IMG/VR virus record: IMGVR_UViG_3300047994_000277 | Span: 1-64,000 of that record | Source of the DNA: a virus | Taxonomy: Duplodnaviria > Heunggongvirae > Uroviricota > Caudoviricetes | Length of the DNA stretch: 64,000 bases | Strand: one strand, 5' to 3' | Shown: positions 1 through 64,000 of the stretch, piece after piece | How positions within the stretch are numbered: position 1 is the stretch's first letter | How the letters are laid out: every line of letters starts with the position of its first letter | The notes under the pieces: model-generated | The model's input: only the letters and a program-made list of their open reading frames with translations | Told to the model about the DNA's origin: nothing | Databases searched by the model: none | Position numbers and translations under genes: made by a program

Positions 1-113
1 CCTGGATATATGAGCCGGTCAGTTTAACGCTTTGCATATTCGAATCCTTCCGTTAAGAGTTACTATCTATAATCAGCTTATCTAACCTAACGCGCCTTGT
101 CAAACTTATTTTT

Positions 114-506
114 TCAGTCAATGAATCGCGATTCGTGCGGCGTCTCTTCTTTAATAGATTCGGCACGTTGCGAGATAAGCTTAGCAAGTTTAGCCACGTC
201 TTTAGCGTTGCCCGTGATACCGATATAAGACGCATAACCTAATTCGTTATCGCGTTGCTTAGCGTTGCGATAGGCGCCCGAAATAGGGTTAGCGCCAGTT
301 ACAAGCCGCAACCCCTCGCGTTTCCAAACGAATGGCCGTTCATTTAGTGGTTGATCAGTCCTAAGGCCTTTAATAGCCGCGCGCCGCTTAGGCGTAACAG
401 GCAAGCCGCATGCCTCAAGTATTTCGCGAAACATAACCGCGCCGCGAACGCCGTCGGCGAAATGTGTTAGGTCAAATCCCCATGAGTCCTGCTTATTTTT
501 GGCCAT
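114..506 (-). CDS. hypothetical protein (130 aa)
   Basis: Complete ORF. AAAGGAGA Shine-Dalgarno 7 nt upstream of ATG at 506. First of a minus-strand gene block. Confidence 0.6.
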   Translation of the reverse strand: MAKNKQDSWGFDLTHFADGVRGAVMFREILEACGLPVTPKRRAAIKGLRTDQPLNERPFVWKREGLRLVTGANPISGAYRNAKQRDNELGYASYIGITGNAKDVAKLAKLISQRAESIKEETPHESRFID

Positions 507-569
507 GATCTTATCTCCTTTGTTTAAGTTACTTATTCAGGTTATCAGCGTTAACGCACCTAGTCAATA

Positions 570-839
570 CTAAAAACGGCGATATCGGCTCATAATTTCC
601 TTAGACCGTTCGCGCGCCGCCTTAGATCTAGCCGCTAGGTCGGGCGCGGCGGCAATGATCAAAGCCGCCTTATCCCTGATAATCCGCGTCCTATCCTCAA
701 GACTTAACGTTAAATGTTCTTTACTTACGCCTTTCGCTAATGATTCCGCGTCTTTAAGACATTCCTCTAAAAGTTGATACATGCCGACCATGTTCTCTTT
801 CGAATCGCAACCCCTTAGCGTTTCAAGTTCAATGAGCAA
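570..839 (-). CDS. hypothetical protein
   Basis: ORF in the track with a TTG start at 839. An in-frame ATG near 791 is an alternative start. No recognisable motif. Confidence 0.4.
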   Translation of the reverse strand: MLIELETLRGCDSKENMVGMYQLLEECLKDAESLAKGVSKEHLTLSLEDRTRIIRDKAALIIAAAPDLAARSKAARERSKEIMSRYRRF

Positions 840-869
840 CGTTTAGCAGTCCTTTGGCTTTTAGTCATT

Positions 870-1187
870 TTATTCCTTTGGGAACGTCATATTTAGGCTG
901 ATAAGCGCTTTAGCATATACGTGCTTTGACTGCTCCCGACCGTTGATTTTTGCAGGATCTAAACCGTTATCGTCGCAATAGTTCACATAATCGTCATATT
1001 CCTTGTTATCGCATGACATGATCCAATCCGCGATATCGACTAGCTTTTTAAGCCGCTTGCTATCTATTGAGACCTTTTTAGACTTTGGCATGCTATTCTC
1101 CTTTCGATTAGATAATTGAAACAGATAAGACTCTGAAAAATGCCTTATCGCGCGGTTTAAGTCTGGCGATAAGGCGCCGCATTGCAT
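870..1187 (-). CDS. hypothetical protein (105 aa)
   Basis: ORF on the same strand as its neighbours with compact spacing. Confidence 0.5.
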   Translation of the reverse strand: MQCGALSPDLNRAIRHFSESYLFQLSNRKENSMPKSKKVSIDSKRLKKLVDIADWIMSCDNKEYDDYVNYCDDNGLDPAKINGREQSKHVYAKALISLNMTFPKE

Positions 1188-1274
1188 CTCTAGCGCATAC
1201 GCCGTTAAAGCTATCGGTATGCGTTTCGCCCCTCAGTGAATAACGAATTTCGACCGTTTTAATGTATCGCATGG

Positions 1275-1667
1275 CTAACTCCTTTGACGCATTGTGTTAA
1301 ACTTAGCATATAGCCTGTTTAACGATTTAGCAAGCGATCTTTTACTAACCGGATCAGGGCTTAGAGCGCAAACGTTTCGGGCCAGTCTATCGGCGGTCCT
1401 CAAGACCTCATTTAGAATAGTCAGCATGTTATCAGTACTGGCTAAATCAACTTGCTTTAACGCGTCCATCTCTAAAAGCAAGTTGCACGCACGTTTTTGG
1501 ATAGCGGCTAAAATCTCTTCGGGAGTCATATCCAGGTTAACCGCGTCCAGGTCAGGGCGCCTAATGACTAGTGGCGCGTGATACTGAATTTCAGTCAGAT
1601 CGGGCAAAAGTTCACTAACCCCAAAAAATCCGATTAGAATACCCATGAGACCTAATACTGATTTCAT
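1275..1667 (-). CDS. hypothetical protein with hydrophobic N-terminus (130 aa)
   Basis: N-terminus MKSVLGLMGILIGFFGV looks like a transmembrane or signal segment. The antisense ORF 1294..1581 is judged spurious. Confidence 0.5.
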   Translation of the reverse strand: MKSVLGLMGILIGFFGVSELLPDLTEIQYHAPLVIRRPDLDAVNLDMTPEEILAAIQKRACNLLLEMDALKQVDLASTDNMLTILNEVLRTADRLARNVCALSPDPVSKRSLAKSLNRLYAKFNTMRQRS

Positions 1668-3575
1668 TTAGTTACCCGTAACAAGGCTAGGTATGGTAAA
1701 ACGTAACATGTTGAAAGCTTTGTTATTTTTCCTTTCATTTAGCGATCGGCGTTTTTAAATCAAGCGGCTTAGCCGATCTTTTAGCCGCCTGATAAGTTGC
1801 TATGCATGGAGTCATTGCATCGTGCGTGCCAGACCTAAGGCCATGATTAGAATAAGCTAAATGTTAACAATTCACGGTTATCTTTTAGCTATTGTCAAAG
1901 CGTTAGACAATTGACTACAAAATCATTGAGATTTTCCACGGCGTTGGAATTTAGAATTGAATAATATCAATATGTTGTGAATGTCGAACTTTTAGGCGCA
2001 AAAATGTCATTTCGGCCTAAGTTGCGGGAATGTCTTATAAAGCGCTTTGAGTATTTCGATACATTTTCCGCAGATATACCGATAGCCGCGTTCGGCGGTT
2101 AGCCGTTCGGCTTTACAGCATTCGCATACGGCATAACTAGGCATGACCTCTAATCGGTTATCAATGGCCTAACTTTAACCGTATCTCATTCTATACTGAA
2201 TCGCTCAACTGTATATTATGAGACACATGCAAAAGCTATTCCATTGAGGCTTAACCATTCCAGCCATTCCCTAGAGACCTTATAAGACGCATTCCCTGAC
2301 TTTATAGAGCGACTATTCCAATCTTAGCCGTATGGTATGACTTTACTAGTCTAGTGCTAAGGCAAGGCTAATAAGGCGATCCGGCAAGTCCATTAGAGGC
2401 GCGTCCGATTCAGTGCATCCAATTGCAATGCGTATCCCTAACGGGCTTTGTTTTACATAATATGGGAATGAACGCACGTTATAAGTTAGGGTATCGGCTA
2501 GAATAGCCGCGCCCTAAAGACGATTAGCGCTTAATGATAGCTAAATCCCCAATTCTATTAATGGGTTAGGTGAACTATTATGGTCTAATCGCGGCTTGCC
2601 GCATGGTCAAGGCTTGTCTAGTCAAAGCAAAAACCCTGGAAAAATGGGGTTTTTACGCGCCGCGTTCTTTCGGTGCAACTTGATTTTCCTGCTAACACGG
2701 TTAGCGGGATTTTGTGCGTCTTAAGCGTGAACTACCCTAGCAATTTCGCCGATAATCCTAACCGTGTCCGCAATGGCAAAAACGGCAACCACGACCATAA
2801 AAACATTAATCATGCGATCGAACATGTTAGACTCCTTTGGTTTAGATATTTTGACCTAGCGCTAGCGCCGCAACCACTAGGCTAACGGCTAACATATACC
2901 AGTTAGCTCCTTTGGCCTCATTCCCTGTTATCCTATCCGTCTCTTTAATTTCGAAATATACACGCATGTTAGCTCCTTTGGCTTAACAGCCTATGCCGTT
3001 GCGGTCCATAAAGGTCATTATCTGGCGTTCCTTAGCCGTATGGGATTTTCCATGCATTCCAAGTCTAACCATTAGTCGCAACATATAAACTCCATTCCTT
3101 TGGCTTAACAGCATTGTATGACCATAGATCAGTGCATCTAGCATGCCTAAGGTAACTAAGCGGATTAAGGCAACTATGAAGTCTAGAACATGGCGATCTT
3201 TTAGGCAGTGCATCAAGCTTGGACGTGTCGGCTGGGACAACCGCAATGATAACAAGGATTTAGCTGTTTACTATAAACTAAACAGACCTAGCGCGGGCGC
3301 CTTTATATGTATGCGCGTGGCGCGGCTACAGAGCGGCTAGCCGTCGGTCGGAATGGCGGTCAAAGGCATTAGGCTTGCTAAAGCAACTTGCATGCCTTAG
3401 GGTGTTCACGCCCCATGTGTATTTGAGATGACGACACATGTAACCTGACACTGTTAGCGTGGTTGACGGCGCGCGGCGCAAGGTCGTGTAAGCACTCAGA
3501 AAAACCGGTTATCGGGGTCTGGCCTATTAGGGCCGCCCTAGCCCTTATGTACTTGAACATGAACACATGAAAAAA

Positions 3576-3643
3576 TTTTTCCAAAATTCCCCACGATCCC
3601 GCTGGATCCGTCCGCTTTTTTCCAAAAAATTTTTTCCAAAAAA
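3576..3643. repeat. three copies of TTTTTCCAAAA(AA) within about 70 bp
   Basis: Copies at 3576-3586, 3616-3629 and 3631-3643. Each is itself A/T-symmetric. They lie in the 2.3 kb non-coding divergent region. Confidence 0.5.
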
Positions 3644-3835
3644 ATCGCGCAGTTCGACCGTTTTCTCCTAGGCGCCCCCTTCGTTTATAATCCCAGCAAT
3701 CGCCACCCGCGTCGATTAGAAGCGTTATGAGAGCCTCTGAGCAGCTCCGTCGGAGGCCTGATCGAGCTTGCCCTAATTGTCTTTAAAAGAGCCCTTAACC
3801 CCGACTTGCGCCCTTAACCGTCCTTTTGAGGACTT

Positions 3836-3881
3836 TTATACCCGCAAAGGTATAACGGCGTTTTATCCCTTTAAGGGTATA
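3836..3881. promoter_or_regulatory. operator-like inverted repeats sharing TATACC/GGTATA half-sites
   Basis: TTATACC-cgcaaa-GGTATAA at 3836-3855 is a perfect 7 bp inverted repeat. TATCCCTTTAAGGGTATA at 3864-3881 is an imperfect palindrome. A 10 bp direct repeat GCCCTTAACC sits at 3791-3800 and 3810-3819. Confidence 0.35.
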
Positions 3882-4033
3882 CGCGCTCGCGCATAAACCA
3901 TCGATGATACCTTATTGCGTATAAGAACTCATCCATTGAGCCCCAAACCCTTTCGAAACCGTTTTCAATCGCAAGCTCCACGGGCCTCCTGCAAAAACCT
4001 CAACCTAGCTGAGATCCTGCCAATCTTAGGGGT

Positions 4034-4405
4034 ATGGCAACTCCCCCTTTAGCCTCTGCGGCCCTTATAACCTCCGAAGCCGACCTCGCTGCGCTCCAAG
4101 CGACGGCAAATCAAAACTTCATCGATCAGGCTGTGGCGGCCATTTCAAACGCGCAAGCGCAGGGTCAACAGGTGGTTTACATGACCACCTTCCAGTATTG
4201 CGATTTCAACTACCTTGCTACCTACTTCCAGCAAAAAGGCTACACGGTTGTTTTCCCCGATTACGCCCCAAGCAACGGCGCCCAGCCCGCCGGCCTTTTC
4301 GGACCCGACTGGGTAGCGTACTGGCAAAACCAATTGATCCCAACCGGTCTCAAACCTCAGAATCCAATTCGCATGGGTTTTGCCTGGTCCTTGCCCACGG
4401 CCTAA
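4034..4405 (+). CDS. hypothetical protein (123 aa)
   Basis: First ORF of the long plus-strand block. Ala/Gln-rich N-terminus. Confidence 0.5.
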   Translation: MATPPLASAALITSEADLAALQATANQNFIDQAVAAISNAQAQGQQVVYMTTFQYCDFNYLATYFQQKGYTVVFPDYAPSNGAQPAGLFGPDWVAYWQNQLIPTGLKPQNPIRMGFAWSLPTA

Positions 4406-4489
4406 AAACTACCGGTTTATCTCATCGCTCCAAAAGCGGTAGTTTTGCCTACCAATAGTCGCTCCATGATATAGACCGCAGAGGTTTAT

Positions 4490-5314
4490 ATGAGTGATAT
4501 TTCCAAAGATTTAGAAAATTTAAATAAGGCGCTTGAAGCCACCCATGAATTGCAGCCAGGTCCGGCACTTAATACTACGGACTTGACCCAAATGGCGGAT
4601 CCATATCTGACAGATGCTGCTAAGACTGCATTAGCCAAAAAATCGACTTCCCAAGTTATAGTTGATAACGGCGAAGCCTATGTTTCGGTTTACCTTTGTG
4701 CAATGTCGATTGTAGGGGAAGAGGAAGAGGCGGTTAAAGAGCTAGCCGGTGCCGTGAACCTACTTGTTGAAAAAGGTCTTGTTCACTCTGCGCTTGCGCG
4801 TTTTAGCTCGGTTAGACTTGCCGAGATGCCTCGCCAGCACCCTGGCGCGGTTGTTTTAGTTTTTCCACTTGTTCCTGCTAAAAGGGAACAGGAAGCTAGG
4901 GATATCGCCGGTTCCTATCTGATGCGAGAAGGTGAAATGCCAGACCCTTCTATTCTAGATAAGACGCTTCCTGAAGGACAGTTTTTCGCCGACATCAGGG
5001 TATGGTCGCTTGACCAGGCGCCGAAGGACGAGAAGGGTTACTTCGATAGCGATAAAGCTGCTCAAATTCAAGTAGAGCAGTATCTTAAAGTTCTGCCCGA
5101 AGGCACCTTTCTGGTAAGCTGCCATAAAAAGGCCATTACGGATCTTTCTGTCCCTTACGAGGTCATTTTCTCCAATCCACTTCTTCCTTCGATTAAAGAA
5201 GTTTCTCTTCAGCATATTCGCCATCTTGAAAGAGTTCGCGGTGAAGTTAAGCAAATGAACCTACTTGTCGGTGTCGAGTATACGACCCGCGATGACAAGA
5301 AAATTAAGTTCTGA
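4490..5314 (+). CDS. hypothetical protein (274 aa)
   Basis: ATG at 4490 preceded by a GAGG Shine-Dalgarno. No recognised motif. Confidence 0.6.
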   Translation: MSDISKDLENLNKALEATHELQPGPALNTTDLTQMADPYLTDAAKTALAKKSTSQVIVDNGEAYVSVYLCAMSIVGEEEEAVKELAGAVNLLVEKGLVHSALARFSSVRLAEMPRQHPGAVVLVFPLVPAKREQEARDIAGSYLMREGEMPDPSILDKTLPEGQFFADIRVWSLDQAPKDEKGYFDSDKAAQIQVEQYLKVLPEGTFLVSCHKKAITDLSVPYEVIFSNPLLPSIKEVSLQHIRHLERVRGEVKQMNLLVGVEYTTRDDKKIKF

Positions 5315-5452
5315 CCGTTTTAGTATTCTATTCAAAAACCATGCCAGCGCTTTGCGTCGCTGCGCGACGCCTTTGGTACCTGAAAAAAGAATTTGACGCG
5401 CCTGGTCAAGCGTGCGACTATAGACCTAGCCTCACGGCAGAAAGTAGGGTCT

Positions 5453-6307
5453 ATGAAGCAGTTCGTATGTTGTATCCTTTCTTTTTCGCTCCTTCTCCTC
5501 TCGGCCTGTAATGATGGATCGGCCCCAGCGGCGGCCAGTGCTGGTTCCTCGCCCGCACCGGTTCATAAGCGGTACCTGGCCTCAAACGTCGTCTTTAGCG
5601 GTGCCTCTCTGTCTCGTGCCCGATCGTTCTCGGCAAGGGCTTTGGATGACGTCGATACCTCAACCAAAATCCTGGCCTCAGATATCATCTTGGATGACAA
5701 CAACTCGACTCGTCTGGTCTCAACAGACCTTCAAACGGCCCTGAACCAAGAAATTGCTCCAAACATTGAAACCAAGTTGAAAGGCCATACTTGGACGGTC
5801 TCGCACAAAATGATGCACATGGTGGCTGCTTTGGGCGATGCTGGCATCTCGGATCTTCCCCAGTACGGCCACTTCAATACGGTGGATGGTAGCAGTAACC
5901 CCGTCGTGAACTCTGACCTTCAGGCGATCATCGACAACTCTCAGGTGACGTTTAACTCAGACGGCACGTTCTCCATTGACTCTGGTTGCTTTGGCGTGAT
6001 CCATAAGGATGCCTGTGCGGATATGGGTCACAACTACGGATGGGTGAACATGAACGCCGGAACCTCTCCTGCGCCCTCGTTCCAGGCCGTCAGTGACTCC
6101 CATTTGATGTTCACCTTCCAGCTGGTCTCATATGACATCAACGGCAACCCGATCAACGCCTCGTCTGATCACAGCGGATCTTGGGAGGTCAGAACGGTTC
6201 AAGTCCTGTCAACCGATGCCACTACGGTGGTCCTGATGGGTGTCGGGGATCCCTCGCGGACCATTTTCCGTGGTCAGGAAGTGGTCGTCCTAACGTTGGT
6301 GCAATAA
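5453..6307 (+). CDS. putative lipoprotein
   Basis: Internal ATG at 5453 with an AGGG Shine-Dalgarno gives MKQFVCCILSFSLLLLSAC. This is a type II signal peptide with lipobox L-S-A-C. The track ORF begins at an upstream TTG at 5393. Confidence 0.6.
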   Translation: MKQFVCCILSFSLLLLSACNDGSAPAAASAGSSPAPVHKRYLASNVVFSGASLSRARSFSARALDDVDTSTKILASDIILDDNNSTRLVSTDLQTALNQEIAPNIETKLKGHTWTVSHKMMHMVAALGDAGISDLPQYGHFNTVDGSSNPVVNSDLQAIIDNSQVTFNSDGTFSIDSGCFGVIHKDACADMGHNYGWVNMNAGTSPAPSFQAVSDSHLMFTFQLVSYDINGNPINASSDHSGSWEVRTVQVLSTDATTVVLMGVGDPSRTIFRGQEVVVLTLVQ

Positions 6308-6309
6308 AT

Positions 6310-7287
6310 ATGAAGTTCCTCATCCTGCTACTGTTGGTTCAGTCCGCTTGGGCTGATGAATGGTTTTGCACGTCCCAAAGTTCGAAAAAGGAGGGGAATG
6401 GATATCTGGTATGCGGCGTTGGTCGAGGCTCGGACGTGGCCTCGGCCAGGGAAGATTCACTAGATCAGGCCAAGAAGGAGTTTCAGGGTCTATGTGCGCA
6501 GAGCGCCGATTGTCGGTGGCACGATGCCGTAGTGGAACCACTTAGGACGGCCTGTTCGGAAAAGGAGGGTCAGTTTGTTTGCTATCGGGCCGTGAAGTAC
6601 ACCCTTTCGTCCGTACCACCTCCTAAGCCGGCAGCAGATCGCCCTCTTTACCCTGAATCAATTGATGAGGAAATGTCCCAAAGGGCCGAAGCGGCCAATC
6701 CCATTTTACCAAAGGACACCTCGTATCGCGTGTTCAAGGCAAAGACGGCTGAAGAGGTTCACGATCTGCTCTGTAAGGGACCAAGGCCTCAGGTCAGCTA
6801 TTCATTTGTGTTCCATCCGCAAGGTCATCCTGGGCTGCCCATAGATCAGGCGGAGCAACTGAGGGCGCAGGACATCGCGCGCGCGAAGGTCCATTTCAAG
6901 TCCTTACTGTTTTACGTAGGTGCCGTGGGAGCAACGGATCCGAAAATCCCAAAGAACCGTTGGTACGAGGATTCTTACGTTCCGCAAAGCACCGCCCTGA
7001 GTGATTTGATCGAGAACTACACTTATATGTGGGAAAAATCCGAGATTAAAAGACTCAAGACGGATCGAGGTGTGATGACCGAACTAGGACACTTGGAATC
7101 AGAAGAGGATACGTCCACGCCAACGACCGCGCTTCGTAACCGCACCTCTCTGTGGATCCAAGTTCTCGCAGCATCGACTTCTTTGACCAGCCAGCCCTTG
7201 GGATCTGGTGACATCAAGTTCAAGGCCGATTTAGATCTCGCGTTGGCCTGTACGGCCATTCCTATAAGTCAATTGATTTCAAAATAA
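6310..7287 (+). CDS. secreted protein with signal peptide
   Basis: ATG at 6310 lies 2 nt after the upstream stop. MKFLILLLLVQSAWA is a cleavable signal peptide. The mature part is Cys-containing. Confidence 0.6.
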   Translation: MKFLILLLLVQSAWADEWFCTSQSSKKEGNGYLVCGVGRGSDVASAREDSLDQAKKEFQGLCAQSADCRWHDAVVEPLRTACSEKEGQFVCYRAVKYTLSSVPPPKPAADRPLYPESIDEEMSQRAEAANPILPKDTSYRVFKAKTAEEVHDLLCKGPRPQVSYSFVFHPQGHPGLPIDQAEQLRAQDIARAKVHFKSLLFYVGAVGATDPKIPKNRWYEDSYVPQSTALSDLIENYTYMWEKSEIKRLKTDRGVMTELGHLESEEDTSTPTTALRNRTSLWIQVLAASTSLTSQPLGSGDIKFKADLDLALACTAIPISQLISK

Positions 7288-7300
7288 AGAGGGTATTTCC

Positions 7301-7852
7301 ATGGGAGTCCGCAAATTACACGTTAACCATGTGCCTTTGATAGATATCGAATCACTTGCAAAACCCGTGCCATATGTGGGGAATCTCTTCGCCCATCCTT
7401 TTGTGGATGTGATCGAAGCGACCCTTTACGCGCTTGGGTTTGAGGATCCGGCTCTCTGCAGGCACATGAGTCACGATCGTATTGTTTGGTCCGCATCTTT
7501 TGATAACTCCATCATTTGCCGTTTTCAACTATTTTTGAACGGCTTTAGGGAAGTCGTAGTCAGCTTGACTTGTACGATCGGGCAGGCCGTAGAGGATCCG
7601 GTTAAACGAGAAAAGCTGTATGGGATCTTGCTTTTAAAGAATCGGACCTCAGAAGCGCCTTGGGGCTTTTCCTTGGACATGGCCACCTTCGTGATGGTCA
7701 ACTTTGAGTGCAATGCCCAGTGGATGACTCCTGACCATCTGGCCTTTAGGACCTACTCCATACCCGCTCACGGCGCTGAATTTCACGCCCTGTTCTTGTG
7801 CGCCGGTCTCATACAACTCCTACCTGCATCTTATTTTCAGATTTACGCTTGA
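7301..7852 (+). CDS. hypothetical protein (183 aa)
   Basis: AAGAGGG Shine-Dalgarno upstream of ATG at 7301. Confidence 0.55.
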   Translation: MGVRKLHVNHVPLIDIESLAKPVPYVGNLFAHPFVDVIEATLYALGFEDPALCRHMSHDRIVWSASFDNSIICRFQLFLNGFREVVVSLTCTIGQAVEDPVKREKLYGILLLKNRTSEAPWGFSLDMATFVMVNFECNAQWMTPDHLAFRTYSIPAHGAEFHALFLCAGLIQLLPASYFQIYA

Positions 7853-7883
7853 CTCGTGCAAGGATTGTGCCCATACTATAATT

Positions 7884-8007
7884 CGAAGGGTAGCTCAGTT
7901 GGTAGAGCGCCAGTTAGATTAACTGGAGGTCGCGGTGCGGAAAGCTAGTACCTAGGGACGCCTAGTGAAGACGAGTAATGCGAGTTCGAATCCCGCCCCT
8001 TCGACCA
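7884..8007 (+). tRNA. tRNA-like gene with an atypical 48 nt insertion
   Basis: Acceptor stem CGAAGGG (7884-7890) pairs with CCCTTCG (7997-8003), followed by A and CCA. D-arm GCTC-AGTTGGTA-GAGC. Anticodon-type hairpin CCAGT-TAGATTA-ACTGG. T-arm GCGAG-TTCGAAT-CCCGC. About 48 nt lie between the variable region and the T-arm, including a CTAGG-GACG-CCTAG hairpin. Total length is about 124 nt. Confidence 0.45.
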
Positions 8008-8157
8008 TTTTTCCTGGGCAAAACACTTTAGCGAGTGGCCAGGACGCCGCAGGGACCTGAGCGCTAACTCGAAAGCATGGCTGGGCTGAACCCCCTGGCA
8101 GGATGAGGAATTGGTCCTTCCTTTTGGGAGTGTAGCGGCGTTACATTTAGAGGACAC

Positions 8158-8355
8158 ATGTTTTTAACGCCAAATAAGTTGAATTACGGCACCTGTCCTC
8201 ACTGTAAGTTCGTCCTGAATCAATGGGACTACGTTCCATCCAGCGCCGTCGGAAGTAAAAATTTTGTTTACACGAAATGTCCAAATGACAAGTGCAAGAA
8301 AGACATCTTGGTCCGAGTTCGTATCACCATGGACGTTGAAGTTGAAGAAGTATGA
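8158..8355 (+). CDS. small zinc-ribbon protein
   Basis: Two Cys pairs: CPHC and CPNDKC. Its stop overlaps the next start (ATGA). Confidence 0.5.
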   Translation: MFLTPNKLNYGTCPHCKFVLNQWDYVPSSAVGSKNFVYTKCPNDKCKKDILVRVRITMDVEVEEV

Positions 8356-8744
8356 AATGGGCTTGGGGAGAACTCCTTGGAAAATCTGAATGTCCCTACA
8401 TTAAGAGATGGTACGTTGATTTCGGCCCGTTCTCGATCCGCCTACACCACTGGCTCTCCTCTGACGATCAAAGAAACTTTCACGATCATCCTTGGTGGTA
8501 TTGCAGCCTTGTTCTTCGCGGTTCTTATACTGATCGGTCTCCTAAGGGCAGTTCAAGACGGGGACCTGGATCTATCGACTATTTCCCAGCAACTCATCAA
8601 CACACAGTAGAGGTCGCGCCAGGCGGGTGCTGGACCATCCTGATCACTGGTCGTGAATCTCGCCAGTGGGGATTTTGGGTTAAGGGCAAGTTTAAAAAGC
8701 GCAATCGCTATTTCTATGATTTCGGTCATCATCCCTGCGAATAA
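8352..8744 (+). CDS. hypothetical His/Trp-rich protein
   Basis: ATGA-coupled to the upstream gene. Overlaps the alternative-frame ORF 8377..8610, which encodes a single transmembrane segment; which one is real cannot be decided. Confidence 0.4.
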   Translation: MKWAWGELLGKSECPYIKRWYVDFGPFSIRLHHWLSSDDQRNFHDHPWWYCSLVLRGSYTDRSPKGSSRRGPGSIDYFPATHQHTVEVAPGGCWTILITGRESRQWGFWVKGKFKKRNRYFYDFGHHPCE

Positions 8745-8908
8745 TTCTTGACCTCCTTATTCATCTAAGTTACCTTAATTTTACGAGCGGTGCCTGGCCC
8801 CAAAGGCAATAGGGTAGGCGAAGATATTCGTTCAATGGAGGGTTCAAATCCCTTCCTGGCTTTAGTCGCTAGCGCTGGTGACACGCTCCTTAATTTGAAA
8901 GGACTTAT

Positions 8909-9697
8909 ATGAAAAAGATCTGGTTTTTGATGGCTTTGGTTTTGGCGTCCGGTTGCACTCGCGTAAAGCAAGGTGAACTTGGCATCGTCAGTCACTTCTC
9001 TGGCACGGTCTCCGATGAGGCTGCTCATCCAGGTTTTAACATGACTATCTTTGATAGCATCGAGACTGTGGATGCCACAGAAGTTCGTGTTCCCATGACT
9101 GGACTTACGCCCAAAGATAAAGACGGCGTTCTGGTTACAGCCGCCGTTACAGCCACTTACCGCATCAATACGGAAAAAGCCGTGGCGTTCTTTAAACAGA
9201 CCCATGAAGTAGATCAGGTAAAGGAAAACGAGAGCACTATTACCGTTCTGGGCTATCGCGTCCTTGAGCAAGAAACGAATAACGCTACCCAAAAAGCCTT
9301 CTCTGAGTTTGCAGTGTCTGAGATCGTTCCTCGCAAGATGGAAATGGAAAAGCGTCTTAAAGAGCTGCTTCAACAGAAGATCGACGCTCGTTACGCCGAT
9401 GCTTTCATTATCGTGAACGTGAACATCAACGAGACCCGCCTGGGCGAGGCTGTCGAATTGGTTCTTCAATCACAAGCCATCGCTAAATCGCAAAAGCAGC
9501 TTCTTGAGTTGCAGAAAGATCTTTCCGAGCAAGAAACGGCTCTTCTTAATAAGAAGTTTGAAGGCATGAAGAAAGTGGCCGGCGCAGCTGGAATTCCTGT
9601 GGATAAGGTCATGGAGTACAAGCTTCGCGAACAGTACAACAACGTACTGTCTGAGATGGCGAAGAATCATTCGAATACTCAAGTTCAGGTAAAGTAA
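8909..9697 (+). CDS. SPFH/band-7 (stomatin/HflC-like) domain lipoprotein
   Basis: Lipobox LASGC at the N-terminus. SPFH-like segment LGIVSHFSGTV...TATYRI...FSEF, followed by a coiled-coil tail. Confidence 0.7.
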   Translation: MKKIWFLMALVLASGCTRVKQGELGIVSHFSGTVSDEAAHPGFNMTIFDSIETVDATEVRVPMTGLTPKDKDGVLVTAAVTATYRINTEKAVAFFKQTHEVDQVKENESTITVLGYRVLEQETNNATQKAFSEFAVSEIVPRKMEMEKRLKELLQQKIDARYADAFIIVNVNINETRLGEAVELVLQSQAIAKSQKQLLELQKDLSEQETALLNKKFEGMKKVAGAAGIPVDKVMEYKLREQYNNVLSEMAKNHSNTQVQVK

Positions 9698-9698
9698 T

Positions 9699-10040
9699 AT
9701 GAAATCACTTATTTCTTTTTTGGTGTCGTGCGCGATCTTTCCCATAATGGTTTATGCAATTGCCAAGTTCGCGTCGAGGCCTCATGTTCATAAGCCTCTC
9801 TATAAGGCTGGTGACTGTTATAAGCACAAGAATGAATCTGAGTTCGGAAAAGATGGCTCTATCCACATGATTCTTAAAGTAGGCAATGCCGAGTATCTTT
9901 ACGATACTTATGACGAGGAAGATAATTTGTTCTTATTTAATCCGAAATATCCCAATCATGATCGATTCGATTTTTTTGAAATGGTTAATGCTGTACAGGT
10001 TGACTGTCCAGATGCGCCAACCCACATTCTTAAGTATTGA
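9699..10040 (+). CDS. membrane-anchored hypothetical protein
   Basis: N-terminal hydrophobic helix. ATG lies 1 nt after the upstream stop. Confidence 0.5.
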   Translation: MKSLISFLVSCAIFPIMVYAIAKFASRPHVHKPLYKAGDCYKHKNESEFGKDGSIHMILKVGNAEYLYDTYDEEDNLFLFNPKYPNHDRFDFFEMVNAVQVDCPDAPTHILKY

Positions 10041-10049
10041 AAGAAACCC

Positions 10050-10310
10050 ATGAAATACTTACTGCTACTTACGTTGATTTTAACGGCTTGTTCGACTAAG
10101 CCAGTTCCTGCTCCAGCTCCTTCTACGGTTCGGAGTTACAGCTGCTCGCTGTTTACTGCTCATGGATCTTACGCACACATCGATGTGGGCGCTTACTCTT
10201 TGGAAGAGGCTATTAAAACTGCGGAAACGGTTCGCGATAGGTTGGTAAAACAGCAAGTGATACCAAACTGTGGCGTCATATGCGAGATAAGAAATAATGG
10301 GCATCTTTAA
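10050..10310 (+). CDS. small lipoprotein
   Basis: MKYLLLLTLILTACS signal peptide with a lipobox. Confidence 0.55.
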   Translation: MKYLLLLTLILTACSTKPVPAPAPSTVRSYSCSLFTAHGSYAHIDVGAYSLEEAIKTAETVRDRLVKQQVIPNCGVICEIRNNGHL

Positions 10311-10566
10311 GTCTCTTTGGACAGATATGTTTGATCGAGGAGAACCTCTTCCCGAAGAGGAAGATATGCCAGACAATCCTGTTCCTCAGGAGCTTCTTGA
10401 TGCTGAAGATCGTTGCCCAAACGTAAAATTTGTTAAGTCTTGTAGGGCGTTTTTTGAGAAACGCGGATTTCTGTCCGATGCGCAAAAGAATGCTTTAAGA
10501 TATGCTGGCACTAAGAATCGTAGAAATAATTATTGGAACGGTTACGAGCCGTGGTCGGAGGATTGA
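10297..10566 (+). CDS. hypothetical acidic protein
   Basis: ORF overlapping the upstream gene by 14 nt. Confidence 0.45.
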   Translation: MGIFKSLWTDMFDRGEPLPEEEDMPDNPVPQELLDAEDRCPNVKFVKSCRAFFEKRGFLSDAQKNALRYAGTKNRRNNYWNGYEPWSED

Positions 10567-10568
10567 AT

Positions 10569-10898
10569 ATGTTTAACAGCGATGAAACCCCTACAGATAC
10601 ACGCACGAGATCCCAGATTTGGTCCGATAACATCGCCGAATTTTGCGGTTCTTGGGGCTTTGTGTTTTGGTTCTCAGGTCTTATTGGCGGCTGGATCCTC
10701 CTGAACACTTGCTGCGTTATATTTCATAAGTGGGACGAATACCCCTTTATTCTGCTTAATCTGTTTTTGACCGTTATCAGCACTATGCAAAGTCCAATCA
10801 TTATGATGGCTCAGAATCGCCAAGTCGAACGTGATAGAGAGCACGTTCAGGGTATCCACGATAAGCTGGATAGAGTGATGGAAGAGTTAAAAAAATAG
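10569..10898 (+). CDS. DUF1003-like two-TM membrane protein
   Basis: ATG at 10569 follows a GGAGGA Shine-Dalgarno. Contains PFILLNL and IIMMAQNRQVERDRE, recalled as DUF1003 signatures. Confidence 0.5.
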   Translation: MFNSDETPTDTRTRSQIWSDNIAEFCGSWGFVFWFSGLIGGWILLNTCCVIFHKWDEYPFILLNLFLTVISTMQSPIIMMAQNRQVERDREHVQGIHDKLDRVMEELKK

Positions 10899-10955
10899 TT
10901 GACGAAGTAAGTCTGTTTGTGGCAGACTGTATTTAGGTTTTTTAAGGAGAATAAC

Positions 10956-11618
10956 ATGCCTATTAAGAGTTTTTTGACGAAGGTCGGTTTGGTTGAAGAA
11001 GATGTCCAGGTTAAAGCTAAGGCGGCTACGCCTGCTCCAGCTCCAACTGTGAGTTCAGGTCGTCCACCTGCACTGCCCGTGTCAGGATCGACCTTCTCTA
11101 GCATGAGTTTTACGCCTGCTCCGACAATCGATCCTGCCATTCAGGAAATGCTCAGTCAGTCTCTTCAAGAGAGCAAGCTTTCTGGTTTCGATTATCTTAA
11201 GTTCATCTCAGCTGTGGAAGAGACTCGCTCCACGGGTGTTCCTGAGGATGCACGATTTAAGATGACCTTCTCGACGGCCAAGCAGCTCGGCGTCGATAAG
11301 AACTCTCTTCTTAAGTCTGGCCAGCACTATATCGACGTGCTCACTCAAGATGAAACTGATTTCAACGCCGATTGCGCGCAGTACGAGAAGAACGAAGTGC
11401 AATCTAGGGAAACTAAGCTTGCTACGGTTCAAAAGACGATTAGCGATCTTAATAGTCAGCTCGCTCAGCTGAACCAGGATCAGTTCACTTTGACTCAAGA
11501 GCTTCAGCAAGAAAAGCTCAAGCTTGAGTCTCGAAAAGCGGCTTTCCGTGTGACCGTGGAAAGCATTCGTAGCACTATTAAGTCGAACATTGACAAAATT
11601 AATCAATATCTTCAGTAA
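10956..11618 (+). CDS. coiled-coil protein
   Basis: AGGAGA Shine-Dalgarno before ATG at 10956. Pro/Ala-rich linker followed by a long heptad-repeat C-terminus. Confidence 0.5.
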   Translation: MPIKSFLTKVGLVEEDVQVKAKAATPAPAPTVSSGRPPALPVSGSTFSSMSFTPAPTIDPAIQEMLSQSLQESKLSGFDYLKFISAVEETRSTGVPEDARFKMTFSTAKQLGVDKNSLLKSGQHYIDVLTQDETDFNADCAQYEKNEVQSRETKLATVQKTISDLNSQLAQLNQDQFTLTQELQQEKLKLESRKAAFRVTVESIRSTIKSNIDKINQYLQ

Positions 11619-11627
11619 GGAGTAAAT

Positions 11628-12659
11628 ATGGATACTACAACTGTTTCAAAAAAGCCTTGGTATAAGAAGTCTGAAAACGTCATTGGAGCACCGGTCGTAG
11701 GCCTCGCCCTCGCGGCCCTGGCCGTTTACGTGGGAGTTCAAATTCTCCCTTACGTGATTTTGGCTGCAACCAACACGATCTATGCCGTTCTCCTCCTGGG
11801 AGCTTTGGCCGCTCTGACGTTTGCCGCCCTGGATAAGGACGTTCATACGGCTGTTTATTACGGCTGGAAGTCTCTTACGCGCGCTATCGGATATGCGATC
11901 GTTAACCAAGATCCTATTGGTGTGATCGAAACCAGCATTAAGATCATGCAAGCTCGCTTAGACGAAATGTCCACCAGCAAAGCTGAAGTCGGCGGACAGC
12001 TTAAAGGGCTGACTGCAAAGATCAAGTCTAACTCTGATAGAGCGGAACTTGACATGAAAAAGGCCCAGCAGGCCGAGAAGCAGGGTGACGTTCAGGGTAA
12101 GACCTTGATGGCCCTGGAAGCTCAGCAACTGATTTTGTCCAATAAGAGTCTTACCGAGACTAAGAACAAGATCGAGCTTATGTATCGCGTTCTCGAAAAG
12201 ATGACCTCCACTGTGGATTTTAACATCAAGAAGACTCGCAGTGAGCTTGAGATCAAGAAGGAAGAGCGCAAGGCCATCATGGCTGCTCATGCCGGAATGG
12301 TCAAAGGTTGGAAGGTGATCGGTGGTAGCGGACCTGAAGCGGAAATGTTCAACCGCGCCATGGAAAGTATCGCTGAAACCGCCAATAAGCAGCTCGCCGA
12401 GATCGACGACATCATGGATCTCTCTCAAGGTATCATCAAGGGTGTTGACCTCGAAAAAGGTGTCATCCAAGACGACGCGCTTAAGATGCTTGAACAATGG
12501 GAAAAGGGCGGCAGCTCTGCTCTCCTTGGTACCGATAAGGCCATTCTGATCTCTCAGGCTTACGACCCAAATCAAGCCGTGGATTTTTCGTCAGACCAAA
12601 AGGTTCTGGTGACGACCACTAAGCCTGGAAAGTTCAAAAGCGTCCTGGATAAAAGCTGA
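11628..12659 (+). CDS. membrane-anchored coiled-coil protein (PspA/IM30-like architecture, speculative)
   Basis: Two N-terminal transmembrane helices followed by about 250 aa of charged heptad repeats. GGAG Shine-Dalgarno upstream. Confidence 0.55.
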   Translation: MDTTTVSKKPWYKKSENVIGAPVVGLALAALAVYVGVQILPYVILAATNTIYAVLLLGALAALTFAALDKDVHTAVYYGWKSLTRAIGYAIVNQDPIGVIETSIKIMQARLDEMSTSKAEVGGQLKGLTAKIKSNSDRAELDMKKAQQAEKQGDVQGKTLMALEAQQLILSNKSLTETKNKIELMYRVLEKMTSTVDFNIKKTRSELEIKKEERKAIMAAHAGMVKGWKVIGGSGPEAEMFNRAMESIAETANKQLAEIDDIMDLSQGIIKGVDLEKGVIQDDALKMLEQWEKGGSSALLGTDKAILISQAYDPNQAVDFSSDQKVLVTTTKPGKFKSVLDKS

Positions 12660-12685
12660 TAACGTAACTAAAGAAAGGAAATTGT

Positions 12686-14212
12686 ATGAATATCGTTAAT
12701 AATGAAAGCGGAAGAGCGACACTGCTGGCAAAACTCCTGATCGTAGGTTTGATTTGCGGAGTAGCGTTCGTTGGACTCAAGAAATTCGGACAAACCCCTA
12801 CGGCCCAGAACATCCTTGCTAACGATGCCGAAACGGTTCGGGTTAGCGTGGTGACCTGGGGCGGATACGCTGGCGGTCAGTACTTCAACCGTGGCTTTAA
12901 GGCCAATACGGAATCCGAGTACTACAAAAAGTACGGCATGAAGGTCGAATTCGTCCTTCAGGACGACGTGGCCGCTGGCCGCGAAGCCTTCAAGGCCGGT
13001 AAAGTGGATGCTATTTGGGCAACCGCTGACTCCTTCCCTACCGAAGCAAAAGGTTTGGGTGAATTCGAGCCCGTGATCATAATGCAATCCGACTGGTCTC
13101 ACGGTGGCGATGCCATTGTGGCCCGTGGCGGTATCAATTCGATCAACGATCTTCGCGGCAAGAAAGTTGCTGTGGCTATCGGAACTCCCTCTCATTCATT
13201 CCTTCTTTACGCTCTTAAGGCGTCAGATATGACGGTTAAGGACATTACAGTCGTAGAGAAGTCAAACGCTGTCGATGCTGCAAGCGATTTCAAAGCCAGT
13301 GCAGTTGACGCCGCAGTGGTTTGGTCTCCAGATGACCAGGACTGCATTCAGAAGGTTCAGGGATCCAAGATCCTTAAGAACACTCGCGAAGCTTCTAGAA
13401 TCATTGCTGACGTCTTCTTCGTGAAGCGTTCGTATCTCGAAAAGAATCGCGACAAGGTCCATAACCTTGTTGAAGGCTGGCTGACTGGTAATGCTCAGAT
13501 CAATACCAATCCTTCTTCTCGCAGTGCTGCAATCAAGATCCTGGCTCAAGGACTGAATGTCGATGAAGGTCTCGCCGGGACCATGTTGGGCAATGCTCGC
13601 CTGACCACCCTTGGCGACAACAAGAACTTCTTCGGTCTCAACGGTGGATACAACGGAGTGACTGGCGAAAAGCTCTATGTGAATATGACCCAAGAGTACG
13701 CGAAGGTCGGTATGGCTCCTTCTGGAACCCCGGATTGGCGCCGTATCTCTGATGGTTCGATCGTGTCGAGCCTGAACCTGAGTGGCAGTGAAAACGATGC
13801 CGAACCTGAGACGAAGTTCGATGCCCCTACGGCGGCTTTGGCTACGGCTCCAGCATTCAGCACGAAGAAGCTGTCCATCACCTTCCCTACGGGATCGTCT
13901 ACGCTTGACGATAATGCCAAGGCCCTCATCGCAATGTCCTTCGTGGATATCGCTAAGGCTTTCGGTAACACCCGCATCCGCGTGGAAGGTAACACGGACA
14001 ACGTCGGTAGTGAAACCACAAACAGAGCGTTGAGTACCCGCCGCGCTCAATCCGTGGTCAACTATCTTGTCGAAGAACACCGCTTCGATCGTAACCGATT
14101 CGTGACGGTTGGCAACGGTTCTTCTAAGCCAACTTCGGGAGCGTCTAATGACACTTCTGAAGGTCGGGCCAAGAACCGCCGCACTGACTTCGAATTGCTC
14201 AATAACAACTAA
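12686..14212 (+). CDS. ABC transporter substrate-binding protein (NMT1/SsuA/TauA family) fused to a C-terminal OmpA-like peptidoglycan-binding domain
   Basis: N-terminal signal anchor. SsuA/NMT1-like core (VRVSVVTWGGYAGGQYF...GKVDA). C-terminus NTDNVGSETTNRALSTRRAQSV...NRRTDFEL matches the OmpA C-terminal consensus. Confidence 0.8.
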   Translation: MNIVNNESGRATLLAKLLIVGLICGVAFVGLKKFGQTPTAQNILANDAETVRVSVVTWGGYAGGQYFNRGFKANTESEYYKKYGMKVEFVLQDDVAAGREAFKAGKVDAIWATADSFPTEAKGLGEFEPVIIMQSDWSHGGDAIVARGGINSINDLRGKKVAVAIGTPSHSFLLYALKASDMTVKDITVVEKSNAVDAASDFKASAVDAAVVWSPDDQDCIQKVQGSKILKNTREASRIIADVFFVKRSYLEKNRDKVHNLVEGWLTGNAQINTNPSSRSAAIKILAQGLNVDEGLAGTMLGNARLTTLGDNKNFFGLNGGYNGVTGEKLYVNMTQEYAKVGMAPSGTPDWRRISDGSIVSSLNLSGSENDAEPETKFDAPTAALATAPAFSTKKLSITFPTGSSTLDDNAKALIAMSFVDIAKAFGNTRIRVEGNTDNVGSETTNRALSTRRAQSVVNYLVEEHRFDRNRFVTVGNGSSKPTSGASNDTSEGRAKNRRTDFELLNNN

Positions 14213-14220
14213 GTCCATCC

Positions 14221-14252
14221 GCCGGGGAGCCCTTCGGGGCTCCCCTTTTTTA
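14221..14252 (+). terminator. rho-independent terminator or attenuator
   Basis: Hairpin GGGGAGCCC-TTCG-GGGCTCCCC followed by TTTTTTT, between the substrate-binding gene and the permease gene. Confidence 0.75.
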
Positions 14253-14266
14253 TTGAAAGGCTTTTT

Positions 14267-15073
14267 ATGAAAGAGTTGTTTCAGTTACGAGGAGAATTAA
14301 ATAGGACCACGCAGTTGATCACTCAGATCTGCGGCATCGTTTTCCTGGTTGGTCTGTGGCAGACCGTATGCCAATTCTTTCATGTCCCTAAGGGTATTCT
14401 TCCCTCTCCGTTTGACGTCCTTAGCTCTTTCCAGGAGCTTTTCACTCAAGATAACTTGATCAGGAACCTGTCCTATTCACTCAAGATCAATCTCTACGGA
14501 TACGCCGAGGCAATTGGGGTTTGCATCCCGCTAGGATTCTTGTTGGGCCTTTTCCCACTATTTAGGGAAATGTTTTCGAAGCCTCTGGACTCCATTCGCT
14601 TCCTTCCTATTTCAGCCCTGACCGGCCTGTTCATTGCTTGGTTCGGCATCGAAGAGTCCATGAAGGTACAGTTTCTCGCATTCGGTATCGGCGTGTACCT
14701 CCTTCCTTTGGTTGTGCAGCGCGTCAATGAAGTAGAGCAGGTGTACTGCGACACCGTGTTCACCTTGGGCGCTTCTAAGTTGCAGACCATCCAAAAAGTT
14801 TTTCTTCCCGCAGTATTGGCCAAGGTGTCCGACGACATTCGGGTGATTACCGCAGTGTCTTGGACTTACATTATCATCGCCGAGCTTGTTAATCGAGCCG
14901 ACGGCGGCATTGGAAGCTTGGCTTACCTTTCCTCTCGCCAAAGCAGGCTCGATAAGGTGTTTGCCGTACTCCTGGTAATCATTGCGATCGGTTTTATCCA
15001 GGACAAGCTTGCGGTCCTTATCGACAAAATCTTCTTCCCTTATAAAGAAGTCGCAAAGAAAGCAGGCGCATAA
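14267..15073 (+). CDS. ABC transporter permease (SsuC/TauC/NitT family)
   Basis: Six predicted transmembrane segments. EAA-like loop GASKLQTIQKVFLPAVL. Typical N-terminal GILPSP. Confidence 0.8.
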   Translation: MKELFQLRGELNRTTQLITQICGIVFLVGLWQTVCQFFHVPKGILPSPFDVLSSFQELFTQDNLIRNLSYSLKINLYGYAEAIGVCIPLGFLLGLFPLFREMFSKPLDSIRFLPISALTGLFIAWFGIEESMKVQFLAFGIGVYLLPLVVQRVNEVEQVYCDTVFTLGASKLQTIQKVFLPAVLAKVSDDIRVITAVSWTYIIIAELVNRADGGIGSLAYLSSRQSRLDKVFAVLLVIIAIGFIQDKLAVLIDKIFFPYKEVAKKAGA

Positions 15074-15837
15074 TGGCTAACATTATAGAATTAAAAGATA
15101 TTTGCCAATCATATGGTTCTAAAGAAGTCATAAAAGGTCTCAATGTTGCCATCGAAGATAAGCCAAAGGGCGAGATCGTAGCCATTCTAGGTCCCTCTGG
15201 ATGCGGTAAATCGACTTTGCTCAGGTACGTCTCTGGTTTACAAGCTCCAACTGCCGGGGAAGTGATTCTTCACGGAGAGCCGCGATCTGAAGAGGATCGG
15301 GTCGGCATGGTATTCCAGAAGTATTCTTCTCTTCCATGGAGAACGGTCCTTGAGAACGTCGAGTTGGGGCTGGAGCTGAGCGGCGTTGATTCTAAGACCA
15401 GGCGCGAGCGCGCCCTGGCCATGTTGGAACTGGTCGAACTGAGTGATCATGCCAATAAATTTGCCCAGTACCCTACCCTTTCTGGAGGTCAGCTTCAGCG
15501 CGTGGCCATCGCACGCTCTTTGGTGGCTAACTCTAAGATTTTGCTGATGGATGAACCTTTTGGAGCCCTGGACATCAAGACCAGGCTTAAAATGCAGGAT
15601 ACGGTTCTTAACATCGGTAAGAAGCTTAGTCAGGAAATTACCGTTCTTTTCGTTACCCACGATATCTCAGAAGCCGTTTATCTGGCCGATGAGATCATTA
15701 TCATGGGCGGATCTCCTTCTAAAATAGTTGACAAGATTTCTATTCCATTCGGCGATAATAGGAGTCATAATCTGAAGGACAATGCGTGGTTTAAGTCCAC
15801 GGTGAGGGATATCGAAGAAAGAATGATGAGGGACTAA
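15073..15837 (+). CDS. ABC transporter ATP-binding protein
   Basis: Walker A GPSGCGKST. ABC signature LSGGQLQRVAIARSL. Walker B LLMDEPFGALD. TAATG overlap with the permease gene. Confidence 0.9.
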   Translation: MANIIELKDICQSYGSKEVIKGLNVAIEDKPKGEIVAILGPSGCGKSTLLRYVSGLQAPTAGEVILHGEPRSEEDRVGMVFQKYSSLPWRTVLENVELGLELSGVDSKTRRERALAMLELVELSDHANKFAQYPTLSGGQLQRVAIARSLVANSKILLMDEPFGALDIKTRLKMQDTVLNIGKKLSQEITVLFVTHDISEAVYLADEIIIMGGSPSKIVDKISIPFGDNRSHNLKDNAWFKSTVRDIEERMMRD

Positions 15838-16598
15838 TGAAAACAAAGCATGCCGAAAATTTTATCAGAGAGGCGTCTAAAAATTTTACAGACTACCGTA
15901 GCTTTGTCTCTCAGCTTGAAAAGTACGTCGTAGGTAACCTAGATCTTCAACATAAGCAAAACCCCATCGTTAGGCGACTTAAGGACCTAGGTGCCAAAGA
16001 TATCCTATTTGCCATCAAAGAGTATTCTCAGTTTTCCAATGAAGCGGTTCATATGCTTCTGGACGCGCGCGTGCGCACCCATGAGTGGAAGAAGCTGGCT
16101 CAGGAAATTGATCGCAATATCGAAGAGGAAAAGGGCAAGGAAACGCTCGGAGTGCCTCATCTTGAGATCATGCGTAAAGGCTATCGCCTGAGTTTTGATT
16201 TCGACGTGAACAATTACGAGCCCTCAGAAGTCACCAAGTCCTTCCTGCATTCGATGAGAAGAATCTTCAAAACCAAGGACAATGCCTTTCAATCCGGTGC
16301 CCTGTTGGCCTTTGAAAGCGTGTCCATCCCTGAGTTCTACGTCCTCGATTCGTTGGTCGAGAAATGTGAGAATCACCTCCATACGCTTAAGCGGAACGAG
16401 TACACGGCAGAGTACATCAAGGGGCATAAGTTCTTTGAGATTGGCCACAGAGAAGGTTTGCTGAATGCAATCGAAGAATACATCAAGGCTGATCAAGCTT
16501 CAGACTTTGCTACGGGTTATTTAGCCGTATGCGTTACTATGTCTAGTTGGTGGAACAACCTTAACGATTCTATAACATTTAACAGACATCAGGAATAG
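15837..16598 (+). CDS. all-alpha protein, possibly heme-oxygenase/TenA/PqqC-like fold (speculative)
   Basis: Co-transcribed with the ABC genes (TAATGA overlap). Helical with several E/H-containing segments. No definitive motif. Confidence 0.45.
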   Translation: MKTKHAENFIREASKNFTDYRSFVSQLEKYVVGNLDLQHKQNPIVRRLKDLGAKDILFAIKEYSQFSNEAVHMLLDARVRTHEWKKLAQEIDRNIEEEKGKETLGVPHLEIMRKGYRLSFDFDVNNYEPSEVTKSFLHSMRRIFKTKDNAFQSGALLAFESVSIPEFYVLDSLVEKCENHLHTLKRNEYTAEYIKGHKFFEIGHREGLLNAIEEYIKADQASDFATGYLAVCVTMSSWWNNLNDSITFNRHQE

Positions 16599-16599
16599 T

Positions 16600-16848
16600 A
16601 TGCGTCGTTGCGAGGATTGTGGAACCCGAATGATCGATTACGGAATCGATTACGCTTGCCCTAAGTGCCCAACTTTCATGAGTCCAGGTTATATTTGGAC
16701 TGACCAAAGACGCCTTAAATACTTAAGTATGCGTTTATCCGTTGCTGAACAATCTTACGAAGCTGCACGTAAAGCGTATTTGGAAGTAAAACAAGAAATA
16801 GAAGCTTTAGAGAAAAAGATCGAAAAAAATCGATCCGGCGCAGTCTGA
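16600..16848 (+). CDS. zinc-ribbon protein with coiled-coil tail
   Basis: CEDCG...CPKC Cys4 ribbon. Confidence 0.5.
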   Translation: MRRCEDCGTRMIDYGIDYACPKCPTFMSPGYIWTDQRRLKYLSMRLSVAEQSYEAARKAYLEVKQEIEALEKKIEKNRSGAV

Positions 16849-17080
16849 GTTTTACGATATATACGGTTGTTCCTGCGAGCGCAAACGGGCCGAACAATGG
16901 TTGGTTAAGTAACGTGCGCGACGGCAGACCTGGGCGACGCTGAAAACAGCTGGGACCAACTAGTCCGGGCGAGGTCTTAGTGGGAACACTTTTCAAATCC
17001 AGGTGCCAAGGGCTTAACCCGCCTCGAATTCACCATTACCGTCTCGGTGGGTTAAATGACGACTATAAACAGCCTGGACT

Positions 17081-17620
17081 ATGTTTAAGCTCCCTAAAAA
17101 CCCTAAAATAGAAGAACTCACTAAATCCTACCGCGAACGCCGAATCAACCTTAGCGACCTTGATGCCGTAGTTGTAGATGGCGTTAAGCAATGCCGATGG
17201 TGCCTTACTCCGCTTACCGGTCGCAAGTACATGTGGTGCTCTTCTGATTGCCAAAACACTGCTTGGGCGTGGGCCAACCCTCAGAAAGAGGGCGGCCTGC
17301 ACATCCTTCTGGCTCGTCAGGACTTTAAGTGCAATCAATGTCAGTTCGACTACATGCCTTACGTGGAAGATTCCATTAAGTACATGAACCAGAAAAAGAA
17401 GACTATCGATCCTAACTCGATTAAGGAAAAAGTGAACGAGCGATTGATGAAGTTGCTCAAGTACAAAACTCCTTCCGATCGGCTCCCAGAAGTTGATCAC
17501 GTAGTGCCGATTTATAAGGGCGGCATGCCTTTAGGGTTTGACAACCACCAGGCCATTTGTTACTCTTGCCATAAGACCAAGACTAAGGTCGATTTGTCTG
17601 GTAAGAGGAATAAGAAATGA
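17081..17620 (+). CDS. HNH endonuclease
   Basis: EVDHVVPIYKGG...FDNHQAICYSCHKTK gives the HNH catalytic triad. Flanked by CxxC pairs. Confidence 0.8.
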   Translation: MFKLPKNPKIEELTKSYRERRINLSDLDAVVVDGVKQCRWCLTPLTGRKYMWCSSDCQNTAWAWANPQKEGGLHILLARQDFKCNQCQFDYMPYVEDSIKYMNQKKKTIDPNSIKEKVNERLMKLLKYKTPSDRLPEVDHVVPIYKGGMPLGFDNHQAICYSCHKTKTKVDLSGKRNKK

Positions 17621-17916
17621 AAGCATTGTTATTTTTAGGCATCGTGTGCGCAATCGTTACGATGTCGGGATGTGGTCAGAAGCTAGGCACGGTAGAGGTG
17701 GAGGGAAATCCAACACTTACAGTTACTGTTGATACCGATAAACTTACTACGTTTTTTGCACCTTATTGCCAGCAGCTCCTAGCCTCTCAGCTTGGCTACG
17801 CGCCTACGCCTCTGCAGGTGCAAAATTGCACCAATCAAATGATCTCTAATTTTCTGGCAACGATGCAAGGATCGCCTACGATTCCCATTACGCCTAGTCC
17901 GTCACCAACCCCATAA
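17617..17916 (+). CDS. small lipoprotein
   Basis: Signal peptide with lipobox MSGC. ATGA overlap with the HNH gene. Confidence 0.55.
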   Translation: MKALLFLGIVCAIVTMSGCGQKLGTVEVEGNPTLTVTVDTDKLTTFFAPYCQQLLASQLGYAPTPLQVQNCTNQMISNFLATMQGSPTIPITPSPSPTP

Positions 17917-17926
17917 GGAGAATAGT

Positions 17927-18481
17927 ATGTTTAAGAAACTTTTCGGTCGTAAGGAAGTTAAGCAAGCCCCTGTCGCTACGGCGGTTGAAGCATCTAAAGG
18001 CTATCACTCTTGCGTAGATACCTGTGAGAAGGACATCGATAATCTTGAGACAGAGTGTGAAAATCTCCGCAAGGATAATCTGATCCTGATTGGCAAAGTG
18101 ACCGCTCTCCAAACCCGCGAGAAAAAGCTTCAGGACGACGTAAGCGAGATGACTCAAGTTGCTAATGAAAACTTCGATAAAGTTAAAGAAAAAGACGAGC
18201 GCATTTCCGAACTTGAGCAGCGCCTTCAGGAAGCTGACGAAAAGGCTGACGGTACGCCAGTTAAGTATGCTTCTGCCCGTAAAACCCTTACTAAGGCTAA
18301 GCTGAAACAGCTTCGCGACCGCCTTGAAGCCGTTCCTTCAGGCGCTACAGGATTCGGTGGCTCCTGCTCCGTCTACGATAAGAAGACCAAGCGTCTCTCT
18401 GTCGTAGAGTTCAAATCCAAAGACGAGGCCCTCGCTTTGGTTGATCGTGCGGAGAAGGGTTATGTCGATATTGTCATGTGA
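17927..18481 (+). CDS. coiled-coil protein
   Basis: Charged heptad repeats. AGGAGAA Shine-Dalgarno upstream. Confidence 0.5.
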   Translation: MFKKLFGRKEVKQAPVATAVEASKGYHSCVDTCEKDIDNLETECENLRKDNLILIGKVTALQTREKKLQDDVSEMTQVANENFDKVKEKDERISELEQRLQEADEKADGTPVKYASARKTLTKAKLKQLRDRLEAVPSGATGFGGSCSVYDKKTKRLSVVEFKSKDEALALVDRAEKGYVDIVM

Positions 18482-20579
18482 TGAGTTCGTAGCTGATAGG
18501 AACAAAGTAACCCTAACTGTTCGCGACAACGCTCTAGTTATCGATTTAGCAGCAGCCCCTCGCTTGGAAGGTACTAGCGGATTTGTAATTAGCAATGGTT
18601 CAGGTGCGTCTAACAGCATAACCATCACTCCTGGCGGCAATTTGAATTTGGGAAATGGATACGTTGGCAGCGTTACTTCAAATACACTGTCGCAATACGG
18701 AACCGTTGGCTACAGGCTGTTCTTTCATCGTGGATTTCTTAAGTGCGTTAAGCGAGAAATTGCGTATTATCAAACACTTAACGTTGTAAGTACTTCGTCA
18801 ACCTATCATCTGCAAGATAGTAATTCTCCTAAGCAGAAAGCGCGAGAGACTTTTTATCATCCTGCTGTAATTTTGGAAGTGATGACAACCAAAGAGGCGA
18901 GAGAAACTCTAAAGAATCGATTAATTGAGTTTTCTCGTAAAAGGGGGATAGAAGTCCCACATGCGTTCAGAGACGTAGGTCCATTAACATTAGATAGATC
19001 GTTTGACGTCATGTCGGTTATTGATTGGCTTTCTTATCCTTTGCTAAGGGAAATCAATAATCCGTGCATGTGCTATAACACCGCACCCGTAGATAGGGAG
19101 ATCATGGCTCCGTCGTATGAGCCCATGAATTTCAAAGAGTTAGTGCAACACTATTTTGGAACCATTACTTCCAAAATGCTTGAAGAAATTTGGAAGGTTG
19201 TAGTTGTAGGCAACGATTATGCGGTTAGAAGATTTGATAGCGAAATGGCTCGCACCGCTTATATGGCTTATGGAAATACCAGATTTTTGAAGGATAATGG
19301 AGATCACGTAATCGAGGCGGGGAATAAAAAGTTTCAGGTAAATGTTTTTACTCTTGGTGTAGCGATCTTCAAGGCTTTGGGCTTTGACTACTTTTATCAA
19401 TGTATTAATAAATTTGCCACGGTTTCAGGATCACCTGGCTCGGCTGGAATGTTAACGCCCAATTATCAGCGTGCAGCTCAGCTGGAGATGGATTTTGCCA
19501 CTTTACTGAAAAGCATAACTCCTAAAAAGCTTATTGGCGCCCTGTTTGCTGAAGATGCACTGCCAGATACCCATAACTTGTACGATGCCTGTAGAATGAT
19601 TCGTGAATACGAACCAGCTCAGTCTATTCCAAAGAAACTAAAGACTCAGTATCCGAATGGGCTTAGGGTAGATTTTAAGTTTAAGACCATAAAAGAGTTG
19701 CACGACAAGATTTCCACCCAATACACGATCATCAAGACTGAATCCAATAATAGAGAAATCCCTATCTCTCCAGAGTACATGTGCCTGGATAGGCGTGAAA
19801 GAGACGGCCTGACCCTAGTGGTCCCAGATAACACCTCCACTCTGGCCATCTGGGGTAAGTTGCTCAACATTTGCATCGCGTCTTATGGTGATAGAGCAGC
19901 TAGAGGTGACACCCTTCTCCTTGGCGTGGAGAAAGAGGGTAAGATCAAGTACTGCCTTGAGTTCTATTCCTTACCGGTAGAAATCATTAGACCTATGGAA
20001 TCTATTGTGGCCGGCATTTTTGAGGAAGGAAAGGCCCCAGAAGATGCTTTGGTTGAGACGGTTAGGGTCGCCTACCCACGTTTAATCCAAAGGCATATGG
20101 GAGTAACTCCCTCAGATATCCCGGAAGAAGAGGAATATTTTTACGAGCTTAGCGAAGCACAGTTTAGGGGTGAGCGAAACGGTGATCCGACAAAAGAGGA
20201 TCGCGCAGCCGTATATTATCTTTTGAATCAGTGGGTCCAGGAAAACAAAGAAAGACTTGAGAAGATCAAAGGTATCTTTGAAGAGCGCGGTAACCAGTGG
20301 CACAATGGGGCTCAACTGAATGAGCAAATGCTGCAAGGAGTTTTACAGCAAGTTCAAAATCATTATGCGATCCCAGACCAGATTATGTTGAATCCTCAAG
20401 CATATCAAGCTTATCAAAACGTTTTCAATAACAACGTTGTTATGGATCCAGGTCCGCCGCCCATTTTCAATGGCCAGGTTAACATGGTCGTGAATCCTTA
20501 TATTCCTCCTGGCGAGGTTTGGGCAGTAGATGCGGACGGAGTCCGTTTCCAGCCGGTCATACAAAATGTTGTGGTCTAG
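18462..20579 (+). CDS. large hypothetical protein (about 705 aa)
   Basis: ATG at 18462 with a GAGAAGGG Shine-Dalgarno; the track gives a TTG at 18441. No recognised catalytic motif. Confidence 0.5.
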   Translation: MSILSCDEFVADRNKVTLTVRDNALVIDLAAAPRLEGTSGFVISNGSGASNSITITPGGNLNLGNGYVGSVTSNTLSQYGTVGYRLFFHRGFLKCVKREIAYYQTLNVVSTSSTYHLQDSNSPKQKARETFYHPAVILEVMTTKEARETLKNRLIEFSRKRGIEVPHAFRDVGPLTLDRSFDVMSVIDWLSYPLLREINNPCMCYNTAPVDREIMAPSYEPMNFKELVQHYFGTITSKMLEEIWKVVVVGNDYAVRRFDSEMARTAYMAYGNTRFLKDNGDHVIEAGNKKFQVNVFTLGVAIFKALGFDYFYQCINKFATVSGSPGSAGMLTPNYQRAAQLEMDFATLLKSITPKKLIGALFAEDALPDTHNLYDACRMIREYEPAQSIPKKLKTQYPNGLRVDFKFKTIKELHDKISTQYTIIKTESNNREIPISPEYMCLDRRERDGLTLVVPDNTSTLAIWGKLLNICIASYGDRAARGDTLLLGVEKEGKIKYCLEFYSLPVEIIRPMESIVAGIFEEGKAPEDALVETVRVAYPRLIQRHMGVTPSDIPEEEEYFYELSEAQFRGERNGDPTKEDRAAVYYLLNQWVQENKERLEKIKGIFEERGNQWHNGAQLNEQMLQGVLQQVQNHYAIPDQIMLNPQAYQAYQNVFNNNVVMDPGPPPIFNGQVNMVVNPYIPPGEVWAVDADGVRFQPVIQNVVV

Positions 20580-20626
20580 TTGACTAAGACGATTAGATGA
20601 TTTAACCTGATTATGGAGGAAATCCC

Positions 20627-20836
20627 ATGTACGAACTTAGAATGACTTCCAGAGGCAATAAGGTTTTGGTGTATGTTAAGCGCGAGCGCAGGTTTAACGA
20701 GCGTGGCATGTGGGTTGAAATCTGCCACGAGAACGACAAAGAAGCGCGTTTTTATACGGATTTTAACCGTCGCAATGGCCTTCAAGTAGAGAAGGATGAG
20801 CGAGGCTTCTACAGGGCTTTGGTTTTGAAAGATTAA
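20627..20836 (+). CDS. small hypothetical protein
   Basis: GGAGGA Shine-Dalgarno upstream. Confidence 0.45.
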   Translation: MYELRMTSRGNKVLVYVKRERRFNERGMWVEICHENDKEARFYTDFNRRNGLQVEKDERGFYRALVLKD

Positions 20837-20837
20837 T

Positions 20838-21212
20838 ATGAAATATGACAAGTTAGACACGGTTAGTGTTATTTCTGGTAAATACACTAGCCGGACAGGT
20901 CAAATCACAGGCGTGTCTCAGGTCCATAGGAATAACATTCCTGATATGGCCGAGTACGAAGTTGCGTTCAAAGACTTAAAGATCCGAGAGACCTTTAAAG
21001 AAAGCGACCTTGTGCTGGTGGAAAAGTACGATCCGGCAAAAGAAGAACGCGAGCGTCAAGAGACGGTTAAGAAAGCTAAAGAAGACGCGGACCGCCTTGC
21101 TGAGCAAAAGATGGAAGACGCTCTCAGGAAAAAAATTGAAAAAGAATTCCAAATTAGAGAAGAGCTAGAGGCTCAGTATGCTGCAAAGAAAACTCCCAAT
21201 AGTTCCCAATAA
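20838..21212 (+). CDS. hypothetical protein with charged helical tail
   Basis: ATG lies 1 nt after the upstream stop. Confidence 0.5.
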   Translation: MKYDKLDTVSVISGKYTSRTGQITGVSQVHRNNIPDMAEYEVAFKDLKIRETFKESDLVLVEKYDPAKEERERQETVKKAKEDADRLAEQKMEDALRKKIEKEFQIREELEAQYAAKKTPNSSQ

Positions 21213-21236
21213 CTCCCAAAATACGAAAGGCTGACC

Positions 21237-21677
21237 ATGATTAAATACGTTAAGGGAGATCTGTTTGAGACCAAGTGCAACATAATCGCCCACGGCTGCA
21301 ATTGTCGCGGCGGCTTTGGATCTGGTGTGGCTTATACGATGGCCATGAAATATCCTAAGGTCAGGGACATGTATCTGGAAAAGCACGAAGAGGAAGGTTG
21401 GAAGCTTGGAGACGTTCAGTTCGTAAGAGTACGAGATGGTCGAGTTATTGCTAATTGTGCTACTCAGTACAATTATCTCCCTCGCGGCGTGTGCCATGCT
21501 AGTTATGATGCTATTCGAAAAGCCATGCAGACCGTTAAAGAGTATGCGGTAAATAACGATTTGTCCGTTGCGATTCCTAAAATTGGCGCTGGACTCGCAG
21601 GCGGAGATTGGGATAAAATCGAAAGTATCCTCGAAGAAGTTTTCTCCGATTACTCCATCACGGTGTACGTCTTATGA
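21237..21677 (+). CDS. macro-domain protein (ADP-ribose binding/hydrolase)
   Basis: IIAHGCNCRGGFGSGVA aligns to the macro N-x(6)-GGG-V motif. IPKIGAGLAGGDW aligns to the second glycine-rich motif. Confidence 0.8.
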   Translation: MIKYVKGDLFETKCNIIAHGCNCRGGFGSGVAYTMAMKYPKVRDMYLEKHEEEGWKLGDVQFVRVRDGRVIANCATQYNYLPRGVCHASYDAIRKAMQTVKEYAVNNDLSVAIPKIGAGLAGGDWDKIESILEEVFSDYSITVYVL

Positions 21678-21850
21678 ATCATAAAATCTCATTTAATTCC
21701 GCCCAAGTACAGTATTTGATGGAAAAGCTAGGAGCTGATGATCCCCATGAGGCCGTCGAAACTTTTGCTAAAATTATTAGAGAGCTAAGTATTGATCCAC
21801 GTAAGATGCACGAATACCTTGAAGTCCTTATGAAGAACGACGGAGTTTAG
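21674..21850 (+). CDS. small hypothetical protein (58 aa, not in track)
   Basis: ATGA overlap with the macro gene. Ends 1 nt before the next ATG. Confidence 0.35.
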   Translation: MNHKISFNSAQVQYLMEKLGADDPHEAVETFAKIIRELSIDPRKMHEYLEVLMKNDGV

Positions 21851-21851
21851 C

Positions 21852-22592
21852 ATGCATATCGTCTCTAAGTTCCACGATTTTTACGATACCGCTTCGATCT
21901 ACGGCATCGATAAGACGTGTATATACCTTCGTTCGGAAGAAGAGTTCCCCGTAGAGGGCAGGCAATGGAGAGAGAAAACATCTCATATTAAGAATGGAAA
22001 GGGTCGTATTTCCGTTCCCGAAATGCCTGGCCAGGAAGACAAAGAGAACGCGGATTATAAGTTTAGCTTCCATAAGCTCATTTTGGGTTTTTGCGGTGAG
22101 CTGTATCCGGTAATCAAGGTGAAGCAAGAGTGCAAGGGTACTGGAATTGTCGAACAATTCTGTTTTTATGATCAGGCTTCCATTCAAGAGTTTTTGGAAG
22201 AAGAGGGAGTGCCGGCGTCCAAGTACGCCAATTACTCCTGGTATAGCACTAAGCATGCGGTAGACAGCGCCAAGGGCCTGGGTACCTTCTTTGACCCTAA
22301 CACCTGGACGCAGCTTGTAGATCTTTTTCATATCTATCGCGCACCTTGTTTTGTGATCAGCTGGAAGAAGCTTACAATTAATCCCTGCCTTAAGGATCTG
22401 TCCTTCATGAAGGTCTCGGATCCTCAGACGACCTTTCAAGAAATTTACATGTTCATGTCAGGCGTGCTGGGCGCTCCGCCGCCTCCTAAAGAGAAAATGT
22501 CTGATAAAGTTCTGGCCGCAGCTAAGGGTCACGACGGCGAATACTCGTTTAAAAAACCGCCAGGCAAGCGCGGCAAGAAACAATGGAGATGA
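21852..22592 (+). CDS. hypothetical protein (246 aa)
   Basis: ORF with a basic C-terminus. Confidence 0.5.
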   Translation: MHIVSKFHDFYDTASIYGIDKTCIYLRSEEEFPVEGRQWREKTSHIKNGKGRISVPEMPGQEDKENADYKFSFHKLILGFCGELYPVIKVKQECKGTGIVEQFCFYDQASIQEFLEEEGVPASKYANYSWYSTKHAVDSAKGLGTFFDPNTWTQLVDLFHIYRAPCFVISWKKLTINPCLKDLSFMKVSDPQTTFQEIYMFMSGVLGAPPPPKEKMSDKVLAAAKGHDGEYSFKKPPGKRGKKQWR

Positions 22593-22593
22593 T

Positions 22594-22875
22594 ATGAAAA
22601 AATATAATGAACTTACTGATGAACAGAAGAAGAAAATCGACGCTCTTGCCAAATCCCATATGCTCAAGAGTCTTCTCATTGGACTTAAATTTACCGCTCT
22701 GCTTTTGCTCACCAATGCAATCGTCATTCTTTTCGATATTTTTTATGTCCACAATCAAGCATTTGTAGTCCTGGGCGGGATAATGAATGCGATCAGTCTT
22801 TTTAGTGTTATGCACCGCGATAACGTAGCAGAACGTGATAGAGTAGAAGTAGAGCTTAAGAAGATTGTCGAGTGA
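22594..22875 (+). CDS. small two-TM membrane protein
   Basis: Two hydrophobic helices. Confidence 0.5.
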   Translation: MKKYNELTDEQKKKIDALAKSHMLKSLLIGLKFTALLLLTNAIVILFDIFYVHNQAFVVLGGIMNAISLFSVMHRDNVAERDRVEVELKKIVE

Positions 22876-22893
22876 TGAGTAGAAAGATCGCAT

Positions 22894-23856
22894 ATGAGTT
22901 TGATGACACCAAGGGCAACGTATGCCCCGTTCGAATACGACCAGGCTTACAAGTACTGGGAACTGCAGCAGCAATCGCATTGGTTACATACCGAAATTGC
23001 GATGGCAAGTGACATTAACGATTGGAAACTTAATTTAACCGATGGGGAACGTAACGTCATCGGCCAGATTTTGAAGGGCTTTACGCAATCAGAAGTCTTC
23101 ATCCAGGAATACTGGAGTCAAATGGTTGCCAAGTGGTTCAAGAAACCTGAAATCCAAATGATGGCGGCCTCGTTTGCTTCCATGGAGTCTATTCATGCGG
23201 TCGCTTACGCTTATCTTAATCAGTCTCTTGGCCTTGAAGATTTTTCTGCGTTTCTCCACGAGCCTACCGCAAAGGCGAAAATTGATCGCCTCATTGAGAC
23301 TAAAGGTAAGTCGCGCGAGGAGATCGCGCGCTCTCTGGCCATTTTCTCTGGTTTCAATGAGGGAGTTAACCTTTTTAGCTCATTTGCTGTTCTACTGAAC
23401 TTTAGTCGGTTTAACAAGATGAAGGGACTTGGGCAGATCATTGCCTTCTCGATCAAAGATGAATCCCTGCACTCCGAGGCTGGATGTTGGCTGTTTCGTA
23501 CTTTGGTCGGCGAATACCCAGAGATCTTTAACGATGAATTGAAGAAAAGCGTGTACGACGCAGCACGTACAACCATTGAGTTAGAAGACTCTTTCATCGA
23601 CAAAGCTTTTGAACTTGGTCCGATCGAGGGATTGGATCCTAAGGACTTGAAGGCGTTTATTCGCCATCGCGCAAATACCAAACTGAATGACCTTGGCTTG
23701 AAGCAGAATTGGAAAAACGTAGATAAGGATGCGCTCAAGCGAATGGATTGGTTCGACGTACTTTCGAGCGGCGTAAGCCATGCGGACTTTTTTGCACAAC
23801 GTGTTACAGATTATTCAAAAGGCACTTTAGATTTTAGCGGAGTATGGGATGCCTAA
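22894..23856 (+). CDS. nrdB: ribonucleotide reductase class I small subunit
   Basis: Di-iron ligand motifs MESIHAVAY (ExxH plus radical Tyr at +4) and DESLHSE. Confidence 0.9.
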   Translation: MSLMTPRATYAPFEYDQAYKYWELQQQSHWLHTEIAMASDINDWKLNLTDGERNVIGQILKGFTQSEVFIQEYWSQMVAKWFKKPEIQMMAASFASMESIHAVAYAYLNQSLGLEDFSAFLHEPTAKAKIDRLIETKGKSREEIARSLAIFSGFNEGVNLFSSFAVLLNFSRFNKMKGLGQIIAFSIKDESLHSEAGCWLFRTLVGEYPEIFNDELKKSVYDAARTTIELEDSFIDKAFELGPIEGLDPKDLKAFIRHRANTKLNDLGLKQNWKNVDKDALKRMDWFDVLSSGVSHADFFAQRVTDYSKGTLDFSGVWDA

Positions 23857-24025
23857 GAAAAAGAAAATAGAAGAAACGTCAACGGCCATTGGTAGCGCTA
23901 CTAAGGAAGATTTGGAAAACGAGATAGACTGGGATAACGCTCCAGGCCCGTTTAGCCATTGGTTGGAAGACTTAGAGGATAACGATCGCCCTTTGGGCGC
24001 TCCTATCCACGATTTGGATGATTAA
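23849..24025 (+). CDS. small acidic protein (58 aa) bridging nrdB and nrdA
   Basis: ATGCCTAA overlap with the nrdB stop. Its stop overlaps the nrdA start. Confidence 0.3.
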   Translation: MPKKKKIEETSTAIGSATKEDLENEIDWDNAPGPFSHWLEDLEDNDRPLGAPIHDLDD

Positions 24026-25715
24026 TATGAAACTTGATGAGTTGAAGGCTGCCGGTGAAGCGCCTGAGTGGATGAACGACGAGGGTTTGAAAACCTTGAT
24101 GGGCGGGTACATGCTGCCTGGGGAAACTCCTCGCGCCATGTACCGTCGTGTGGCTAAGGCCGCAGGCGGTTATTATAATGGAAAATACGAAGAAGAGTTT
24201 TTTGAGGCGATGTGGAAGAATTGGCTGTGCCCTGCCTCTCCTGTTTTGTCAAATATGGGTACCACTCGTGGCTTGCCTATTTCTTGTAACAGCATTCATG
24301 TCGGCGATTCTGTGGACAGTATTTTTGGTAAGTCTCATGAACTCGCCATGCTTTCTAAAAATGGTGCTGGTGTTGGTATATATGTGGGCGATGTGCGTGG
24401 ACGCAATGCTGTTATTTCTGGGAATGGGCGTTCTGAAGGCATCATACCCTGGTGTAAAGTCTACGATTCGACAATTATTTCAGTAAGCCAAGGAAATACG
24501 CGTAGAGGCGCAGGCGCAGTCTATGCAGGCGTCAGACACGCCGATATCGATGAGTTCATTAATATGAGGCGTGCTACAGGCGATGCTAATCGCCGTTGCA
24601 TGAACCTGAACCATGGGCTCTGCATCGATGATGAGTGGATGAAGGACGCACGGGCCGGAGATAAGGCTAAGCGACAACTTTGGCAGGAGATCCTTAAGGC
24701 CCGCGTAGAGACTGGCGAACCTTATCTGTTTTTTTCGGACAACGTAAATCGTCAAAATCCAGAATGCTACACTAAGAATGGTCTTCGTGTCAGCACTTCC
24801 AACATCTGCACTGAGATCATGCTCTTTACGGATGAGAAACATAGTTTCGTATGCTGTCTTTCTTCTTTGAACCTCGTCAAGTGGAACGAATGGAAGAAGA
24901 CCAATCTGGTGCGCCTGGCAGTTAAATTCTTGGACGCGGTGATCGAGGAATATCTCATGAAGTCTGCCGGCATTCCGGGCTTTGAGCCTAGCCGTGCCGC
25001 CGCCATGAAGGGTCGCGCCATCGGAATCGGCGTTTTGGGTTGGCATACGCTTCTGCAGATGAACCAGATTCCCTTTGATAGCTTTGAAGCTATGATGCTT
25101 AACTCTCAAATCTTCCAAAGATTGAAGAAAGAGGCTGAGATCGAGTCCGCTTCCTTAGCGGCTGAGCTTGGCGAGCCAGAGTGGTGCAAAGGATTTGGTC
25201 GTCGTAACACTCATTTGATTGCCGTTGCGCCTACCGTATCAAATTCTACGATTTCTGGTGGTCATTCAGCTGGAATTGAGCCTCTGGCGGCCAATATTTT
25301 CTCTCAAAAGTCTGCAAAGGGAACTTTTATTAGAAAAAATAGAGTTTTTGAAGAGCTTTTAGAGCGAAAAGGCAAGAATTCTCCTGAAATTTGGAAACAG
25401 ATCAACGAACAAAGCGGTTCCGTGCAGACTTTGGACTGTCTTTCTGATGAAGAGAAGGAAGTTTTTCTCACTGCGCGCGAAATCAATCAGCATGCGATCA
25501 TCAAGCAGGCCGCGCAGCGCCAGAAATGGATCGATCAGGGTCAGTCCGTCAACCTTTTCTTCGCCGCCAACGCTTCTCCAAAGTACATACACGAGGTTCA
25601 CTGGTCTGCTTGGGAAAGTGGGCTCAAGTCGCTCTATTATCTGCGTACTGAAGGCGTCCTGAGGGGCGATATGGCCTCTCGTTCCAAGGAAGAGTGCGCG
25701 GCCTGCGAAGCTTAG
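24018..25715 (+). CDS. nrdA: ribonucleotide reductase class I large subunit (no ATP-cone)
   Basis: Active-site SNICTEI (N-x-C-x-E). C-terminal redox pair CAAC. Alternative start at 24027. Confidence 0.9.
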   Translation: MINMKLDELKAAGEAPEWMNDEGLKTLMGGYMLPGETPRAMYRRVAKAAGGYYNGKYEEEFFEAMWKNWLCPASPVLSNMGTTRGLPISCNSIHVGDSVDSIFGKSHELAMLSKNGAGVGIYVGDVRGRNAVISGNGRSEGIIPWCKVYDSTIISVSQGNTRRGAGAVYAGVRHADIDEFINMRRATGDANRRCMNLNHGLCIDDEWMKDARAGDKAKRQLWQEILKARVETGEPYLFFSDNVNRQNPECYTKNGLRVSTSNICTEIMLFTDEKHSFVCCLSSLNLVKWNEWKKTNLVRLAVKFLDAVIEEYLMKSAGIPGFEPSRAAAMKGRAIGIGVLGWHTLLQMNQIPFDSFEAMMLNSQIFQRLKKEAEIESASLAAELGEPEWCKGFGRRNTHLIAVAPTVSNSTISGGHSAGIEPLAANIFSQKSAKGTFIRKNRVFEELLERKGKNSPEIWKQINEQSGSVQTLDCLSDEEKEVFLTAREINQHAIIKQAAQRQKWIDQGQSVNLFFAANASPKYIHEVHWSAWESGLKSLYYLRTEGVLRGDMASRSKEECAACEA

Positions 25716-25753
25716 TTGACTTATTCTTCTTATTCATGCTAAAGTGAGTCCAT

Positions 25754-26155
25754 ATGATTGTTATACCGTGCAAGCAGGCCACGTTTTTCGACGTGGACGA
25801 TACGTTGGTGATGTGGGATGCGACTCCAGAGCAGCTGGAAGAGCGAGGCGTAGATTTCACTTGCCCAGGCTCTTTGGTTACGATAGACGAGTGTGGAACC
25901 GAAGGATTTGCCCCAGAATGGAAACAGCGTCTTCTTCCGCATCGCGTACATATTGAGCAGCTGAAAAAGCATAAGCAGCGCGGCCACACTATCATAGTAT
26001 GGTCTGCCGGCGGCTACGATTGGGCTGCAGCCGTCGTTAAGGCTCTTGGCCTAGAGAACTACGTAGATCTGGTTATCTCGAAACCTAGCTGGTTTTATGA
26101 CGACCTGATGCCTAGCGAGTTCATGGGTAAGCGATACTACAAGAAGGATGAATGA
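25754..26155 (+). CDS. small HAD-like phosphatase-fold protein
   Basis: FFDVDDTLV HAD motif I. Confidence 0.5.
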   Translation: MIVIPCKQATFFDVDDTLVMWDATPEQLEERGVDFTCPGSLVTIDECGTEGFAPEWKQRLLPHRVHIEQLKKHKQRGHTIIVWSAGGYDWAAAVVKALGLENYVDLVISKPSWFYDDLMPSEFMGKRYYKKDE

Positions 26156-26284
26156 TATGGGCATTATGGATGGATTTAGATTTTTTATAGGAAAGACTTT
26201 AGCATACCTTTTCCTGTGCTTTGGTTTCGTTTTGGCCTATATCCTCGTTATCATGCTCATCGGTTACTTTGAAGGAAGAAAAAA

Positions 26285-26983
26285 ATGAGCCGTATTATTT
26301 TGACCGATATCCATGGGTGTTACAAGACCATGCTGGCGCTTATCGATAAGCTCCCACCTGGCATTCCTTTGACCTTTGCCGGCGACTTGATTGATCGTGG
26401 CCCCGACTCCAAGTCGGTGGTCGAATACGTCAAGGCAAATAAGCACGACTGCGTTCTTGGAAACCATGAAGTTATGATGGTTCAGGAACTGGAATTTGAT
26501 CCAGACGGAGCTTACATTCGCCCAAGCTACATGAACGGTATCTGGCTTATGAACGGTGGCGACAAGTGTTTGGACAGCTATCAAAATGATAATGGGGATA
26601 TGGACGATATCACGCTGAGGAGACACCAGCGCTTAATGAAAACATTGCCATATTATCTGGAATATCCAGAACTTAAGAACGATAAGGGTCAGCATCTTTT
26701 GGTCACCCATACGACTGCGGCGCACGTTTGGAATGACGAGGAAGTGTCTAAGGATAGCCCTCGTTTTCAAGATTTCGTGACTTGGGAGCGCGACCCATTT
26801 CCTGCTAAAATTGAAGGAATTTACAACGTTTACGGCCATACTCCTCAACAATACAAAGCTACGGTAAAAGAGCACTTCGCCTGCATCGATACAGGTGGTT
26901 ATTTTAAAAGGGAAAATTACGGTAAACTCACTGCTCTCCAATTTCCCGAAATGATCGTATACGAGCAAAAAAACATAGAGTGA
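26285..26983 (+). CDS. PPP-family Ser/Thr protein phosphatase (lambda-phosphatase/ApaH-like)
   Basis: DIHG, GDLIDRG and GNHE metallophosphatase motifs. Confidence 0.85.
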   Translation: MSRIILTDIHGCYKTMLALIDKLPPGIPLTFAGDLIDRGPDSKSVVEYVKANKHDCVLGNHEVMMVQELEFDPDGAYIRPSYMNGIWLMNGGDKCLDSYQNDNGDMDDITLRRHQRLMKTLPYYLEYPELKNDKGQHLLVTHTTAAHVWNDEEVSKDSPRFQDFVTWERDPFPAKIEGIYNVYGHTPQQYKATVKEHFACIDTGGYFKRENYGKLTALQFPEMIVYEQKNIE

Positions 26984-27186
26984 AAAAAGTAGATAAAAAA
27001 GCACTAAAACGCTCAATTTGGTCTTCTCTTTCGAGAGTGATCGGTATAGGATTGAGTGCAGGTGCTGGCAGTATGATCCATCGCATGGTTGGTGATGGAC
27101 TCGAAGGCTGGTCAATAGCCTCTGTAATGGCAATAGCCAGTTTTCTGCTTATGTGCTTCGCCGAGTATGAAAGGGAAAAAGAATGA
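26980..27186 (+). CDS. small membrane protein
   Basis: Two hydrophobic segments. ATGA overlaps on both sides. Confidence 0.4.
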   Translation: MKKVDKKALKRSIWSSLSRVIGIGLSAGAGSMIHRMVGDGLEGWSIASVMAIASFLLMCFAEYEREKE

Positions 27187-27404
27187 AAAGAAGCGAAATG
27201 TTACAAATCCTTAATGATGCTGTCATTGAAGCTGGTATTTCTCAAAAGATTTACAATAGCAAAGAATCATTGGAACATGTTCTACAGAAGCTCGAAGAAG
27301 CTGGGATGAAACCTCCCGTGACCAAGAATTGCCCTGTTCTTTTGACCACCCAACATACCTGGGAGCCTGAAAATGAACAAAATTCTAGAATTCAAGTTCG
27401 GTAG
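27183..27404 (+). CDS. small hypothetical protein
   Basis: ATGA overlap upstream. Confidence 0.4.
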   Translation: MKRSEMLQILNDAVIEAGISQKIYNSKESLEHVLQKLEEAGMKPPVTKNCPVLLTTQHTWEPENEQNSRIQVR

Positions 27405-28383
27405 CCATCTTTACGGAACTAACACGCCTAGCTCTGATTTGGACTTTAAGGGCATCTACCTGCCGACTGCACAAGAAATTGTGCTAGGTCGCGTGAAGGG
27501 TACCATCCAAAAATCGCGTCCGAAAGCTGATTGCGAGCGCAATACCAAGGATGACGTGGATTCCGAATACTTCACGCTTTGTAGGTATCTTGAGCTTTTG
27601 ACTGAAGGTCAGACGGTAGCTTTGGACGTTCTGTTCGCTAATACCCTCACTTTCTATACGGTCCAAGGCACTGAGATTATGGCTCGGATCTATGAGAACC
27701 GTGAACGCCTTATCACGCGTAACGTGAATGCCTTCGTGGGTTACGCCCGCCAGCAGGCTGCTAAGTACGGCATCAAGGGATCCAGAATGGACGCACTTAA
27801 GCGCACCATGGAAATGTTGGACTCGCTAAAAGTGACTCCCGGATATCAGGATACTTTGGACTATTATACGTTTCCGATTGAGCAGCTGGTTCAGGAGACT
27901 AAAGAGCTTGTTTCCCTTGAAAAGACCGCCCTGATTGAGGTGGTTATGCTTAAAGGACCTAAAGGTGCTTTTGATGCTCCACACCTTCGTGTAAATGGTC
28001 GATCTATCCCATTTCATGCCAAAGTGAAGTACGCGAAGGAAGTGGTCGGTAAAATGCTCGACGGATACGGTCAGAGAGCCCATAAGGCTCATTTGGCCGG
28101 TGGAGTTGACTGGAAGGCCCTAAGCCATGCTGTTAGGGTCAATAGCGAGGCTATGGAGCTTCTTAAGACCAGCGTGATTACCTTCCCTAGGCCCGATAAG
28201 GAACTTTTGCTCAAGATCAAGAAGGGCGAGTTGCCATACGAGCAAGTAGCTGAATTGATTGAGCAAGGACTTGCCGATCTTTACGTGGCCCACGAGACGT
28301 CAACTTTACCTGACAAACCCGATCAGAAATTTGTTGACGACCTTCTCTACGAAGTGTATTCTGAAATTGTGAAAGGGGCATAA
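27373..28383 (+). CDS. pol-beta superfamily nucleotidyltransferase
   Basis: FGSHLYGTNTPSSDLDFKG matches GS-x(10)-DxD. Helical C-terminal domain. Confidence 0.65.
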   Translation: MNKILEFKFGSHLYGTNTPSSDLDFKGIYLPTAQEIVLGRVKGTIQKSRPKADCERNTKDDVDSEYFTLCRYLELLTEGQTVALDVLFANTLTFYTVQGTEIMARIYENRERLITRNVNAFVGYARQQAAKYGIKGSRMDALKRTMEMLDSLKVTPGYQDTLDYYTFPIEQLVQETKELVSLEKTALIEVVMLKGPKGAFDAPHLRVNGRSIPFHAKVKYAKEVVGKMLDGYGQRAHKAHLAGGVDWKALSHAVRVNSEAMELLKTSVITFPRPDKELLLKIKKGELPYEQVAELIEQGLADLYVAHETSTLPDKPDQKFVDDLLYEVYSEIVKGA

Positions 28384-28384
28384 C

Positions 28385-29338
28385 ATGCCTAAACTTACCG
28401 TGTTGGTTGGGCCTCCCGGCTCAGGAAAATCTACGCTTGCTAAGAAAATTATCGATCATACTCCCGACGACATTGATCGGCCTCAACCTGTTTATATCAA
28501 TCAGGATTCTCAAGGTCGCGATGGTCATATGGCTCTTTTTCAGGAGGCACTCGCTAATGGCAAAGATATTATTGTGGATCGCATGGGTTTCGACCGCAAC
28601 CAGCGTAATCGCTATATTTTTCCGGCCTCAGGACGCGGTTATGATACTAGAATCATCGTTCTGCATCAGCCTTATCGGGTATGTTTGGAGCGAGCACTTG
28701 CTCGAACAGAGCATGAAACGATTAAGGATGAAAAAGCAGCGCGATCCGCGCTGAGCACTTTTTTCTCTAAGTACGAGCGTCCTGAGCAGGGCGAGGCTGG
28801 TGAGATTGAATTTCGCTATCCTGAGGGCGATAAGCCTTCTGCGATCATTTGCGACCTCGACGGCACCCTTTGCAATGTGGACCATAGGCTTCATACGGTT
28901 CGCCCTCCTAAAGAATGGGCGGAAGAAATCGCACTGGCAAAGAGTGAAAAACGCCCTAACGTTCATGGTTGGAAGGCTAATTGGCCTGCTTTCTTTGATG
29001 GGATTCCAGGCGATGGCGTGAATCAGTGGTGCCAGGACATTCTCTTTTCCATGCAAGAGAAGGGTCATAAGATCGTTTTCTGCTCTGGGCGTCCTGATAA
29101 CCATAAACGTGCTACCAAGGACTGGCTGTGTAACAAAACCGGTTATTACAATCCTATCCTGTTTATGCGCCCGCGCGGAGACTCTAGGGACGATAGCATC
29201 GTTAAGGAAATTATCCTCGACTTTGAAATCTTGACAAGATTTACCCCCTATTTTATGATCGATGATAGGAAGCGTGTTTTCGAGATGTGGCGTAAACGCG
29301 GCTTCACTTGTTTGGCTTGTGCGAATGGAGATTTTTAA
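28385..29338 (+). CDS. polynucleotide 5'-kinase/3'-phosphatase (T4 Pnkp-like)
   Basis: N-terminal P-loop GPPGSGKST. C-terminal HAD motif ICDLDGTL. Same kinase-then-phosphatase order as T4 Pnkp. Confidence 0.8.
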   Translation: MPKLTVLVGPPGSGKSTLAKKIIDHTPDDIDRPQPVYINQDSQGRDGHMALFQEALANGKDIIVDRMGFDRNQRNRYIFPASGRGYDTRIIVLHQPYRVCLERALARTEHETIKDEKAARSALSTFFSKYERPEQGEAGEIEFRYPEGDKPSAIICDLDGTLCNVDHRLHTVRPPKEWAEEIALAKSEKRPNVHGWKANWPAFFDGIPGDGVNQWCQDILFSMQEKGHKIVFCSGRPDNHKRATKDWLCNKTGYYNPILFMRPRGDSRDDSIVKEIILDFEILTRFTPYFMIDDRKRVFEMWRKRGFTCLACANGDF

Positions 29339-29339
29339 T

Positions 29340-30572
29340 ATGTTTAGACCTTTATTGTGGCCTGCTAGTTGGTTTCAGAAGAAAGAAGAAAAGGTTGCGG
29401 AGAATACCGCCGAAACCTCCGCACCTGCTGCGGAGAATGCGGATGAAGGCAGCACTTTTCGTGTTCCCTACACCAGAATCTTGAACATTACTCCGCACAA
29501 TAACGCCGATAAGCTCGAAATTTGTTGGGTGTACGGTTTTCAGGTAGTTGCTCAGAAGGGCAAGTTCCAAGTGGGCGATAAGGTCGTTTACGTGCCTATC
29601 GATTCCATCCTCCCTCAATGGCTCGAAGATCGTCTCTTCCCTGCTGATGCTAAGATCAAGCTAACTAAGCATCGTGTGCGCCAGATCCGTATTCGTAAGT
29701 TTGCCTCACAAGGCATGTTAGTCAGTCTTTCTGACGTGCAGGACGAGGTCGGACAACCCTATGATGAGATGGATCTTAAGAAAATGCTTGGTATTAGCAA
29801 GTATGAGCCGCCAGTGCAAGGTCCCTCGTCTACTTTGGGCCTTGGGCGAAATCGCAACAAGAAACATGAGCATCCGTTGTTCCACAAGTACAACGGTCTC
29901 GATAATATCAAGTGGTTTCCAGACCTTTTCAAAGAAGGTGAGACCGAAGTGGTCATCCAGGAGAAACTCCATGGAACTAATGCCCGTGCGTCGAAGCTCC
30001 CATTTATCGCGAATACATGGCGTAAGAAGCTTAAGAAGATTTTTGGGTTGGCGCCCAAGGAAGAGCTTTGCTATGGGTCAAATAACGTAGATATCTCTGC
30101 GGCCACGGCCTACAAGGGTTTTTATGGCGAAGATGTTTACGGTAAGACCTTCGATTCTTGCAAGGTCTTTGAGAAGCTCAAGCTTGGCGAGATCGTCTTT
30201 GGCGAAATCATCGGCCCTGGTATCCAAAAGAACTACGACTATGGCCTTGGCGATCATCGCTTTGTCGTCTTTGACGTGAAAGTTCTCCAACCTGATGGGA
30301 AGTCGTTTAAGTGGCTTACTCCTCGCGAAGTAGCGCTGTACACCATTGAACGTGGTTTTGAGCACGTTCCTTGTTTGTACAAGGGAATGTATTACCGTGA
30401 ACTGGCCTTTAGCTTCACTAAGGGTCCTAGTGTGTATTGCCCTAAGCAGAAGGTACGTGAAGGTGTTGTTATTAAGGACGCCAATGCGTATGACTTTGGT
30501 GGCAACAAGCGTGCTCTGAAATGGGTGTCTGAAGATTATTTGGACGATACCTCTAACACGGATAATCACTGA
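29340..30572 (+). CDS. ATP-dependent RNA ligase (Rnl2/Rnl5-like, DraRnl-type N-terminal extension)
   Basis: Motif I EKLHGTN (KxHGxN) at about aa 215. Motif IV/V REGVVIKD and KRALKW. About 200 aa N-terminal extension. Confidence 0.75.
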   Translation: MFRPLLWPASWFQKKEEKVAENTAETSAPAAENADEGSTFRVPYTRILNITPHNNADKLEICWVYGFQVVAQKGKFQVGDKVVYVPIDSILPQWLEDRLFPADAKIKLTKHRVRQIRIRKFASQGMLVSLSDVQDEVGQPYDEMDLKKMLGISKYEPPVQGPSSTLGLGRNRNKKHEHPLFHKYNGLDNIKWFPDLFKEGETEVVIQEKLHGTNARASKLPFIANTWRKKLKKIFGLAPKEELCYGSNNVDISAATAYKGFYGEDVYGKTFDSCKVFEKLKLGEIVFGEIIGPGIQKNYDYGLGDHRFVVFDVKVLQPDGKSFKWLTPREVALYTIERGFEHVPCLYKGMYYRELAFSFTKGPSVYCPKQKVREGVVIKDANAYDFGGNKRALKWVSEDYLDDTSNTDNH

Positions 30573-30916
30573 TGAAGCTCATTATTGCGGGTTCTAGACA
30601 TTTAAAGGTTTCCGTAGATTTCATTGCGCAAATCTTGGATCAACAAAAGCTATTCCCTGCAGAGATAGTGTCTGGAGGAGCCACGGGCATCGATACTTGC
30701 GCGCATAGGTTTGCTAAGGATCAAAAGCTTGTATTTGCCCTATTCGAAGCCGATTGGAAGAGAAATGGCAAGGCTGCTGGACATGTTCGAAACCTTGCCA
30801 TGGCTCTATATGGAGACGCCCTGCTGCTTATTTGGGATGGAAAGTCCAAAGGTAGCGCTAATATGAGGGCTAGGATGGTAGCGCTCAAGAAACCAATTTA
30901 CGAGGTGATCTTATGA
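30572..30916 (+). CDS. SLOG/DprA-like Rossmann domain protein (DUF2493-like)
   Basis: IIAGSRH...SGGATGIDTCAH signature. ATGA overlap with the ligase gene. Confidence 0.6.
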   Translation: MKLIIAGSRHLKVSVDFIAQILDQQKLFPAEIVSGGATGIDTCAHRFAKDQKLVFALFEADWKRNGKAAGHVRNLAMALYGDALLLIWDGKSKGSANMRARMVALKKPIYEVIL

Positions 30917-31233
30917 ACGGCGATGTACCCCAAGAACATTTAGATCTTGCTAAGGAACTTAAGGCCTTTGAGGTAAGCGTGGATCGCGATCCTCTTCCTA
31001 AAGAGCGCAAGGCGCAAATGTATGTTTGCCTCGCGCACGATTGGTACGACATCGATATGGAAGAAGAGGGAGATAGGTTACTTGTGAAATCTTCCTTAGT
31101 TTGCCCTGGCTATTTCTCCAGCACTGTGATAGAACATCAGAGAGAGAATGAGGAGTTTGATTTAATCATTAGACAGCTCACCTCCAAGTTGTTAAACCTA
31201 TTAACGGACACCGTGAGAAATAAGTGCGGATAG
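30913..31233 (+). CDS. hypothetical acidic protein
   Basis: ATGA overlap upstream. Confidence 0.45.
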   Translation: MNGDVPQEHLDLAKELKAFEVSVDRDPLPKERKAQMYVCLAHDWYDIDMEEEGDRLLVKSSLVCPGYFSSTVIEHQRENEEFDLIIRQLTSKLLNLLTDTVRNKCG

Positions 31234-31469
31234 CATTGGAATGCATGTATTGTGGACATAAGTGGGATAAGGTTGTTTACAATCAACAATCTGTCGTAGA
31301 CGAATGTTGTCCAAAATGCAAAGACCGCTTCATCAAGGCTCGCGAATACAGCGCGTCTAAGATCGATACTTACATAGGGTGTCCACCTTTCCCCGTAAAA
31401 CTCAAAGAAGAGGATTCAGGATGGCCTTGGGGTTCGGGAGGCTTTGAAAATCCTGGAAGTGTAGACTGA
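31224..31469 (+). CDS. zinc-ribbon protein
   Basis: CMYCGH...CCPKC. The track gives a GTG start at 31224; an ATG at 31245 is the alternative. Confidence 0.45.
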   Translation: MRIALECMYCGHKWDKVVYNQQSVVDECCPKCKDRFIKAREYSASKIDTYIGCPPFPVKLKEEDSGWPWGSGGFENPGSVD

Positions 31470-31470
31470 G

Positions 31471-31674
31471 ATGTGCGTTGTTTGTAAAGAATGGATTGCC
31501 GGAAAAATGACCTCAAAAGAGGCACTTGGTAATTTAGGCGAATTAATGGTTGGTGCGGATAGTAAAGGAAAGGCTCATTACGAAGAAGTCGTTGAGAAAA
31601 TACTTGATAAAGAAGTTCCGGTAGTTCAAGACGATGAACTAGACCAGAGTTGGTACGAGGAGACTCATGAGTGA
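31471..31674 (+). CDS. small hypothetical protein
   Basis: CVVC motif, acidic tail. Confidence 0.4.
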   Translation: MCVVCKEWIAGKMTSKEALGNLGELMVGADSKGKAHYEEVVEKILDKEVPVVQDDELDQSWYEETHE

Positions 31675-32107
31675 AACCTTAAAAGCCTACTGCGGAATGC
31701 CAGAAGACAACAGTACTTATCTGGCTAATACCAAACTTATGCCGGCTACTCAGCCGATTGGTGAAGGTACTGTAGGCCTTTTAATGCTCATGTCTACTCT
31801 TCAATATCAGGCTCCGTATATGAACCCTATTTATTCAAACGCCGCCAGCCAAGCCGGAAAAGCCGCTTTTGTTCAGTCTGGCGGCCAAGGTACTCAAGAT
31901 AAGGTCATGCAAAAAGCTGAAGCTCAGGCCAAAGATGCCGCTCATTCTGTGGGTGTAACGGATACCGAGATAGGTATTGTATTGGGAAGCGCCAAGATCG
32001 TCAGAGATAAGCAAGTCGATCTTAACGGTCCTAAAATTTTTTTTATTAAAACTCACCTCACGGTCGGACAGGATCGCGGATCTGTCGGACTGAAAATGGA
32101 TTTCTAA
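31667..32107 (+). CDS. hypothetical protein
   Basis: Overlaps the upstream gene by 8 nt. Confidence 0.45.
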   Translation: MSETLKAYCGMPEDNSTYLANTKLMPATQPIGEGTVGLLMLMSTLQYQAPYMNPIYSNAASQAGKAAFVQSGGQGTQDKVMQKAEAQAKDAAHSVGVTDTEIGIVLGSAKIVRDKQVDLNGPKIFFIKTHLTVGQDRGSVGLKMDF

Positions 32108-32254
32108 TGCATCGTAACGCCAAATCCAGTTTAGCTTTCATTGTTATGTGGTCGGCAGTTTTGCTGATCGTCGGTTATACTGTTTATAAAAATGTTGAAT
32201 CTGCCGTTGAGTTTGTAAGTAGTATTCATTTTAAAACTGTAGACGAGATGATGG

Positions 32255-32740
32255 ATGGAAATCATTAAGTTCCCAGATGAAAGACTTCTTACTCCGTGTA
32301 AGCCCGTAACGGTCTTTACACCAGAGTTAAAGATCCTGCTGCAGTCTATGTGGGAAACCATGGTAGCCGCTAAAGGCGTTGGGCTTTCTGCCAATCAGGT
32401 CGGCCTCGAATACCGCATGTTCGTTATGGACGAGCATATTGAAAAGCATTTCATAGTTAATCCTGTAATCCTAGAAGCCGGTAAGCTCGCTTGTGATTTG
32501 GCCGAAGGATGCCTCAGCGCTCCAGGACAGACGATTAAGTTGAATAGGCCTAATTGGGTCACGCTGCGGTATCAGGATGAAAACGGTGAGTTCAGGCAGC
32601 GAACCTTCGTGGGTATTTATTCCGTTTGCGTGCAACACGAGATCGAGCATTTGGATGGAAAGTCTTTTTTGCTTAATAAGGCTATTCCCAAAAAGCTCCG
32701 TATTTTCCTTGCTAGCAAATGGGGTCTCAAAGTAAAATAA
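32255..32740 (+). CDS. def: peptide deformylase
   Basis: GLSANQVG, EGCLS and QHEIEHLDG motifs. Confidence 0.9.
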   Translation: MEIIKFPDERLLTPCKPVTVFTPELKILLQSMWETMVAAKGVGLSANQVGLEYRMFVMDEHIEKHFIVNPVILEAGKLACDLAEGCLSAPGQTIKLNRPNWVTLRYQDENGEFRQRTFVGIYSVCVQHEIEHLDGKSFLLNKAIPKKLRIFLASKWGLKVK

Positions 32741-32915
32741 GAACGTGAGAAGATTTAAGGCAATTATAGAATTTTTTGCAGTAGTAGCTTGCTTTGCAAT
32801 TGCTGGGTTTTTCTTGGGCGATGTCAAAGACAGCCCCAGGCTTTTCACTACCATTCTTGATTTTTTAGCATTTTGTACATTTTTCTTACTAGGCTTATCG
32901 TTTCTGTGAGGTTCC

Positions 32916-33746
32916 ATGATCAAAGCTGAAATTGTCTGCGATTCCGTTGCACCTTCCGGCGTTCGTCTGACCACTTTCGTTGTCACTTACCCGCGTTTCA
33001 TCCATGCGGAGTTCATGACGCATCGCGTATTTTCTAGAAACGCATCTTCGTCTCGCGCCATTCCGGTGAAGAAACAGATCGAGATGATCGAGAAGGAGCC
33101 TGTGATCCCTATCGCGTTCCGTAAGAACCGGAAAGGAATGCAGGCCGGCGAGTTATTGGACAATCAGGAGGAAGCCGTTAGGCTTTGGTTGGAAGGAAGA
33201 GACAGAGCGGTTGACATCGCGAAGAGGCTCGCCGACCTTGAAGTTCACAAACAGTATGCGAATCGTGTCCTGGAACCGTATGCTCATATTACAGTCGTAG
33301 TCACTGCCACCGATTGGGATAACTTCTTCGCGCTTCGCTGTCACGAGGCAGCTCAGCCCGAAATTCACGCCTTGGCCGATCTCATGTACGATGCCTATTT
33401 GTCAAGCACTCCTCGCGAACTTGTCAACGGTATGTGGCACATGCCTTTCGCAGGCGGGATGGATTGGTCCGACCTTTCTTCCCAAGAGCATCTCAAATGC
33501 TCTGTAGCACGCTGTGCTAGGGTTTCTTACTTAAACCACGACAAGACCGAGCCAACCCCTCGGCAAGACTTTGAGCTTTATGAGCGCCTCGTCGGCAATG
33601 CTCCACTGCACGCCTCTCCAGCTGAGCACCAGGCAATGGCCATTGGAGACGCCAGCGTGCGCTCAGGCAACTTCCGTGGCTGGATCCAATACCGCAAGAC
33701 CCTCAAGAACGAGAACGTGACTGGTTTTAGAAAGGCTGACGGATGA
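32916..33746 (+). CDS. thyX: FAD-dependent thymidylate synthase
   Basis: HRVFSRNASSSR aligns to the ThyX RHR-x7-S-x-R signature. Confidence 0.85.
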   Translation: MIKAEIVCDSVAPSGVRLTTFVVTYPRFIHAEFMTHRVFSRNASSSRAIPVKKQIEMIEKEPVIPIAFRKNRKGMQAGELLDNQEEAVRLWLEGRDRAVDIAKRLADLEVHKQYANRVLEPYAHITVVVTATDWDNFFALRCHEAAQPEIHALADLMYDAYLSSTPRELVNGMWHMPFAGGMDWSDLSSQEHLKCSVARCARVSYLNHDKTEPTPRQDFELYERLVGNAPLHASPAEHQAMAIGDASVRSGNFRGWIQYRKTLKNENVTGFRKADG

Positions 33747-34009
33747 ACGTAGATATAAATAAATATGCGATTAACAAAGATTTCGTATTTAAGAAATATA
33801 AGGCGCACAAGGAATTAAAGGGAGATGAGGAACTTTCCCCATTAATTTCACTACTTGCGTGCGCTACTATGTGCCCCTGCATCGTCGTTGGCTACTGGAT
33901 CGGAGAGGCGTCTAATTGGCATCCAGACGTGGTAGAGTCCATAAAAAGGTTGACAAAGTTCTACGGTTATACGAACATTATGGGTAAGCCACCTGGCGCG
34001 CCAATTTAG
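33743..34009 (+). CDS. small hypothetical protein
   Basis: ATGA overlap with thyX. Confidence 0.4.
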   Translation: MNVDINKYAINKDFVFKKYKAHKELKGDEELSPLISLLACATMCPCIVVGYWIGEASNWHPDVVESIKRLTKFYGYTNIMGKPPGAPI

Positions 34010-34016
34010 GAGATTT

Positions 34017-34457
34017 ATGAAAGTTCTATTTCTTGACATAGATGGAGTGATGAATAACTTTCACATGCGTAATTTTGGTCAGAAATTTTCTGAACCTTCG
34101 CGTGACGCTTTGAATTCTATTGTTGAGCGCGTTCCTGAGCTTAAAATCGTTATTTCTAGCGCCTGGCGCATGCACGGGCTTGTGTACATGCAGAAGATGC
34201 TTCATAAGAACAAAATTAAGGGTGCTCTCGATGAATTCGACGGTACCAACGTGATCGATTGCACGGGTCGCGAGGACGGTATTCGAGGCCACCAGATTCA
34301 GTGCTGGCTGGACCGTAATCCTGGCGTAACGAGTTTTGTGATTTTAGATGATGAGTCAGATATGGGTCATTTGATGGACAAGTTGGTAAAAACCAATTCT
34401 TTCGTAGGGCTGACCTCGAAAGAAGCAGATAGAGCTGTTGAAATTCTCAACAAATAG
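34017..34457 (+). CDS. HAD-family phosphatase/nucleotidase-like protein
   Basis: LFLDIDGVMN HAD motif I. Confidence 0.65.
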   Translation: MKVLFLDIDGVMNNFHMRNFGQKFSEPSRDALNSIVERVPELKIVISSAWRMHGLVYMQKMLHKNKIKGALDEFDGTNVIDCTGREDGIRGHQIQCWLDRNPGVTSFVILDDESDMGHLMDKLVKTNSFVGLTSKEADRAVEILNK

Positions 34458-34465
34458 GAGACGTT

Positions 34466-34801
34466 ATGAAGTTTAATAGACATTTGGAAATCGGCATCAA
34501 TGCAGTTATCGCACTTAAAAAGCGTAACACCCCTACGCGCGTTCAGGATCTTCTGGAAGAAGTCGGCACTACCCAAAACTTCCTTGAGCAAGTCATGCGC
34601 AAGCTTCGCGTCGAAGGTATCGTAGTTTCTGTCCGTGGTCCGGGCGGCGGCTACGTTTTGGCCAACACTCCTACTCCGATCACTGCTTACCATGTGGCTA
34701 AGGCCGTAGGCCGTGACTTTGGAGTTTTGAGTTTGGACCAAGCTCCGATGGATAGGCTTGGTAAGGCAATTACCGATGCTTACCTGAATACCGTTCTTTG
34801 A
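34466..34801 (+). CDS. Rrf2-family winged-helix transcriptional regulator
   Basis: Helix-turn-helix followed by SVRGPGGGYVL, as in Rrf2/IscR/NsrR. Confidence 0.65.
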   Translation: MKFNRHLEIGINAVIALKKRNTPTRVQDLLEEVGTTQNFLEQVMRKLRVEGIVVSVRGPGGGYVLANTPTPITAYHVAKAVGRDFGVLSLDQAPMDRLGKAITDAYLNTVL

Positions 34802-34810
34802 GAGGTTAAC

Positions 34811-35023
34811 ATGTCGGCAGAAAAGTGCGGTCCTATCACGGGCTTTGTGCTTCCATCTCCTGTTGTCGATAAAGCAGAGTTCGACCCCGAACTTGCCTGG
34901 AGCGATCGTTCCAAACATCTCTTGAGACGTATTCGTCATCGGGAGCCTGATTATCAGCCTTCTACTATCAAATCCATGTACGGTAAAGCGTACAGGATGG
35001 GACTCATCGATGAGCAGGACTAA
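34811..35023 (+). CDS. small hypothetical protein
   Basis: ORF only. Confidence 0.4.
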   Translation: MSAEKCGPITGFVLPSPVVDKAEFDPELAWSDRSKHLLRRIRHREPDYQPSTIKSMYGKAYRMGLIDEQD

Positions 35024-35082
35024 GAAGGGTAAGAAAGGTCCTGGACACGAATACTGGAGCAAGCGGCCTCTTAGCAGCAATC

Positions 35083-35532
35083 ATGGGGCCAGCCCTGGTA
35101 GAATCACTAAAGACATTACCCACGGAAAAGAGCGCGCTCAAGCCAAGCGAGAAGTCCATAAGGCTAAGAATGAAAAAGAAGATACTTGACTGGATTAGAC
35201 GATTTAGGCTGAATAGGATTAAAGTTGATGAAGGAGACGTTTATTACGGCGATCCGTTTGACTGGATCATTGGTAGTCATGTTGAGCAAGCTATGTGCCG
35301 AATGCGCGATCCTTCTGGCTATAATCGTCTGTGGGATCCTATTCCAAGCTTTGGTACTGTTCGCCTTACTGTTGATTCTGATTCTATGCCTTATTACCGA
35401 TGTACAATGGAAGTACTGGCTTCCAAGGTCAATGATCCGCAAACGATGGACTGGTTACGTCGTGCCGATCCTAAGAGAATATCGAAAGACAAGTTCAAAG
35501 AAATGATTTTAGAAGGAAAGTTGAAAAAATGA
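35083..35532 (+). CDS. hypothetical protein
   Basis: ORF only. An internal ATG is an alternative start. Confidence 0.45.
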   Translation: MGPALVESLKTLPTEKSALKPSEKSIRLRMKKKILDWIRRFRLNRIKVDEGDVYYGDPFDWIIGSHVEQAMCRMRDPSGYNRLWDPIPSFGTVRLTVDSDSMPYYRCTMEVLASKVNDPQTMDWLRRADPKRISKDKFKEMILEGKLKK

Positions 35533-35777
35533 GACTTTTACTCACAATAGTGGTTTTACTCGTTGGTTTGCATTCTTACAGGGCTGGCGTAAAGCATCAA
35601 CACCTTCGTAATTTGGAAGGGTACGGTTATGCCGCCGAATACGGGTGTTTAACCCATGCCCAAAAGGCCTGTTCGGAGTACCCTACTGATGATAAGAAAG
35701 CTGCCTGCAGGGAAGATGCGCTCAAGTTTTGCGGCGATTTAAACGAATCCTTTAAACGCTTTATGAGCCAATCTTAG
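35529..35777 (+). CDS. small secreted Cys-rich protein
   Basis: Signal-like N-terminus with six Cys. Confidence 0.45.
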   Translation: MRLLLTIVVLLVGLHSYRAGVKHQHLRNLEGYGYAAEYGCLTHAQKACSEYPTDDKKAACREDALKFCGDLNESFKRFMSQS

Positions 35778-36026
35778 TAGGGGCTGAGTAGTTTTCGCTC
35801 GGATCTTAAGCTGGTCATACGCACGGGAGAGCGTAGTTAAAGGCTAACAGTATTTCAGCAGTGTGAACACGTTAATGTAGGTACCCCGCCGCCAGTGATC
35901 CGAATACCTGGGTGCAACTCCCAGCAGCTCCACATTTTTGACAATCAGGGTTACCTGATGGCGCTTCAGCCTTCGATGAAGTAATCCGTTTATCCTTGTA
36001 CGGAGGTCTACCACAAGGTCCTTTTT

Positions 36027-36215
36027 ATGCCTCATAAAGTAGATAAACTCAAAACTGCTAAAATTTGTATCGACGCTATCGATATGTCGTGTGATGGCTA
36101 TCAGGATTCTGATGTAAAGAAAGCCAAGCGCAAAGAGCGTCAGAAGGGTCGTAAGGTCATTCGCGAGGAGCTTGCAGAGTATGGCGCATCACAAAAGAAA
36201 AAAGTCAAAGCGTAG
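36027..36215 (+). CDS. small basic protein
   Basis: ORF overlapping 36181..36330 in another frame. Confidence 0.35.
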   Translation: MPHKVDKLKTAKICIDAIDMSCDGYQDSDVKKAKRKERQKGRKVIREELAEYGASQKKKVKA

Positions 36216-36330
36216 CGTTCGTTGTACTATCTGTACAACACATCGATGGTCCGGCAATACCAAAGGTCGTTTCAAGCGCAAATACGAAGTGCGCAAGAAA
36301 GAGGCGACTAAAGAGATCAAAGAAAAATAA
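36181..36330 (+). CDS. very basic 49 aa protein (not in track)
   Basis: MAHHKRKKSKRS...CTICTTHRW. Ribosomal-protein-like composition. Followed by a T-run. Confidence 0.3.
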   Translation: MAHHKRKKSKRSVRCTICTTHRWSGNTKGRFKRKYEVRKKEATKEIKEK

Positions 36331-36723
36331 GCGGCTGCGTTTTTTACCTAAAGGGTTCTCATTTAACCCAGGCGAACCACCTTCTGGGCACCACTTACTT
36401 ATTCTCCGAGGTTGGGATCCCAACCTCATAGCGGCGGTGGTCCTATCATCCATCGAAGGCTCAACCGAATTTCCGCTATTAATTGTAGGCTAGTCGGTAC
36501 AGTTTTCAGCCGAAGAATTTCGCACGGCTTCTAGCGATCCTTGAGAGGGGACACTTTCAACCCCTCACGTATTTCCTACAATTTATTGAGGTGCGGGCCG
36601 GATTTTCACCGACTGCCAAAAGCCCTCTTCCTGCTACCCGGTAGAATTCCCATAGGACTGGTTAGGTACTAACTACGCTCGTTCACAGTGTAGCGTGTCT
36701 CTCCACGCCGCCGCACCAACTTG

Positions 36724-36948
36724 CTAACAATTGATCAGAGATTCAGTTCCAATACTGCCCGTCAATCCTTTGTGGATTGCGGCCAATGTCTTTTGATGTT
36801 CCGCATTTCCATGGGAAGGATCGATCTCATGCTTAAAAACCATATTCAGATGATTTCGAATCACTTTAAGCTGATCGGGAGTAACTTCTGTGGCTCCAGA
36901 GATCTCAAAGAATCCTTGAAGCCAATAAGCGAAATCTCTACTGGTCAT
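36724..36948 (-). CDS. hypothetical protein (74 aa)
   Basis: Last gene of the minus block. Overlaps the upstream gene (ATGA-type). Confidence 0.45.
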   Translation of the reverse strand: MTSRDFAYWLQGFFEISGATEVTPDQLKVIRNHLNMVFKHEIDPSHGNAEHQKTLAAIHKGLTGSIGTESLINC

Positions 36949-37184
36949 GGCTTTCCATGTCCCGCTGACTGTCTTTCGACTCTTTTTTCAGTTTGATATG
37001 CTCTAGAAAGCTCGTCGCATTTTTGGTCGCGAGCTTCAGGGTTCACGGTTCCATGGACGCCTTGTACGCGCAAGTCCTCAGAGACTTGGTTAACTCCAGC
37101 GCGACAGCCCAGTGCGTATTCGGTAGGGCCAGTAGCGCAGCTAGTAAGCATAAGAACGATAAGAATCAGGTAAGGGTACTTCAT
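36945..37184 (-). CDS. small lipoprotein
   Basis: LMLTSC lipobox. Confidence 0.5.
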   Translation of the reverse strand: MKYPYLILIVLMLTSCATGPTEYALGCRAGVNQVSEDLRVQGVHGTVNPEARDQKCDELSRAYQTEKRVERQSAGHGKP

Positions 37185-37624
37185 TTTTGGTTCCTTTCAA
37201 GTTCACGGATAGTAGCCGTGGTTGCACCATGCAGCCGAGGCTCTTGTGATTCGAGAATCTTTCTTTCGGCAGGGATATCCCTGTGAAGAGCGGCATTTTC
37301 AGTAAATTTGTCGCCATAGCGGGCTTTAAGCTTGGCGATATTTTTGCCCATAATATCGGCAAAACTAACCCCAAGGGCGTCTGACATGATGGCCATGTAC
37401 CAAAATAGGTCGCCCAGCTCTTCTGCGAGATTGACTTTGTCCAGAGGCTTTCCGTAAAAAATAGCCTTCTTGAGTTGATCCTGGATTTCGCCAGATTCAG
37501 TGCAAAGGCCGATCGCGGCATGAAGCAATCGGATGTTCTCGCTGGTTCCCATGCGACCAGAGATGGCTTCGAAATTTGCAGATTCGGTTACGAGCGCGTT
37601 TTGTACATATTCTTTGGTATCCAT
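37181..37624 (-). CDS. mazG: MazG-like nucleoside triphosphate pyrophosphohydrolase
   Basis: LAEELGDLFWY EExGD motif. All-alpha. Confidence 0.8.
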   Translation of the reverse strand: MDTKEYVQNALVTESANFEAISGRMGTSENIRLLHAAIGLCTESGEIQDQLKKAIFYGKPLDKVNLAEELGDLFWYMAIMSDALGVSFADIMGKNIAKLKARYGDKFTENAALHRDIPAERKILESQEPRLHGATTATIRELERNQK

Positions 37625-37633
37625 CTTATTCTC

Positions 37634-37906
37634 CTAAAAGGTATACTTATTATCCTTAAATTTGTTACCGCCGTCAATAACTTTTAGCGGCGGATGTTTT
37701 CTTGGTTTCCTACAAAACTGGCAATAGAATTTGTGAATTTTAGCTCCGCCATATCTTATGGCCATTTTGTGCCAGCCGATCCCACATCGTAATTTTCTCC
37801 AACGGTTCATAGGTACACCGTCCTCGTAGGCAATTAAAAGTACCCCGAAGACCATACCGAAAAGACCGATAAGGCAAATTGCTGAAGTAGCTGATTCATT
37901 ATTCAT
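37634..37906 (-). CDS. membrane protein with C-terminal Cys cluster
   Basis: Transmembrane helix plus CGIGWH...CQFC. Confidence 0.45.
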   Translation of the reverse strand: MNNESATSAICLIGLFGMVFGVLLIAYEDGVPMNRWRKLRCGIGWHKMAIRYGGAKIHKFYCQFCRKPRKHPPLKVIDGGNKFKDNKYTF

Positions 37907-38223
37907 GTCGTATGATTAAATTTTTTGCACCATGTAGAGTGTTTAGGGGAGCCAACTGATTCTGAGCCGCACTCGCATTTAATCTCTTCGCGATGGGGTT
38001 CAAGAGCAAAGTTCGGATCGGTATTTTCACCAATAAGTTCCCAATCGGACAAACGTCCGAAAACCGTCGGTCTAGTGCGCCACTGCCAAGTTCTGTGAGC
38101 TTTATTGGTTCCTTGGTAAAATTCGACAAAAATTTGTCCATCTACCGGCGCTGAATGAAGTGGAGTGCCGTCAGGGCCGCTATACTGTGGATGGAATGTT
38201 ACTTGTATAGGATGCATTGCCAT
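37903..38223 (-). CDS. hypothetical protein
   Basis: ATGA-coupled to its neighbours. Confidence 0.45.
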   Translation of the reverse strand: MAMHPIQVTFHPQYSGPDGTPLHSAPVDGQIFVEFYQGTNKAHRTWQWRTRPTVFGRLSDWELIGENTDPNFALEPHREEIKCECGSESVGSPKHSTWCKKFNHTT

Positions 38224-38226
38224 ACT

Positions 38227-38715
38227 TCACCACTTTTGACTCAATTGAAGGGTGATGAAGTCGCGCCCTTCGTTTGGCTTCCAGATACCGGCGCTGCTAA
38301 TGTGCTCGTACTGGAGCCCAATGCCGTTATCGTGCTTATCTCTGACTCCTACGTAGAATTCTCCATTGAACTGAGGGAAGGCGCCGCCCAGCTGGGAATC
38401 TGGCCTTGTAATGGCCGCCAGGCCCCATCCGCTTCGGAATTCAACTGGGCTTAGGTCTACTTTGAGTCCCAGTCCAGAAGAGCCCCAGAAACTCGCTTTG
38501 CGACTGGTGTCAGGAGAATTCTCTCCCCAGTAGCCAAGTTTGTTTTGCCAATAAATTCCATACCATATCTCTTCTCGGTAGCCCACTTCGGCGTACTTAT
38601 TTTGGCTAAACGAGTGATCTGCGTCATGTAGGATACCTAGTCCGTATCCTAGAAAACCTTCATCGGCAACGCATAGACTGGGAATAAGTGCTAGAAATAA
38701 TAAGAGTTTTCTCAT
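38227..38715 (-). CDS. small outer-membrane beta-barrel protein, PagL-like lipid A deacylase candidate
   Basis: Signal peptide MRKLLLFLALIPSLCVA. Aromatic-rich alternating strands. EHISSAG matches the PagL H-x-S catalytic motif. C-terminal QKW. Confidence 0.5.
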   Translation of the reverse strand: MRKLLLFLALIPSLCVADEGFLGYGLGILHDADHSFSQNKYAEVGYREEIWYGIYWQNKLGYWGENSPDTSRKASFWGSSGLGLKVDLSPVEFRSGWGLAAITRPDSQLGGAFPQFNGEFYVGVRDKHDNGIGLQYEHISSAGIWKPNEGRDFITLQLSQKW

Positions 38716-38888
38716 TTAGTGTCTTTCATGCCGACCATTATCGGGCCAGCGATTGCGATGACAAACGCGCAAAATAGGAGATAGCAGGCGAATGGACTTC
38801 CAAGACATGCCGAGCCAAGGAGGTAAGCGCCTCCGAATGTCTTCAGAAAGAACAGCCAGACTTTACCGTAAGCCTTAACGCTTTCCAT
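38712..38888 (-). CDS. small membrane protein (58 aa, not in track)
   Basis: ATGA overlap with the PagL-like gene. Two hydrophobic segments. Confidence 0.4.
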   Translation of the reverse strand: MESVKAYGKVWLFFLKTFGGAYLLGSACLGSPFACYLLFCAFVIAIAGPIMVGMKDTK

Positions 38889-39087
38889 TGGCCCGCCTGT
38901 ATTCTGCTAGCTCTTTTTCAAGCCTTTCGGCCTGTTGGGAGAAAAACAGGTCTAGGTCGGTACCAATGCCGGAATCGTTTTTCCTGCTTACAGCGATGAG
39001 ATGCTTTAGGTGCATTTCTTTGGTGATGGGAGTGCGCCTGATGACAGCGGCCTTTTTGGTCTTAGTTGTCTTTTTCTTCTTAGCCAT
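38875..39087 (-). CDS. small basic protein
   Basis: MAKKKKTTKTKK. Start at the internal ATG at 39087 rather than 39105. Confidence 0.4.
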   Translation of the reverse strand: MAKKKKTTKTKKAAVIRRTPITKEMHLKHLIAVSRKNDSGIGTDLDLFFSQQAERLEKELAEYRRANGKR

Positions 39088-39220
39088 GCTATTTCTCCTA
39101 ATCATACCGTGCCATGTTCCGCTTTTACAGTCAATCTTTATTACCTGACCGTCTAAGTATGCAATAACCTTATGATATAACCAAACGAGGCTATCTGTAA
39201 GCCATCGGAATCTTTGTTAT

Positions 39221-42085
39221 ATGAAGAAAGAGCTTTTGATTAGTGCGAAATTTAACACCCAGGACTTCGATAAGTCCGTGGAAGGTATGCAGAATAAGCT
39301 AAAAAGCTTATACACGCCTACTGACAATATGCGTCAGCAGCGCCGTACCGAGAATCGTATGGCGGCAGCGGGCATCGAAAATCCAAGAAAGCCGGTCACT
39401 AAGGACCAATACGACCAAACTGTTAAGAAAACTCGAAGAGATCTCGATACTTACATTCGAGACGAGGTAAAAAAACAGGATAAGCTCACTAAGGTCATGG
39501 ATCAAAGAGAAAATAAGCTTGATGATCTGAAAAAGAAAAAAGAAGAAGTTTCTCAAAACGCCCGCGCTGATGTGGATAAGCAAGATAAGCTCAATCAGAT
39601 GATTTTGCGCAGCCAGGAAAGTCAAAAGGGCATGCGCAAGCAGGAAATTGAAGCGATCAATAAAGCTAAGGAACTTTCCGGCGAACGAGAGGAGACTAGC
39701 GGCAAGATCTCCAAGAAAGAAAAGAAGATCGCCGAACTGAAAGAAGAGTCAAAAGAACTACCAGAAGGCAGCCCTGAAGCCAAGAAAATGGATGGCAAAA
39801 TCGCCAGACATGAAAAAGACCTCTCTAAGCTAAAAGGCACTCATGCGCAACAAGATGAAGCCGCTTTGAAGGCCAATAAGGACGCTCTGGCTATTCAAGA
39901 CAAGCTTTTCCAGTCCGAAAATGGCCTTGTCAGAATGAAAGAAATGGCAGCCAAGCAGGCTCAGGCTGTTTCTAAGAGCGCCAAAGAAGAGTTAGATCTC
40001 AAGACCAAAATCGCTCGTGTGGAAGAAAACAATGGTCGCTTAAAAGAACTCCAGCGGCAGCGCGAAGCCGTTATCGGTCAGGCGTTAGATGCTCGTCGTT
40101 CAGTCACTCCTTCCTCTTGGAAAGAAATTGGCGAGAACATGAAGGATCGCGGTATCTGGAATACCATGAAGGATATTCCAGGTGCCGTTAAGGCCAACCC
40201 TATGGGCATGGTCGGTGGCGCCATGGGCAGCATCGGCTCTTTGGCCATAGCGGGCGGCGGTCTGTACAATACCATGCAGCAGTCCCAGGCCATTGGTCAG
40301 CAAGCAAAAGGTAGCGCCATCGCGGGCACCCTTGGTCAGGACACGGAAAACATTTATAATGGTCGTTCGGCATTCGAAGCTCAGTGGATGCGCGAAAGAA
40401 GCCAAGCAAGTGGCATGGCTGCTGAGCAAGCTAAAGGCAATAAGGTTTCTGATTCGACTAAAGTTTTCGGCGGCATCCTAGGTGGCATCGGAGCCGGTGC
40501 AGCTTACGGAGCAACCGCAGGTTCTGTTTTGCCAGGCGCAGGTACGCTTGCCGGCGGTCTTTTGGGCGGCGCAATTGGCGGTATTGGTGCAGGTGCTGGC
40601 CTCATGCTTGGCGATCGTACTCGCGAAAGAATGCTCGGAATGCTTCCTGGGGAATTTGGTGCAAAGCATCAAGACGCGTACAATTCTTTGATTGCACAGC
40701 AACAGGGCGCTGATAGAGCAAAAAATTATGAAGCGCTTAAAGAGCAAGACCCGCAGAAAAAGGCCGTGCTTGAGAAGTTTGAAAAGGATCGTCAAAACGA
40801 TCTAAATACTCAGCGCTCGTTGGGATTAAACGACCAAGGTCTTAACAGCTTTAAGCAACAAGCCACCTCGGCTGGATTTATGCCTGAACAAGCCGCTAAC
40901 ATGGCTCAATCCATTGTTGGCGCAGGCGGATCGGCTCGCATGGGCAGAAATGCTACTTTCGGTAATCAGATGGAAAGAGCTGGTTTGACCAACACCTCTT
41001 CTGTTCTGGGCACAATGAGCGGATCCATTCAGTCTCCAGAGTCTACTAAGAGAGCAACGATCAGCATCATGTCTGAAGCTTTCAAGATCGGTCTAGATAA
41101 TACTGATTTTGCTGAAGAGAACAGAAGGTTCACGCAATCGGCGGCTAATATCATCGGTCGTTCCGGCGCAAGCAATGCGGAAGACCAGGAAAAGCTAGTC
41201 GCTAAACTCGGCTCCTTCTTGGGCGAAAGAACGAATAAGGGCGTAGAAGCTGCAGACAACGCTTACGAGCGTGAGCAGCAACGCGGTTCCCAAGTCGGCG
41301 GACGCCGTGGAGCGATTCGTTTTACGGAAGCCATGAAGAATCCCATTCTGAGTCAGTTCGGAACTGGTGATCTCACAGAACTTTTGGCTGCACGTCCAGA
41401 TCAGCTGCAAGCGAATAGTCCATTTCTTCGTTCATATGCAATTCAGGCTCATACCACTCCCGAAAAGATCCTAGAAGCTCTTCAGAAGGGAACGGATGCG
41501 TCTAGGTTTTTGATTCCAGGAAGAAGAAAAGAAGCCACGGACATCGTTGGTAGGTTGAAACAGTACGCTTCCGAAAACAAGCTATCTGGATCTGAGTTCA
41601 CCGAAAGACTGAACAAGATGCCTGGCGAACAAGGCGCGTTGCCTGAAAATATCGTCAAGGACTACGGAAAGCTGCAAAGAATTAATCAGATGGAAAAATC
41701 TGAAGGCTACAATAAGTTTGAAAGTGAAGCCGACGTTAGCGGCCTTATCTTTGGTAACGGCACTTACGCTGGCGGTAAAGCTCCTAGCAAAGCTGCTGCT
41801 CAGCAAGCACTCGATCAAACCGGTGGCAGAATTGGTGACAAGTTTCAAGCTGCAAATTCTGAAGGTGCCGATCAAGCTCGAAAAGCTTTTATGGATCTGT
41901 ACTCTACCATTGAGCAAAACATTTCTAAGACTAAAGAGCTGAATACGGCAGCGGCTGACGCAGCTGCGTCTCTGAATAAGATCGCCAATACGGGTAGAGC
42001 TGAGCTTCCAAGGGGTAGCGCTACCAATGCAGAAGTTCTAACCCCTCTCATTCAACCTCAAGCTAATAAGCCAAGGGGACAATAA
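39221..42085 (+). CDS. tail tape-measure-like protein
   Basis: 954 aa. Long K/E coiled-coil N-terminus. Gly-rich membrane-like central segments. Confidence 0.55.
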   Translation: MKKELLISAKFNTQDFDKSVEGMQNKLKSLYTPTDNMRQQRRTENRMAAAGIENPRKPVTKDQYDQTVKKTRRDLDTYIRDEVKKQDKLTKVMDQRENKLDDLKKKKEEVSQNARADVDKQDKLNQMILRSQESQKGMRKQEIEAINKAKELSGEREETSGKISKKEKKIAELKEESKELPEGSPEAKKMDGKIARHEKDLSKLKGTHAQQDEAALKANKDALAIQDKLFQSENGLVRMKEMAAKQAQAVSKSAKEELDLKTKIARVEENNGRLKELQRQREAVIGQALDARRSVTPSSWKEIGENMKDRGIWNTMKDIPGAVKANPMGMVGGAMGSIGSLAIAGGGLYNTMQQSQAIGQQAKGSAIAGTLGQDTENIYNGRSAFEAQWMRERSQASGMAAEQAKGNKVSDSTKVFGGILGGIGAGAAYGATAGSVLPGAGTLAGGLLGGAIGGIGAGAGLMLGDRTRERMLGMLPGEFGAKHQDAYNSLIAQQQGADRAKNYEALKEQDPQKKAVLEKFEKDRQNDLNTQRSLGLNDQGLNSFKQQATSAGFMPEQAANMAQSIVGAGGSARMGRNATFGNQMERAGLTNTSSVLGTMSGSIQSPESTKRATISIMSEAFKIGLDNTDFAEENRRFTQSAANIIGRSGASNAEDQEKLVAKLGSFLGERTNKGVEAADNAYEREQQRGSQVGGRRGAIRFTEAMKNPILSQFGTGDLTELLAARPDQLQANSPFLRSYAIQAHTTPEKILEALQKGTDASRFLIPGRRKEATDIVGRLKQYASENKLSGSEFTERLNKMPGEQGALPENIVKDYGKLQRINQMEKSEGYNKFESEADVSGLIFGNGTYAGGKAPSKAAAQQALDQTGGRIGDKFQAANSEGADQARKAFMDLYSTIEQNISKTKELNTAAADAAASLNKIANTGRAELPRGSATNAEVLTPLIQPQANKPRGQ

Positions 42086-43981
42086 ATGTCTCAAGCTTTC
42101 ATTAAATTCATCGGTCCCAATGGAACCAATGATAGCGAATCTAACTTCATCCACCAGACCAGTCCGGCATGGGTGTTGACCTTTATTCGCTGGAACGTGA
42201 GAGACACGCTCAGAGCCATCCCTTCAACGGGTAGTGGAGACGAGCTGCTGTCGGTGCGCTCGCCGCTTGTGGTGGAAAACGATTGCATTAACCTGTCTGT
42301 GAACGTCAACAAGGGTACGCTTACCCCTTCCATGCAAGCCGTCCTTAAAGTTTCCGATGTAAACTATACCACGTCTATCGCACCTGGAGACTTTGTTTTC
42401 GTTAACATGCTCAATTGGGAAGTCGATGCGCGTAGGATTGTGGAAACGGTTAGAAACAATACCAATACGGCCATTAACAGACAGAGCGATGGCTTTAAGG
42501 GCCTCTTCAAAGTTCAAAGTGTGCGAGAGAAGCTAGGTATTGACGCCAATGGCAATAAGTCGTTGACGGTTCACATCACCGGCTTCGGATTTACCGAATT
42601 CAACAATTCCATTTATTTTAACCCATACCTGCGCAGAGACAATCAGGGAAGCGACAAGGACGACCTCCTTTTTGTGACTAATATTGGTACGGATTACTCT
42701 CAACTGATTAACCCAGATACCAATCCGCTTTGCCAAGATCTGATCAAGCACTTGATCCAGTCCTTTATTGGCGTCGGCGTTAGCGATCAGGGCGTTACTT
42801 CTATTGATGGTATTAGGGTTACAGAAAATGTTCATTTTTACATCCCTCAGCAGGTAGGAACGTTACTTGGCGTTCAGAACACTGAAGCGGCTAAGGACAT
42901 CTACAATTACGTTTTTGGCATTCAGCAATACAGCGGCTCTGCCAATTCCTCTTTGGCTACTGGCACCAACCCTTCTAATTTGGTCACGCCAGCCGTAGAC
43001 CGATTCTATTATACCGATCAACCTTGCGCAGGCACTTCTCTGCTCAAGGCTGAGTACTGGAACCAACTAAACGCTTGGTCAATTCTGAATCAGTACGTGA
43101 ATGCTCCTCTCAATGAGCTTTATACCTGTTTCAAAATCTCTCCTTCTGGATACGTGATGCCTACGGTTATCTTTAGGCAAATCCCTTTCACCTCTGAGTC
43201 TTTTGGTGATGACCCCTTTGATATCGATGCCGAAGTTACCTACTTCTTGAACCTTCCTCGCTGGAAGGTCAGTTCGGGACTGATCATCTCTACCGACCTG
43301 GGACGTGATGAAGCGGCACGTATTAATTTTGTCCAGTACTATGCTCAACCTCCTACCGATCCAGGTAAGCAGGAAGCGTACATGTCCGCGCAAACGGGTT
43401 CAAAGAACTACGTTTACGACATTAACGATGTCTCTAGAAGTGGCTTGAGGCCAATGGTCGTAACCACTTCCTTCGAAGACCTTACCATTACGAACGACGA
43501 GAACATTGGAAGACGCTGCGCGCTTATCGTTGGCGATGCGGTGATCGGTGAGCACTTGAAGTTCAATGGAACTATTGAGTGCGCGGGCATCGTAGACCCA
43601 ATCGCTGTAGGGGACAACTTCGAATATAATGGCAACGTCTATCACATCGAAGAAGTTAACCACGTCTGTAGCATCGAACCCGCTCAGGGCAATAAGATCT
43701 TTAGAACGATCTTGAGATTAAGCCACGGCGTCTCTTTGGCTAACTTTGGAACGGCACTTTCTTACCCAGAAATGATCCATACCAGCGCCTACAGAAACAG
43801 ACAGTCTAATTTTGAAAACGGTAACGGTGTGCTCCCAGGAGTCTCTGAAGAGCAGGATGTTTCGTATAGAACATCTGGTTCATCGCCATCTGATTCAGAA
43901 ATTAATGCCGGCGACCAACCTTTTGCCCAACCCGGTCAAGTAATCAGTTCACCGCAGGATTCGGAGGATGACAGTGAGTAA
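42086..43981 (+). CDS. tail/baseplate structural protein
   Basis: 631 aa. Abuts the tape-measure stop. Confidence 0.5.
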   Translation: MSQAFIKFIGPNGTNDSESNFIHQTSPAWVLTFIRWNVRDTLRAIPSTGSGDELLSVRSPLVVENDCINLSVNVNKGTLTPSMQAVLKVSDVNYTTSIAPGDFVFVNMLNWEVDARRIVETVRNNTNTAINRQSDGFKGLFKVQSVREKLGIDANGNKSLTVHITGFGFTEFNNSIYFNPYLRRDNQGSDKDDLLFVTNIGTDYSQLINPDTNPLCQDLIKHLIQSFIGVGVSDQGVTSIDGIRVTENVHFYIPQQVGTLLGVQNTEAAKDIYNYVFGIQQYSGSANSSLATGTNPSNLVTPAVDRFYYTDQPCAGTSLLKAEYWNQLNAWSILNQYVNAPLNELYTCFKISPSGYVMPTVIFRQIPFTSESFGDDPFDIDAEVTYFLNLPRWKVSSGLIISTDLGRDEAARINFVQYYAQPPTDPGKQEAYMSAQTGSKNYVYDINDVSRSGLRPMVVTTSFEDLTITNDENIGRRCALIVGDAVIGEHLKFNGTIECAGIVDPIAVGDNFEYNGNVYHIEEVNHVCSIEPAQGNKIFRTILRLSHGVSLANFGTALSYPEMIHTSAYRNRQSNFENGNGVLPGVSEEQDVSYRTSGSSPSDSEINAGDQPFAQPGQVISSPQDSEDDSE

Positions 43982-44957
43982 CGTTTTGCCTAATGGAACA
44001 GTTCTGCCTCATGGACTTTTGAGCGGTGGCTCAAATCCTAAGTTTGAAGCTTTCAAGAAAACCTTTCAGAATACCGCTCTTAGAGTTGGCATCATCATGG
44101 AGTCTTATCCTATTGATGATGACGACAACCTGAACGGTCTATTCCCAGAATACGACGTGATGTCTTTTGAGCAGAACGAAGATCAGGGATCTACCACAAT
44201 CACTTACAAGCATTGCCTCGCATCCTCTTCTTTTGGATCCGTTGCCGACTTTTTTGAAGCAAATCTAAGAAAGATGGAAAGAAACGACGGCGACGGCGTC
44301 ACCCCAGACTTTGCAAAGCAAAACGGAGCTATCGTCCTCTTACTTTGCTTAAACGGTATGTCCGATACGGGCATTATTATTAGCTCCCTTGCTCATCCAG
44401 ATAGGGAAACGACCCTTCAAGACGGCGATCCGCACCTGGAAGGCGAATATAACGGTGTTCGAGTCAAAGTTGAATCCGATGGCAGTACGTCCTTGGTCTT
44501 TAAAGGCGCTACCGATAACGATGGCGAAGTCATCGACGAGTCTCAGGGCGATACCACTATCCAAATCGAGACGGATGGGTCGTTCCAGGTCGATCACGAT
44601 ACGATTACTTTCAGAATGGACAGAAGTGGCGTTGTTACTTTGAACGCTAAAGATGAAATCGACATCACAACCGATACGGATCTGAACATTAACGTCCAGG
44701 GCGATGTAAACATCACCGTTAACGGAGATGCCACGGTAAACGTGGACGGCAAAGCTGACGTTCAAATCGGAGCCGATGCTAACGTTCAAGTTGGCGGCGA
44801 CTGTAACCTCACCTCTAGCGGCAAAACGGTCGTTCAGGCTTCAGAGATCAATCTCAACGGTCAATCCGGCATGATCCTTACGACGGTTACAGATCCGGTG
44901 ATCGATACCATTTTCGGCGTTCCTACAACGGGCGTTCCTACGGTGAAATCAGGATAA
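43968..44957 (+). CDS. baseplate central spike-like protein with beta-helix repeats
   Basis: Repeats INVQGDVNITVNGDATVNVDGKADVQIGADANVQVGGD (gp5/VgrG-like 8-residue periodicity). Confidence 0.55.
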   Translation: MTVSNVLPNGTVLPHGLLSGGSNPKFEAFKKTFQNTALRVGIIMESYPIDDDDNLNGLFPEYDVMSFEQNEDQGSTTITYKHCLASSSFGSVADFFEANLRKMERNDGDGVTPDFAKQNGAIVLLLCLNGMSDTGIIISSLAHPDRETTLQDGDPHLEGEYNGVRVKVESDGSTSLVFKGATDNDGEVIDESQGDTTIQIETDGSFQVDHDTITFRMDRSGVVTLNAKDEIDITTDTDLNINVQGDVNITVNGDATVNVDGKADVQIGADANVQVGGDCNLTSSGKTVVQASEINLNGQSGMILTTVTDPVIDTIFGVPTTGVPTVKSG

Positions 44958-44958
44958 C

Positions 44959-45567
44959 ATGGCTCTTTCCGCTTCCACACTAGCATCGCTGATTCAAGCA
45001 AATCTGGCCGCTCAAGGTGCAGTGGGATCCAATTTGTCTAAGTTCTGCAATGCCATTGGAAAGGGCGTTGTGGAATCCATTGTTGGTAAGGCGTTTACTA
45101 CGGCTGACGTCGGTTTAATACCTGGCATTGGCGTTGGCACTGGAACCGGAATTCAAGGTCTGTCCTCGGCTATAATGAAATCTACCGCTCTATCTCTTAT
45201 GAGTAGTAGAGGCGTTAATGCAGATAAGATGATGCAGGCCATTATGGATGCAGTTGTTACTCATCTGTCTAGCGCTGCAACTCTTAGTTCTACTCATGCC
45301 CCAGTTTTCTCAGGCAGCGGCACTGTGGTTCCTGGTAGCATCGCAGTCGTTGCCGCCCAAATGAGTTCAAATATCGATTCTGAACTTTCTGCTCAGGGCG
45401 CTGTCGGCGTAAACAAAACTAACCTGGCCACCGCTATCGGTACTGGGATCGCAAATAACATTCTTTCTTCTGGAACTGGCACGGTTGCCATTTCTGGCTC
45501 ATTCACCGGCCCTACGCCACCAGGACCCATTCCAGGGGCTGGATCAGGCGCAGGTACTATCTCGTAG
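44959..45567 (+). CDS. Gly/Ser/Ala-rich tail-associated protein
   Basis: ATG 1 nt after the upstream stop. Low complexity. Confidence 0.5.
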   Translation: MALSASTLASLIQANLAAQGAVGSNLSKFCNAIGKGVVESIVGKAFTTADVGLIPGIGVGTGTGIQGLSSAIMKSTALSLMSSRGVNADKMMQAIMDAVVTHLSSAATLSSTHAPVFSGSGTVVPGSIAVVAAQMSSNIDSELSAQGAVGVNKTNLATAIGTGIANNILSSGTGTVAISGSFTGPTPPGPIPGAGSGAGTIS

Positions 45568-45574
45568 GTATTTT

Positions 45575-46108
45575 ATGGATATGAAAAGCATGATTTTGAA
45601 CATGTACCCTTATTGGCTCCTTGGTGCTGGCGTCCTGGCCGCAGTCATTGGTTCGGGTCACAAAAAAGAGGTGAGGATCGAAAAGAAAGCCATCCTGTAC
45701 TGGATCAGATTCTTAGGCATACTTACCCTATATAGGGTAGTGCTGTTCGCTATATTTCACAAAAGCCCTCAGGTGATCCAGATGGCCAAGAACGTGTCCA
45801 TGATCCCTTGGCCGCTCACCCTCACGGTCTTTTGGGAAGATGCTTGCCACGGCCTTCCGCTCTATTTAATCAGAAAATGGATAGGTGATAATAAATGGCT
45901 TAAACCCATTTACTATGCCTTGCTCGGCATGGTCATGATCGAGTTTGGCTTGGGGCACGTCTATCAGGGCTTGCTGGCTGCTTGCGCCCTCAGTTTTTAC
46001 ATCCCTTATTCAATCCGTTTGGGAGAGAAATATGGGTTTGGAACCGTGATGCTTGGCCATACGCTTTTCGACCTAAGCACCATTCTCACTATCAAACTTT
46101 TCTTTTAA
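45575..46108 (+). CDS. CPBP (CAAX protease/Abi) family intramembrane metalloprotease-like protein
   Basis: Multi-TM. FGLGH (FxxxH) and GHTLFD (HxxxD) motifs. EDACHG in place of EExxxR. Confidence 0.55.
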   Translation: MDMKSMILNMYPYWLLGAGVLAAVIGSGHKKEVRIEKKAILYWIRFLGILTLYRVVLFAIFHKSPQVIQMAKNVSMIPWPLTLTVFWEDACHGLPLYLIRKWIGDNKWLKPIYYALLGMVMIEFGLGHVYQGLLAACALSFYIPYSIRLGEKYGFGTVMLGHTLFDLSTILTIKLFF

Positions 46109-46111
46109 GCC

Positions 46112-46375
46112 ATGCCTAGAAAAAAGAGGCCGTATAGGCAATATACGTTTGAGCAGATTCAATCCGTTGAAGCGACCACTTACGTTATTGTGGCCGGTAA
46201 GCAGCTTTTTAACATCGATGGGGATTATTTTTTCGATAAGACGACTGCGAACAAGTTCTACGACAAGATCTTGAAAGAAAGTATGAAGCAGCTTACGGAA
46301 GGTACGGAATCTCAGAAAAGAAACGCCAGGAAGATCTTGAACAACTTACGAGTCGAACCGCTTAGGATTCATTGA
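46112..46375 (+). CDS. hypothetical protein
   Basis: ORF only. Confidence 0.45.
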   Translation: MPRKKRPYRQYTFEQIQSVEATTYVIVAGKQLFNIDGDYFFDKTTANKFYDKILKESMKQLTEGTESQKRNARKILNNLRVEPLRIH

Positions 46376-46722
46376 TACTCGACAGGAACAATTTCTGCCT
46401 TACTCATCGCCAGGTAGTACTCAAGAATGTACCTGTTTTTGACGTGCAGCTGATTGGTTTCTTTGTAGATCTCCATAATCGAAAACACTGCATCTACCAG
46501 TTTAGGGATGAAGCAGTTAGAGACCTTGTGATCCTGCGGGCACCTAACTTTGCCTTTCGCGTGTTCGCAGTAAAGGACATCAGCCTCGCGGTGTAATTGG
46601 TCGTCATCTAGGTATTCTAGGTAACAGATCAATTCGTCTAATTCGTCCCATCCCCTATCTTCTCTATCGATAAGATGGTTATACACGAGAACTACGTTTT
46701 TAACTTCATCAGGGGTCATCAT
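46369..46722 (-). CDS. hypothetical acidic protein
   Basis: Start taken at MMTPDE (ATGATGA overlap with the upstream gene) rather than the track start at 46818. Confidence 0.4.
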   Translation of the reverse strand: MMTPDEVKNVVLVYNHLIDREDRGWDELDELICYLEYLDDDQLHREADVLYCEHAKGKVRCPQDHKVSNCFIPKLVDAVFSIMEIYKETNQLHVKNRYILEYYLAMSKAEIVPVEYQ

Positions 46723-47231
46723 GCTCGTTCTGCTTTGAAATGGTGGCGACCAGGGATTTCGTAGACGTGGAATTCGCACATCCCGTTGGCGTGAATTTCT
46801 GCTGCCAAATCGTCCCAAGTCAGGCGCTGGCTATCTGGATTAATCACCCTGATGATACCTTTGTGGTCCAAAAAGGTGACAATTACGTGTCCAAGGTCGT
46901 ATCCGGCTGGCCTGTAGAGCAGGGCGTAAAATTTGCCCAGGTAGATGTTGGACTCTAAGTGCTTTACGCTCTTAAGCCAGACCTTTTTAGCCGGAAGATC
47001 GAGCTTTTTTAGCAGCTTTGAAAATTGAAAGTTGTAGATGCCCTTGGATCTGTTGTATCCGCAGGAGGCGGCCTGCTTTTCAATGGCACTATACGGCTGG
47101 TATTTATTGCACCAAGATGCCGCATTGAAAGCAGCGACGACCCCACAATCCTTAGCGCGCCTATTTTTCTTAATTAGCTTCATCATGCTATTGATGGTAT
47201 CACCAAGATCGGCATCTATCAAACATTTCAT
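46719..47231 (-). CDS. papain-fold Cys/His peptidase-like protein (C39-like, speculative)
   Basis: DCGVVAAFNAASW (Cys) and GHVIV (His) spacing. Confidence 0.4.
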   Translation of the reverse strand: MKCLIDADLGDTINSMMKLIKKNRRAKDCGVVAAFNAASWCNKYQPYSAIEKQAASCGYNRSKGIYNFQFSKLLKKLDLPAKKVWLKSVKHLESNIYLGKFYALLYRPAGYDLGHVIVTFLDHKGIIRVINPDSQRLTWDDLAAEIHANGMCEFHVYEIPGRHHFKAERA

Positions 47232-47778
47232 CTATATACTGGTTATAGTGAGCATAGAGGCAGTTGTCGTCTACGACGACCGGGTACGTGAGGCTTGTAG
47301 GGCACCCATCGTCCCAATAGCCTGGGCGCGGGCCACCTTCTTGCTGCCATTGAAGCGCTCGCGCAATCCTAGCCCCTTCTGTTTCGGGATAATCGAGATT
47401 TTTCCCGTAATCGTGCCCGCGAGTACAGTAGCAATGGGTTAACTCGTGGAAAAGCATGGCTAATTTTGAAGCCGATGTAGCATTATTCCAAAAATCACTA
47501 TCTACGTCGATCTCTCGCCAATTAAGCCCATAATTACAAATACCTACGACGTTTCCGTAGTTAATTTTTTTGAACCCAACCGTGACGTCATGGAAAAATT
47601 TGATGTTTTTACGCGTACTTAGCCCCAAATATTCGTCCACATAAGGCTTTAGCGTAGGATCCACACCCTTATATTCTGGATGCGTTTTTAGCTTCGGTCC
47701 AGAGCAGCAAGAGCACAGTGTTGCCAGGGCAAGTAAAGTAATCAGGTAATTAACAATCTTTAAGAGAATAGCTTTCAT
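47200..47778 (-). CDS. secreted zinc metallopeptidase-like lipoprotein
   Basis: Lipobox LCSCC. HELTHC HExxH motif. Confidence 0.6.
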   Translation of the reverse strand: MKAILLKIVNYLITLLALATLCSCCSGPKLKTHPEYKGVDPTLKPYVDEYLGLSTRKNIKFFHDVTVGFKKINYGNVVGICNYGLNWREIDVDSDFWNNATSASKLAMLFHELTHCYCTRGHDYGKNLDYPETEGARIARALQWQQEGGPRPGYWDDGCPTSLTYPVVVDDNCLYAHYNQYIDEMFDRCRSW

Positions 47779-47842
47779 AACGATGATATATCACAGGTGA
47801 CAGGTCCGAGCTGACCCCACAATCTTAAGCAAGAGGGCTTGT

Positions 47843-50626
47843 ATGTCTTTTGGCGATTCTTTCAGTTCAGGTTTTGGCTTAGATAGCATTGTTCAGTCGA
47901 TTCAATCGGCAGCTGGACTTGTATCTGCTAAGAAAAATAACGCCGGACCGGTTGCGGTCCCTTGGGGTTACCAAAATTCGAACATCCAAAGCGCATTCTT
48001 CCCATTTTTGGTAATAAAACCAGATAGATGGGACGAATTATTCCCTTATCGACTGATGGTCGTTGACATTACGAACAATCAGATCGTGTCAGGTACGTCT
48101 GGTGGTCTTGTTCCTCCTCAAATCACGGTTCGCCAGGGCACGGATATCGCCGTCGTGGACTTCGAGAAGGGTCCTTCGACCAATTCCTGGATTTTTACCC
48201 TACCCATTTCTCCTAATCAGCTGACAATTACGGACCAATTTGCCATTTCGACGACCCCAACCCTTCGCGGTATCATCGAAGAGCACAACGGAGTCAAATT
48301 TAAGCTGATCAGCGCATCTGGATCCGTTGGCGTGTGGCCTTATCGTGCCAATTTGACCTCGCCTCCATCGACCCCAACCGTTCTCCAGTCCCTTTTTGGC
48401 GGAACCATCGAGGCATTGGGCTCTGTAGTTCAATCCGTCAATAGCGTCATCAACACGGCAACCGGTAATAGCGCTGCAAACAAACCTACGTCGATCCGCC
48501 CAGAAGTTTCCGTTAACGGACCGTCGAGCACGGGCTATTGGATGGCCTTACAGCTTCAGCAATTCCTGGAACAGTACGCCGAGGCAAAGAAAGATCCAAA
48601 GAACGCCTCTTGGCGTTTGGTTTTTGATATTCCAAAGCAGAATCAGTCTTTCATTGTTACTCCGATGCAGTACAATTGGCAGCAAAACGCCGCAAAGCCA
48701 ATGGAGTACCTGTATTCGCTTCAGTTTAAGGCCTGGAGACGCATCGATCTCGATCAGCCTTCACAAAGGGCTCCTTCGACCGTTCAGCCAATCAGTCCTG
48801 GCATTCTACAGAGACTTCTCAGTACGATTGCCCTTGCTAGAGCTACGTGTAGTTCAAGTTTGAATTTGATTGGCGCCGTCCGCTCGGACGTAGAAACGCC
48901 CTTGACCGTTCTTAGGCAGACTGCGCTCTTTATCAAAGATTTAATGGGCGTGGGAATCGCTGCGGCTGATTTGCCATCGAACATCATTAAGGACTATTCG
49001 AGTTCTATAGCGCAATCCGTGGTGGTTTTGAAAGATTCTATCCGCTCCATCAGTTCTGACCCCCAAGTTCGAGCAGATGTGGACGCCATCGTGAATGCAT
49101 TGAAGCAGATCGAAGGATTGTCCCTATCTGCTGTTACCAGTAACCCTTCGGTTGTGTCTAAGAATCCGACACCAGTCATTGCGAACGGTATTCCAGGTAC
49201 TCCTGGCGTTACCTTGAGCGGTGGACAATCGAACGCAGGATCTAGGGGTCAATTAGGTACTAATGCATCTGTGAACCTTTTGCTTGGTCCTATTAACGAT
49301 ATTTTCAATAACCCTCAAGCTCACCTTGCTTTGCTGAGTCTGATTCCGGTTTCTTCGCTTAAGCTAAACAATGCTCAACGTAAGTACATCGTCACGTTGA
49401 CTCAGCAAGCATCCCAGACCACAGTTGCTCAACTTAAGCAGTATCGTTCGGTTATCCAAACCCTTTCTCTTCAGCTGTCGAACAGCTTTGGTACAGGTAA
49501 CTCGTTCTACAGCCAAATTTATGGTCAGCCAGCTCCTACGCCACGCATTCAACCCGTGACTTTGGACGAGTACGCTATTTTGCAAACTCTCTACGATGCC
49601 ATGCAGGGCTATGACATTTTGACCGCTACCACTCAGGTGGACGATAACATTACGGGCCTTGCTGTTAGCACCATTCCTGGATCCACGACAACCACGGGTT
49701 CCGGTGTTTCCAGCGTAGACTACGTTGCATCGCTTGCGGCCACTTCTCAGATTCCATTCCAGACCCCAACTTCCAAGATCCTTGCACCGGTCCCATTTGG
49801 TAAGAGCATCGAGGGTATCGCTCAGAAGTATCTTGGCGATGCTCAGCGTTGGCTTGAAATCGCCACCCTGAACAACCTTCGCGATCCTTACATCGACGAG
49901 AATGGTTTTAAGTACCCTCTTCTTTCGAATGCTACGGGGCGTCAAATTACCATCGAAAGCGACGATAACCTGTACATTGGCCAAAGAATTATTCTGATGA
50001 GTACCACGCAGGTTCCATCGGCGCGCACGGTTCTTGATATCGACCAGCTCTCCGAAACCAGCTTTTTGATCACCCTGGACGGTCTGGCCAACATCGACAA
50101 CTTCGTTTTGGCCGATAGCGCTTACCTCCAGGCCTACTTGCCAGGAACGGTTAATAGCCAGCAGAAGATTTTTATCCCTAGTGATGTTCCAGTCACTAAG
50201 GGTGCAAACATCATCGCTCCTCCTTCGACGACCAGCGACCCTCTTACGGGCCTAAGTAAGGTCGATTGGCTTTTGACTGAAACGGGCGATATCGCCGTTA
50301 ACAACTATGGCGATTTCCGTGTCGCAAGCGGAATTACTAATATAGTTCAAGCACTTATGATCAAATTCAGTACCTTCCAAGGTACCGTTTTGACACATCC
50401 TACCTTTGGTTTGAACGTGCGTGTTGGCAGTTCGGTGTCCGATGTTGATCTCCAGAATCTCTATAATGCGGTGAACAACATGATTAAGCAGGATCCTCGC
50501 TTCCTTCAGATCGAACAGTTCCAGATTGTCGTCAATGGTCCGACCCTTACCCTCAATGTAGCCGTAAGTATGCCAAACCAAACGGGAGTTTTCCCAATTT
50601 CTTATAATCTGACTGCGGCTGCTTAA
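47843..50626 (+). CDS. large tail/baseplate protein with LysM-like segment
   Basis: 927 aa. SIEGIAQKYLGDAQRWLEIATLNNL resembles LysM. Confidence 0.55.
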   Translation: MSFGDSFSSGFGLDSIVQSIQSAAGLVSAKKNNAGPVAVPWGYQNSNIQSAFFPFLVIKPDRWDELFPYRLMVVDITNNQIVSGTSGGLVPPQITVRQGTDIAVVDFEKGPSTNSWIFTLPISPNQLTITDQFAISTTPTLRGIIEEHNGVKFKLISASGSVGVWPYRANLTSPPSTPTVLQSLFGGTIEALGSVVQSVNSVINTATGNSAANKPTSIRPEVSVNGPSSTGYWMALQLQQFLEQYAEAKKDPKNASWRLVFDIPKQNQSFIVTPMQYNWQQNAAKPMEYLYSLQFKAWRRIDLDQPSQRAPSTVQPISPGILQRLLSTIALARATCSSSLNLIGAVRSDVETPLTVLRQTALFIKDLMGVGIAAADLPSNIIKDYSSSIAQSVVVLKDSIRSISSDPQVRADVDAIVNALKQIEGLSLSAVTSNPSVVSKNPTPVIANGIPGTPGVTLSGGQSNAGSRGQLGTNASVNLLLGPINDIFNNPQAHLALLSLIPVSSLKLNNAQRKYIVTLTQQASQTTVAQLKQYRSVIQTLSLQLSNSFGTGNSFYSQIYGQPAPTPRIQPVTLDEYAILQTLYDAMQGYDILTATTQVDDNITGLAVSTIPGSTTTTGSGVSSVDYVASLAATSQIPFQTPTSKILAPVPFGKSIEGIAQKYLGDAQRWLEIATLNNLRDPYIDENGFKYPLLSNATGRQITIESDDNLYIGQRIILMSTTQVPSARTVLDIDQLSETSFLITLDGLANIDNFVLADSAYLQAYLPGTVNSQQKIFIPSDVPVTKGANIIAPPSTTSDPLTGLSKVDWLLTETGDIAVNNYGDFRVASGITNIVQALMIKFSTFQGTVLTHPTFGLNVRVGSSVSDVDLQNLYNAVNNMIKQDPRFLQIEQFQIVVNGPTLTLNVAVSMPNQTGVFPISYNLTAAA

Positions 50627-50665
50627 TGATATATAAGGGCATAATCTTTACTGTGAAGGTAAAAT

Positions 50666-53600
50666 ATGGCATCTGATCTCCCAGAACCACAGTCTTATGA
50701 GCAAATTTTGTCCGACATGCTGTCGGCCTATGCTGCCAAAGTTGGTATTAACGATTTTAACGTCGGTTCGGCAGTTACGAGCTTCTTTGAAGTCGTAGCG
50801 CTGGCCACAGCCCGCTCGTCCGGGGACGTGTTCCAGATCCTTAAGGATTTCTCGGTAGATAGAGCTACCGGCGACTCCCTGAAGCGCCTGGCTACTGAAA
50901 ACGGTATCGTTCCTATTTCTGCCCGTCCAACGACTGGTTTGGTGAACGTTGTCGATGTCAGTTTTACCAAGATTTCGACCAAGATCTATTCTGGCCTGAA
51001 TCCCCCAAATATCGGCTCGACTACGATCAATGTTAGCGACGCTTCTAAGTTCCCTTCGAGTGGAAGCCTTTATCTGGGTCGCGGTACTCCAAACGTTGAA
51101 GGTCCCATTCCTTATTCAGTTGCTCCAGTCCAAAACGGTGGTTATTGGATCTTCACGTTGACCAATCCAACTACCAAGTTCCATAACCTTGGCGAGACGA
51201 TCATTCTGGCTCAAGGCGGCAATCGCGCCGTCCCTGCTAATGCCATCGTAAACTCTCCAGGCGTTGGCGCAAGCTCTGATATCCAGTACTCCGTAACCAC
51301 GGCAGCTGTCGTACTTGACGGCGAAACCGAAGTTGACGGTGTATCCGTTACGGCTCTTAACCCAGGTTCGGCTGGTAACGTCCCATCGGGCGCTATTAAG
51401 ACATTCTCTGCTCCTCCTTTTAACGGTGCAACCGTTACTAACCCACTTCCCTTCACTACTGGCGCAGATAGCGAAACTGATGACCAGCTTCGCGTTCGCG
51501 TTAAAAACGCACTCGCTTCGACTGGTTTGGGAACGGCCACTGCTGTTAAAGCGGCTTTGATCGGCGCAACTCCTTCTGACGAGCAGGCTACTATCGTTAG
51601 CGATTCGCTGCAGATCAACACCGATGGTTCTGCGATCGTTTTTGTGGACGACGGCAATGGCTATGAAGAAAAAAGCGCTGGCGTCGGTATTGAATCGATC
51701 GTCGATAGTGCTATTGGTGGCGAACAGTTCTTCTCTCTCCAGACAGGTGGACGCCAAGCTCCAGTAGCTAAGGCGTATCTGCAAACCACCCTATCTGCCC
51801 CTTTTGATCTTATCGGCGGTGACACTCTCGCAGTGGTCGTTGGCGGTATTACGTATCAACATACGTTCTCCACTTCCGATTTCCGTTCCCCAGGTGGCGC
51901 AACAGCGTTTGAAGTTACGGCTTCGATCAACGCCGACACCTCCTTGGGCTTTGAAGCTACAACGGCGGGTGGCGGTCTTTACGTGGTTATCCGCGCAAAA
52001 GCTGAGGAACATGATAGCATTCAAACTATCGTTCCAACGCTTCAATCTGGGCGCGATGCATCTGTTCAGATGGGCTTCCCATCGAATTTGGTTCAGACCA
52101 TTCGTATTTACAAGAACCGCATTCCTCTTTCGAAAGATGGCTCTACCGCCTCGGTGTTTAGCCAAACTCAGCAATTGTGGTCTAACGCCATTCAAAATGG
52201 CGATACGCTCATTTTGGCTGTGGATGGAACCGCTTCCATCACGTACACGATTCTTGACTCTGATTTCCTGGCGACTCAGCTTTACACAAGCGTCGCTGCC
52301 ACGAACTCTTTGGCATCTTGGGCACAAGTGCTCAATGCAAAGCTTACGGGCGTGACGGTTACTATTTCTGGCCAGCAGCTTGAAATCACCTCTAACCTAG
52401 ATGCTTCTGATAGAGCAAAAATTGTTATCGACCCATCGTCCACCTTGGTTAATAAGGGCATGTTCTCTTCTAGCCTGGGTCTGTCGGAAACGGGCGCGGC
52501 GTCAGACTTTACTTTGGATCGCAACACTGCGCAATTCCAACTCGTTACTCCTTTGGAAAAGGGCGATAACCTGAGTGCAGGTACGAACGATACGCAGGGA
52601 ACTATTGTTGGTGATTCTATTTCTGGCGGAAGTATTACTCTTCCTTCGGACGCACATCTTTGGCTTCTCATTGATGCGCCAGGCACCATCATCGCAACCG
52701 GAGTTGTTGCCAATACGAACCTCGCAGTTTCTACCCCAGCTGCAAATACGATCAGATACACTTCTTCTGTTTCAAATGCATTCGCAAACGTCCTGCCAGG
52801 CGATTACGTGATCGTGTGGTCGGCAGAGCTTCCATCTGCTTCCGATCGCATCGAAGGCCGTGTCAATGCAGTTGGAGCCAATACACTTGATGTGGTCATT
52901 ACGCCTACCGAATATGCTGCCATCGTAACTACTGCCGGCATCGTATTTTTGAATGGCTTTACGGTTCTCAGAAGTGTCAATGCTCCTCAGAAATTCAAAG
53001 TTGCTGCGGGCAATAAAACCCTTGATCAAATTGCTCAAGAGCTTCAAGCTCAAACGAGCAACGTACAATTCAGCGTTGTGCAAGAGCTTTACCTGTCCAT
53101 CAACACGACCACTATGGATACCACCGGTTCCATTATGGTTATTACCGCCGATACGCAAGGCGAGCTGCTTGGCTTTACGTCGAATACGTCTGATGAAAGC
53201 AAAGACTCTTTGATCGCTTTCTATGACAGTGGTGACTACGAAGCACAGCTTCCTGTTTTCTTGCATTCTTCTTTTGCTGCCGGATCTGCCGCTGATCCAA
53301 TCGATAGCTACATTACTTCGTTTACCTCCGCAGTTTCCTTGGCTAACCGCGATCCAAACGAACTGATCTGTGTACTCCATCCTTATGGATCGGTTAGAGA
53401 TGCCCAGCCCTATGGCGAGCACACACAGGAAACATCCATTTCCGGCACGACCATTGGTGTCGTAGGCCAGCCAGATATTCGCCGTCTCCGTTCGATCGAT
53501 CGTTTCTTCATTGCAAATCCTCTTGATTTCGGTAGCCAAGATACGGCTGTTGTCGTCCTTGACAATGACCCAAGTAACGAAAGTTTCACGATCCCATTCT

Positions 53601-56600
53601 ATCGTCGCGGTATCACCAATACTGGCTACGCCGTTAATCAGTATAACTTCAATGCATACGATGTAGACTCTGGTTCAACTGCGAACTTCACCTCGGCATT
53701 TGGTTCTTTTGATTTCTCAAACTTCAAAGTCTTGATGCGCGCGAAGAAGGTCCTTAAGCCAACTCCTAGTCAAACGGCAATTCTGTATAGGGCTACGCGT
53801 TGGGGAAGAAGCGGCGAGAAGGTCACGGTGGGTTATGCCTATCCTTCTGCTCCTAATGCGGCTATCGGAAGCACTGTTATCGTGGGAACTACGGTTAACA
53901 TTCTGATCAATCTTTCATCGGGTACAGCCGTTAACTCTTCGATCAACGCTTCTACGCAGTGGAATATTACGGTTACGGCCAACACTCCTTCTGCCGGTAT
54001 TGATCAAGTTACGTACACCTGGAATGGTGTGGGTACGGCTCCAGCCCTCAGCCTGTCTGGCGGCGAGTATGTTAACATTACCACTCAGACCAATTTTAAT
54101 GCCGCAAACGATGGTATCTTCCGCGTATCTACGCAAAGTGGATTTACTCCAACGGCAACGGCTTTCTCGGTTCAAAGACCTACCGGTGTTGCAGTTGCAG
54201 AGTCCAACAAATCTAGCGGTATTAATGGAGCTATTTCGTTCTATCGTTCTTCCACGACAACCGCTGCGGACGTTGCTACATATGTTAATACCAACCTATC
54301 TCAATACGTTTCAGCAACGATTGTGAACGATGGCGGTATCACAGGTGCAGGCGGGATCGTTCTCAGTACCTGGGAAGACAGCGGTTTCACATACAGTTTC
54401 GTTCAACTTAAGGACGGCATTAACTGGATCGCGTCTAGCAACTTGACCGGCTCTCCTCAGTTTGTATTCAAAACTCCTCTCGCCCTTTCTAGCGATGTCG
54501 GATATGCTTTCAATAACGGTGAAGAAGTGCGCTTGATCCCAACCACTATGGATCAGGTCAGTCGCCTGATTTCCATCTTGGCCGTTACCGGTTTCTCTAC
54601 GATTGGCTCGATCAATCTCGTCGATCGCGCTCAGCGCCTTGAGCTAGCTACTAGCGTTCTCGGCTCCAGCGGTTCCATCCAGATCATCGGTGGTCTGGGC
54701 AATGAATACCAAGTTCCTATCTTGGATTCTGGTCAGCGTCTCGACAATACTTACATGACTGCATCCGTTGATACGGTTGCCGGCCAAGGCATTCATTCTG
54801 ACCAGTGGTTTAGACTTCAAGCTACGCAGTTCCAGAATAAAATCGCAGGATTTTCTTCCAATAGCAGCGTGACTACGCTCGGTAACACTCCAACGTCTAA
54901 TCAGACGACCATCCAAATGCTTGGAAGAAATCTTACCCAGCGTTACTTTGGTAAGCCAAGAAATCACGTTCGCACTCGCAGTCGCACCTTCAGGGTCGAA
55001 AAGCAGGGCTCGCTGGTCTGTATTAGCTGGAACGGAACTGGTTCGTCTCCAAACTTCCTCAAGTCTCCGCTGAACTTCAACGATTCTGCTGGCGGAACGG
55101 TCAACGTCTCTTTGGTTAGTGGAACTAGCGACGCCCAGTACACGATCTTGACTGGAAATACGAACTTTACCGAACTCTCTATCGGCGATTTGATCACGAT
55201 TTCTGGAATGCCTAAAGCTGTAAACAACGGTACCTTCCCGGTATCTGGCGTGTCAGATAACGGCACGGTGATTCAGGTCACGAATCCAAGCGCTGCAAAT
55301 CAGTTCTCGTCTGGTACTTTTACCCTGGTTACGAACTCTACCTCTGGCGATAACTTCCTGGTCGGTGCTACTCATTTGATTGCCGGAACCAACTTCGCTA
55401 TCGGCGGAACGGCCCAGATCACCGCAGCTAACCTGGCAGCTACCATCGCCGCTCTTCCTCAAGTTACCTGTGCGGCAAACGGAAACGTTGTTACGGTCAC
55501 AGGTACGTTTGCCAATCAGAGTCTGGCTCTCGGCTACAGTGGAACGGGAACGGTCACAGTAAGCGGTGCCTCAATCGTCGGTACGACCTTCTCTGCTGGA
55601 CAATTCTCGGCTTCGAGCAGCGTTTCGGAAGGCGATACGGTCACTTTAGGTTCGCCTTTCTCGGTCTTGAATCAAGGACGTTTCAGAGTCATTCGTAGGT
55701 ACAACAATTCCTTCTACATCGAGAACTCTAACGTGGTTGAAGAAGAAGTTACGCTTCCTTTTAACTCGATCAATATTGGATTCGATTCTACGACCTCGTT
55801 TAAGGTCAACGCTACCAATCATACGTTGTTCTTGAATTGGAACGGTATTGGAACTGAGCCACATCTAGAAAACGCTCATATGGGAGATGTCCTTACCGTA
55901 GGTACGGATTTTAACTCCGCCAACCAAGGCATTTTCATGGTTCTCGATTCGGGTGCAAAACTCAATCAGATTGCTCAATTCGTCATGCCTACTGGCGCAC
56001 AACTGTCGCCTACCGGTGCGGGTAATTATTTCAAAATCAATAACGCCTCCAACGTAAACCAGTATTATGTTTGGTTTAACGTGAACGGCGGTAACTCGGA
56101 TCCAGCCCCAGGCGGCGGACTCGTAGGTGTGCAAGTTGCCGTATTGAACGGTGACAACGCTACCACGGTTGCATCCAAAGCCGCAACGGCCATTAACACG
56201 GGTACGGTTGGTATCACGGCTACCTTCTCTAGCAATGTGCTCACCAGCACTTTGGCGGGCTTTGTTCCTACGAATGATCCAGTCAACGTTACCATGCCTG
56301 CTCCGTTCAGCGTGACCATTGTCCAAGAGGGACGCACGACGTTCGTTGAATGTATCAATCCTTCTGCAGTTAATCAATCCACCGTACTCGTCACTGGCGG
56401 GGTCTTGCAAGTTCACAGACCTCAGATGCAGTTCTGGGAGTACGAAGCAACCGTTCCAGGTGACAAATACGTTGTCTCTGGATCCGTGATTGGCTCGTCC
56501 AACGCTGGAACGTACAACGTTATCCAAGTCATCAGCCGCGATAGCATCGTGGTCTCCGGTAACCTGTCTAACGTATCCAACGTGAGCATGAACGGTAATG

Positions 56601-57229
56601 AAACGGCCATCTTCGTCCAAGAAGGCGTTTTGTACTCTGGTTACAAGCATGTCTACCTGACTACGGCTCAGCCCGGAACGACTTCCAGAAGCGAGATCTT
56701 GTTCAGAAGCAACGCTCAGTACCCTAAGATCAATCAGTCTGCCGGCGTCCAAATGACCTCTCTGAGCAAGTTGAACTTCTCAACGGTTCTTCGTAGCGGT
56801 CTTGACAGCTATCGTTATAACACCGGCTTAATCGCAGAAGCTAACCGTATCATCTACGGTGACCCTCGCGACCCAGTGACCTACCCAGGCGTCGGCGCTG
56901 CAGGTGCAGATATCTTCGTTCGTGCTCCTCTCGCTTACCGTATCCAGGTCTCGGTTGACGTTCGTCTGTTGACCGGTGCTCCGTTCAATAACGTTGCTCA
57001 GCAGATCCGTAGCTCGGTTTCGTCTCTGATCAAGTCCAACCCTGTTGGTCAGTCCATCGATATCAGCTCGATCGTTGCGGCGGTTCGCGCCGTTCCAGGC
57101 GTTCAATCGGTTGCCGTTACCTCTCCTCAGTACGACTCAACTCATGACTTGATCACCTTGGTTCCTGCTCAAAAGGCTATCATTGTCGATCCTACGACCG
57201 ATATCTCTGTCGATCAGATTGGTGGTTAA
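50666..57229 (+). CDS. giant tail fiber/adhesin-like protein
   Basis: 2187 aa, Thr/Ser/Gly/Asn/Val-rich. Repeated unit of about 45 aa with W-N-G-x-G-x-x-P (three copies). C-terminal YYVWFNVNGGNSDP domain shared with the 62041 ORF. Confidence 0.7.
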   Translation: MASDLPEPQSYEQILSDMLSAYAAKVGINDFNVGSAVTSFFEVVALATARSSGDVFQILKDFSVDRATGDSLKRLATENGIVPISARPTTGLVNVVDVSFTKISTKIYSGLNPPNIGSTTINVSDASKFPSSGSLYLGRGTPNVEGPIPYSVAPVQNGGYWIFTLTNPTTKFHNLGETIILAQGGNRAVPANAIVNSPGVGASSDIQYSVTTAAVVLDGETEVDGVSVTALNPGSAGNVPSGAIKTFSAPPFNGATVTNPLPFTTGADSETDDQLRVRVKNALASTGLGTATAVKAALIGATPSDEQATIVSDSLQINTDGSAIVFVDDGNGYEEKSAGVGIESIVDSAIGGEQFFSLQTGGRQAPVAKAYLQTTLSAPFDLIGGDTLAVVVGGITYQHTFSTSDFRSPGGATAFEVTASINADTSLGFEATTAGGGLYVVIRAKAEEHDSIQTIVPTLQSGRDASVQMGFPSNLVQTIRIYKNRIPLSKDGSTASVFSQTQQLWSNAIQNGDTLILAVDGTASITYTILDSDFLATQLYTSVAATNSLASWAQVLNAKLTGVTVTISGQQLEITSNLDASDRAKIVIDPSSTLVNKGMFSSSLGLSETGAASDFTLDRNTAQFQLVTPLEKGDNLSAGTNDTQGTIVGDSISGGSITLPSDAHLWLLIDAPGTIIATGVVANTNLAVSTPAANTIRYTSSVSNAFANVLPGDYVIVWSAELPSASDRIEGRVNAVGANTLDVVITPTEYAAIVTTAGIVFLNGFTVLRSVNAPQKFKVAAGNKTLDQIAQELQAQTSNVQFSVVQELYLSINTTTMDTTGSIMVITADTQGELLGFTSNTSDESKDSLIAFYDSGDYEAQLPVFLHSSFAAGSAADPIDSYITSFTSAVSLANRDPNELICVLHPYGSVRDAQPYGEHTQETSISGTTIGVVGQPDIRRLRSIDRFFIANPLDFGSQDTAVVVLDNDPSNESFTIPFYRRGITNTGYAVNQYNFNAYDVDSGSTANFTSAFGSFDFSNFKVLMRAKKVLKPTPSQTAILYRATRWGRSGEKVTVGYAYPSAPNAAIGSTVIVGTTVNILINLSSGTAVNSSINASTQWNITVTANTPSAGIDQVTYTWNGVGTAPALSLSGGEYVNITTQTNFNAANDGIFRVSTQSGFTPTATAFSVQRPTGVAVAESNKSSGINGAISFYRSSTTTAADVATYVNTNLSQYVSATIVNDGGITGAGGIVLSTWEDSGFTYSFVQLKDGINWIASSNLTGSPQFVFKTPLALSSDVGYAFNNGEEVRLIPTTMDQVSRLISILAVTGFSTIGSINLVDRAQRLELATSVLGSSGSIQIIGGLGNEYQVPILDSGQRLDNTYMTASVDTVAGQGIHSDQWFRLQATQFQNKIAGFSSNSSVTTLGNTPTSNQTTIQMLGRNLTQRYFGKPRNHVRTRSRTFRVEKQGSLVCISWNGTGSSPNFLKSPLNFNDSAGGTVNVSLVSGTSDAQYTILTGNTNFTELSIGDLITISGMPKAVNNGTFPVSGVSDNGTVIQVTNPSAANQFSSGTFTLVTNSTSGDNFLVGATHLIAGTNFAIGGTAQITAANLAATIAALPQVTCAANGNVVTVTGTFANQSLALGYSGTGTVTVSGASIVGTTFSAGQFSASSSVSEGDTVTLGSPFSVLNQGRFRVIRRYNNSFYIENSNVVEEEVTLPFNSINIGFDSTTSFKVNATNHTLFLNWNGIGTEPHLENAHMGDVLTVGTDFNSANQGIFMVLDSGAKLNQIAQFVMPTGAQLSPTGAGNYFKINNASNVNQYYVWFNVNGGNSDPAPGGGLVGVQVAVLNGDNATTVASKAATAINTGTVGITATFSSNVLTSTLAGFVPTNDPVNVTMPAPFSVTIVQEGRTTFVECINPSAVNQSTVLVTGGVLQVHRPQMQFWEYEATVPGDKYVVSGSVIGSSNAGTYNVIQVISRDSIVVSGNLSNVSNVSMNGNETAIFVQEGVLYSGYKHVYLTTAQPGTTSRSEILFRSNAQYPKINQSAGVQMTSLSKLNFSTVLRSGLDSYRYNTGLIAEANRIIYGDPRDPVTYPGVGAAGADIFVRAPLAYRIQVSVDVRLLTGAPFNNVAQQIRSSVSSLIKSNPVGQSIDISSIVAAVRAVPGVQSVAVTSPQYDSTHDLITLVPAQKAIIVDPTTDISVDQIGG

Positions 57230-57231
57230 TT

Positions 57232-59139
57232 ATGGCCGTCACTACTACCGAACAGGAATATAAAAGACTTAGGTCTTATTTGAACCCCTACATTAAGGGT
57301 AAAAATACTGAAGCCATCCTCACGGCATTAGCATCTGGAAGCTCGTCTTATCTGATCAATAACGTTAGAGCGGTCAACGACATGCTCTACATCACCACGG
57401 CGGCAGGGGATTATCTCGACCAGCGCCTAGCTGACTTTGGTATTACCCGTCCACCTGCCATTGGTTTGTCCGATGAGGTTTTCAGCCAGATCGGTATTCA
57501 GGTTAAGAACCGCAAACAGGTCCGCGACCTGATCAATAACCTGCTTGACGCTATTTTTGGTGATGAATTCGTTCGTGCGTCCAACTCGGCTTCCCAATTT
57601 GAACCCTACGCCCTTACTAGCGGCGATACCCTAATTATCAATTTTGATGAAGCCAATACCGTAACGGTAACCTTCTCTTCAAATGACTTTGAAAACATTG
57701 CACAAGCGAAGGCTCAAGAGGTTGCAGATGCGATCACCAAATCTCTTAGAAACCAGGGATTCAGCGGTACTGCTATTGAAAAAAACGACGGTAACGGTCC
57801 TTATGTCGAGATCCTTTCAGATACTATTGGCCCTATCTCATCGGTTACTGTCCTAGGCGGAAGTGCTCAAAACCAACTGAAGTTCCCTGAGGTCGTTCCT
57901 GCCGGCGGCAACGCCTCCACGCAGTGGACCCTAAGTCTTCAGCCAGGCGGTATTGTCAGGTTCACTTGGACTGGTGGTGCAAACCCTCAACTTGGTCGCG
58001 TGAGCGATGGGAACTATGTCAACATTTTTGGCGGCGGGTTCGCCTCTTCTGCCAACCAAGGCAGTTACACCATTACCAAAGCTGTGGGCGGAGTTGCCGG
58101 CGTTTCTTATTTTGAAGTTGAAAACCCGCTCGGCACCCCAGGCGTTATCGTCCAAGGGCTCGACAATGCCGTTTCCTTCTACAATCCTGTCAGACAAACC
58201 AATGCCAGCCGCACTTCGTATGCTGCAGTGTATCAAGTTCAAAGCCGAGTCCTTCAGGTTTTCATTCCAGCCGCCACCAAGGTTATTCGCCGTAACCGCG
58301 TAGGATCGGCTCACCTTCACGACGCCCCCAATGGCGTGTTCACGTTCATGGCTCAGCCAAGCAGCGGAGATGTCTTTGACATTACCTCTACCCAAAGCCT
58401 ACGAGCTGGATCCGATTTCCCCATCGGTGGAACCATTGAGGCCACTGCTTTGAATTTCGTTGCTGCTCTTCAGAACGATATCGGCGGAATCGACCCTATT
58501 GCCGGAAACGATGACAAAGGCAACGTGATCGTTACCATCTGGAACGATTCCACGGCCAATACTTTGACCATCACCTATACGGGCTCAGCCGATGTCTTGG
58601 CAAGCGGACCTCTTGGGGATCCTACTTCTCTTGTGGCAGGTCAATCCGGGCCTTATATGTACGATACCACTCAACCTTTCGTGGTTAGTAACGTTGGATC
58701 GATCCTTTCGGGCGATTTGGACGGAACCATGTCCCGCGTGTTCGAAGTCGAGGATTCTTCCCAGTTTCCAGATGACATCGGCTATCTGATTTTCGGATAC
58801 GGAACTGAGAACCAGGAAGGACCCGTTCCTTACATCGCTCGCCCATCCGATAATACGCTTTTGATCAGCCCGTCTTACACCATTAAGAACGATCATCCAG
58901 CGGGCACCGACGTCGCCTTGGTTGCCGAGAAAGCGCCTGTAACGGTCTCTGGCGATGGCTTGAATTATCCTTTCTACATCACCGATGTGGTCTCTGGACG
59001 CGTTTACGTTCAGGAATTGATTAACAGCGTGGCCGCCACGGGTATCAGCATTGTTTTCACAATCTTGTATCCATCGGATATCGGCCTTGGAAAATGGGGT
59101 ACTCAGTACACCGAAAATCCAACCATTTGGGGTGAGTAA
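57232..59139 (+). CDS. tail fiber-like protein
   Basis: 635 aa. Contains one copy of the W-x-G-G-x-x-P repeat (FTWTGGANPQLG). Confidence 0.6.
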   Translation: MAVTTTEQEYKRLRSYLNPYIKGKNTEAILTALASGSSSYLINNVRAVNDMLYITTAAGDYLDQRLADFGITRPPAIGLSDEVFSQIGIQVKNRKQVRDLINNLLDAIFGDEFVRASNSASQFEPYALTSGDTLIINFDEANTVTVTFSSNDFENIAQAKAQEVADAITKSLRNQGFSGTAIEKNDGNGPYVEILSDTIGPISSVTVLGGSAQNQLKFPEVVPAGGNASTQWTLSLQPGGIVRFTWTGGANPQLGRVSDGNYVNIFGGGFASSANQGSYTITKAVGGVAGVSYFEVENPLGTPGVIVQGLDNAVSFYNPVRQTNASRTSYAAVYQVQSRVLQVFIPAATKVIRRNRVGSAHLHDAPNGVFTFMAQPSSGDVFDITSTQSLRAGSDFPIGGTIEATALNFVAALQNDIGGIDPIAGNDDKGNVIVTIWNDSTANTLTITYTGSADVLASGPLGDPTSLVAGQSGPYMYDTTQPFVVSNVGSILSGDLDGTMSRVFEVEDSSQFPDDIGYLIFGYGTENQEGPVPYIARPSDNTLLISPSYTIKNDHPAGTDVALVAEKAPVTVSGDGLNYPFYITDVVSGRVYVQELINSVAATGISIVFTILYPSDIGLGKWGTQYTENPTIWGE

Positions 59140-59561
59140 TGCCTAGTTTGCTTTTGACCGGCTCAAATATTAAGCTGTACATCAACAATAAGAACTATAA
59201 AGAAGTGCAGTCGATTAATTTTACCGTGGATTACGGTGAAACCGAAATCTATGGTATCGATACGCCGTACCCTCAAGAAGTAGCCACTACGCGCGTAAGC
59301 GTTCGTGGAACCGTTCAAGGTTTACGCATTAAGCTTAGCGGCGGTTTGCAGGGCGCAAATATTCGCCCGCTTTTCACCGATATCGCGGCAGCGCCTTATA
59401 TTTCACTTCGCATTTCAGACAGGTATTCTGGTGAAGACATTATCTTCATCCCTAACTGCAAAGTCACCCGCGAAAGTCATTCCATCCCAAGTAAAGGGAT
59501 TTACCGAATTACTTTCGATTTTGTGGGCCAGATTCCACTATTTGCACTAGATCGCGCTTAA
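59139..59561 (+). CDS. tail-associated hypothetical protein
   Basis: ATGA overlap with the fiber gene. Confidence 0.5.
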   Translation: MPSLLLTGSNIKLYINNKNYKEVQSINFTVDYGETEIYGIDTPYPQEVATTRVSVRGTVQGLRIKLSGGLQGANIRPLFTDIAAAPYISLRISDRYSGEDIIFIPNCKVTRESHSIPSKGIYRITFDFVGQIPLFALDRA

Positions 59562-59781
59562 GCTCTGCAATCTTGGCATCTTTTTGATCCAAGAGTTCAA
59601 GTAAGGCTGGAAGCGAGTTCATTGCAGCGGCACAGAACTGGGCATCGTCCCAAGTTTCTCCGACATGCTTCTTGTATTCAGGGGATACCAACCCACTACC
59701 TGCGTCGCTTTTTTACAAAGTTCTTTGAGAGTCTCGCGGTATTCTTCTGTAATAGTTTTAATAGTTACGATCTGGCTCATA

Positions 59782-60255
59782 TTATTTTCCTTTCAAGCAA
59801 GATTTGAAAAAAGCCTCGTGCTCCTCTTCAGCCCACTGCATTCCTTCGGCAGTGAGAATGATGTCATCGAACTTCAGCTTCTTGGCCTCGCGGATGATCT
59901 CTTTGTAGACATCTGCGCCCATGAGTTCTAGAATTTTAGCTCCCCACATGGCCGCGCGGTAGCCCATCACGTAACATCCGATCGAAACTGAACGTCCGAT
60001 TAAGAATAGAATCGAATCCATAACGACGTTGCTTTTGGTGCCAAATGACTTAAGAATTTCGTCCAGCTGTTCTCGATGATGCTGCTCTTCCAGCTGGATT
60101 TCTCTAATCTTCTTACCTTCCTTAGAGGTAAAAGGAAGGGTGCGCCAATGTCCCTCGTAAGCGTTGTACGCTCCGATCTCCACTGCATGAGCAAACTTGA
60201 GAAGAAAGATAAGTCTCTTCATGTCTTTGCTTTCAAAAGCTTCAACATCGCGCAA
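59782..60255 (-). CDS. ferritin-like di-iron carboxylate fold protein
   Basis: ExxH pairs (EEQHH, EEEH) about 84 aa apart, with upstream Glu residues. All-alpha. Confidence 0.45.
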   Translation of the reverse strand: MRDVEAFESKDMKRLIFLLKFAHAVEIGAYNAYEGHWRTLPFTSKEGKKIREIQLEEQHHREQLDEILKSFGTKSNVVMDSILFLIGRSVSIGCYVMGYRAAMWGAKILELMGADVYKEIIREAKKLKFDDIILTAEGMQWAEEEHEAFFKSCLKGK

Positions 60256-60779
60256 TACATGTAAAACGTGTTAACGGCATCATCGCAGCCGTCGTGTTTT
60301 TGGCCCCGGAAAGCCAGTCCGACCTTGGTCATGGAGCGTGCGAGGCCACCTTGGATGGGCTGACCGTTGGCAAATCTCCAAGAAACGAACAACGTTTTAG
60401 TGTCGATGTGACGCCTGCCAAAGCACCAGCCCTCGAAATGCGGATTTTCTTCTTTAAGCTGCTTAAGGAGTTCTCGATCATCTCCGCCACCCCAAGTAAT
60501 GGGATTAACGAAACAATCGTAGTTTGCGTGCATCTTTTTGACCCTATTGTAGGCCTCTTCCAAAGTGCCTGCATTTCGTACATCGTCATCGGTAATTCCG
60601 GTCAGTTCCGTAATGAAAGGAACGATGGGTTCACCAGGATTAACGAAAATAGAGAGTTTATCAAGTATTTGACCGGTAGCGATGTTACCGACGCAAGCAC
60701 CGATTTGAATGATCTTGCCCGAAGGCTGATTCATCTCTAGATCTATCGCAAGAAATATTTCAATTGGTTTCATGTTCAT
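60219..60779 (-). CDS. DEDDh 3'-5' exonuclease (DnaQ/RNase T-like)
   Basis: Exo I LAIDLEMN. Exo III HDGCDDAVNTF. Confidence 0.75.
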   Translation of the reverse strand: MNMKPIEIFLAIDLEMNQPSGKIIQIGACVGNIATGQILDKLSIFVNPGEPIVPFITELTGITDDDVRNAGTLEEAYNRVKKMHANYDCFVNPITWGGGDDRELLKQLKEENPHFEGWCFGRRHIDTKTLFVSWRFANGQPIQGGLARSMTKVGLAFRGQKHDGCDDAVNTFYMYCAMLKLLKAKT

Positions 60780-61224
60780 TTTTAGCTACTTTCGTTAGTC
60801 CGCAAGCCAGTCTAGACTTTTGTGTCTCTGGCAGCTTTTTTTGGACCAATCTGATGTATTTGATATTTCTGGGATAGCCAGGATAAACAGGACTTTCGTT
60901 ATACCGACCGGCATTATAGGCAGCGGTGACTTTGCACCAGTCTTCTTCGCCGTAATTATCGGCGTGCTTAGCCAAGTATTTGGCGGCATAAGTGGCGTTG
61001 ACTTTCGGATTCATCAACTCTTTGGTCTTGCCTTTAAATCCTAGCCAGCGAGCCGTAGCCTCTTTTACTTGGCAAATGCCGTAGCTAGGGCTACCGCCAT
61101 CTTTGTGGTTGTACGTCAGAGTGAAATCTTGGCTTTCATGAGAGCAAATTGCCACTAGCAAAACGGCAGAAACTTTTGCAGACATAGCCGCTTTAGTGAG
61201 AATTGCGAGAATAGTATTAGTCAT
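60760..61224 (-). CDS. lytic transglycosylase (SLT domain) with N-terminal hydrophobic segment
   Basis: ICSHESQ, YGICQV and AAYNAG motifs. The N-terminal 25 aa are hydrophobic (signal or SAR-like). Confidence 0.85.
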   Translation of the reverse strand: MTNTILAILTKAAMSAKVSAVLLVAICSHESQDFTLTYNHKDGGSPSYGICQVKEATARWLGFKGKTKELMNPKVNATYAAKYLAKHADNYGEEDWCKVTAAYNAGRYNESPVYPGYPRNIKYIRLVQKKLPETQKSRLACGLTKVAKNEHETN

Positions 61225-61296
61225 GAAATGACCTCCTACCCATATTATACACCGGCAGGTCGGTATTTCAAGATTTTAAATTTTAAGCAATATTAG

Positions 61297-61500
61297 CTAT
61301 TTACGGTCCGCGAACCTGTCTACGTTTAACGGACAGGCGTCTAGATCTTCTTTACTCTGAGGATAGCGCATTTGGCTTTCGAAGCCATACCAGAGGTCCC
61401 CATTGGCTAAAAGGACGCAATAATCCTTATTCAAGCTAATCACCGTTCCGGCTTGGCCGGTACCGATAATAACAACTTCGCCTTCTTTAAATTCTACCAT
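61297..61500 (-). CDS. small hypothetical protein
   Basis: ORF only. Confidence 0.4.
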   Translation of the reverse strand: MVEFKEGEVVIIGTGQAGTVISLNKDYCVLLANGDLWYGFESQMRYPQSKEDLDACPLNVDRFADRK

Positions 61501-61882
61501 CGGAACCTCTCATAGGACCTTTCACTTCAGGAGACCACTTTTGCGCTTTGGTACGATTACGACAACTAGGGGAATTAGAACAGATGCGATAATACCAAGT
61601 CGCACCCATTTTGTTATAGGTAAAAATCTCTAAGAATCCCGTACAGTTAGGTTCATTACAGGCCCATTCTTTTTTGATTTTCTCAAGAATCTCGCGACCC
61701 TGCTGGGCGCTATCATCTTGATAATGTTGTTCAATTGCTTCTTTTACGGACTCGTAGCGATCCAGATCGATTCTGGCGAGTTCTTTCCTAAGACGTCCCA
61801 CTTCTCTTTTAAGTCTTTGATTTTCATGGTTTAATCTCTGTTCTCTGCTGTACTCTTTGGAGCCGCGTTTCGATTTTCCCAC
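61487..61882 (-). CDS. hypothetical protein with Cys cluster
   Basis: Basic coiled N-terminus. CNEPNC...CSNSPSC. Confidence 0.45.
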   Translation of the reverse strand: MGKSKRGSKEYSREQRLNHENQRLKREVGRLRKELARIDLDRYESVKEAIEQHYQDDSAQQGREILEKIKKEWACNEPNCTGFLEIFTYNKMGATWYYRICSNSPSCRNRTKAQKWSPEVKGPMRGSDGRI

Positions 61883-62040
61883 AGTAGTCTCCTACCTTTG
61901 TGTCTCATTATATCCTAAAGATTGTACGTAAGTCATCCCCTATCCTGCTTTTGTGATAAATACGGGTAAGCACAGTAAAATGCTTATCCGTCTTACCCAT
62001 AATCTTAAGGGGTGAGTACTCTCATAGATAAGGAAGAACC

Positions 62041-64000
62041 ATGGCAGTTCAAAGGCGCGTAAATTGGATTTCACAGCAGCGTGTTGACGTCCCCGACATG
62101 CGATCGGTGGAATCTGCCGTTTCGAATGATTTTGACCAGTTAATTCAGGGATTTGTAACCGGAACCACTCAGGGTTATTTCGTTCGCGGATTCAACATTT
62201 TGATGGCCGGTGCCATCGGCGGTGCGGCTAGCGGTCTTCAGATGGCCGTGGACCCAGGTGCGGTCCTGCATATTGCAGCGAGTCAATCCGGTACTATGCT
62301 CATGGTCCCTGGTGGCACTTCTGCCCAGACTCTGAACGCAGCAACCAACACCAGCGTTACCGGTGCGTTCGCCCCAAGCGCGGTGAACTACGTTACCGTC
62401 GATTACCTTCGTTTCATCGACCCCTCGACCTCTGCTCAGGTCTACATTTGGAACCCAACTACCAACAACGAAACGACCAAGAACGCGCCGCGCGCACAGA
62501 TTCTTGAGTACGTCATTAACATTTCGACCGCAACTCCTACTTCGAATCTGCTCCCAGTTGCTACGGTCATTACCGACGCCAACAATAACGTCGTAAGTAT
62601 CCAAGACGACAGGCCTATGATTGGCCGTTTGGGTCGCGGTGGAATCACCCCGAACCCATTCTACGTCTTCCCATGGTCTCAGGGGCGCACAGAAAATCCT
62701 GCCGCGTCTACCTCTAACAGTGTTGATCCGTTCTCTGGCGGCGATAAATCTATCGGCTCGCTTAAGGACTGGATGGATGCCGTCATGTCCTCGATCCAAG
62801 AGATCAAAGGTACAACGTACTGGTATTCTCAATCATCGTCTGGATCCTTGGAATCCCTGCGAGAAGACCTTGGAAACACGGTCATCACAGGTAAGGGTTC
62901 GATCGATCACGGCGTGCTCCCTTCAGACAAAACGACTCCGACCCAAGCTGGTCAAATCAACTGGGATCAACCCATTAACATCAAAGTTATCGGTTCGGCC
63001 CTCACGTACAGCTTGCTCGCTAATCCTACGTCGGCAAACATCACTCTTAGCGATGACCAAGCTGCTTTCATCACTTTGGTTCGTGGTGTAGTCGTTACTC
63101 CAAATCTGATCTTCACCAACAGCATCCCTCAAGTTACTTCGGTCGGCGGAATCTCTTGGACCGGCCCTCTTCAGGCAGGCGACTATCTCAAGATGGCATC
63201 GGACACCGATGCTGGCTATTACCAAATCCAAAGCGTTGATTCGCTTACACAAGTCACCCTGGTTGGTAACTTCGTTGGTACCTCGACAGGCCCTGCTGGT
63301 GCCAAGGGCGCGTATGCGTTTGGTTCCTACACCAACTCGGCAACGCCAAGTACCGATCGCGACATCTACATTACTTCTCGTGAAGACGTTCCTGAAGGCG
63401 AAAATGTTTTCTGGCTATTCATGCGCACGGACAACGGTGGTTCTCAACCTCGCGTTTACATCCGTTTCCTGGGATCCGAACTCGACCAAGGTGAAGATCG
63501 TGACATTTCCGACTCGATCTCTCAAGAAAACTTGCTTTATATTGGCGCTGCAACGGCTGCAACATTTGCCCCTCTGTACGTTGCTGCTTACCAGTCTTAC
63601 CAAGGACTTATCGGCGGCGTTCTTCCTCAGAAAACACGCCTTACCTGTGGCGCCGGCAATACCATTACTGGTGGCCAGTACTTCCTGATCAATTCTTCTG
63701 CAAACGCCAGATCTTACTACGTCTGGTTTAAGGTCAGCGGCGTAGGCTCGGATCCAAAAGCTCCATTCACCAATAGCGGAATGGAAGTTGACATCCTGAC
63801 CAGTGACACTAGCGCGCAAGTGGCTTCTAAACTTGCAGCAGCGATGAATAACGAGCTTCCTTTCAAGGATTTCTCGGCAACCGTTTCTAGCAACGTTGTA
63901 ACGGTAACGAACAATTCATCTGGCGTATGTGTTAACGCATCAAATTTCAGCGTCGGCGCTCCCTTTGCCGTTGCTACGACTCAGGTCGGAACGGGCAGCG
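62041..64000 (+). CDS. tail fiber-like protein, 3'-truncated by window end (not in track)
   Basis: ATG at 62041 after an AAGGAAG Shine-Dalgarno. At least 653 codons with no stop. Contains the YYVWFKVSGVGSDPKAPF domain homologous to the giant fiber C-terminus. Confidence 0.65.
   Translation, partial: MAVQRRVNWISQQRVDVPDMRSVESAVSNDFDQLIQGFVTGTTQGYFVRGFNILMAGAIGGAASGLQMAVDPGAVLHIAASQSGTMLMVPGGTSAQTLNAATNTSVTGAFAPSAVNYVTVDYLRFIDPSTSAQVYIWNPTTNNETTKNAPRAQILEYVINISTATPTSNLLPVATVITDANNNVVSIQDDRPMIGRLGRGGITPNPFYVFPWSQGRTENPAASTSNSVDPFSGGDKSIGSLKDWMDAVMSSIQEIKGTTYWYSQSSSGSLESLREDLGNTVITGKGSIDHGVLPSDKTTPTQAGQINWDQPINIKVIGSALTYSLLANPTSANITLSDDQAAFITLVRGVVVTPNLIFTNSIPQVTSVGGISWTGPLQAGDYLKMASDTDAGYYQIQSVDSLTQVTLVGNFVGTSTGPAGAKGAYAFGSYTNSATPSTDRDIYITSREDVPEGENVFWLFMRTDNGGSQPRVYIRFLGSELDQGEDRDISDSISQENLLYIGAATAATFAPLYVAAYQSYQGLIGGVLPQKTRLTCGAGNTITGGQYFLINSSANARSYYVWFKVSGVGSDPKAPFTNSGMEVDILTSDTSAQVASKLAAAMNNELPFKDFSATVSSNVVTVTNNSSGVCVNASNFSVGAPFAVATTQVGTGS

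Follow-up and report, generated by a model that had tools for sequence, protein, structure and literature searches.

We analyzed a locus in a window of 64,000 nucleotides (the whole stretch of DNA considered here) that encodes an ABC importer together with several accessory proteins. Four intact open reading frames on the + strand were confirmed at 12686-16598, where a preliminary description of the sequence had placed them. They make up the distal portion of a cassette of seven genes spanning 10956-16848. The four-gene unit of the preliminary description consists of real and intact genes, but it overlooked the upstream coiled-coil and PspA-like genes, which synteny identifies as constant upstream partners of the transporter in phages and bacteria. 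The features are listed below with the basis of each assignment in brackets.

10956..11618, + strand: cytoplasmic coiled-coil partner protein, 220 aa (synteny, alignment, ribosome-binding site)
11628..12659, + strand: membrane-anchored PspA/IM30 (ESCRT-III-like) protein, 343 aa (synteny, Pfam matches of the family, Foldseek)
12686..14212, + strand: bitopic substrate-binding protein (SBP), 508 aa (Pfam, AF2, Foldseek)
12707..12790, + strand: transmembrane anchor of the SBP, aa 8-35 (hydropathy scan; 13-34 in the AF2 model)
12833..13795, + strand: TauA/SsuA-like domain of the SBP, about aa 50-370 (Pfam, Foldseek)
13880..14176, + strand: OmpA-like peptidoglycan-binding domain of the SBP, aa 399-497 (Pfam OmpA, 5.4e-18)
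14224..14251, + strand: hairpin GGGGAGCCC-ttcg-GGGCTCCCC followed by T6, between the SBP and permease genes (folding)
14267..15073, + strand: ABC type-I importer permease, 268 aa (BPD_transp_1)
15073..15837, + strand: ABC ATPase, 254 aa (ABC_tran, 3.3e-31)
15837..16598, + strand: DUF3865 protein, a CADD-like heme-oxygenase-like dimetal oxidase (HDO), 253 aa (PF12981)
16600..16848, + strand: small zinc-ribbon and coiled-coil protein, 82 aa (weak zinc-ribbon Pfam matches only)

Proteins and organization of the cassette

The alignment and an AAGGAG ribosome-binding site place the start of the coiled-coil gene at ATG 10956 rather than at TTG 10917, the start given in the list of open reading frames. 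A hydropathy scan detected no transmembrane segment in this protein, and its Pfam matches were coiled-coil noise only. Its homologues are syntenic: in Lak-A1, LR756501, IMG/VR contigs and bacterial chromosomes, they lie upstream of the gene for the PspA-like protein. In the latter protein, a pair of N-terminal transmembrane helices (transmembrane region at residues 15-72) leads into a long helical hairpin. Full-length homologues are found at the corresponding position in Lak-A1 (E 7e-23), LR756501 (5e-11) and bacteria, and homologues are annotated by JGI as 'phage shock protein A'. PF04012 matched 25 of the 139 members of the family (best 7e-8) compared with 5 of 139 for the runner-up Pfam family; the window's own protein had no Pfam match. 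Its AF2 model is poor (pLDDT 57), and the top Foldseek matches (Vipp1, PspA and CdvB2) are weak, with E-values of 5e-3 or worse. These family-level matches suggest that the 343-aa protein may have a PspA-like activity. In Lak-A1, LR756501, bacterial chromosomes and most of the 27 IMG/VR contigs, both genes are found ahead of the transporter.

The SBP begins with a single hydrophobic helix that lacks a lipobox and is followed by a flexible linker. Pfam matches to NMT1 (1.9e-12), NMT1_2, Phosphonate-bd and a C-terminal OmpA domain, the hydropathy scan and a good AF2 model (pLDDT 89.3, pTM 0.85) bear out the family, N-terminal anchor and C-terminal OmpA-like domain proposed earlier. The latter domain also matched OmpA-like structures in the PDB, and its invariant NTD...R motif is intact. 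In Foldseek searches, the top match was TauA (6SSY, 1.9e-18), a structure bound to 2-aminoethylphosphonate, followed by SsuA (2X26), with only 18-20% identity to TauA and SsuA. All NCBIfam matches fell below the cut-off, the best being SsuA_fam. Four loop motifs (WGGY, DWSRGGD, TPS and WSPDD) are strongly conserved and, judged from the sequence, probably line the cleft, as is typical of ligand binding.

The permease contains transmembrane segments and an EAA-type coupling loop (aa 162-181); its best NCBIfam matches (SaoP, SsuC and TauC) are each below the cut-off. The ATPase retains Walker A, the Q-loop, the LSGGQ signature, Walker B and the H-loop, and best matches a TauB-like model at 204 bits against a cut-off of 357. 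With these motifs and the EAA-type loop intact, neither protein is degenerate, and the locus encodes a complete three-component ABC importer of the NitT/TauT kind, as had been described.

Translational coupling was claimed for all the transporter genes. It holds at the permease/ATPase junction, where the genes overlap at TAATG, as they also do at the ATPase/HDO junction, but not between the SBP and permease genes, which are uncoupled by a 54-nt spacer with a hairpin. The hairpin noted there earlier is genuine: its stem has 9 bp, 8 of them GC, the minimum free energy of the spacer region (14205-14270, 66 nt) is -23.9 kcal/mol (z = -2.6), and a hairpin and T-run with differing stem sequences occur at the same place in two related phage contigs (L004 and L005). 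It may be a partial terminator or an mRNA-stabilizing element. The T-run lies about 15 nt from the permease start codon, a distance that seems too short for a promoter, so the permease and later genes would need read-through. At the distal end, the small zinc-ribbon gene begins 1 nt past the HDO stop codon. It is limited to this phage clade, in which L004, L005, L006 and L064 carry a 70-82-aa counterpart at the same position.

The accessory oxidase

The HDO matched DUF3865 (PF12981) at 7.1e-30, with 104.8 bits against a cut-off of 31.6, and its PDB matches were 3B5O (E 3.7e-22) and BesC 7TWA (0.004). Compared with the known HDOs (CADD, UndA, BesC, SznF) and with the 'CADD-like protein' 3B5O/3B5P solved by JCSG from Nostoc punctiforme, it is homologous to 3B5O and weakly to BesC. 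Its candidate metal ligands, E98 (or E97), H108, E160, H197, E201 and H204 (3-His/3-carboxylate), match the E...H / E / HxxxExxH pattern of HDO ligands (PMC7848743), and the six ligand residues are invariant in 20 homologues. The preliminary description rightly saw an all-helical protein with Glu/His motifs and a possible heme-oxygenase-like fold, which 3B5O supports. Its suggestion of a TenA/PqqC-like protein is ruled out by the DUF3865 assignment, the six metal ligands and the lack of a Pfam match to PF03070 (TENA/PqqC). We found no DUF3865 member with a known reaction in the literature. Characterized HDOs sit in natural-product or cofactor pathways, whereas this one lies beside an ABC importer and a PspA-like gene.

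Outside phage collections, close oxidase homologues adjoin the cassette in 24 of 30 bacterial or metagenomic loci (6/7 from genomes and 18/23 from metagenomes). That this adjacency is seen in four gene orders speaks for functional coupling. The oxidase is part of the cassette, but as an accessory component, given that most phage and bacterial cassettes lack it; one phage-like contig carries the oxidase alone, without the cassette.

Distribution and proposed function

The preliminary description did not recognize the SBP-OmpA architecture. It is not new, and the cassette is common in Bacteroidota and large phages: the architecture has >2,400 homologues, mainly in Bacteroidota, a PGAP name ('phosphate ABC transporter substrate-binding/OmpA family protein') and a PHROG (25518). 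Phage copies occur in Lak megaphages, the 735-kb phage LR756501, Bacillus phage G and 27 IMG/VR contigs. Identity between the window's SBP and its bacterial relatives is 50-57%, and phage sequences are intermixed with bacterial ones in a neighbor-joining tree. Full importers were described as very rare in phages; the cassette is rare among phages as a whole but recurs in large and huge ones. Phage G (gp243, gp245, gp249, gp250), Lak and LR756501 encode homologous SBP-OmpA proteins (27-38% identity), permeases and ATPases. Lak-A1 and LR756501 share the gene order of the window, including the two upstream genes. Unlike the window phage, all three lack the oxidase, and in phage G we detected a pair of SBP paralogues but no PspA-like gene.

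The closest described operons come from the computational work of Ravi et al. (2024, mSystems), who reported PspA/Snf7-with-TM operons that encode an ABC ATPase together with a permease and a PBPB-OmpA protein, and proposed that membrane remodelling is linked to solute transport (PMC11237479). An AAA+ (Vps4-like) ATPase is usual in those operons (example OGG56892.1), whereas none was found near the cassette in the window. The likeness to our SBP, which is of the NMT1/SsuA type, is by description, as PBPB may be a different family, and their paper says nothing of phage copies or of the DUF3865 oxidase (PMC11237479). In the literature, we found no experimental study of any cassette member.

We interpret the cassette, with a probability of roughly 60%, as a captured host module for envelope maintenance and uptake that is shared with bacteria and other large phages. 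The PspA/IM30-like protein would sit on the cytoplasmic face of the inner membrane, and the SBP would be tied to that membrane by its N-terminal helix and to peptidoglycan by its OmpA-like domain. The SBP, which we propose is produced in excess given the hairpin after its gene, would capture a small periplasmic solute, probably an anion or zwitterion, as are the ligands bound by TauA and SsuA. The permease and ATPase would then import the solute, and the cytoplasmic oxidase may transform it or a related metabolite with O2. The PspA-like scaffold and its coiled-coil partner would stabilize or organize the membrane around the transporter. During infection, expression of the cassette may keep the host envelope working or supplied. 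The gene content, domains, intact motifs, synteny, oxidase-cassette linkage and hairpin conservation are observations; the direction of transport, the substrate class, the PspA-like activity and this role in infection are inferred.

A fairly unlikely alternative is nutrient scavenging of the Tau/Ssu type, with the HDO taking the place of TauD or SsuD in tauABCD or ssuEADCB to release S, P or N from an imported organosulfonate- or aminophosphonate-like compound, and with the PspA-like proteins as mere neighbors. In Tau/Ssu operons, an oxygenase gene accompanies the transporter genes. The window has a similar coupled gene after its transporter, with conserved oxidase-transporter adjacency, and the cassette resembles the E. 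coli NitT/TauT importers TauABC and SsuABC in its SBP fold, type-I layout, nearest solved SBPs and best NCBIfam models (SsuA_fam, TauB, SsuC and TauC). However, the identity to TauA and SsuA is low and the scores are far below equivalog cut-offs, the enzyme is an HDO rather than TauD or SsuD, and the SBP is membrane-anchored with a peptidoglycan-binding domain that has no obvious scavenging role. Most cassettes lack the oxidase, yet the PspA-like gene is nearly always present. We know of no HDO that cleaves C-S or C-P bonds.

It is quite unlikely that the cassette is an envelope machine rather than an importer, in which the ABC pair would drive the SBP-OmpA tether and a PspA-like polymer, passing on force or a signal to repair or reshape membrane; huge phages might in this way build or protect membrane structures. 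Its constant partners, a PspA/ESCRT-III-like protein and a protein bridging membrane and cell wall, would fit, as would the adjoining Band-7/SPFH and DUF1003 membrane protein genes, the enrichment of the cassette in very large phages and the remodelling link suggested by Ravi et al. (PMC11237479). The permease is nevertheless a canonical type-I importer with an EAA loop, not of the MacB/FtsX type, the conserved SBP loops point to ligand binding, and the remodelling ATPase is missing.

The resemblance to a ThiXYZ-TenA salvage unit for the thiamine pyrimidine HMP, raised in the preliminary description, did not survive and we consider it very improbable. The SBP is indeed a member of the NMT1/THI5 superfamily, its structural matches include ThiY (3IX1) and a thiamin SBP (4NMY), and the neighboring enzyme shares its overall fold class with TenA. 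Nevertheless, ThiY ranks below TauA/SsuA (TM-score 0.66 vs 0.79), the cassette partners are PspA-like rather than thiamine genes, and the enzyme is a DUF3865 HDO with six invariant residues predicted to bind metal. TenA is a hydrolase without a metal.

Phage origin

That the region is a bacterial chromosome fragment or defence island is scarcely credible. The transporter proteins do have their closest homologues in bacteria, at 50-57% identity, and one close relative was binned in an archaeal MAG, but the window carries co-oriented genes for baseplate hub and wedge, tail and virion proteins, RNR, ThyA and RNA repair, the sole match of one tail protein is Myxococcus phage Mx1, the same cassette occurs in a relative that has a portal gene, GC content is uniform, and PADLOC returned generic domain matches only. 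The transporter is phage-borne, as originally held. The nearest isolate is also Mx1, and the window phage is Mx1-like, probably of ~170 kb, and not a megaphage. The GC content of the cassette genes equals that of the rest of the phage and the cassette is kept in relatives diverging by 25-50% at the protein level, which argues that it has long resided in this lineage.

The cassette and its transporter

Seven genes on the plus strand of the window (10956-16848) are probably a bacterial ABC importer cassette that a phage captured, associated with PspA and equipped with a dedicated DUF3865 oxidase; it would act at the host envelope during infection (probability about 0.6). The preliminary description covered four of them, and its positions agree exactly with our list of open reading frames (ORFs), all four on the plus strand. 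The seventh gene encodes an 82-aa zinc-ribbon protein and directly follows the oxidase gene in the window's phage clade. The other six are:

From 10956 (not 10917, as listed), +, cytoplasmic coiled-coil protein
11628-12659, +, PspA-like protein, 343 aa, with long helices behind two N-terminal transmembrane helices
12686-14212, +, substrate-binding protein (SBP) fused to an OmpA-like domain (SBP-OmpA), 508 aa
14267-15073, +, permease, 268 aa
15073-15837, +, ATPase, 254 aa
15837-16598, +, gene 4, putative oxidase, 253 aa

We searched the transporter proteins against Pfam. The SBP matched NMT1, NMT1_2 and Phosphonate-bd, followed by a C-terminal OmpA domain (5.4e-18). The permease matched BPD_transp_1 and has an EAA-type coupling loop, and the ATPase matched ABC_tran (3.3e-31) with Walker A, Q-loop, LSGGQ signature, Walker B and H-loop all present. 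Given these motifs, the importer components are intact, as had been proposed, and neither the permease nor the ATPase is degenerate. The SBP anchor is a single hydrophobic helix (residues 8-35 in a hydropathy scan, 13-34 in the AF2 model); the N-terminus has no lipobox, so the protein is probably membrane-anchored with its body outside. The OmpA-like domain scores 65.6 bits with PF00691 (cut-off 27.2) and matches the OprF, Omp38 and Pal domains in the PDB. Its N436-T437-D438 and R453 (NTD...R, the peptidoglycan-contact Asp/Arg) are invariant in 25 homologues, and it is predicted to bind peptidoglycan.

TAATG overlaps connect the permease gene with the ATPase gene and the ATPase gene with gene 4. 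The earlier claim of translational coupling is thus borne out for these three genes and fails for the SBP and permease genes, which are separated by a 54-nt spacer. This spacer contains a hairpin (14224-14251; 9 bp, 8 of them GC pairs) followed by T6; when folded, the 66-nt spacer region gave a minimum free energy of -23.9 kcal/mol (z = -2.6). A hairpin and T-run occupy the equivalent place in two related phage contigs with different stem sequences, so it is the structure that is conserved. A terminator or attenuator had been suggested for this position, and the hairpin is confirmed. The distance from the T-run to the permease start is too short for a promoter. The downstream genes would thus need read-through, and the SBP message would outnumber theirs, a pattern seen in many bacterial ABC operons. 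An Rfam search in and near the cassette detected no riboswitch and no other RNA family.

We compared the AF2 model of SBP-OmpA (pLDDT 89.3, pTM 0.85) to solved structures using Foldseek. The nearest was TauA with bound 2-aminoethylphosphonate (1.9e-18, TM-score 0.79) and SsuA was second (3.6e-17), with TM-scores of 0.78-0.79 for the two; the thiamin SBP, PqqT, Thi5, ThiY, CmpA and NrtA ranked lower. The SBP has the NMT1/SsuA fold (class II periplasmic binding protein), and Pfam NMT1 and NMT1_2 are above cut-off. Based on this fold and on the permease and ATPase motifs, we predict a binding-protein-dependent ABC importer of the NitT/TauT type. With TauA and SsuA as nearest structures, the locus could be a Tau/Ssu-like scavenging set whose oxidase is a cleaving oxygenase. 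We consider this unlikely because the NCBIfam equivalog scores are all well under cut-off: 85 bits for the SBP with both SsuA_fam (cut-off 163.5) and the uca urea SBP model (ABC_peri_uca, cut-off 334), 204 bits for the ATPase with the TauB-type model (cut-off 357), and 73 and 116 bits for the permease with SsuC and SaoP (cut-offs 347 and 295), TauC also being well under cut-off. By these curated cut-offs none of the transporter proteins reached SsuABC, TauABC or urea-uca equivalog status, and the transporter appears to form a separate subfamily within the NitT/TauT group. Four SBP loop motifs (WGGY, QxDWSRGGD, TPS and WSPDD) are invariant across 25 homologues, which argues for a real, conserved ligand. 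An envelope machine with no transport function is less probable still than a scavenging set.

Both ORFs upstream of the SBP gene are homologous to and syntenic with ORFs upstream of other SBP genes. Their homologues occur in Lak-A1 (E 2e-7 and 7e-23) and in the 735-kb phage LR756501 (E 1e-8 and 5e-11), and the pair also precedes the SBP gene in most IMG/VR contigs and in bacterial chromosomes. By homology and synteny the pair appears to belong to the cassette, a unit that would exceed the four genes first described. Pfam and PDB profile searches gave no recognisable family for the coiled-coil protein. Homologues of the 343-aa protein carry the JGI label ‘phage shock protein A’ and form a family of about 1,300 representative clusters. 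PF04012 (PspA_IM30) matched 25 of 139 family representatives (best 7.3e-8; the next family matched 5 of 139) and did not match the window's own protein in a Pfam search. The AF2 model of this protein (pLDDT only 57) contains a hairpin (96-152 / 155-228) and a further helix (236-272). Its top Foldseek matches, to Vipp1, PspA and CdvB2, were weak (E 5e-3 to 0.09), and with so poor a model the fold search is suggestive only. Profiles of both upstream families, searched against PDB sequences, returned coiled-coil noise and nothing significant. We provisionally place the protein in the PspA/ESCRT-III superfamily, as a putative divergent member that is anchored in the membrane. The papers retrieved for phage-encoded PspA appeared to deal with PspA/ESCRT-III in general.

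Two further PspA-like homologues were encountered. Ralstonia phage RsoM2USA (MG752970.1, a 344-kb jumbo phage) encodes one at 6902-7828 (27% identity, E 4e-13) without ABC transporter genes nearby, so the gene seems also to travel alone in phages. MCX9024666.1 is 85% identical to the window's protein and is encoded on an 83-kb contig deposited in a ‘Candidatus Methanoperedens’ MAG; most likely, a relative of the window phage was binned wrongly.

The oxidase and its linkage to the cassette

Gene 4 encodes a DUF3865 protein (PF12981, 7.1e-30; 104.8 bits, cut-off 31.6) with a weak Haem_oxygenas_2 match. Over residues 39-243 it is homologous to 3B5O (E 3.7e-22), and weakly to BesC; 3B5O/3B5P is a JCSG structure of a ‘CADD-like protein’ from Nostoc punctiforme. 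Twenty homologues (33-66% identity) all retain E97, E98, H108, E160, H197, E201 and H204, which provide three His and three carboxylate candidate ligands on the core helices, E97 and E98 being alternatives. They follow the ligand pattern E...H, E, HxxxExxH of the heme-oxygenase-like dimetal oxidases SznF, UndA and CADD (PMC7848743). A preceding helix contains an invariant H72 and near-invariant E69 and D76, so a seventh metal ligand is possible. We predict that gene 4 encodes a dimetal oxidase of the metal-dependent branch of the heme-oxygenase-like fold. No functional literature was found on DUF3865 or on 3B5O/3B5P.

TenA/PqqC (PF03070) is a metal-free family, and TenA is a hydrolase. The preliminary description had raised a TenA/PqqC/heme-oxygenase-like fold for gene 4 and, with it, a ThiXYZ-TenA-like unit for pyrimidine (HMP) salvage. 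The fold class was right and the family was not: Pfam at E ≤ 0.01 gave no PF03070 match in gene 4, which is instead a PF12981 protein with six invariant metal ligands. Nor is ThiY (3IX1) the closest relative of the SBP: it ranks 28th in the Foldseek search with a TM-score of 0.66, behind TauA and SsuA. HMP salvage is thus very improbable. What survives of the earlier interpretation is the observation itself, the intact importer, the hairpin, the phage origin and the fold class of gene 4; the ThiXYZ-TenA analogy and the novelty of the architecture do not.

The main new result is the linkage between this oxidase and the cassette. We scanned the oxidase alignment against 185,579 species genomes and, separately, against metagenomes. 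The genome scan detected seven bacterial loci (Bacteroidia, Bacteroidetes, Cytophagales, Flavobacteriales, Bacteroidota and Leptonemataceae). The cassette directly adjoins the oxidase in six of these, and the remaining one is a 4-kb contig. Cassette genes also adjoin the oxidase in 18 of 23 metagenome loci, the other five being short contigs or contig edges. The genes are arranged in four ways:

Oxidase downstream of permease and ATPase: 11 metagenome loci, and the window itself
Cassette and oxidase in divergent orientation: seven loci
Oxidase first, then coiled-coil, PspA-like and SBP: three loci
Oxidase first, then PspA-like, SBP, permease and ATPase: three loci, one of them continuing with the coiled-coil gene

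An adjacency kept through so much reshuffling of gene order speaks for functional coupling. The oxidase is absent from the cassettes of Aureispira, a 6.4-Mb JGI genome, Lak-A1, LR756501 and most IMG/VR contigs; it is an accessory of the cassette. Its adjacency to the transporter offers a concrete route to DUF3865 function, via the SBP ligand as a candidate oxidase substrate. A 149-kb phage-like contig (L007) encodes a DUF3865 oxidase alone at 8001-8819, without the cassette, and the neighbouring genes include a 2OG-Fe(II) oxygenase, PhyH and NAD synthase.

Occurrence, origin and possible role

PHROG 25518 spans the whole SBP-OmpA fusion (2.3e-49). With tblastn, the fusion was matched over its full length in 15 Lak megaphage records (38% identity), in the 735-kb phage LR756501/LR756503 (37%) and in Bacillus phage G (gp249 and gp250, 27%). 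LR756501 and Lak-A1 have SBP-OmpA, permease and ATPase in the same order. In phage G, gp243 (permease) and gp245 (ATPase) lie near the SBP genes, and an hhalign comparison of the PspA-like profile with gp242 and gp247 gave no match. Two IMG/VR scans yielded 27 viral contigs; of the 23 whose lengths were tallied, 10 are longer than 200 kb, the longest reaching 512 kb. More than 2,400 proteins recovered in a protein search share this domain set. Many of them, at 50-57% identity, are encoded on Bacteroidota chromosomes, for example Aureispira (7.3 Mb) and the 6.4-Mb genome, under the PGAP name ‘phosphate ABC transporter substrate-binding/OmpA family protein’. The architecture, which the preliminary description did not recognise, therefore already has a PHROG, a name and abundant homologues. 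A DNA-level search of the four genes and a tblastn search of gene 4 against phage records gave no match, and Mx1 lacks the cassette. Relatives of the window phage keep the gene order though their proteins differ by 25-50%, so the cassette is probably old in this lineage. Our literature search found nothing functional on Lak or phage G ABC transporters or on SBP/OmpA fusions.

A rough neighbour-joining tree without support values divides the phage SBP-OmpA sequences among at least four clades, with bacterial sequences interspersed. Spirochaetia, Leptonemataceae and Bacteroidota sequences are close to the clade of the window; the clade of Lak and LR756501 branches deeply. This topology fits repeated exchange between bacteria and large phages. 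An LR756501 ORF with Por_Secre_tail (type IX secretion sorting) and Fib_succ_major domains (2021-3361) lies ~2.6 kb upstream of the SBP gene, just upstream of the coiled-coil gene of that cassette, and is consistent with a Bacteroidota host.

The operon type was already noted by Ravi et al. 2024 (PMC11237479), who suggested a tie between membrane remodelling and solute transport. As in their operons, the window has co-oriented genes for a PspA-like protein with transmembrane helices, for an SBP-OmpA fusion, and for an ABC permease and ATPase. Many of their examples also have an AAA+ (Vps4-like) ATPase, which did not turn up in the ORFs neighbouring the cassette in the window, Lak-A1 or LR756501. 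The same paper states that this ATPase ‘may occur’, so it is perhaps not obligatory. With the architecture also widespread in bacteria, the locus is less striking than first thought.

Its importance comes mainly from the oxidase linkage and from its repeated appearance among large and huge phages. Phage genomes with the cassette range from ~170 kb (the Mx1-like lineage of the window) to 735 kb, with Lak, LR756501 and phage G among them, which suggests that large phages commonly need to keep up or alter the host envelope. Acting as one unit, the cassette would join a bacterial ESCRT-III-like membrane protein, a wall-tethered ABC importer and a DUF3865 oxidase. A bolder and less probable reading is that the seven genes form one uncharacterised envelope machine for membrane or envelope repair or remodelling, captured repeatedly by large and huge phages. 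In such a machine an ESCRT-III-like membrane-anchored polymer, an ABC transporter and a two-iron oxidase would act together. The binding protein would staple the inner membrane to the cell wall, and the compound handled could, for example, be lipid- or wall-derived. Phages would thereby keep the host envelope intact, or reshape it, through long infections.

Phage identity and neighbouring features

The window encodes a baseplate hub, a wedge and a tail-associated lysin (PHROGs), a virion protein, RNR alpha and beta, the thymidylate synthase ThyA and the RNA-repair-like trio listed below; nearly all of these genes share one orientation. Its RNR has 67% identity to the Myxococcus phage Mx1 enzyme, and a search of 50,697 phage records with a 631-aa tail-region protein gave Mx1 as the sole match. 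Relatives with the same cassette are contigs of 78-173 kb, one with a portal gene, and the GC content of the cassette equals that of the rest of the window. The virion and replication genes, the Mx1 matches and the uniform GC content confirm a phage and not a bacterial chromosome fragment. A bacterial fragment or defence island is the least likely explanation of all, and the defence reading was dropped because PADLOC was negative, with only generic MotB-like and ABC-ATPase matches.

A Band-7/SPFH gene (8909-9697; PF01145, 3.7e-12) and a DUF1003 membrane protein gene (10533-10898; 1.1e-24) lie just upstream of the cassette and form with it a local membrane-associated cluster that is not kept in related phage contigs. 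A related phage contig (L004) encodes a Thg1-like protein (tRNA-His guanylyltransferase family; 8955-9803) two genes downstream of the oxidase. An RNA-repair-like trio lies elsewhere in the window:

27373-30572, nucleotidyltransferase, PNK (polynucleotide kinase) and RNA ligase (PHROGs 388, 505 and 968)

At 7884-8004 (+), Rfam gave a whole-model tRNA match (46 bits) with a ~50-nt insertion at the variable-arm position; ARAGORN called no tRNA in the window. Between the cassette and an HNH endonuclease gene (17081-17620), ~200 nt of relatively GC-rich non-coding sequence (16860-17060) had no Rfam match at E ≤ 1 and could be a structured RNA or a mobile-element remnant. A giant 2187-aa ORF (50666-57229) contains a baseplate-wedge (PHROG 6) segment near its N-terminus, and a 712-aa ORF (18441-20579) combines a PcfJ-like domain with a weakly SU10 major-capsid-like C-terminus.

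What the first reader, a model, noticed from the sequence alone, without database searches (positions are those of the whole stretch)
20627..21850. Phage macro-domain protein flanked by tiny ORFs, a candidate counter to ADP-ribosylation-based defence
21237-21677 encodes a stand-alone macro domain with both glycine-rich ADP-ribose-binding motifs intact. Bacterial immunity and toxin systems use ADP-ribosylation of DNA, RNA or proteins: DarT (whose antitoxin DarG has a macro domain), Tre/ART toxins, and NAD-derived signalling. A phage macro domain is a plausible eraser of such marks or of signalling nucleotides. It is embedded among small uncharacterised ORFs (20627, 20838, 21674), as is typical of anti-defence loci.
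Basis: partly seen in the sequence, partly recalled or inferred. Interest (0 to 1): 0.6.

Follow-up and report, generated by a model that had tools for sequence, protein, structure and literature searches.

The report
Phage anti-DarT macrodomain (AdfM-like)
This uncultured large phage carries a small ADP-ribose-removing enzyme from a very common phage family whose T4 member was recently shown to defeat the bacterial DarTG2 defence, so the gene is real and probably a counter-defence, but it is an ordinary new member of a known kind.

Summary
Window 21237-21677 (+) encodes a 146-aa stand-alone macrodomain: Pfam PF01661 above its cutoff, PHROG 335 at E 5e-50, an AF2 model at pLDDT 93.5, and TM 0.89 to BT1257. 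Both glycine-rich loops are intact.

It belongs to the ALC1-like/TARG1/DarG class, in the glutamine-type subclass defined by Streptomyces SCO6735. N22 and Q77 are invariant in 120 homologues. The TARG1 Lys84/Asp125 dyad and DarG Lys80 are absent, and that is normal for this subclass.

SCO6735 cleaves DarT-made thymidine-ADP-ribose on DNA. T4 Tk.4 has the same Gln type, shares 33% identity with the window protein, and was shown genetically in 2025 to protect T4 from DarTG2 (named AdfM). PhiKZ gp104, a Lys-type AdfM, was shown biochemically in 2026. Homologues occur in 2,635 cultured-phage records.

The "anti-defence island" argument is weak. The small ORFs o69, o58, o246 and o93 are conserved by synteny within one clade of about 165-kb uncultured phages and do not follow the macrodomain elsewhere. 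Only the stretch upstream of the macrodomain is variable; o124 has two relatives worldwide.

No ADP-ribosyltransferase, KptA or NAD enzyme was found nearby.

Verdict: new member of a known kind, low to moderate interest.

The parts
21237..21677 (+). 146-aa stand-alone macrodomain of the ALC1-like class, Gln-type (SCO6735-like) active site. Key residues are H19, N22, Q77, loop 1 at 25-32 (GGFGSGVA) and loop 2 at 116-123 (IGAGLAGG). It is an AdfM-like predicted DNA ADP-ribosyl glycohydrolase.
   Evidence: Family membership. Invariant residues. Alignment to SCO6735, T4 Tk.4, DarG and TARG1. AF2 model at pLDDT 93.5. Foldseek. NCBIfam best hit is the macro part of DarG.
21674..21850 (+). o58, a 58-aa mildly acidic (pI 5.5) protein of unknown function. 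Its start overlaps the macro stop codon (ATGA), and it lies immediately downstream of the macrodomain in every close relative.
   Evidence: 33-63% identity in L002/3, L005, L020-23. Searches show a 60-66-aa gene in the same position. No family hit.
20627..20836 (+). o69, a 69-aa basic (pI 9.5) protein of unknown function with a GGAGG ribosome-binding site. It is conserved in the clade, but at a variable distance upstream of the macrodomain.
   Evidence: 50-70% identity; 0 to 2.7 kb upstream of the macrodomain in relatives.
20838..21212 (+). o124, a 124-aa rare accessory gene. It has a weak KOW-like N-terminus followed by a highly charged helical tail, and it sits in the variable slot between the PcfJ-like gene and the macrodomain.
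   Evidence: KOW E 0.039, below cutoff. (no relative in 22 loci). (two relatives in 5.8e9 proteins). (both lie directly after o69 in L028/L029).
21852..22592 (+). o246, a 246-aa conserved protein of unknown function (PHROG 4243). It always follows macro-o58 in this clade. It is not an ART or NAD-enzyme fold and shows only weak ATP-grasp-like similarity.
22594..22875 (+). o93, a 93-aa conserved small protein, last of the fixed macro-o58-o246-o93 run before the ribonucleotide reductase genes.

Best explanation
The gene at 21237-21677 encodes an AdfM-type counter-defence enzyme: a stand-alone macrodomain ADP-ribosyl glycohydrolase of the glutamine-type (SCO6735/BT1257/T4 Tk.4) branch of the ALC1-like class.

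Proposed mechanism. On infection, host DarT2-type toxins ADP-ribosylate thymidines in single-stranded phage DNA and stall replication. The phage enzyme binds the ADP-ribose through its two glycine-rich loops. Q77, held in place by N22, positions the distal ribose. A water-mediated, backbone-assisted reaction then cleaves the thymine-ribose bond, releasing free ADP-ribose and intact DNA.

Shown here: domain identity, fold, subclass and strict conservation of the residues that are essential in SCO6735.

Inferred by homology: substrate (dT-ADPr DNA), catalysis and the anti-DarTG2 role.

Unlike DarG, the protein has no DarT-binding C-terminal domain, so it would act by erasing the mark rather than by sequestering the toxin. 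SCO6735 is reported to inhibit DarT by interaction as well, so that mode is not excluded.

The flanking small ORFs are co-transcribed neighbours of unknown function. Nothing ties them functionally to the macrodomain.
For: Domain and fold:
- Pfam Macro 28.5 bits against a cutoff of 22; PHROG 335 at E 4.7e-50.
- AF2 pLDDT 93.5 and pTM 0.88.
- Foldseek top hits are BT1257 (TM 0.89), DarG 5M3E (0.85), TARG1 (0.80), SCO6735 (0.84) and Poa1p.

Subclass:
- The MAFFT alignment puts window Q77 on SCO6735 Q85, the T4 Tk.4 Gln and the BT1257 Gln, where DarG, PhiKZ gp104 and TARG1 have Lys.
- N22 aligns with SCO6735 N27 and DarG N22.
- N22, Q77, H19, G28, G30, G117 and G123 are invariant in 120 homologues of 60-76% identity.
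- All 10 distant viral homologues aligned also carry Gln.
- The loop after Q77 is 12 residues long, close to the 13-14 of SCO6735 and BT1257 and longer than the 8 of TARG1.

Function of characterised relatives:
- SCO6735 removes DarT-made dT-ADPr from DNA and rescues E. coli and S. coelicolor from DarT. Q85A is dead and N27S nearly dead (PMC9411070).
- T4 tk.4 was the only significant hit in a transposon screen on DarTG2, and its clean knockout sensitises T4.
- The window protein against T4 Tk.4 gives 33% identity at E 2e-19 over the full length.
- PhiKZ gp104 (AdfM) removes DarT2 ADP-ribose from DNA in vitro (PMC13309987).
- NCBIfam's best model is antitoxin_DarG, macro part only.

The phage makes ordinary thymidylate (ThyX at 32916-33746), so its DNA should contain the DarT2 target base.
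Against: - No biochemical or genetic data exist for this protein or its clade.
- Identity to both characterised Gln-type members is only 30-33%, so substrate specificity could differ.
- SCO6735 also de-ADP-ribosylates proteins.
- SCO6735 Val25, proposed to hold the catalytic water through its backbone, corresponds to Gly20 here and in T4. SCO6735 Lys89 in the mobile loop, important for DNA substrates, has no exact counterpart; R83 lies nearby.
- The host is unknown, so it is unknown whether it carries DarTG2.
- The T4 result is a preprint and shows genetics only, not enzymology.
- The neighbourhood is nucleotide metabolism and RNA repair, which gives no independent support for a defence-related role.
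Confidence: 0.6

Rival explanations
1. Protein de-ADP-ribosylase. The enzyme removes Glu/Asp-linked mono-ADP-ribose from proteins, either reversing host ART toxins acting on phage or host proteins, or tuning the phage's own ADP-ribosyltransferases as T4 has in Alt, ModA and ModB.
For: TARG1 (E 6.6e-13, TM 0.80) and SCO6735 both hydrolyse protein-linked ADP-ribose. The family is abundant in T4-like phages, which encode ARTs (that T4 encodes Alt/ModA/ModB is from my own knowledge).
Against: The TARG1 Lys84/Asp125 dyad used for protein substrates is absent; Q77 and A121 stand in its place. No ART domain was found in about 45 window ORFs scanned with Pfam. The conserved neighbour o246 has no ART fold. 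Only 64 kb of a genome probably near 165 kb was visible.
Confidence: 0.13
2. Small-molecule ADP-ribose metabolite processing. The enzyme is an ADP-ribose-1''-phosphate phosphatase or O-acyl-ADP-ribose deacylase (Poa1p/OARD1-like). It would clean up by-products of NAD-dependent RNA repair or of sirtuins, or degrade ADPr-derived toxins or signals.
For: - Yeast Poa1p is a strong sequence hit (E 1e-16).
- PHROG 335 and many GenBank records call the family 'phosphatase', and JGI calls this very protein 'O-acetyl-ADP-ribose deacetylase'.
- An RNA-repair cluster (RlaP, PNKP, RNA ligase, YAcAr SLOG) lies 5.7 kb downstream and is syntenic in relatives.
- The jumbo-phage review proposes exactly these roles for phage Macro domains (PMC7824862).
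Against: - No KptA/Tpt1 or 2H phosphoesterase, which would generate the substrate, was found in the window.
- Poa1p has Ser where this family has the invariant Gln, from the HMMER alignment of T4 Tk.4 to Poa1p. Poa1p S30 corresponds to G26 by eye.
- The database names are transferred annotations, not tests.
- In T4 the homologue sits away from the RNA-repair genes yet has a defence phenotype.
Confidence: 0.15
3. Non-catalytic ADP-ribose reader or sponge. The protein binds and sequesters ADPr-derived immune signals such as Thoeris His-ADPR or gcADPR, or binds ADP-ribosylated targets without hydrolysis.
For: Macrodomains are used as signal receptors in type II Thoeris ThsA. The binding loops are intact.
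Against: Residues needed for catalysis, not only binding, are strictly invariant: N22 and Q77, the counterparts of residues whose mutation kills SCO6735. The closest structures are all hydrolases. Known phage sponges (Tad1, Tad2) have other folds (my own knowledge).
Confidence: 0.04
4. The whole 20627-21850 stretch is a multi-gene anti-defence island, in which o69, o124 and o58 are themselves inhibitors of host immunity.
For: The segment between the PcfJ-like gene and the macrodomain is variable among close relatives: Band_7 present or absent, different 63-97-aa ORFs, and o124 in only 3 genomes. The small proteins have no known family.
Against: - o58, o246 and o93 are fixed in all relatives and continue directly into the RNR genes.
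- None of the small ORFs travels with the macrodomain in 14 distant loci.
- There is no promoter or terminator excess marking a separate module.
- Small unknown ORFs are the norm throughout large phage genomes (my own knowledge).
Confidence: 0.08

Closest known systems
T4 Tk.4 = AdfM (anti-DarT factor Macrodomain), bioRxiv 10.1101/2025.11.20.689424
   Same: Phage-encoded, stand-alone protein of about 150 aa in the same PHROG family. It shares 33% identity over the full length (E 2e-19), the same AHGCNC motif with Asn, and the same Gln in place of the DarG/TARG1 Lys. Like the window gene, it lies among small unknown ORFs in an early or nucleotide-metabolism region.
   Different: The loop after the Gln is shorter in T4 (8 residues against 12). 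The flanking genes are unrelated (vs, tk.3). T4 has a genetic phenotype, whereas this protein has no data.
Streptomyces coelicolor SCO6735 (PDB 5E3B) and Bacteroides BT1257 (PDB 2FG1)
   Same: They are the best sequence and structure matches (E 1e-16 to 1e-20, TM 0.84-0.89) and share the Gln-type active site, with Q85/N27 corresponding to Q77/N22. They also have a long mobile loop. SCO6735 cleaves dT-ADPr on DNA and neutralises DarT.
   Different: They are bacterial chromosomal genes, and SCO6735 has a DNA-damage-inducible promoter. SCO6735 Val25 corresponds to Gly here, and Lys89 is not conserved. The window protein is slightly shorter.
DarG antitoxin macrodomain (Thermus aquaticus 5M3E, M. 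tuberculosis 5M3I) and chimallivirus AdfM (PhiKZ gp104, PMC13309987)
   Same: Same fold (TM 0.85-0.86) and same conserved Asn. The predicted reaction is the same, removal of ADP-ribose from thymidine in ssDNA, and PhiKZ AdfM has the same counter-defence logic.
   Different: These are Lys-type enzymes (K80 and K78). They share only 20-24% identity with the window protein, form a separate branch in the NJ tree, and differ in the second loop (GNGGL against GLAGG). DarG has a C-terminal DarT-binding domain and an adjacent darT gene, and PhiKZ AdfM is imported into the phage nucleus.
Human TARG1/OARD1 and yeast Poa1p
   Same: Same ALC1-like macrodomain class, about 30% identity, with an IxYVKGDL N-terminus and an ITVY C-terminus.
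   Different: The TARG1 catalytic dyad K84/D125 is replaced by Q77/A121. Poa1p has Ser at the Gln position. Their known substrates are protein Glu-ADPr, O-acyl-ADPr and ADPr-1''-phosphate.

Membership tests
Macro domain (Pfam PF01661) | Profile score at or above the curated gathering cutoff | tested here: met
   28.5 bits against a cutoff of 22, covering 19-131 of the protein and 2-117 of 118 profile positions.
Macro domain (Pfam PF01661) | Three-layer alpha/beta/alpha macro fold | tested here: met
   AF2 pLDDT 93.5. There are 244 PDB matches at E<=1e-3, and the top 20 are all macrodomains with TM 0.77-0.89.
Macro domain (Pfam PF01661) | Two glycine-rich ADP-ribose/phosphate-binding loops | tested here: met
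   GGFGSGVA at 25-32 and IGAGLAGG at 116-123. G28, G30, G117 and G123 are invariant in 120 homologues.
SCO6735/BT1257 subclass of ALC1-like macrodomains | Gln at the position of TARG1 K84 / DarG K80 (SCO6735 Gln85, essential) | tested here: met
   Q77 aligns with SCO6735 Q85 and is invariant in the family.
SCO6735/BT1257 subclass of ALC1-like macrodomains | Asn that locks the Gln rotamer (SCO6735 Asn27) | tested here: met
   N22 aligns with it and is invariant.
SCO6735/BT1257 subclass of ALC1-like macrodomains | Mobile loop longer than in TARG1 and carrying basic residues (SCO6735 Lys89); Val or Ile at position 25 | tested here: inconclusive
   The loop is 12 residues, against 13-14 in SCO6735 and BT1257 and 8 in TARG1. 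It contains the nearly invariant R83 but no residue aligned to K89. Position 25 is Gly20, as in T4 Tk.4.
SCO6735/BT1257 subclass of ALC1-like macrodomains | Hydrolysis of thymidine-linked ADP-ribose on ssDNA | not testable with these tools
   Needs an in vitro assay on a DarT2-modified oligonucleotide.
AdfM, T4 Tk.4 type | Phage-encoded stand-alone macrodomain homologous to T4 Tk.4 | tested here: met
   BLASTP gives 33% identity at E 2e-19 over 149 residues. tblastn hits T4 tk.4 among 2,635 phage records. The window protein matches PHROG 335; T4 Tk.4 itself was not scanned against PHROGs.
AdfM, T4 Tk.4 type | Required for phage growth on a DarTG2 host | not testable with these tools
   Only a genetic test can show it.
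AdfM, PhiKZ gp104 / DarG2-like type | Catalytic Lys (K78 / K80) and close similarity to DarG2 macro | tested here: not met
   Q77 aligns with K78. Identity is 22% to gp104 and 20-24% to DarG, and the protein sits on a separate NJ branch.
DarG antitoxin (NCBIfam NF048014) | Full-length match including the C-terminal DarT-binding domain | tested here: not met
   55.5 bits against a cutoff of 250. Only model positions 1-145 of 338 are matched, and the protein ends at residue 146.
DarG antitoxin (NCBIfam NF048014) | Adjacent darT toxin gene | tested here: not met
   None of the ORFs from 18441 to 25715 scanned with Pfam gave a DarT hit. The neighbours are a PcfJ-like gene, unknown small ORFs and RNR.
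TARG1/OARD1 | Catalytic Lys84/Asp125 dyad | tested here: not met
   Q77 and A121 occupy these columns.
Poa1p ADP-ribose-1''-phosphate phosphatase | Poa1p active-site residues (H23, S30, F152 were the positions mutated in PDB 6LFS, 6LFT, 6LFU) | tested here: inconclusive
   H19 matches H23. S30 corresponds to G26 by eye in the alignment. Poa1p has Ser at the invariant Gln position. The central region aligns poorly.

The most novel reading that the evidence does not exclude
The invariant macro-o58 pair, with overlapping stop and start codons and o58 immediately downstream in every clade member, could be a split two-part anti-DarT module. In this reading the small acidic o58 plays the toxin-binding role of DarG's C-terminal domain while the macrodomain erases the mark. 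Alternatively, the true substrate of this long-loop Gln-type clade could be something not yet described for phage macrodomains, such as ADP-ribosylated RNA or an ADPr-derived immune signal.
Probability: 0.08. Interest if true: 0.55.

Novelty: new member of a known kind. Interest (0 to 1): 0.27.

Why it matters
If the inference holds, this protein extends the recently defined AdfM counter-defence to a clade of about 165-kb uncultured environmental phages. It also shows that the glutamine-type (SCO6735-like) active site, not the DarG-like lysine type, is the common form among phage macrodomains: all 10 distant viral homologues aligned here, plus T4, carry Gln. That has practical use for annotation, because thousands of phage genes now labelled 'phosphatase' or 'O-acetyl-ADP-ribose deacetylase' are probably DNA ADP-ribosyl glycohydrolases. 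It may also help in predicting phage sensitivity to DarTG2. It does not open a new mechanism or question.

Tried and rejected
- Megablast of window 19000-24000 against 50,697 phage records gave no match, so no cultured close relative exists.
- Exact-sequence contig look-up of the window macrodomain and of its identical database entry P0001 failed. Relatives were used instead.
- A promoter and terminator scan of 17500-24200 found fewer promoter-like and about as many terminator-like sites as shuffled sequence, so no module boundaries could be drawn.
- I looked for partner enzymes of the RNA-repair/ADPr-1''-P route (KptA, 2H) and of NAD salvage, Nudix, Sir2 and ART in about 45 window ORFs. None was found.
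- I asked whether any neighbour travels with the macrodomain outside the clade. None of the five neighbouring ORFs (o69, o124, o58, o246, o93) or the PcfJ-like gene was found in 14 distant viral loci. o246 relatives in cultured phages sit in tRNA or Thg1/DUF4326 contexts without a macrodomain.
- The small ORFs were compared with the T4 tk.3-tk.1 region and with all + strand ORFs of relatives at E<=1. There was no cross-family similarity.
- Rfam found nothing in or near the region.
Full report
**Observation**

- o69 at 20627-20836, preceded by a GGAGG ribosome-binding site.
- o124 at 20838-21212.
- The 146-aa macrodomain gene at 21237-21677.
- o58 at 21674-21850, whose ATG overlaps the macro stop codon (ATGA).

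They continue without gaps into o246 (21852-22592), o93 (22594-22875) and the ribonucleotide reductase small and large subunit genes (22894-23856 and 24018-25715). A 712-aa PcfJ-like gene lies upstream (18441-20579). A promoter and terminator scan shows no excess over shuffled sequence, so this is one long co-directional block. Rfam finds nothing in it.

**Identity of the 146-aa protein**

- It passes the Pfam Macro gathering cutoff (28.5 against 22 bits) and matches PHROG 335 at E 4.7e-50.
- Sequence search of the PDB returns BT1257 (1.7e-20), yeast Poa1p (1e-16), SCO6735 (1.2e-16), TARG1/OARD1 (6.6e-13) and the DarG macrodomains (1.2e-7).
- An AlphaFold2 model built on 120 homologues is confident (pLDDT 93.5, pTM 0.88).
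- Foldseek gives the same set of structures: 2FG1 TM 0.89, DarG 5M3E 0.85, SCO6735 0.84, TARG1 0.80 and Poa1p about 0.8.

This places it in the ALC1-like class of macrodomains. Both glycine-rich loops are intact and conserved.

**Catalytic residues**

I aligned the window protein with T4 Tk.4, PhiKZ gp104, BT1257, SCO6735, two DarG macrodomains, TARG1 and ten distant viral homologues.
- Window Q77 sits in the column of SCO6735 Gln85, the BT1257 Gln and the T4 Tk.4 Gln. DarG (K80), PhiKZ gp104 (K78) and TARG1 (K84) have lysine there.
- TARG1 Asp125 corresponds to Ala121.
- Window N22 matches SCO6735 Asn27 and DarG Asn22.

The classical TARG1 dyad is therefore missing. The SCO6735 paper shows this is the defining and active configuration of a distinct subclass: Q85A abolishes and N27S nearly abolishes activity, and the enzyme efficiently removes DarT-made thymidine-ADP-ribose from DNA and rescues cells from DarT (PMC9411070).

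N22 and Q77 are invariant in the 120 close homologues, and every distant viral homologue examined also has Gln. The loop after Q77 is 12 residues, close to SCO6735 and BT1257 (13-14) and longer than TARG1 and T4 Tk.4 (8). Two SCO6735 features are not reproduced: Val25 is Gly20 here, and Lys89 has no aligned counterpart, although R83 is nearby and nearly invariant.

An unbootstrapped NJ tree groups the window clade with the Gln-type proteins, apart from the Lys-type DarG, PhiKZ and TARG1 group.

**What is already known about the family**

tblastn finds homologues in 2,635 of 50,697 cultured-phage records, all below 60% identity. They include T4 tk.4 and many records annotated 'phosphatase', 'O-acetyl-ADP-ribose deacetylase' or 'macro domain protein'.
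- A 2025 preprint reports that tk.4 was the single significant hit when a T4 transposon library was grown on a DarTG2 host. A clean knockout sensitises T4, and the gene was renamed adfM.
- A 2026 Cell Reports paper independently named the PhiKZ gp104 macrodomain AdfM. It showed in vitro removal of DarT2-installed ADP-ribose from DNA and multi-log loss of titre of mutants on DarTG2 hosts.
- The window protein is 33% identical to T4 Tk.4 (E 2e-19) and only 22% identical to gp104.
- NCBIfam's best model is the DarG antitoxin, but only its macro portion is matched, at 55.5 bits against a cutoff of 250. The protein lacks DarG's DarT-binding domain.

**Neighbourhood**

The exact protein is known from a single 85.8-kb metagenomic contig. 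Relatives of 60-76% identity lie on contigs of 164-177 kb.

In the relatives whose loci I fetched (L002/3, L005, L020-23, L028/29), the order macro, 60-aa gene, about 240-aa gene, about 93-aa gene is constant and RNR genes follow. o58, o246 and o93 are recognisably homologous, except that o93 was not detected in L020.

The upstream side varies. A Band_7 gene and different 63-97-aa ORFs come and go, and o69 sits from 0 to 2.7 kb away. o124 has only two relatives among 5.8 billion proteins, both directly after o69 in L028 and L029.

In 14 more distant viral loci (macro 28-41% identical) none of the neighbours is present. The small ORFs are therefore real genes, but their association with the macrodomain is clade-level synteny rather than a mobile cassette. 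Only the upstream stretch behaves like an accessory-gene slot.

**Testing rival contexts**

Pfam scans of about 45 window ORFs found no ART, KptA/Tpt1, 2H, Nudix, Sir2 or NAD-salvage gene.

An RNA-repair cluster (RlaP, PNKP, RNA ligase, YAcAr SLOG; 27373-30916) lies 5.7 kb downstream. This keeps alive the older proposal that phage Macro domains process ADPr-1''-phosphate or other soluble ADPr derivatives (PMC7824862). However, the enzymes that would generate that substrate are missing, and Poa1p differs at the invariant Gln position.

**Conclusion**

The finding is a correctly recognised macrodomain, and the proposed role is plausible and now backed by literature. The most likely function is AdfM-type removal of DarT2-installed ADP-ribose from thymidine in phage DNA, using the glutamine-type SCO6735 mechanism (confidence about 0.6).

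The protein is a new, divergent member of a very common and recently characterised phage family. The island argument from the flanking small ORFs is not supported beyond a variable slot upstream. Interest is low to moderate.

Noticed in passing
window 7884-8004 (+): Rfam finds a tRNA (46.1 bits, full model 1-71) that spans 121 nt because of an insertion of about 50 nt at the variable-loop position. The anticodon loop UAGAUUA reads GAU (Ile). ARAGORN reported no tRNA in the window. It could be an interrupted, intron-like or unusually long-armed phage tRNA.
   Followed up: partly
window 12686-16598 (+): The phage encodes a complete ABC importer: a 508-aa substrate-binding protein (NMT1/THI5-like, phosphonate-binding-like) fused to a C-terminal OmpA domain, a permease, an ATPase, and then a DUF3865 haem-oxygenase-like protein. 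The same block lies directly upstream of o69-macro in relative L002/L003. This is an unusual auxiliary metabolic module.
   Followed up: no
window 26285-30916 and 34017-34457 (+): An RNA-repair cluster: metallophosphatase, RlaP nucleotidyltransferase, PNKP (kinase plus HAD phosphatase), RNA ligase with an OB domain and a YAcAr SLOG protein, plus a separate HAD_SAK_2 'Swiss Army Knife RNA repair' domain protein. It is syntenic in relatives.
   Followed up: partly
[not shown]
   Followed up: partly
window 18441-20579 (+): A 712-aa protein with a central PcfJ-like domain (28.1 bits against a cutoff of 25) and a weak C-terminal resemblance to the SU10 major capsid protein (E 0.0015, below cutoff). 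It is conserved (36-43% identity) as the upstream anchor of the variable slot in relatives.
   Followed up: no
L003 (NCBI GCA_026552835.1, JAPMTY010000007.1, 83 kb): A related contig deposited as a 'Candidatus Methanoperedens sp.' MAG carries the same phage block (PcfJ, OmpA-fusion ABC importer, macro, RNR, RlaP). The bacterial-type OmpA gene suggests a phage contig mis-binned into an archaeal MAG.
   Followed up: no
window 39221-59561 (+): A tail and baseplate module that includes a 2,187-aa protein with a Baseplate_J domain near its N-terminus (50666-57229) and several large proteins without any Pfam or PHROG match.
   Followed up: no
window 8909-9697 versus L021, L022, L023, L028: An SPFH/Band_7 gene occupies the slot between PcfJ and the macrodomain in several relatives (459-622 aa). 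In the window the only Band_7 gene found (262 aa) lies 11 kb upstream, so this gene appears to move or be replaced within the clade.
   Followed up: no
window 32255-33746 (+): The phage encodes a peptide deformylase and a ThyX thymidylate synthase. ThyX implies ordinary thymidine in the DNA, which is relevant to DarT2 targeting.
   Followed up: no

Follow-up and report, generated by a model that had tools for sequence, protein, structure and literature searches.

A compact phage gene cassette joining an RlaP-family nucleotidyltransferase and a Pnkp to an Rnl5-type ligase, a likely RNA repair module

Cleavage of tRNA or rRNA underlies many bacterial defenses, which phages can escape, among other means, by repairing the RNA. 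The locus described here raises the question of whether three abutting phage genes, for a pol-beta-type nucleotidyltransferase, a polynucleotide kinase-phosphatase (Pnkp) and an ATP-dependent ligase, form one such pathway, and what kind of break they would mend. The genes lie in a 64,000-nucleotide stretch of viral DNA (positions 1 to 64,000 of IMG/VR record IMGVR_UViG_3300047994_000277; hereafter, the window) from a large, uncultured phage with myovirus-type baseplate genes. The first-pass annotation had called a three-gene cassette for RNA end healing and sealing at positions 27373 to 30572, and family matches, catalytic motifs and packing all bear out these gene calls (Table 1). We consider it likely, and the best explanation of the locus, that the cassette heals, fills and seals RNA breaks. 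The module type has already been described; the cassette is a new example of it, not a new system.

Table 1. Cassette genes, domains of the ligase, and neighboring candidate accessory genes in the window
Feature	Position	Strand	Evidence and remarks
RlaP-family pol-beta nucleotidyltransferase, 336 aa	27373..28383	+	PF10127, phrog_388; NrdC.11 homologue; predicted "fill" enzyme
T4 Pnkp-type polynucleotide 5'-kinase/3'-phosphatase, 317 aa	28385..29338	+	AAA_33 + HAD_PNKP; predicted "heal" enzyme
Rnl5 (DraRnl/NgrRnl)-type ATP-dependent RNA ligase, 410 aa	29340..30572	+	PF21189 + PF09414; predicted "seal" enzyme
Ligase variable, disordered leader, ~42 aa	29340-29465		
Ligase OB domain	about 29466-29790		PF21189 / PHA02142, 1.5e-13
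Ligase adenylyltransferase domain	about 29946-30569		RNA_ligase PF09414, 1.3e-20
YAcAr-type SLOG domain protein, 114 aa	30572..30916	+	PF10686 at 1.7e-08; start overlaps ligase stop (TGATG)
Calcineurin-like (lambda phosphatase/ApaH-like) phosphoesterase	26285..26983	+	PF00149 at 4e-12, phrog_246 at 6e-35
HAD "Swiss Army Knife" phosphatase (HAD_SAK_2)	34017..34457	+	PF18143 at 4.4e-23; 3.4 kb downstream
Macro domain protein	21237..21677	+	PF01661 at 1.6e-06; 5.7 kb upstream

What can be observed directly is the identity of the domains, the integrity of their catalytic motifs, the tight packing of the genes and the conservation of their order. The three genes follow one another with 1-nt gaps and fill the whole interval; the RlaP and Pnkp genes meet at TAA-c-ATG and the Pnkp and ligase genes at TAA-t-ATG. 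No convincing terminator was found between the cassette genes, which are probably cotranscribed and translationally coupled. Scans of the DNA gave 22 promoter-like sites against a shuffled mean of 14.8 (SD, 3.3), about two SD above it, and 16 terminator-like sites against 12.1 (SD, 3.7), near the mean; with counts this close to the shuffled background, operon boundaries are supported by neither scan. The base composition of the cassette matches that of its flanks, so the cassette is not a recent insertion. Two small upstream open reading frames (26980-27186 and 27183-27404) show weak, patchy conservation with the cassette.

Megablast and blastn searches of the 3.2-kb cassette DNA against 50,697 phage records returned no match; there is thus no close cultured relative among them, and genomic context was taken from metagenomes, in the form of 15 distinct related phage loci, with relatives on contigs of about 165 to 185 kb. 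Exact-protein look-ups in public data found no identical Pnkp or RlaP. Judged on sequence, the gene-family E-values and the conserved synteny lie far beyond what chance would be expected to give.

The first gene product scores 52.6 bits (E = 6.7e-14) with the Pfam RlaP family, PF10127, whose gathering score is 23, and it matches phrog_388, "nucleotidyltransferase," over its full length (E = 5e-77); PF10127 was present in 120 of 120 among the RlaP homologues listed. It also matches the RB43 homologue of T4 NrdC.11. The pol-beta signature GS-x10-DxD noted earlier is intact, and its residues (G10-S11, D22-x-D24), together with D85, are invariant across 28 homologues. The predicted model has a nucleotidyltransferase fold, nearest to HalB and ANT-type enzymes, and a helical C-terminal domain. 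Searches of PDB sequences with the protein and its profile, in a set that excluded the PfRlaP structure, gave no true match, so membership in the family is based on Pfam, PHROG and the fold-level match. A role in rebuilding CCA ends, offered as an example in the first-pass annotation, finds no support in this family match or fold, and a CCA-adding enzyme was rejected as a candidate: the class I/II CCA-adding/poly(A) polymerase head domain (e.g., PF01743) is not seen. The window RlaP is predicted instead to extend the 3'-OH of a broken RNA by 1 or 2 nucleotides.

Both domains of a T4-like Pnkp are present in the second product, as first proposed: a P-loop kinase (AAA_33, 6e-15 in Pfam) and a DxDxT phosphatase (HAD_PNKP, PF25109, 2.9e-30), ending 1 nt before the ligase gene. 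The P-loop GPPGSGKS (residues 9 to 16) aligns with T4 residues 9 to 16, and D41 lies within INQD; the counterpart of T4 R38 has no clear placement in the alignment. In the phosphatase domain, DLDGT (157 to 161) places D157 and D159 on T4 D165 and D167, SGR236 aligns with T4 SGR213, and IDD294R (D293-D294) aligns with T4 IDD278R. The closest solved relatives in the PDB are Capnocytophaga Pnkp1 (4xrp, 1.5e-17) and T4 Pnkp (1ltq, 1.7e-14), and annotated phage Pnkp genes give full-length tblastn matches. The enzyme is accordingly named a Pnkp in Table 1, and by analogy with its relatives it is predicted to heal RNA ends as a 5'-kinase and 3'-phosphatase.

The ligase open reading frame was listed from 29262, and we take ATG 29340 as its true start because GGAG precedes it by 8 nt and public data contain the exact 410-aa product, on a 2.9-kb fragment of the same sequence. 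An N-terminal extension of about 200 aa and a KxHGxN motif I had been read from the sequence; the former measures 208 aa (leader, OB domain and linker) and the latter is K209LHGTN. Motifs III (FGE289), IIIa (F311D312), IV (E374GVVIK379) and V (LK394W) complete a set that is invariant in 30 homologues. Motifs I and III resemble those of T4 Rnl2. The protein ends 16 residues past K394, with no domain appended after motif V. By sequence and by fold, it comes closest to NgrRnl of Naegleria and to TIGR02306, the DraRnl model: its sequence matches the N-domain of NgrRnl (phmmer, 5e-12), and its fold matches NgrRnl over the full length (Foldseek, 377 to 386 columns, E = 3e-19) and T4 Rnl2 over the nucleotidyltransferase domain only. 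Against TIGR02306 (RNA_lig_DRB0094), it scores 145.1 bits, below the equivalog cutoff of 151.15, with profile positions 7 to 339 of 341 aligned, and close relatives carry the JGI label TIGR02306; we therefore read it as a divergent member of Rnl5. The Rnl5/DraRnl-like architecture suggested at the outset thus holds, with a score under the family cutoff. Assignment to Rnl1, whose C-terminal domain is tRNA-specific, was rejected on the phmmer, TIGR02306 and fold results. The window ligase is predicted to seal 3'-OH/5'-PO4 RNA ends via lysyl-AMP on K209.

From characterized homologues, we infer all of the enzymatic activities, and we further infer the sequence of reactions and the target of the pathway in the cell, as follows. 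Metal-independent ribonucleases leave RNA breaks with a 2',3'-cyclic phosphate (or 3'-phosphate) and a 5'-OH. The HAD phosphatase domain of Pnkp would strip the 3' phosphate to give a 3'-OH, and its P-loop kinase domain would phosphorylate the 5'-OH. RlaP would then fill, placing 1 or 2 nucleotides on the 3'-OH at the break, and the Rnl5 ligase would join 3'-OH to 5'-PO4 through its lysyl-AMP intermediate. The likely purpose would be to restore host tRNA or rRNA hit by abortive-infection or competitor ribotoxins, keeping phage protein synthesis going.

What is known of the homologues bears on this scheme in both directions. Carruthers, Fatma and Huang (2025) report that Pseudomonas RlaP adds 1 or 2 NMP to an RNA 3'-OH. 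NMP addition has been demonstrated only for PfRlaP and PaRlaP of Pseudomonas; the enzyme prefers the broken tRNA end and restores aminoacylation of tRNA short of one nucleotide. These characterized, RtcB-linked RlaPs fall in a different cluster from the window RlaP, which counts against the scheme. Rnl5 enzymes seal 3'-OH/5'-PO4 duplex nicks with RNA on the 3'-OH side and depend on Mn2+; those characterized seal duplex nicks and not single-stranded loops, which also counts against it, as does the lack of tRNA genes in the window.

The foremost alternative, which we judge unlikely, is that the cassette serves phage DNA, healing 3'-phosphate/5'-OH ends and sealing nicks with 3' ribonucleotides. 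The settings would be damage, restriction nicking, or ribonucleotide patching in replication or recombination, with the part played by DraRnl in Deinococcus genome reassembly as the parallel. Deletion of DraRnl slows DNA reassembly after irradiation, and Rnl5 tolerates a template strand and a 5'-PO4 strand made of DNA, yet it strictly requires RNA on the 3'-OH side. T4 Pnkp is also active on DNA ends, whereas RlaP leaves DNA 3' ends unmodified in vitro. The surroundings likewise point both ways: the cassette is set in a nucleotide-metabolism block (RNR and ThyX; in relatives also dCMP deaminase and dUTPase), UDG-superfamily genes follow the ligase in two relatives (L010 and L011) and another (L019) has a family A DNA polymerase ahead of it, but HAD-SAK, Macro and RlaP, which recur as neighbors, match descriptions of RNA repair loci.

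Synteny among the 15 related loci bears on a second alternative, that the three genes are neighbors without a pathway, each acting alone and kept adjacent because they share an expression phase, early or middle. The ligase gene closely follows Pnkp in 12 of the 15 and has an RlaP no more than 3.5 kb upstream in 10 (6 with the window's subfamily, directly upstream of the Pnkp-ligase pair as in the window, and 4 with a divergent paralogue). All nine relatives that have both an RlaP and Pnkp upstream of the ligase keep the order nucleotidyltransferase-Pnkp-ligase; this constant order and the 1-nt spacing speak against mere adjacency. The divergent paralogue is itself an RlaP (Pfam, 1e-16 to 1e-20; hhalign against the window's subfamily, 98%, E = 2e-13), and its exchange into the same slot favors function over mere inheritance. 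In a single relative (L027), an Rnl1 stands in the equivalent position beside the same partners, in the order Pnkp-Rnl1-RlaP. The chemistry is also complementary because Pnkp and RlaP both make the ends needed by a 5'-phosphate ligase. For independence speak the scattered NrdC.11, Pnkp and Rnl2 genes of T4 and the T4-like phages RB43, with an isolated NrdC.11, and 44RR2.8t, with an isolated Rnl5 (rnlA 2.3 kb and pseT 4.6 kb away), where the genes are not contiguous as they are in the window. Across 73 phage RlaP loci, moreover, a 7-kb search span revealed a Pnkp or detectable ligase at only 19 and no detectable partner at 54, in counts from profiles blind to Rnl2 and RtcB. On balance, we consider independent action improbable. 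Slightly less credible still is a role in maturing or recycling RNAs of phage origin, for instance by joining tRNA halves or processed transcripts, in place of countering host attack, since, for all that ligase-kinase-phosphatase sets carry out eukaryotic tRNA splicing, the 64-kb window holds no tRNA genes and no sign of split RNA genes, and the literature puts phage homologues in conflict contexts.

Repair of broken RNA, the reading we prefer, places the cassette among several known systems. RlaP was reportedly named by Burroughs and Aravind in 2016 for its linkage to RNA ligases, and the "syntax" they set out is said to combine a ligase, a nucleotidyltransferase and a kinase/phosphatase. A jumbo-phage survey found that the distribution of RlaP mirrors that of RNA ligases (Iyer et al., 2021). 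Like the RlaP repair operons, which also occur in phages, the cassette sets a PF10127 nucleotidyltransferase beside an RNA ligase and a PNK-HAD healing enzyme, with the same predicted role of replacing nucleotides lost at the break ahead of ligation. The characterized RlaPs, however, belong to Pseudomonas RtcB-RtcA operons, whereas the window RlaP falls in the NrdC.11-like phage cluster, carries an additional beta-rich insertion of about 75 aa, and is partnered by an Rnl5-type 5'-phosphate ligase, so that RlaP 3'-OH chemistry fits. In T4, which repairs tRNA with Pnkp and Rnl1 against the PrrC anticodon nuclease, the Pnkp has the same architecture and catalytic residues, and an RlaP homologue, NrdC.11, is encoded; the window ligase differs in having an N-terminal OB domain and no C-terminal domain. 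The first-pass remark that nucleotidyltransferase, Pnkp and Rnl5 are not the classical T4 set stands as to the ligase, which is neither Rnl1 nor Rnl2, and as to the contiguous genes, but the novelty of a variant counter-defense system was overstated, as RlaP-ligase modules had already been described.

With DraRnl and NgrRnl, the window ligase shares the order of OB and adenylyltransferase domains, an end shortly after motif V, a full-length fold match and, for DraRnl, motif I (TEKLHG against EKLHG); it differs in its low identity (~21 to 23%), its variable leader and a longer linker. Deinococcus DraRnl is operonic with a DEDDh-like gene rather than with Pnkp and RlaP. The Capnocytophaga Pnkp1-Rnl-Hen1 system, source of the closest solved Pnkp, likewise places healing and sealing on separate co-encoded polypeptides, but its ligase is of another family, and no Hen1 methyltransferase gene lies near the window cassette, whose third component is a nucleotidyltransferase instead of a methylase.

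Two open problems give the cassette its interest. The product of Pseudomonas RlaP suits 5'-phosphate ligases and is mismatched to the RtcB encoded alongside, a puzzle left by the RlaP study; here, RlaP occurs naturally with a 5'-phosphate ligase and an end-matching kinase-phosphatase. The physiological role of Rnl5 has been termed "uncharted," DNA reassembly after irradiation being the known phenotype of DraRnl, and the cassette suggests a testable role for these ligases, with no new principle. The full heal-fill-seal reaction could be reconstituted from cognate enzymes, and many metagenomic relatives are to hand.

A more specific and distinctly tentative proposal, which we hold to be possible but doubtful, is that in this phage clade RlaP, Pnkp and Rnl5 form a dedicated pathway that evolved against RloC-like "repair-defying" ribotoxins, which excise a nucleotide once they have cut, with SLOG, Macro and HAD-SAK proteins tied to sensing or clearing immune signals derived from ADP-ribose. 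If so, it would be the first physiological RNA repair role for Rnl5 ligases, and RlaP would gain a natural, chemically compatible ligase partner. Apart from this proposal, the SLOG protein is a candidate accessory or sensor: homologues adjoin the Pnkp-ligase pair in two relatives (L010 and L015), and Erythrobacter phage L02 has one at a distance of 4 kb from RlaP. As a core component it is unsupported, since just 3 of the 15 relatives have it next to the cassette. The upstream phosphoesterase resembles the corresponding domain of bacterial Pnkp (TIGR04075, 2.3e-12) and is a weakly linked candidate for an extra end-healing enzyme; L005 and L006 keep it in a syntenic upstream position, and in L012 it directly follows the ligase. 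HAD_SAK_2, from a family described as RNA repair phosphatases, flanks the cassette on one or both sides in most relatives and is a candidate distant accessory, as is the Macro domain protein, homologues of which lie between Pnkp and the ligase in two relatives (L013, 6937-7416, and L017, 7391-7852).

The three ORFs in the plus-strand interval 27373-30572 are a clear example of an RNA repair module of the RlaP type. At the sequence level, each protein has the features that define its family, the sole exception being a ligase score narrowly under an equivalog cutoff. The gene calls of the first-pass annotation are borne out. Its general model of RNA end healing and sealing also stands; its suggestion that the cassette lies beyond the known repertoire does not hold.

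The 336-aa nucleotidyltransferase (NTase) matches Pfam RlaP, titled “RNA repair pathway DNA polymerase beta family,” at 52.6 bits (cutoff, 23), and phrog_388 over its full length (5e-77). Homologues were detected by tblastn in 1,568 phage records, the majority from T4-like phages, including RB43 NrdC.11 at 36% identity across 99% of the length. Residues G10, S11, D22, D24, and D85 are unchanged in 28 homologues; a sequence search for related solved structures returned none. The earlier idea that this enzyme might rebuild CCA does not hold either. The 317-aa Pnkp joins an AAA_33 kinase domain to a HAD_PNKP phosphatase domain (2.9e-30), and its nearest solved structures are Capnocytophaga Pnkp1 and T4 Pnkp. 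Its GPPGSGKS aligns on the T4 P-loop, D157/D159 on D165/D167, SGR236 on SGR213, and IDD294R on IDD278R, and many annotated phage Pnkp genes match it full length at 27 to 30% identity.

For the ligase, phmmer against PDB returned the Naegleria Rnl5 ligase NgrRnl first (5e-12) and T4 Rnl2 next. The match to NCBIfam TIGR02306, the model for Deinococcus DraRnl, spans the whole length at 145.1 bits, narrowly below the 151.15 cutoff. In Foldseek searches, the predicted structure aligned with NgrRnl over 377 to 386 columns (E, about 3e-19) and with T4 Rnl2 in the NTase domain only. Motifs I (K209LHGTN, in agreement with DraRnl TEKLHG), III (FGE289), IIIa (F311D312), IV (E374GVVIK), and V (LK394W) are unchanged in 30 homologues. 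The leader is variable, acidic, predicted to be disordered, and missing entirely from some relatives; it opens with a semiconserved MF..W(F/Y)KK motif and might be a docking peptide or dispensable.

A mechanical ORF listing puts the ligase start at 29262; the true start is the ATG at 29340, given a GGAG 8 nt before it and public assemblies in which exactly this 410-aa product has already been called. Base composition is equal in the cassette and its flanks. Promoter- and terminator-like sites are at most ~2 standard deviations over shuffled sequence and therefore do not define operon boundaries. The top sigma-70-like site of the 12 kb scanned (TTGACA-17-TATGAT, 11/12 match) falls within the Pnkp 3′ end, with the ligase start ~80 nt farther downstream, among sites whose overall count is only ~2 standard deviations above the shuffled mean.

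Features of the cassette, its surroundings, and related metagenomic phage loci (L004 to L027)
Feature	Location	Strand	Remark
RlaP NTase	window 27373-28383	+	
Pnkp	window 28385-29338	+	
Rnl5-type ligase	window 29340-30572	+	
NTase/Pnkp junction	window 28381-28387	+	TAA-c-ATG, 1 nt apart
Pnkp/ligase junction	window 29336-29342	+	TAA-t-ATG, 1 nt apart
Ligase/fourth ORF junction	window 30570-30574	+	TGATG; fourth ORF begins at final base of ligase stop
Sigma-70-like site	window 29231-29259	+	
Ligase leader	window 29340-29465	+	residues 1-42 or so
PHA02142 OB domain	ligase residues 43 to ~150		
RNA_ligase domain	ligase residues ~203-410		
YAcAr-type SLOG domain protein	window 30572-30916	+	114 aa; starts on final base of ligase stop (TGATG)
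Macro domain gene	window 21237-21677	+	5.7 kb upstream of cassette
Macro homologue	L013 6937-7416; L017 7391-7852		between Pnkp and ligase
Calcineurin-like phosphoesterase	window 26285-26983	+	resembles lambda phosphatase, ApaH, bacterial Pnkp phosphoesterase domain
HAD_SAK_2 “Swiss Army Knife RNA repair” phosphatase	window 34017-34457	+	E 4.4e-23; 3.4 kb downstream
Inorganic pyrophosphatase	L004 3574-4023; L005 3636-4085; L006 3408-3857		upstream of RlaP
~130-aa small protein	L010 6789-7178; L011 9127-9534; L012 5758-6183		beside cassette
Divergent RlaP	L010 2206-3174; L011 5859-6773; L012 4783-5667; L014 6457-7341		in NTase slot
RlaP alleles	L005 4082-5092; L006 4065-5093		
Pnkp, Rnl1-type ligase, RlaP	L027 4738-8023		
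Metabolic block	window 22894-25715, 32255-33746	+	encloses cassette
Rrf2-family regulator	window 34466-34801	+	E 7.7e-19
2,187-aa protein	window 50666-57229	+	

Across 15 distinct related loci profiled for synteny, Pnkp lies directly upstream of the ligase in 12 and RlaP within 3.5 kb upstream of it in 10, and the order NTase-Pnkp-ligase is kept in all nine loci that have all three genes upstream of the ligase. Four of the 15 have the NTase replaced by a paralogue at the same position, a divergent RlaP of ~294 aa that is roughly 23% identical to the window RlaP and lacks its ~75-aa beta-rich insert; this subfamily still matches PF10127 (1e-16 to 1e-20) and aligns with that of the window by hhalign (98%; E, 2e-13). 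L005 and L006 encode identical ligases and near-identical Pnkp proteins, and their RlaP alleles differ (55% and 70% identity to that of the window), a contrast in sequence that suggests recombination limited to the NTase gene. L027, a relative with a 65% identical RlaP, keeps the same partners; the ligase family and gene order differ. Components are therefore swapped inside a fixed arrangement, in keeping with the published modular “syntax” of RNA repair systems. Linkage is not universal: of 73 IMG/VR RlaP loci, many of them mutually related, only 19 had a Pnkp, or a ligase detectable with profiles blind to Rnl2 and RtcB, within 7 kb. In cultured T4-like phages, homologues of the cassette genes are scattered.

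By analogy with characterized enzymes, Pnkp would convert 2′,3′-cyclic-phosphate/5′-OH ends to 3′-OH/5′-PO4, RlaP would extend the RNA 3′-OH by one or two nucleotides, and the Rnl5 ligase would then close the break. RlaP activities have been demonstrated for two Pseudomonas enzymes, which add nucleotides specifically to RNA, prefer a broken tRNA end, and partly rescue aminoacylation of tRNA missing one nucleotide; the authors of that study point out that the product is compatible with 5′-phosphate ligases, not RtcB. An earlier jumbo-phage survey reported that RlaP distribution mirrors that of RNA ligases and that ATP-grasp ligases are accompanied by PNK-HAD enzymes. Action on ribonucleotide-tipped DNA nicks is the main rival to RNA repair, because the known Rnl5 enzymes, whose role has been called uncharted, seal duplex nicks and DraRnl aids DNA reassembly following irradiation. 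The cassette is of modest value, offering cognate, chemically coherent enzymes with which RlaP-assisted repair and the function of Rnl5 can be tested.

The uncultured source phage encodes baseplate-wedge genes, and no DNA-level relative was found among cultured phages. Ligase relatives at 59 to 80% identity sit on ~165- to 185-kb metagenomic contigs, with a syntenic order of ribonucleotide reductase (RNR), variable small genes, the cassette, and then peptide deformylase, ThyX, and HAD-SAK. The metabolic block encodes both subunits of ribonucleotide reductase, small and large, along with peptide deformylase and the thymidylate synthase ThyX. HAD-SAK is followed by a phage-encoded transcriptional regulator of the Rrf2 family, which also occurs in L004. 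The 2,187-aa protein carries a baseplate-wedge-like segment (phrog_6) and is bordered by other large tail/baseplate genes, the majority without a family match.

Several genes from families with published ties to RNA repair or ADP-ribose processing turn up repeatedly near the cassette, at positions that differ between loci. The SLOG/YAcAr, Macro, calcineurin-like phosphoesterase, HAD-SAK, and, in relatives, inorganic pyrophosphatase genes are candidate parts of it. SLOG homologues adjoin the Pnkp-Rnl pair upstream in L010 and downstream in L015, and in Erythrobacter phage vB_EliS-L02 one is found 4 kb away from RlaP. The SLOG domain is not known to be tied to RNA ligation. Viral SLOG domains have been proposed to sense or degrade ADP-ribose-derived signals. 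HAD_SAK_2 copies stand beside the cassette in most relatives; the calcineurin-like phosphoesterase keeps its upstream position in L005 and L006 and immediately follows the ligase in L012. The pyrophosphatase directly precedes RlaP in L004 and L005, a place where the window has two small ORFs. Pyrophosphate is released by both the NTase reaction and the ligase adenylylation step. In L010 and L011, the ~130-aa protein is encoded after the ligase and each copy matches the Pfam UDG superfamily, and the upstream ORF of L012 looks similar by eye; Manatee Spring phage records annotate an RNA ligase and a ttudgA-like protein as neighbors.
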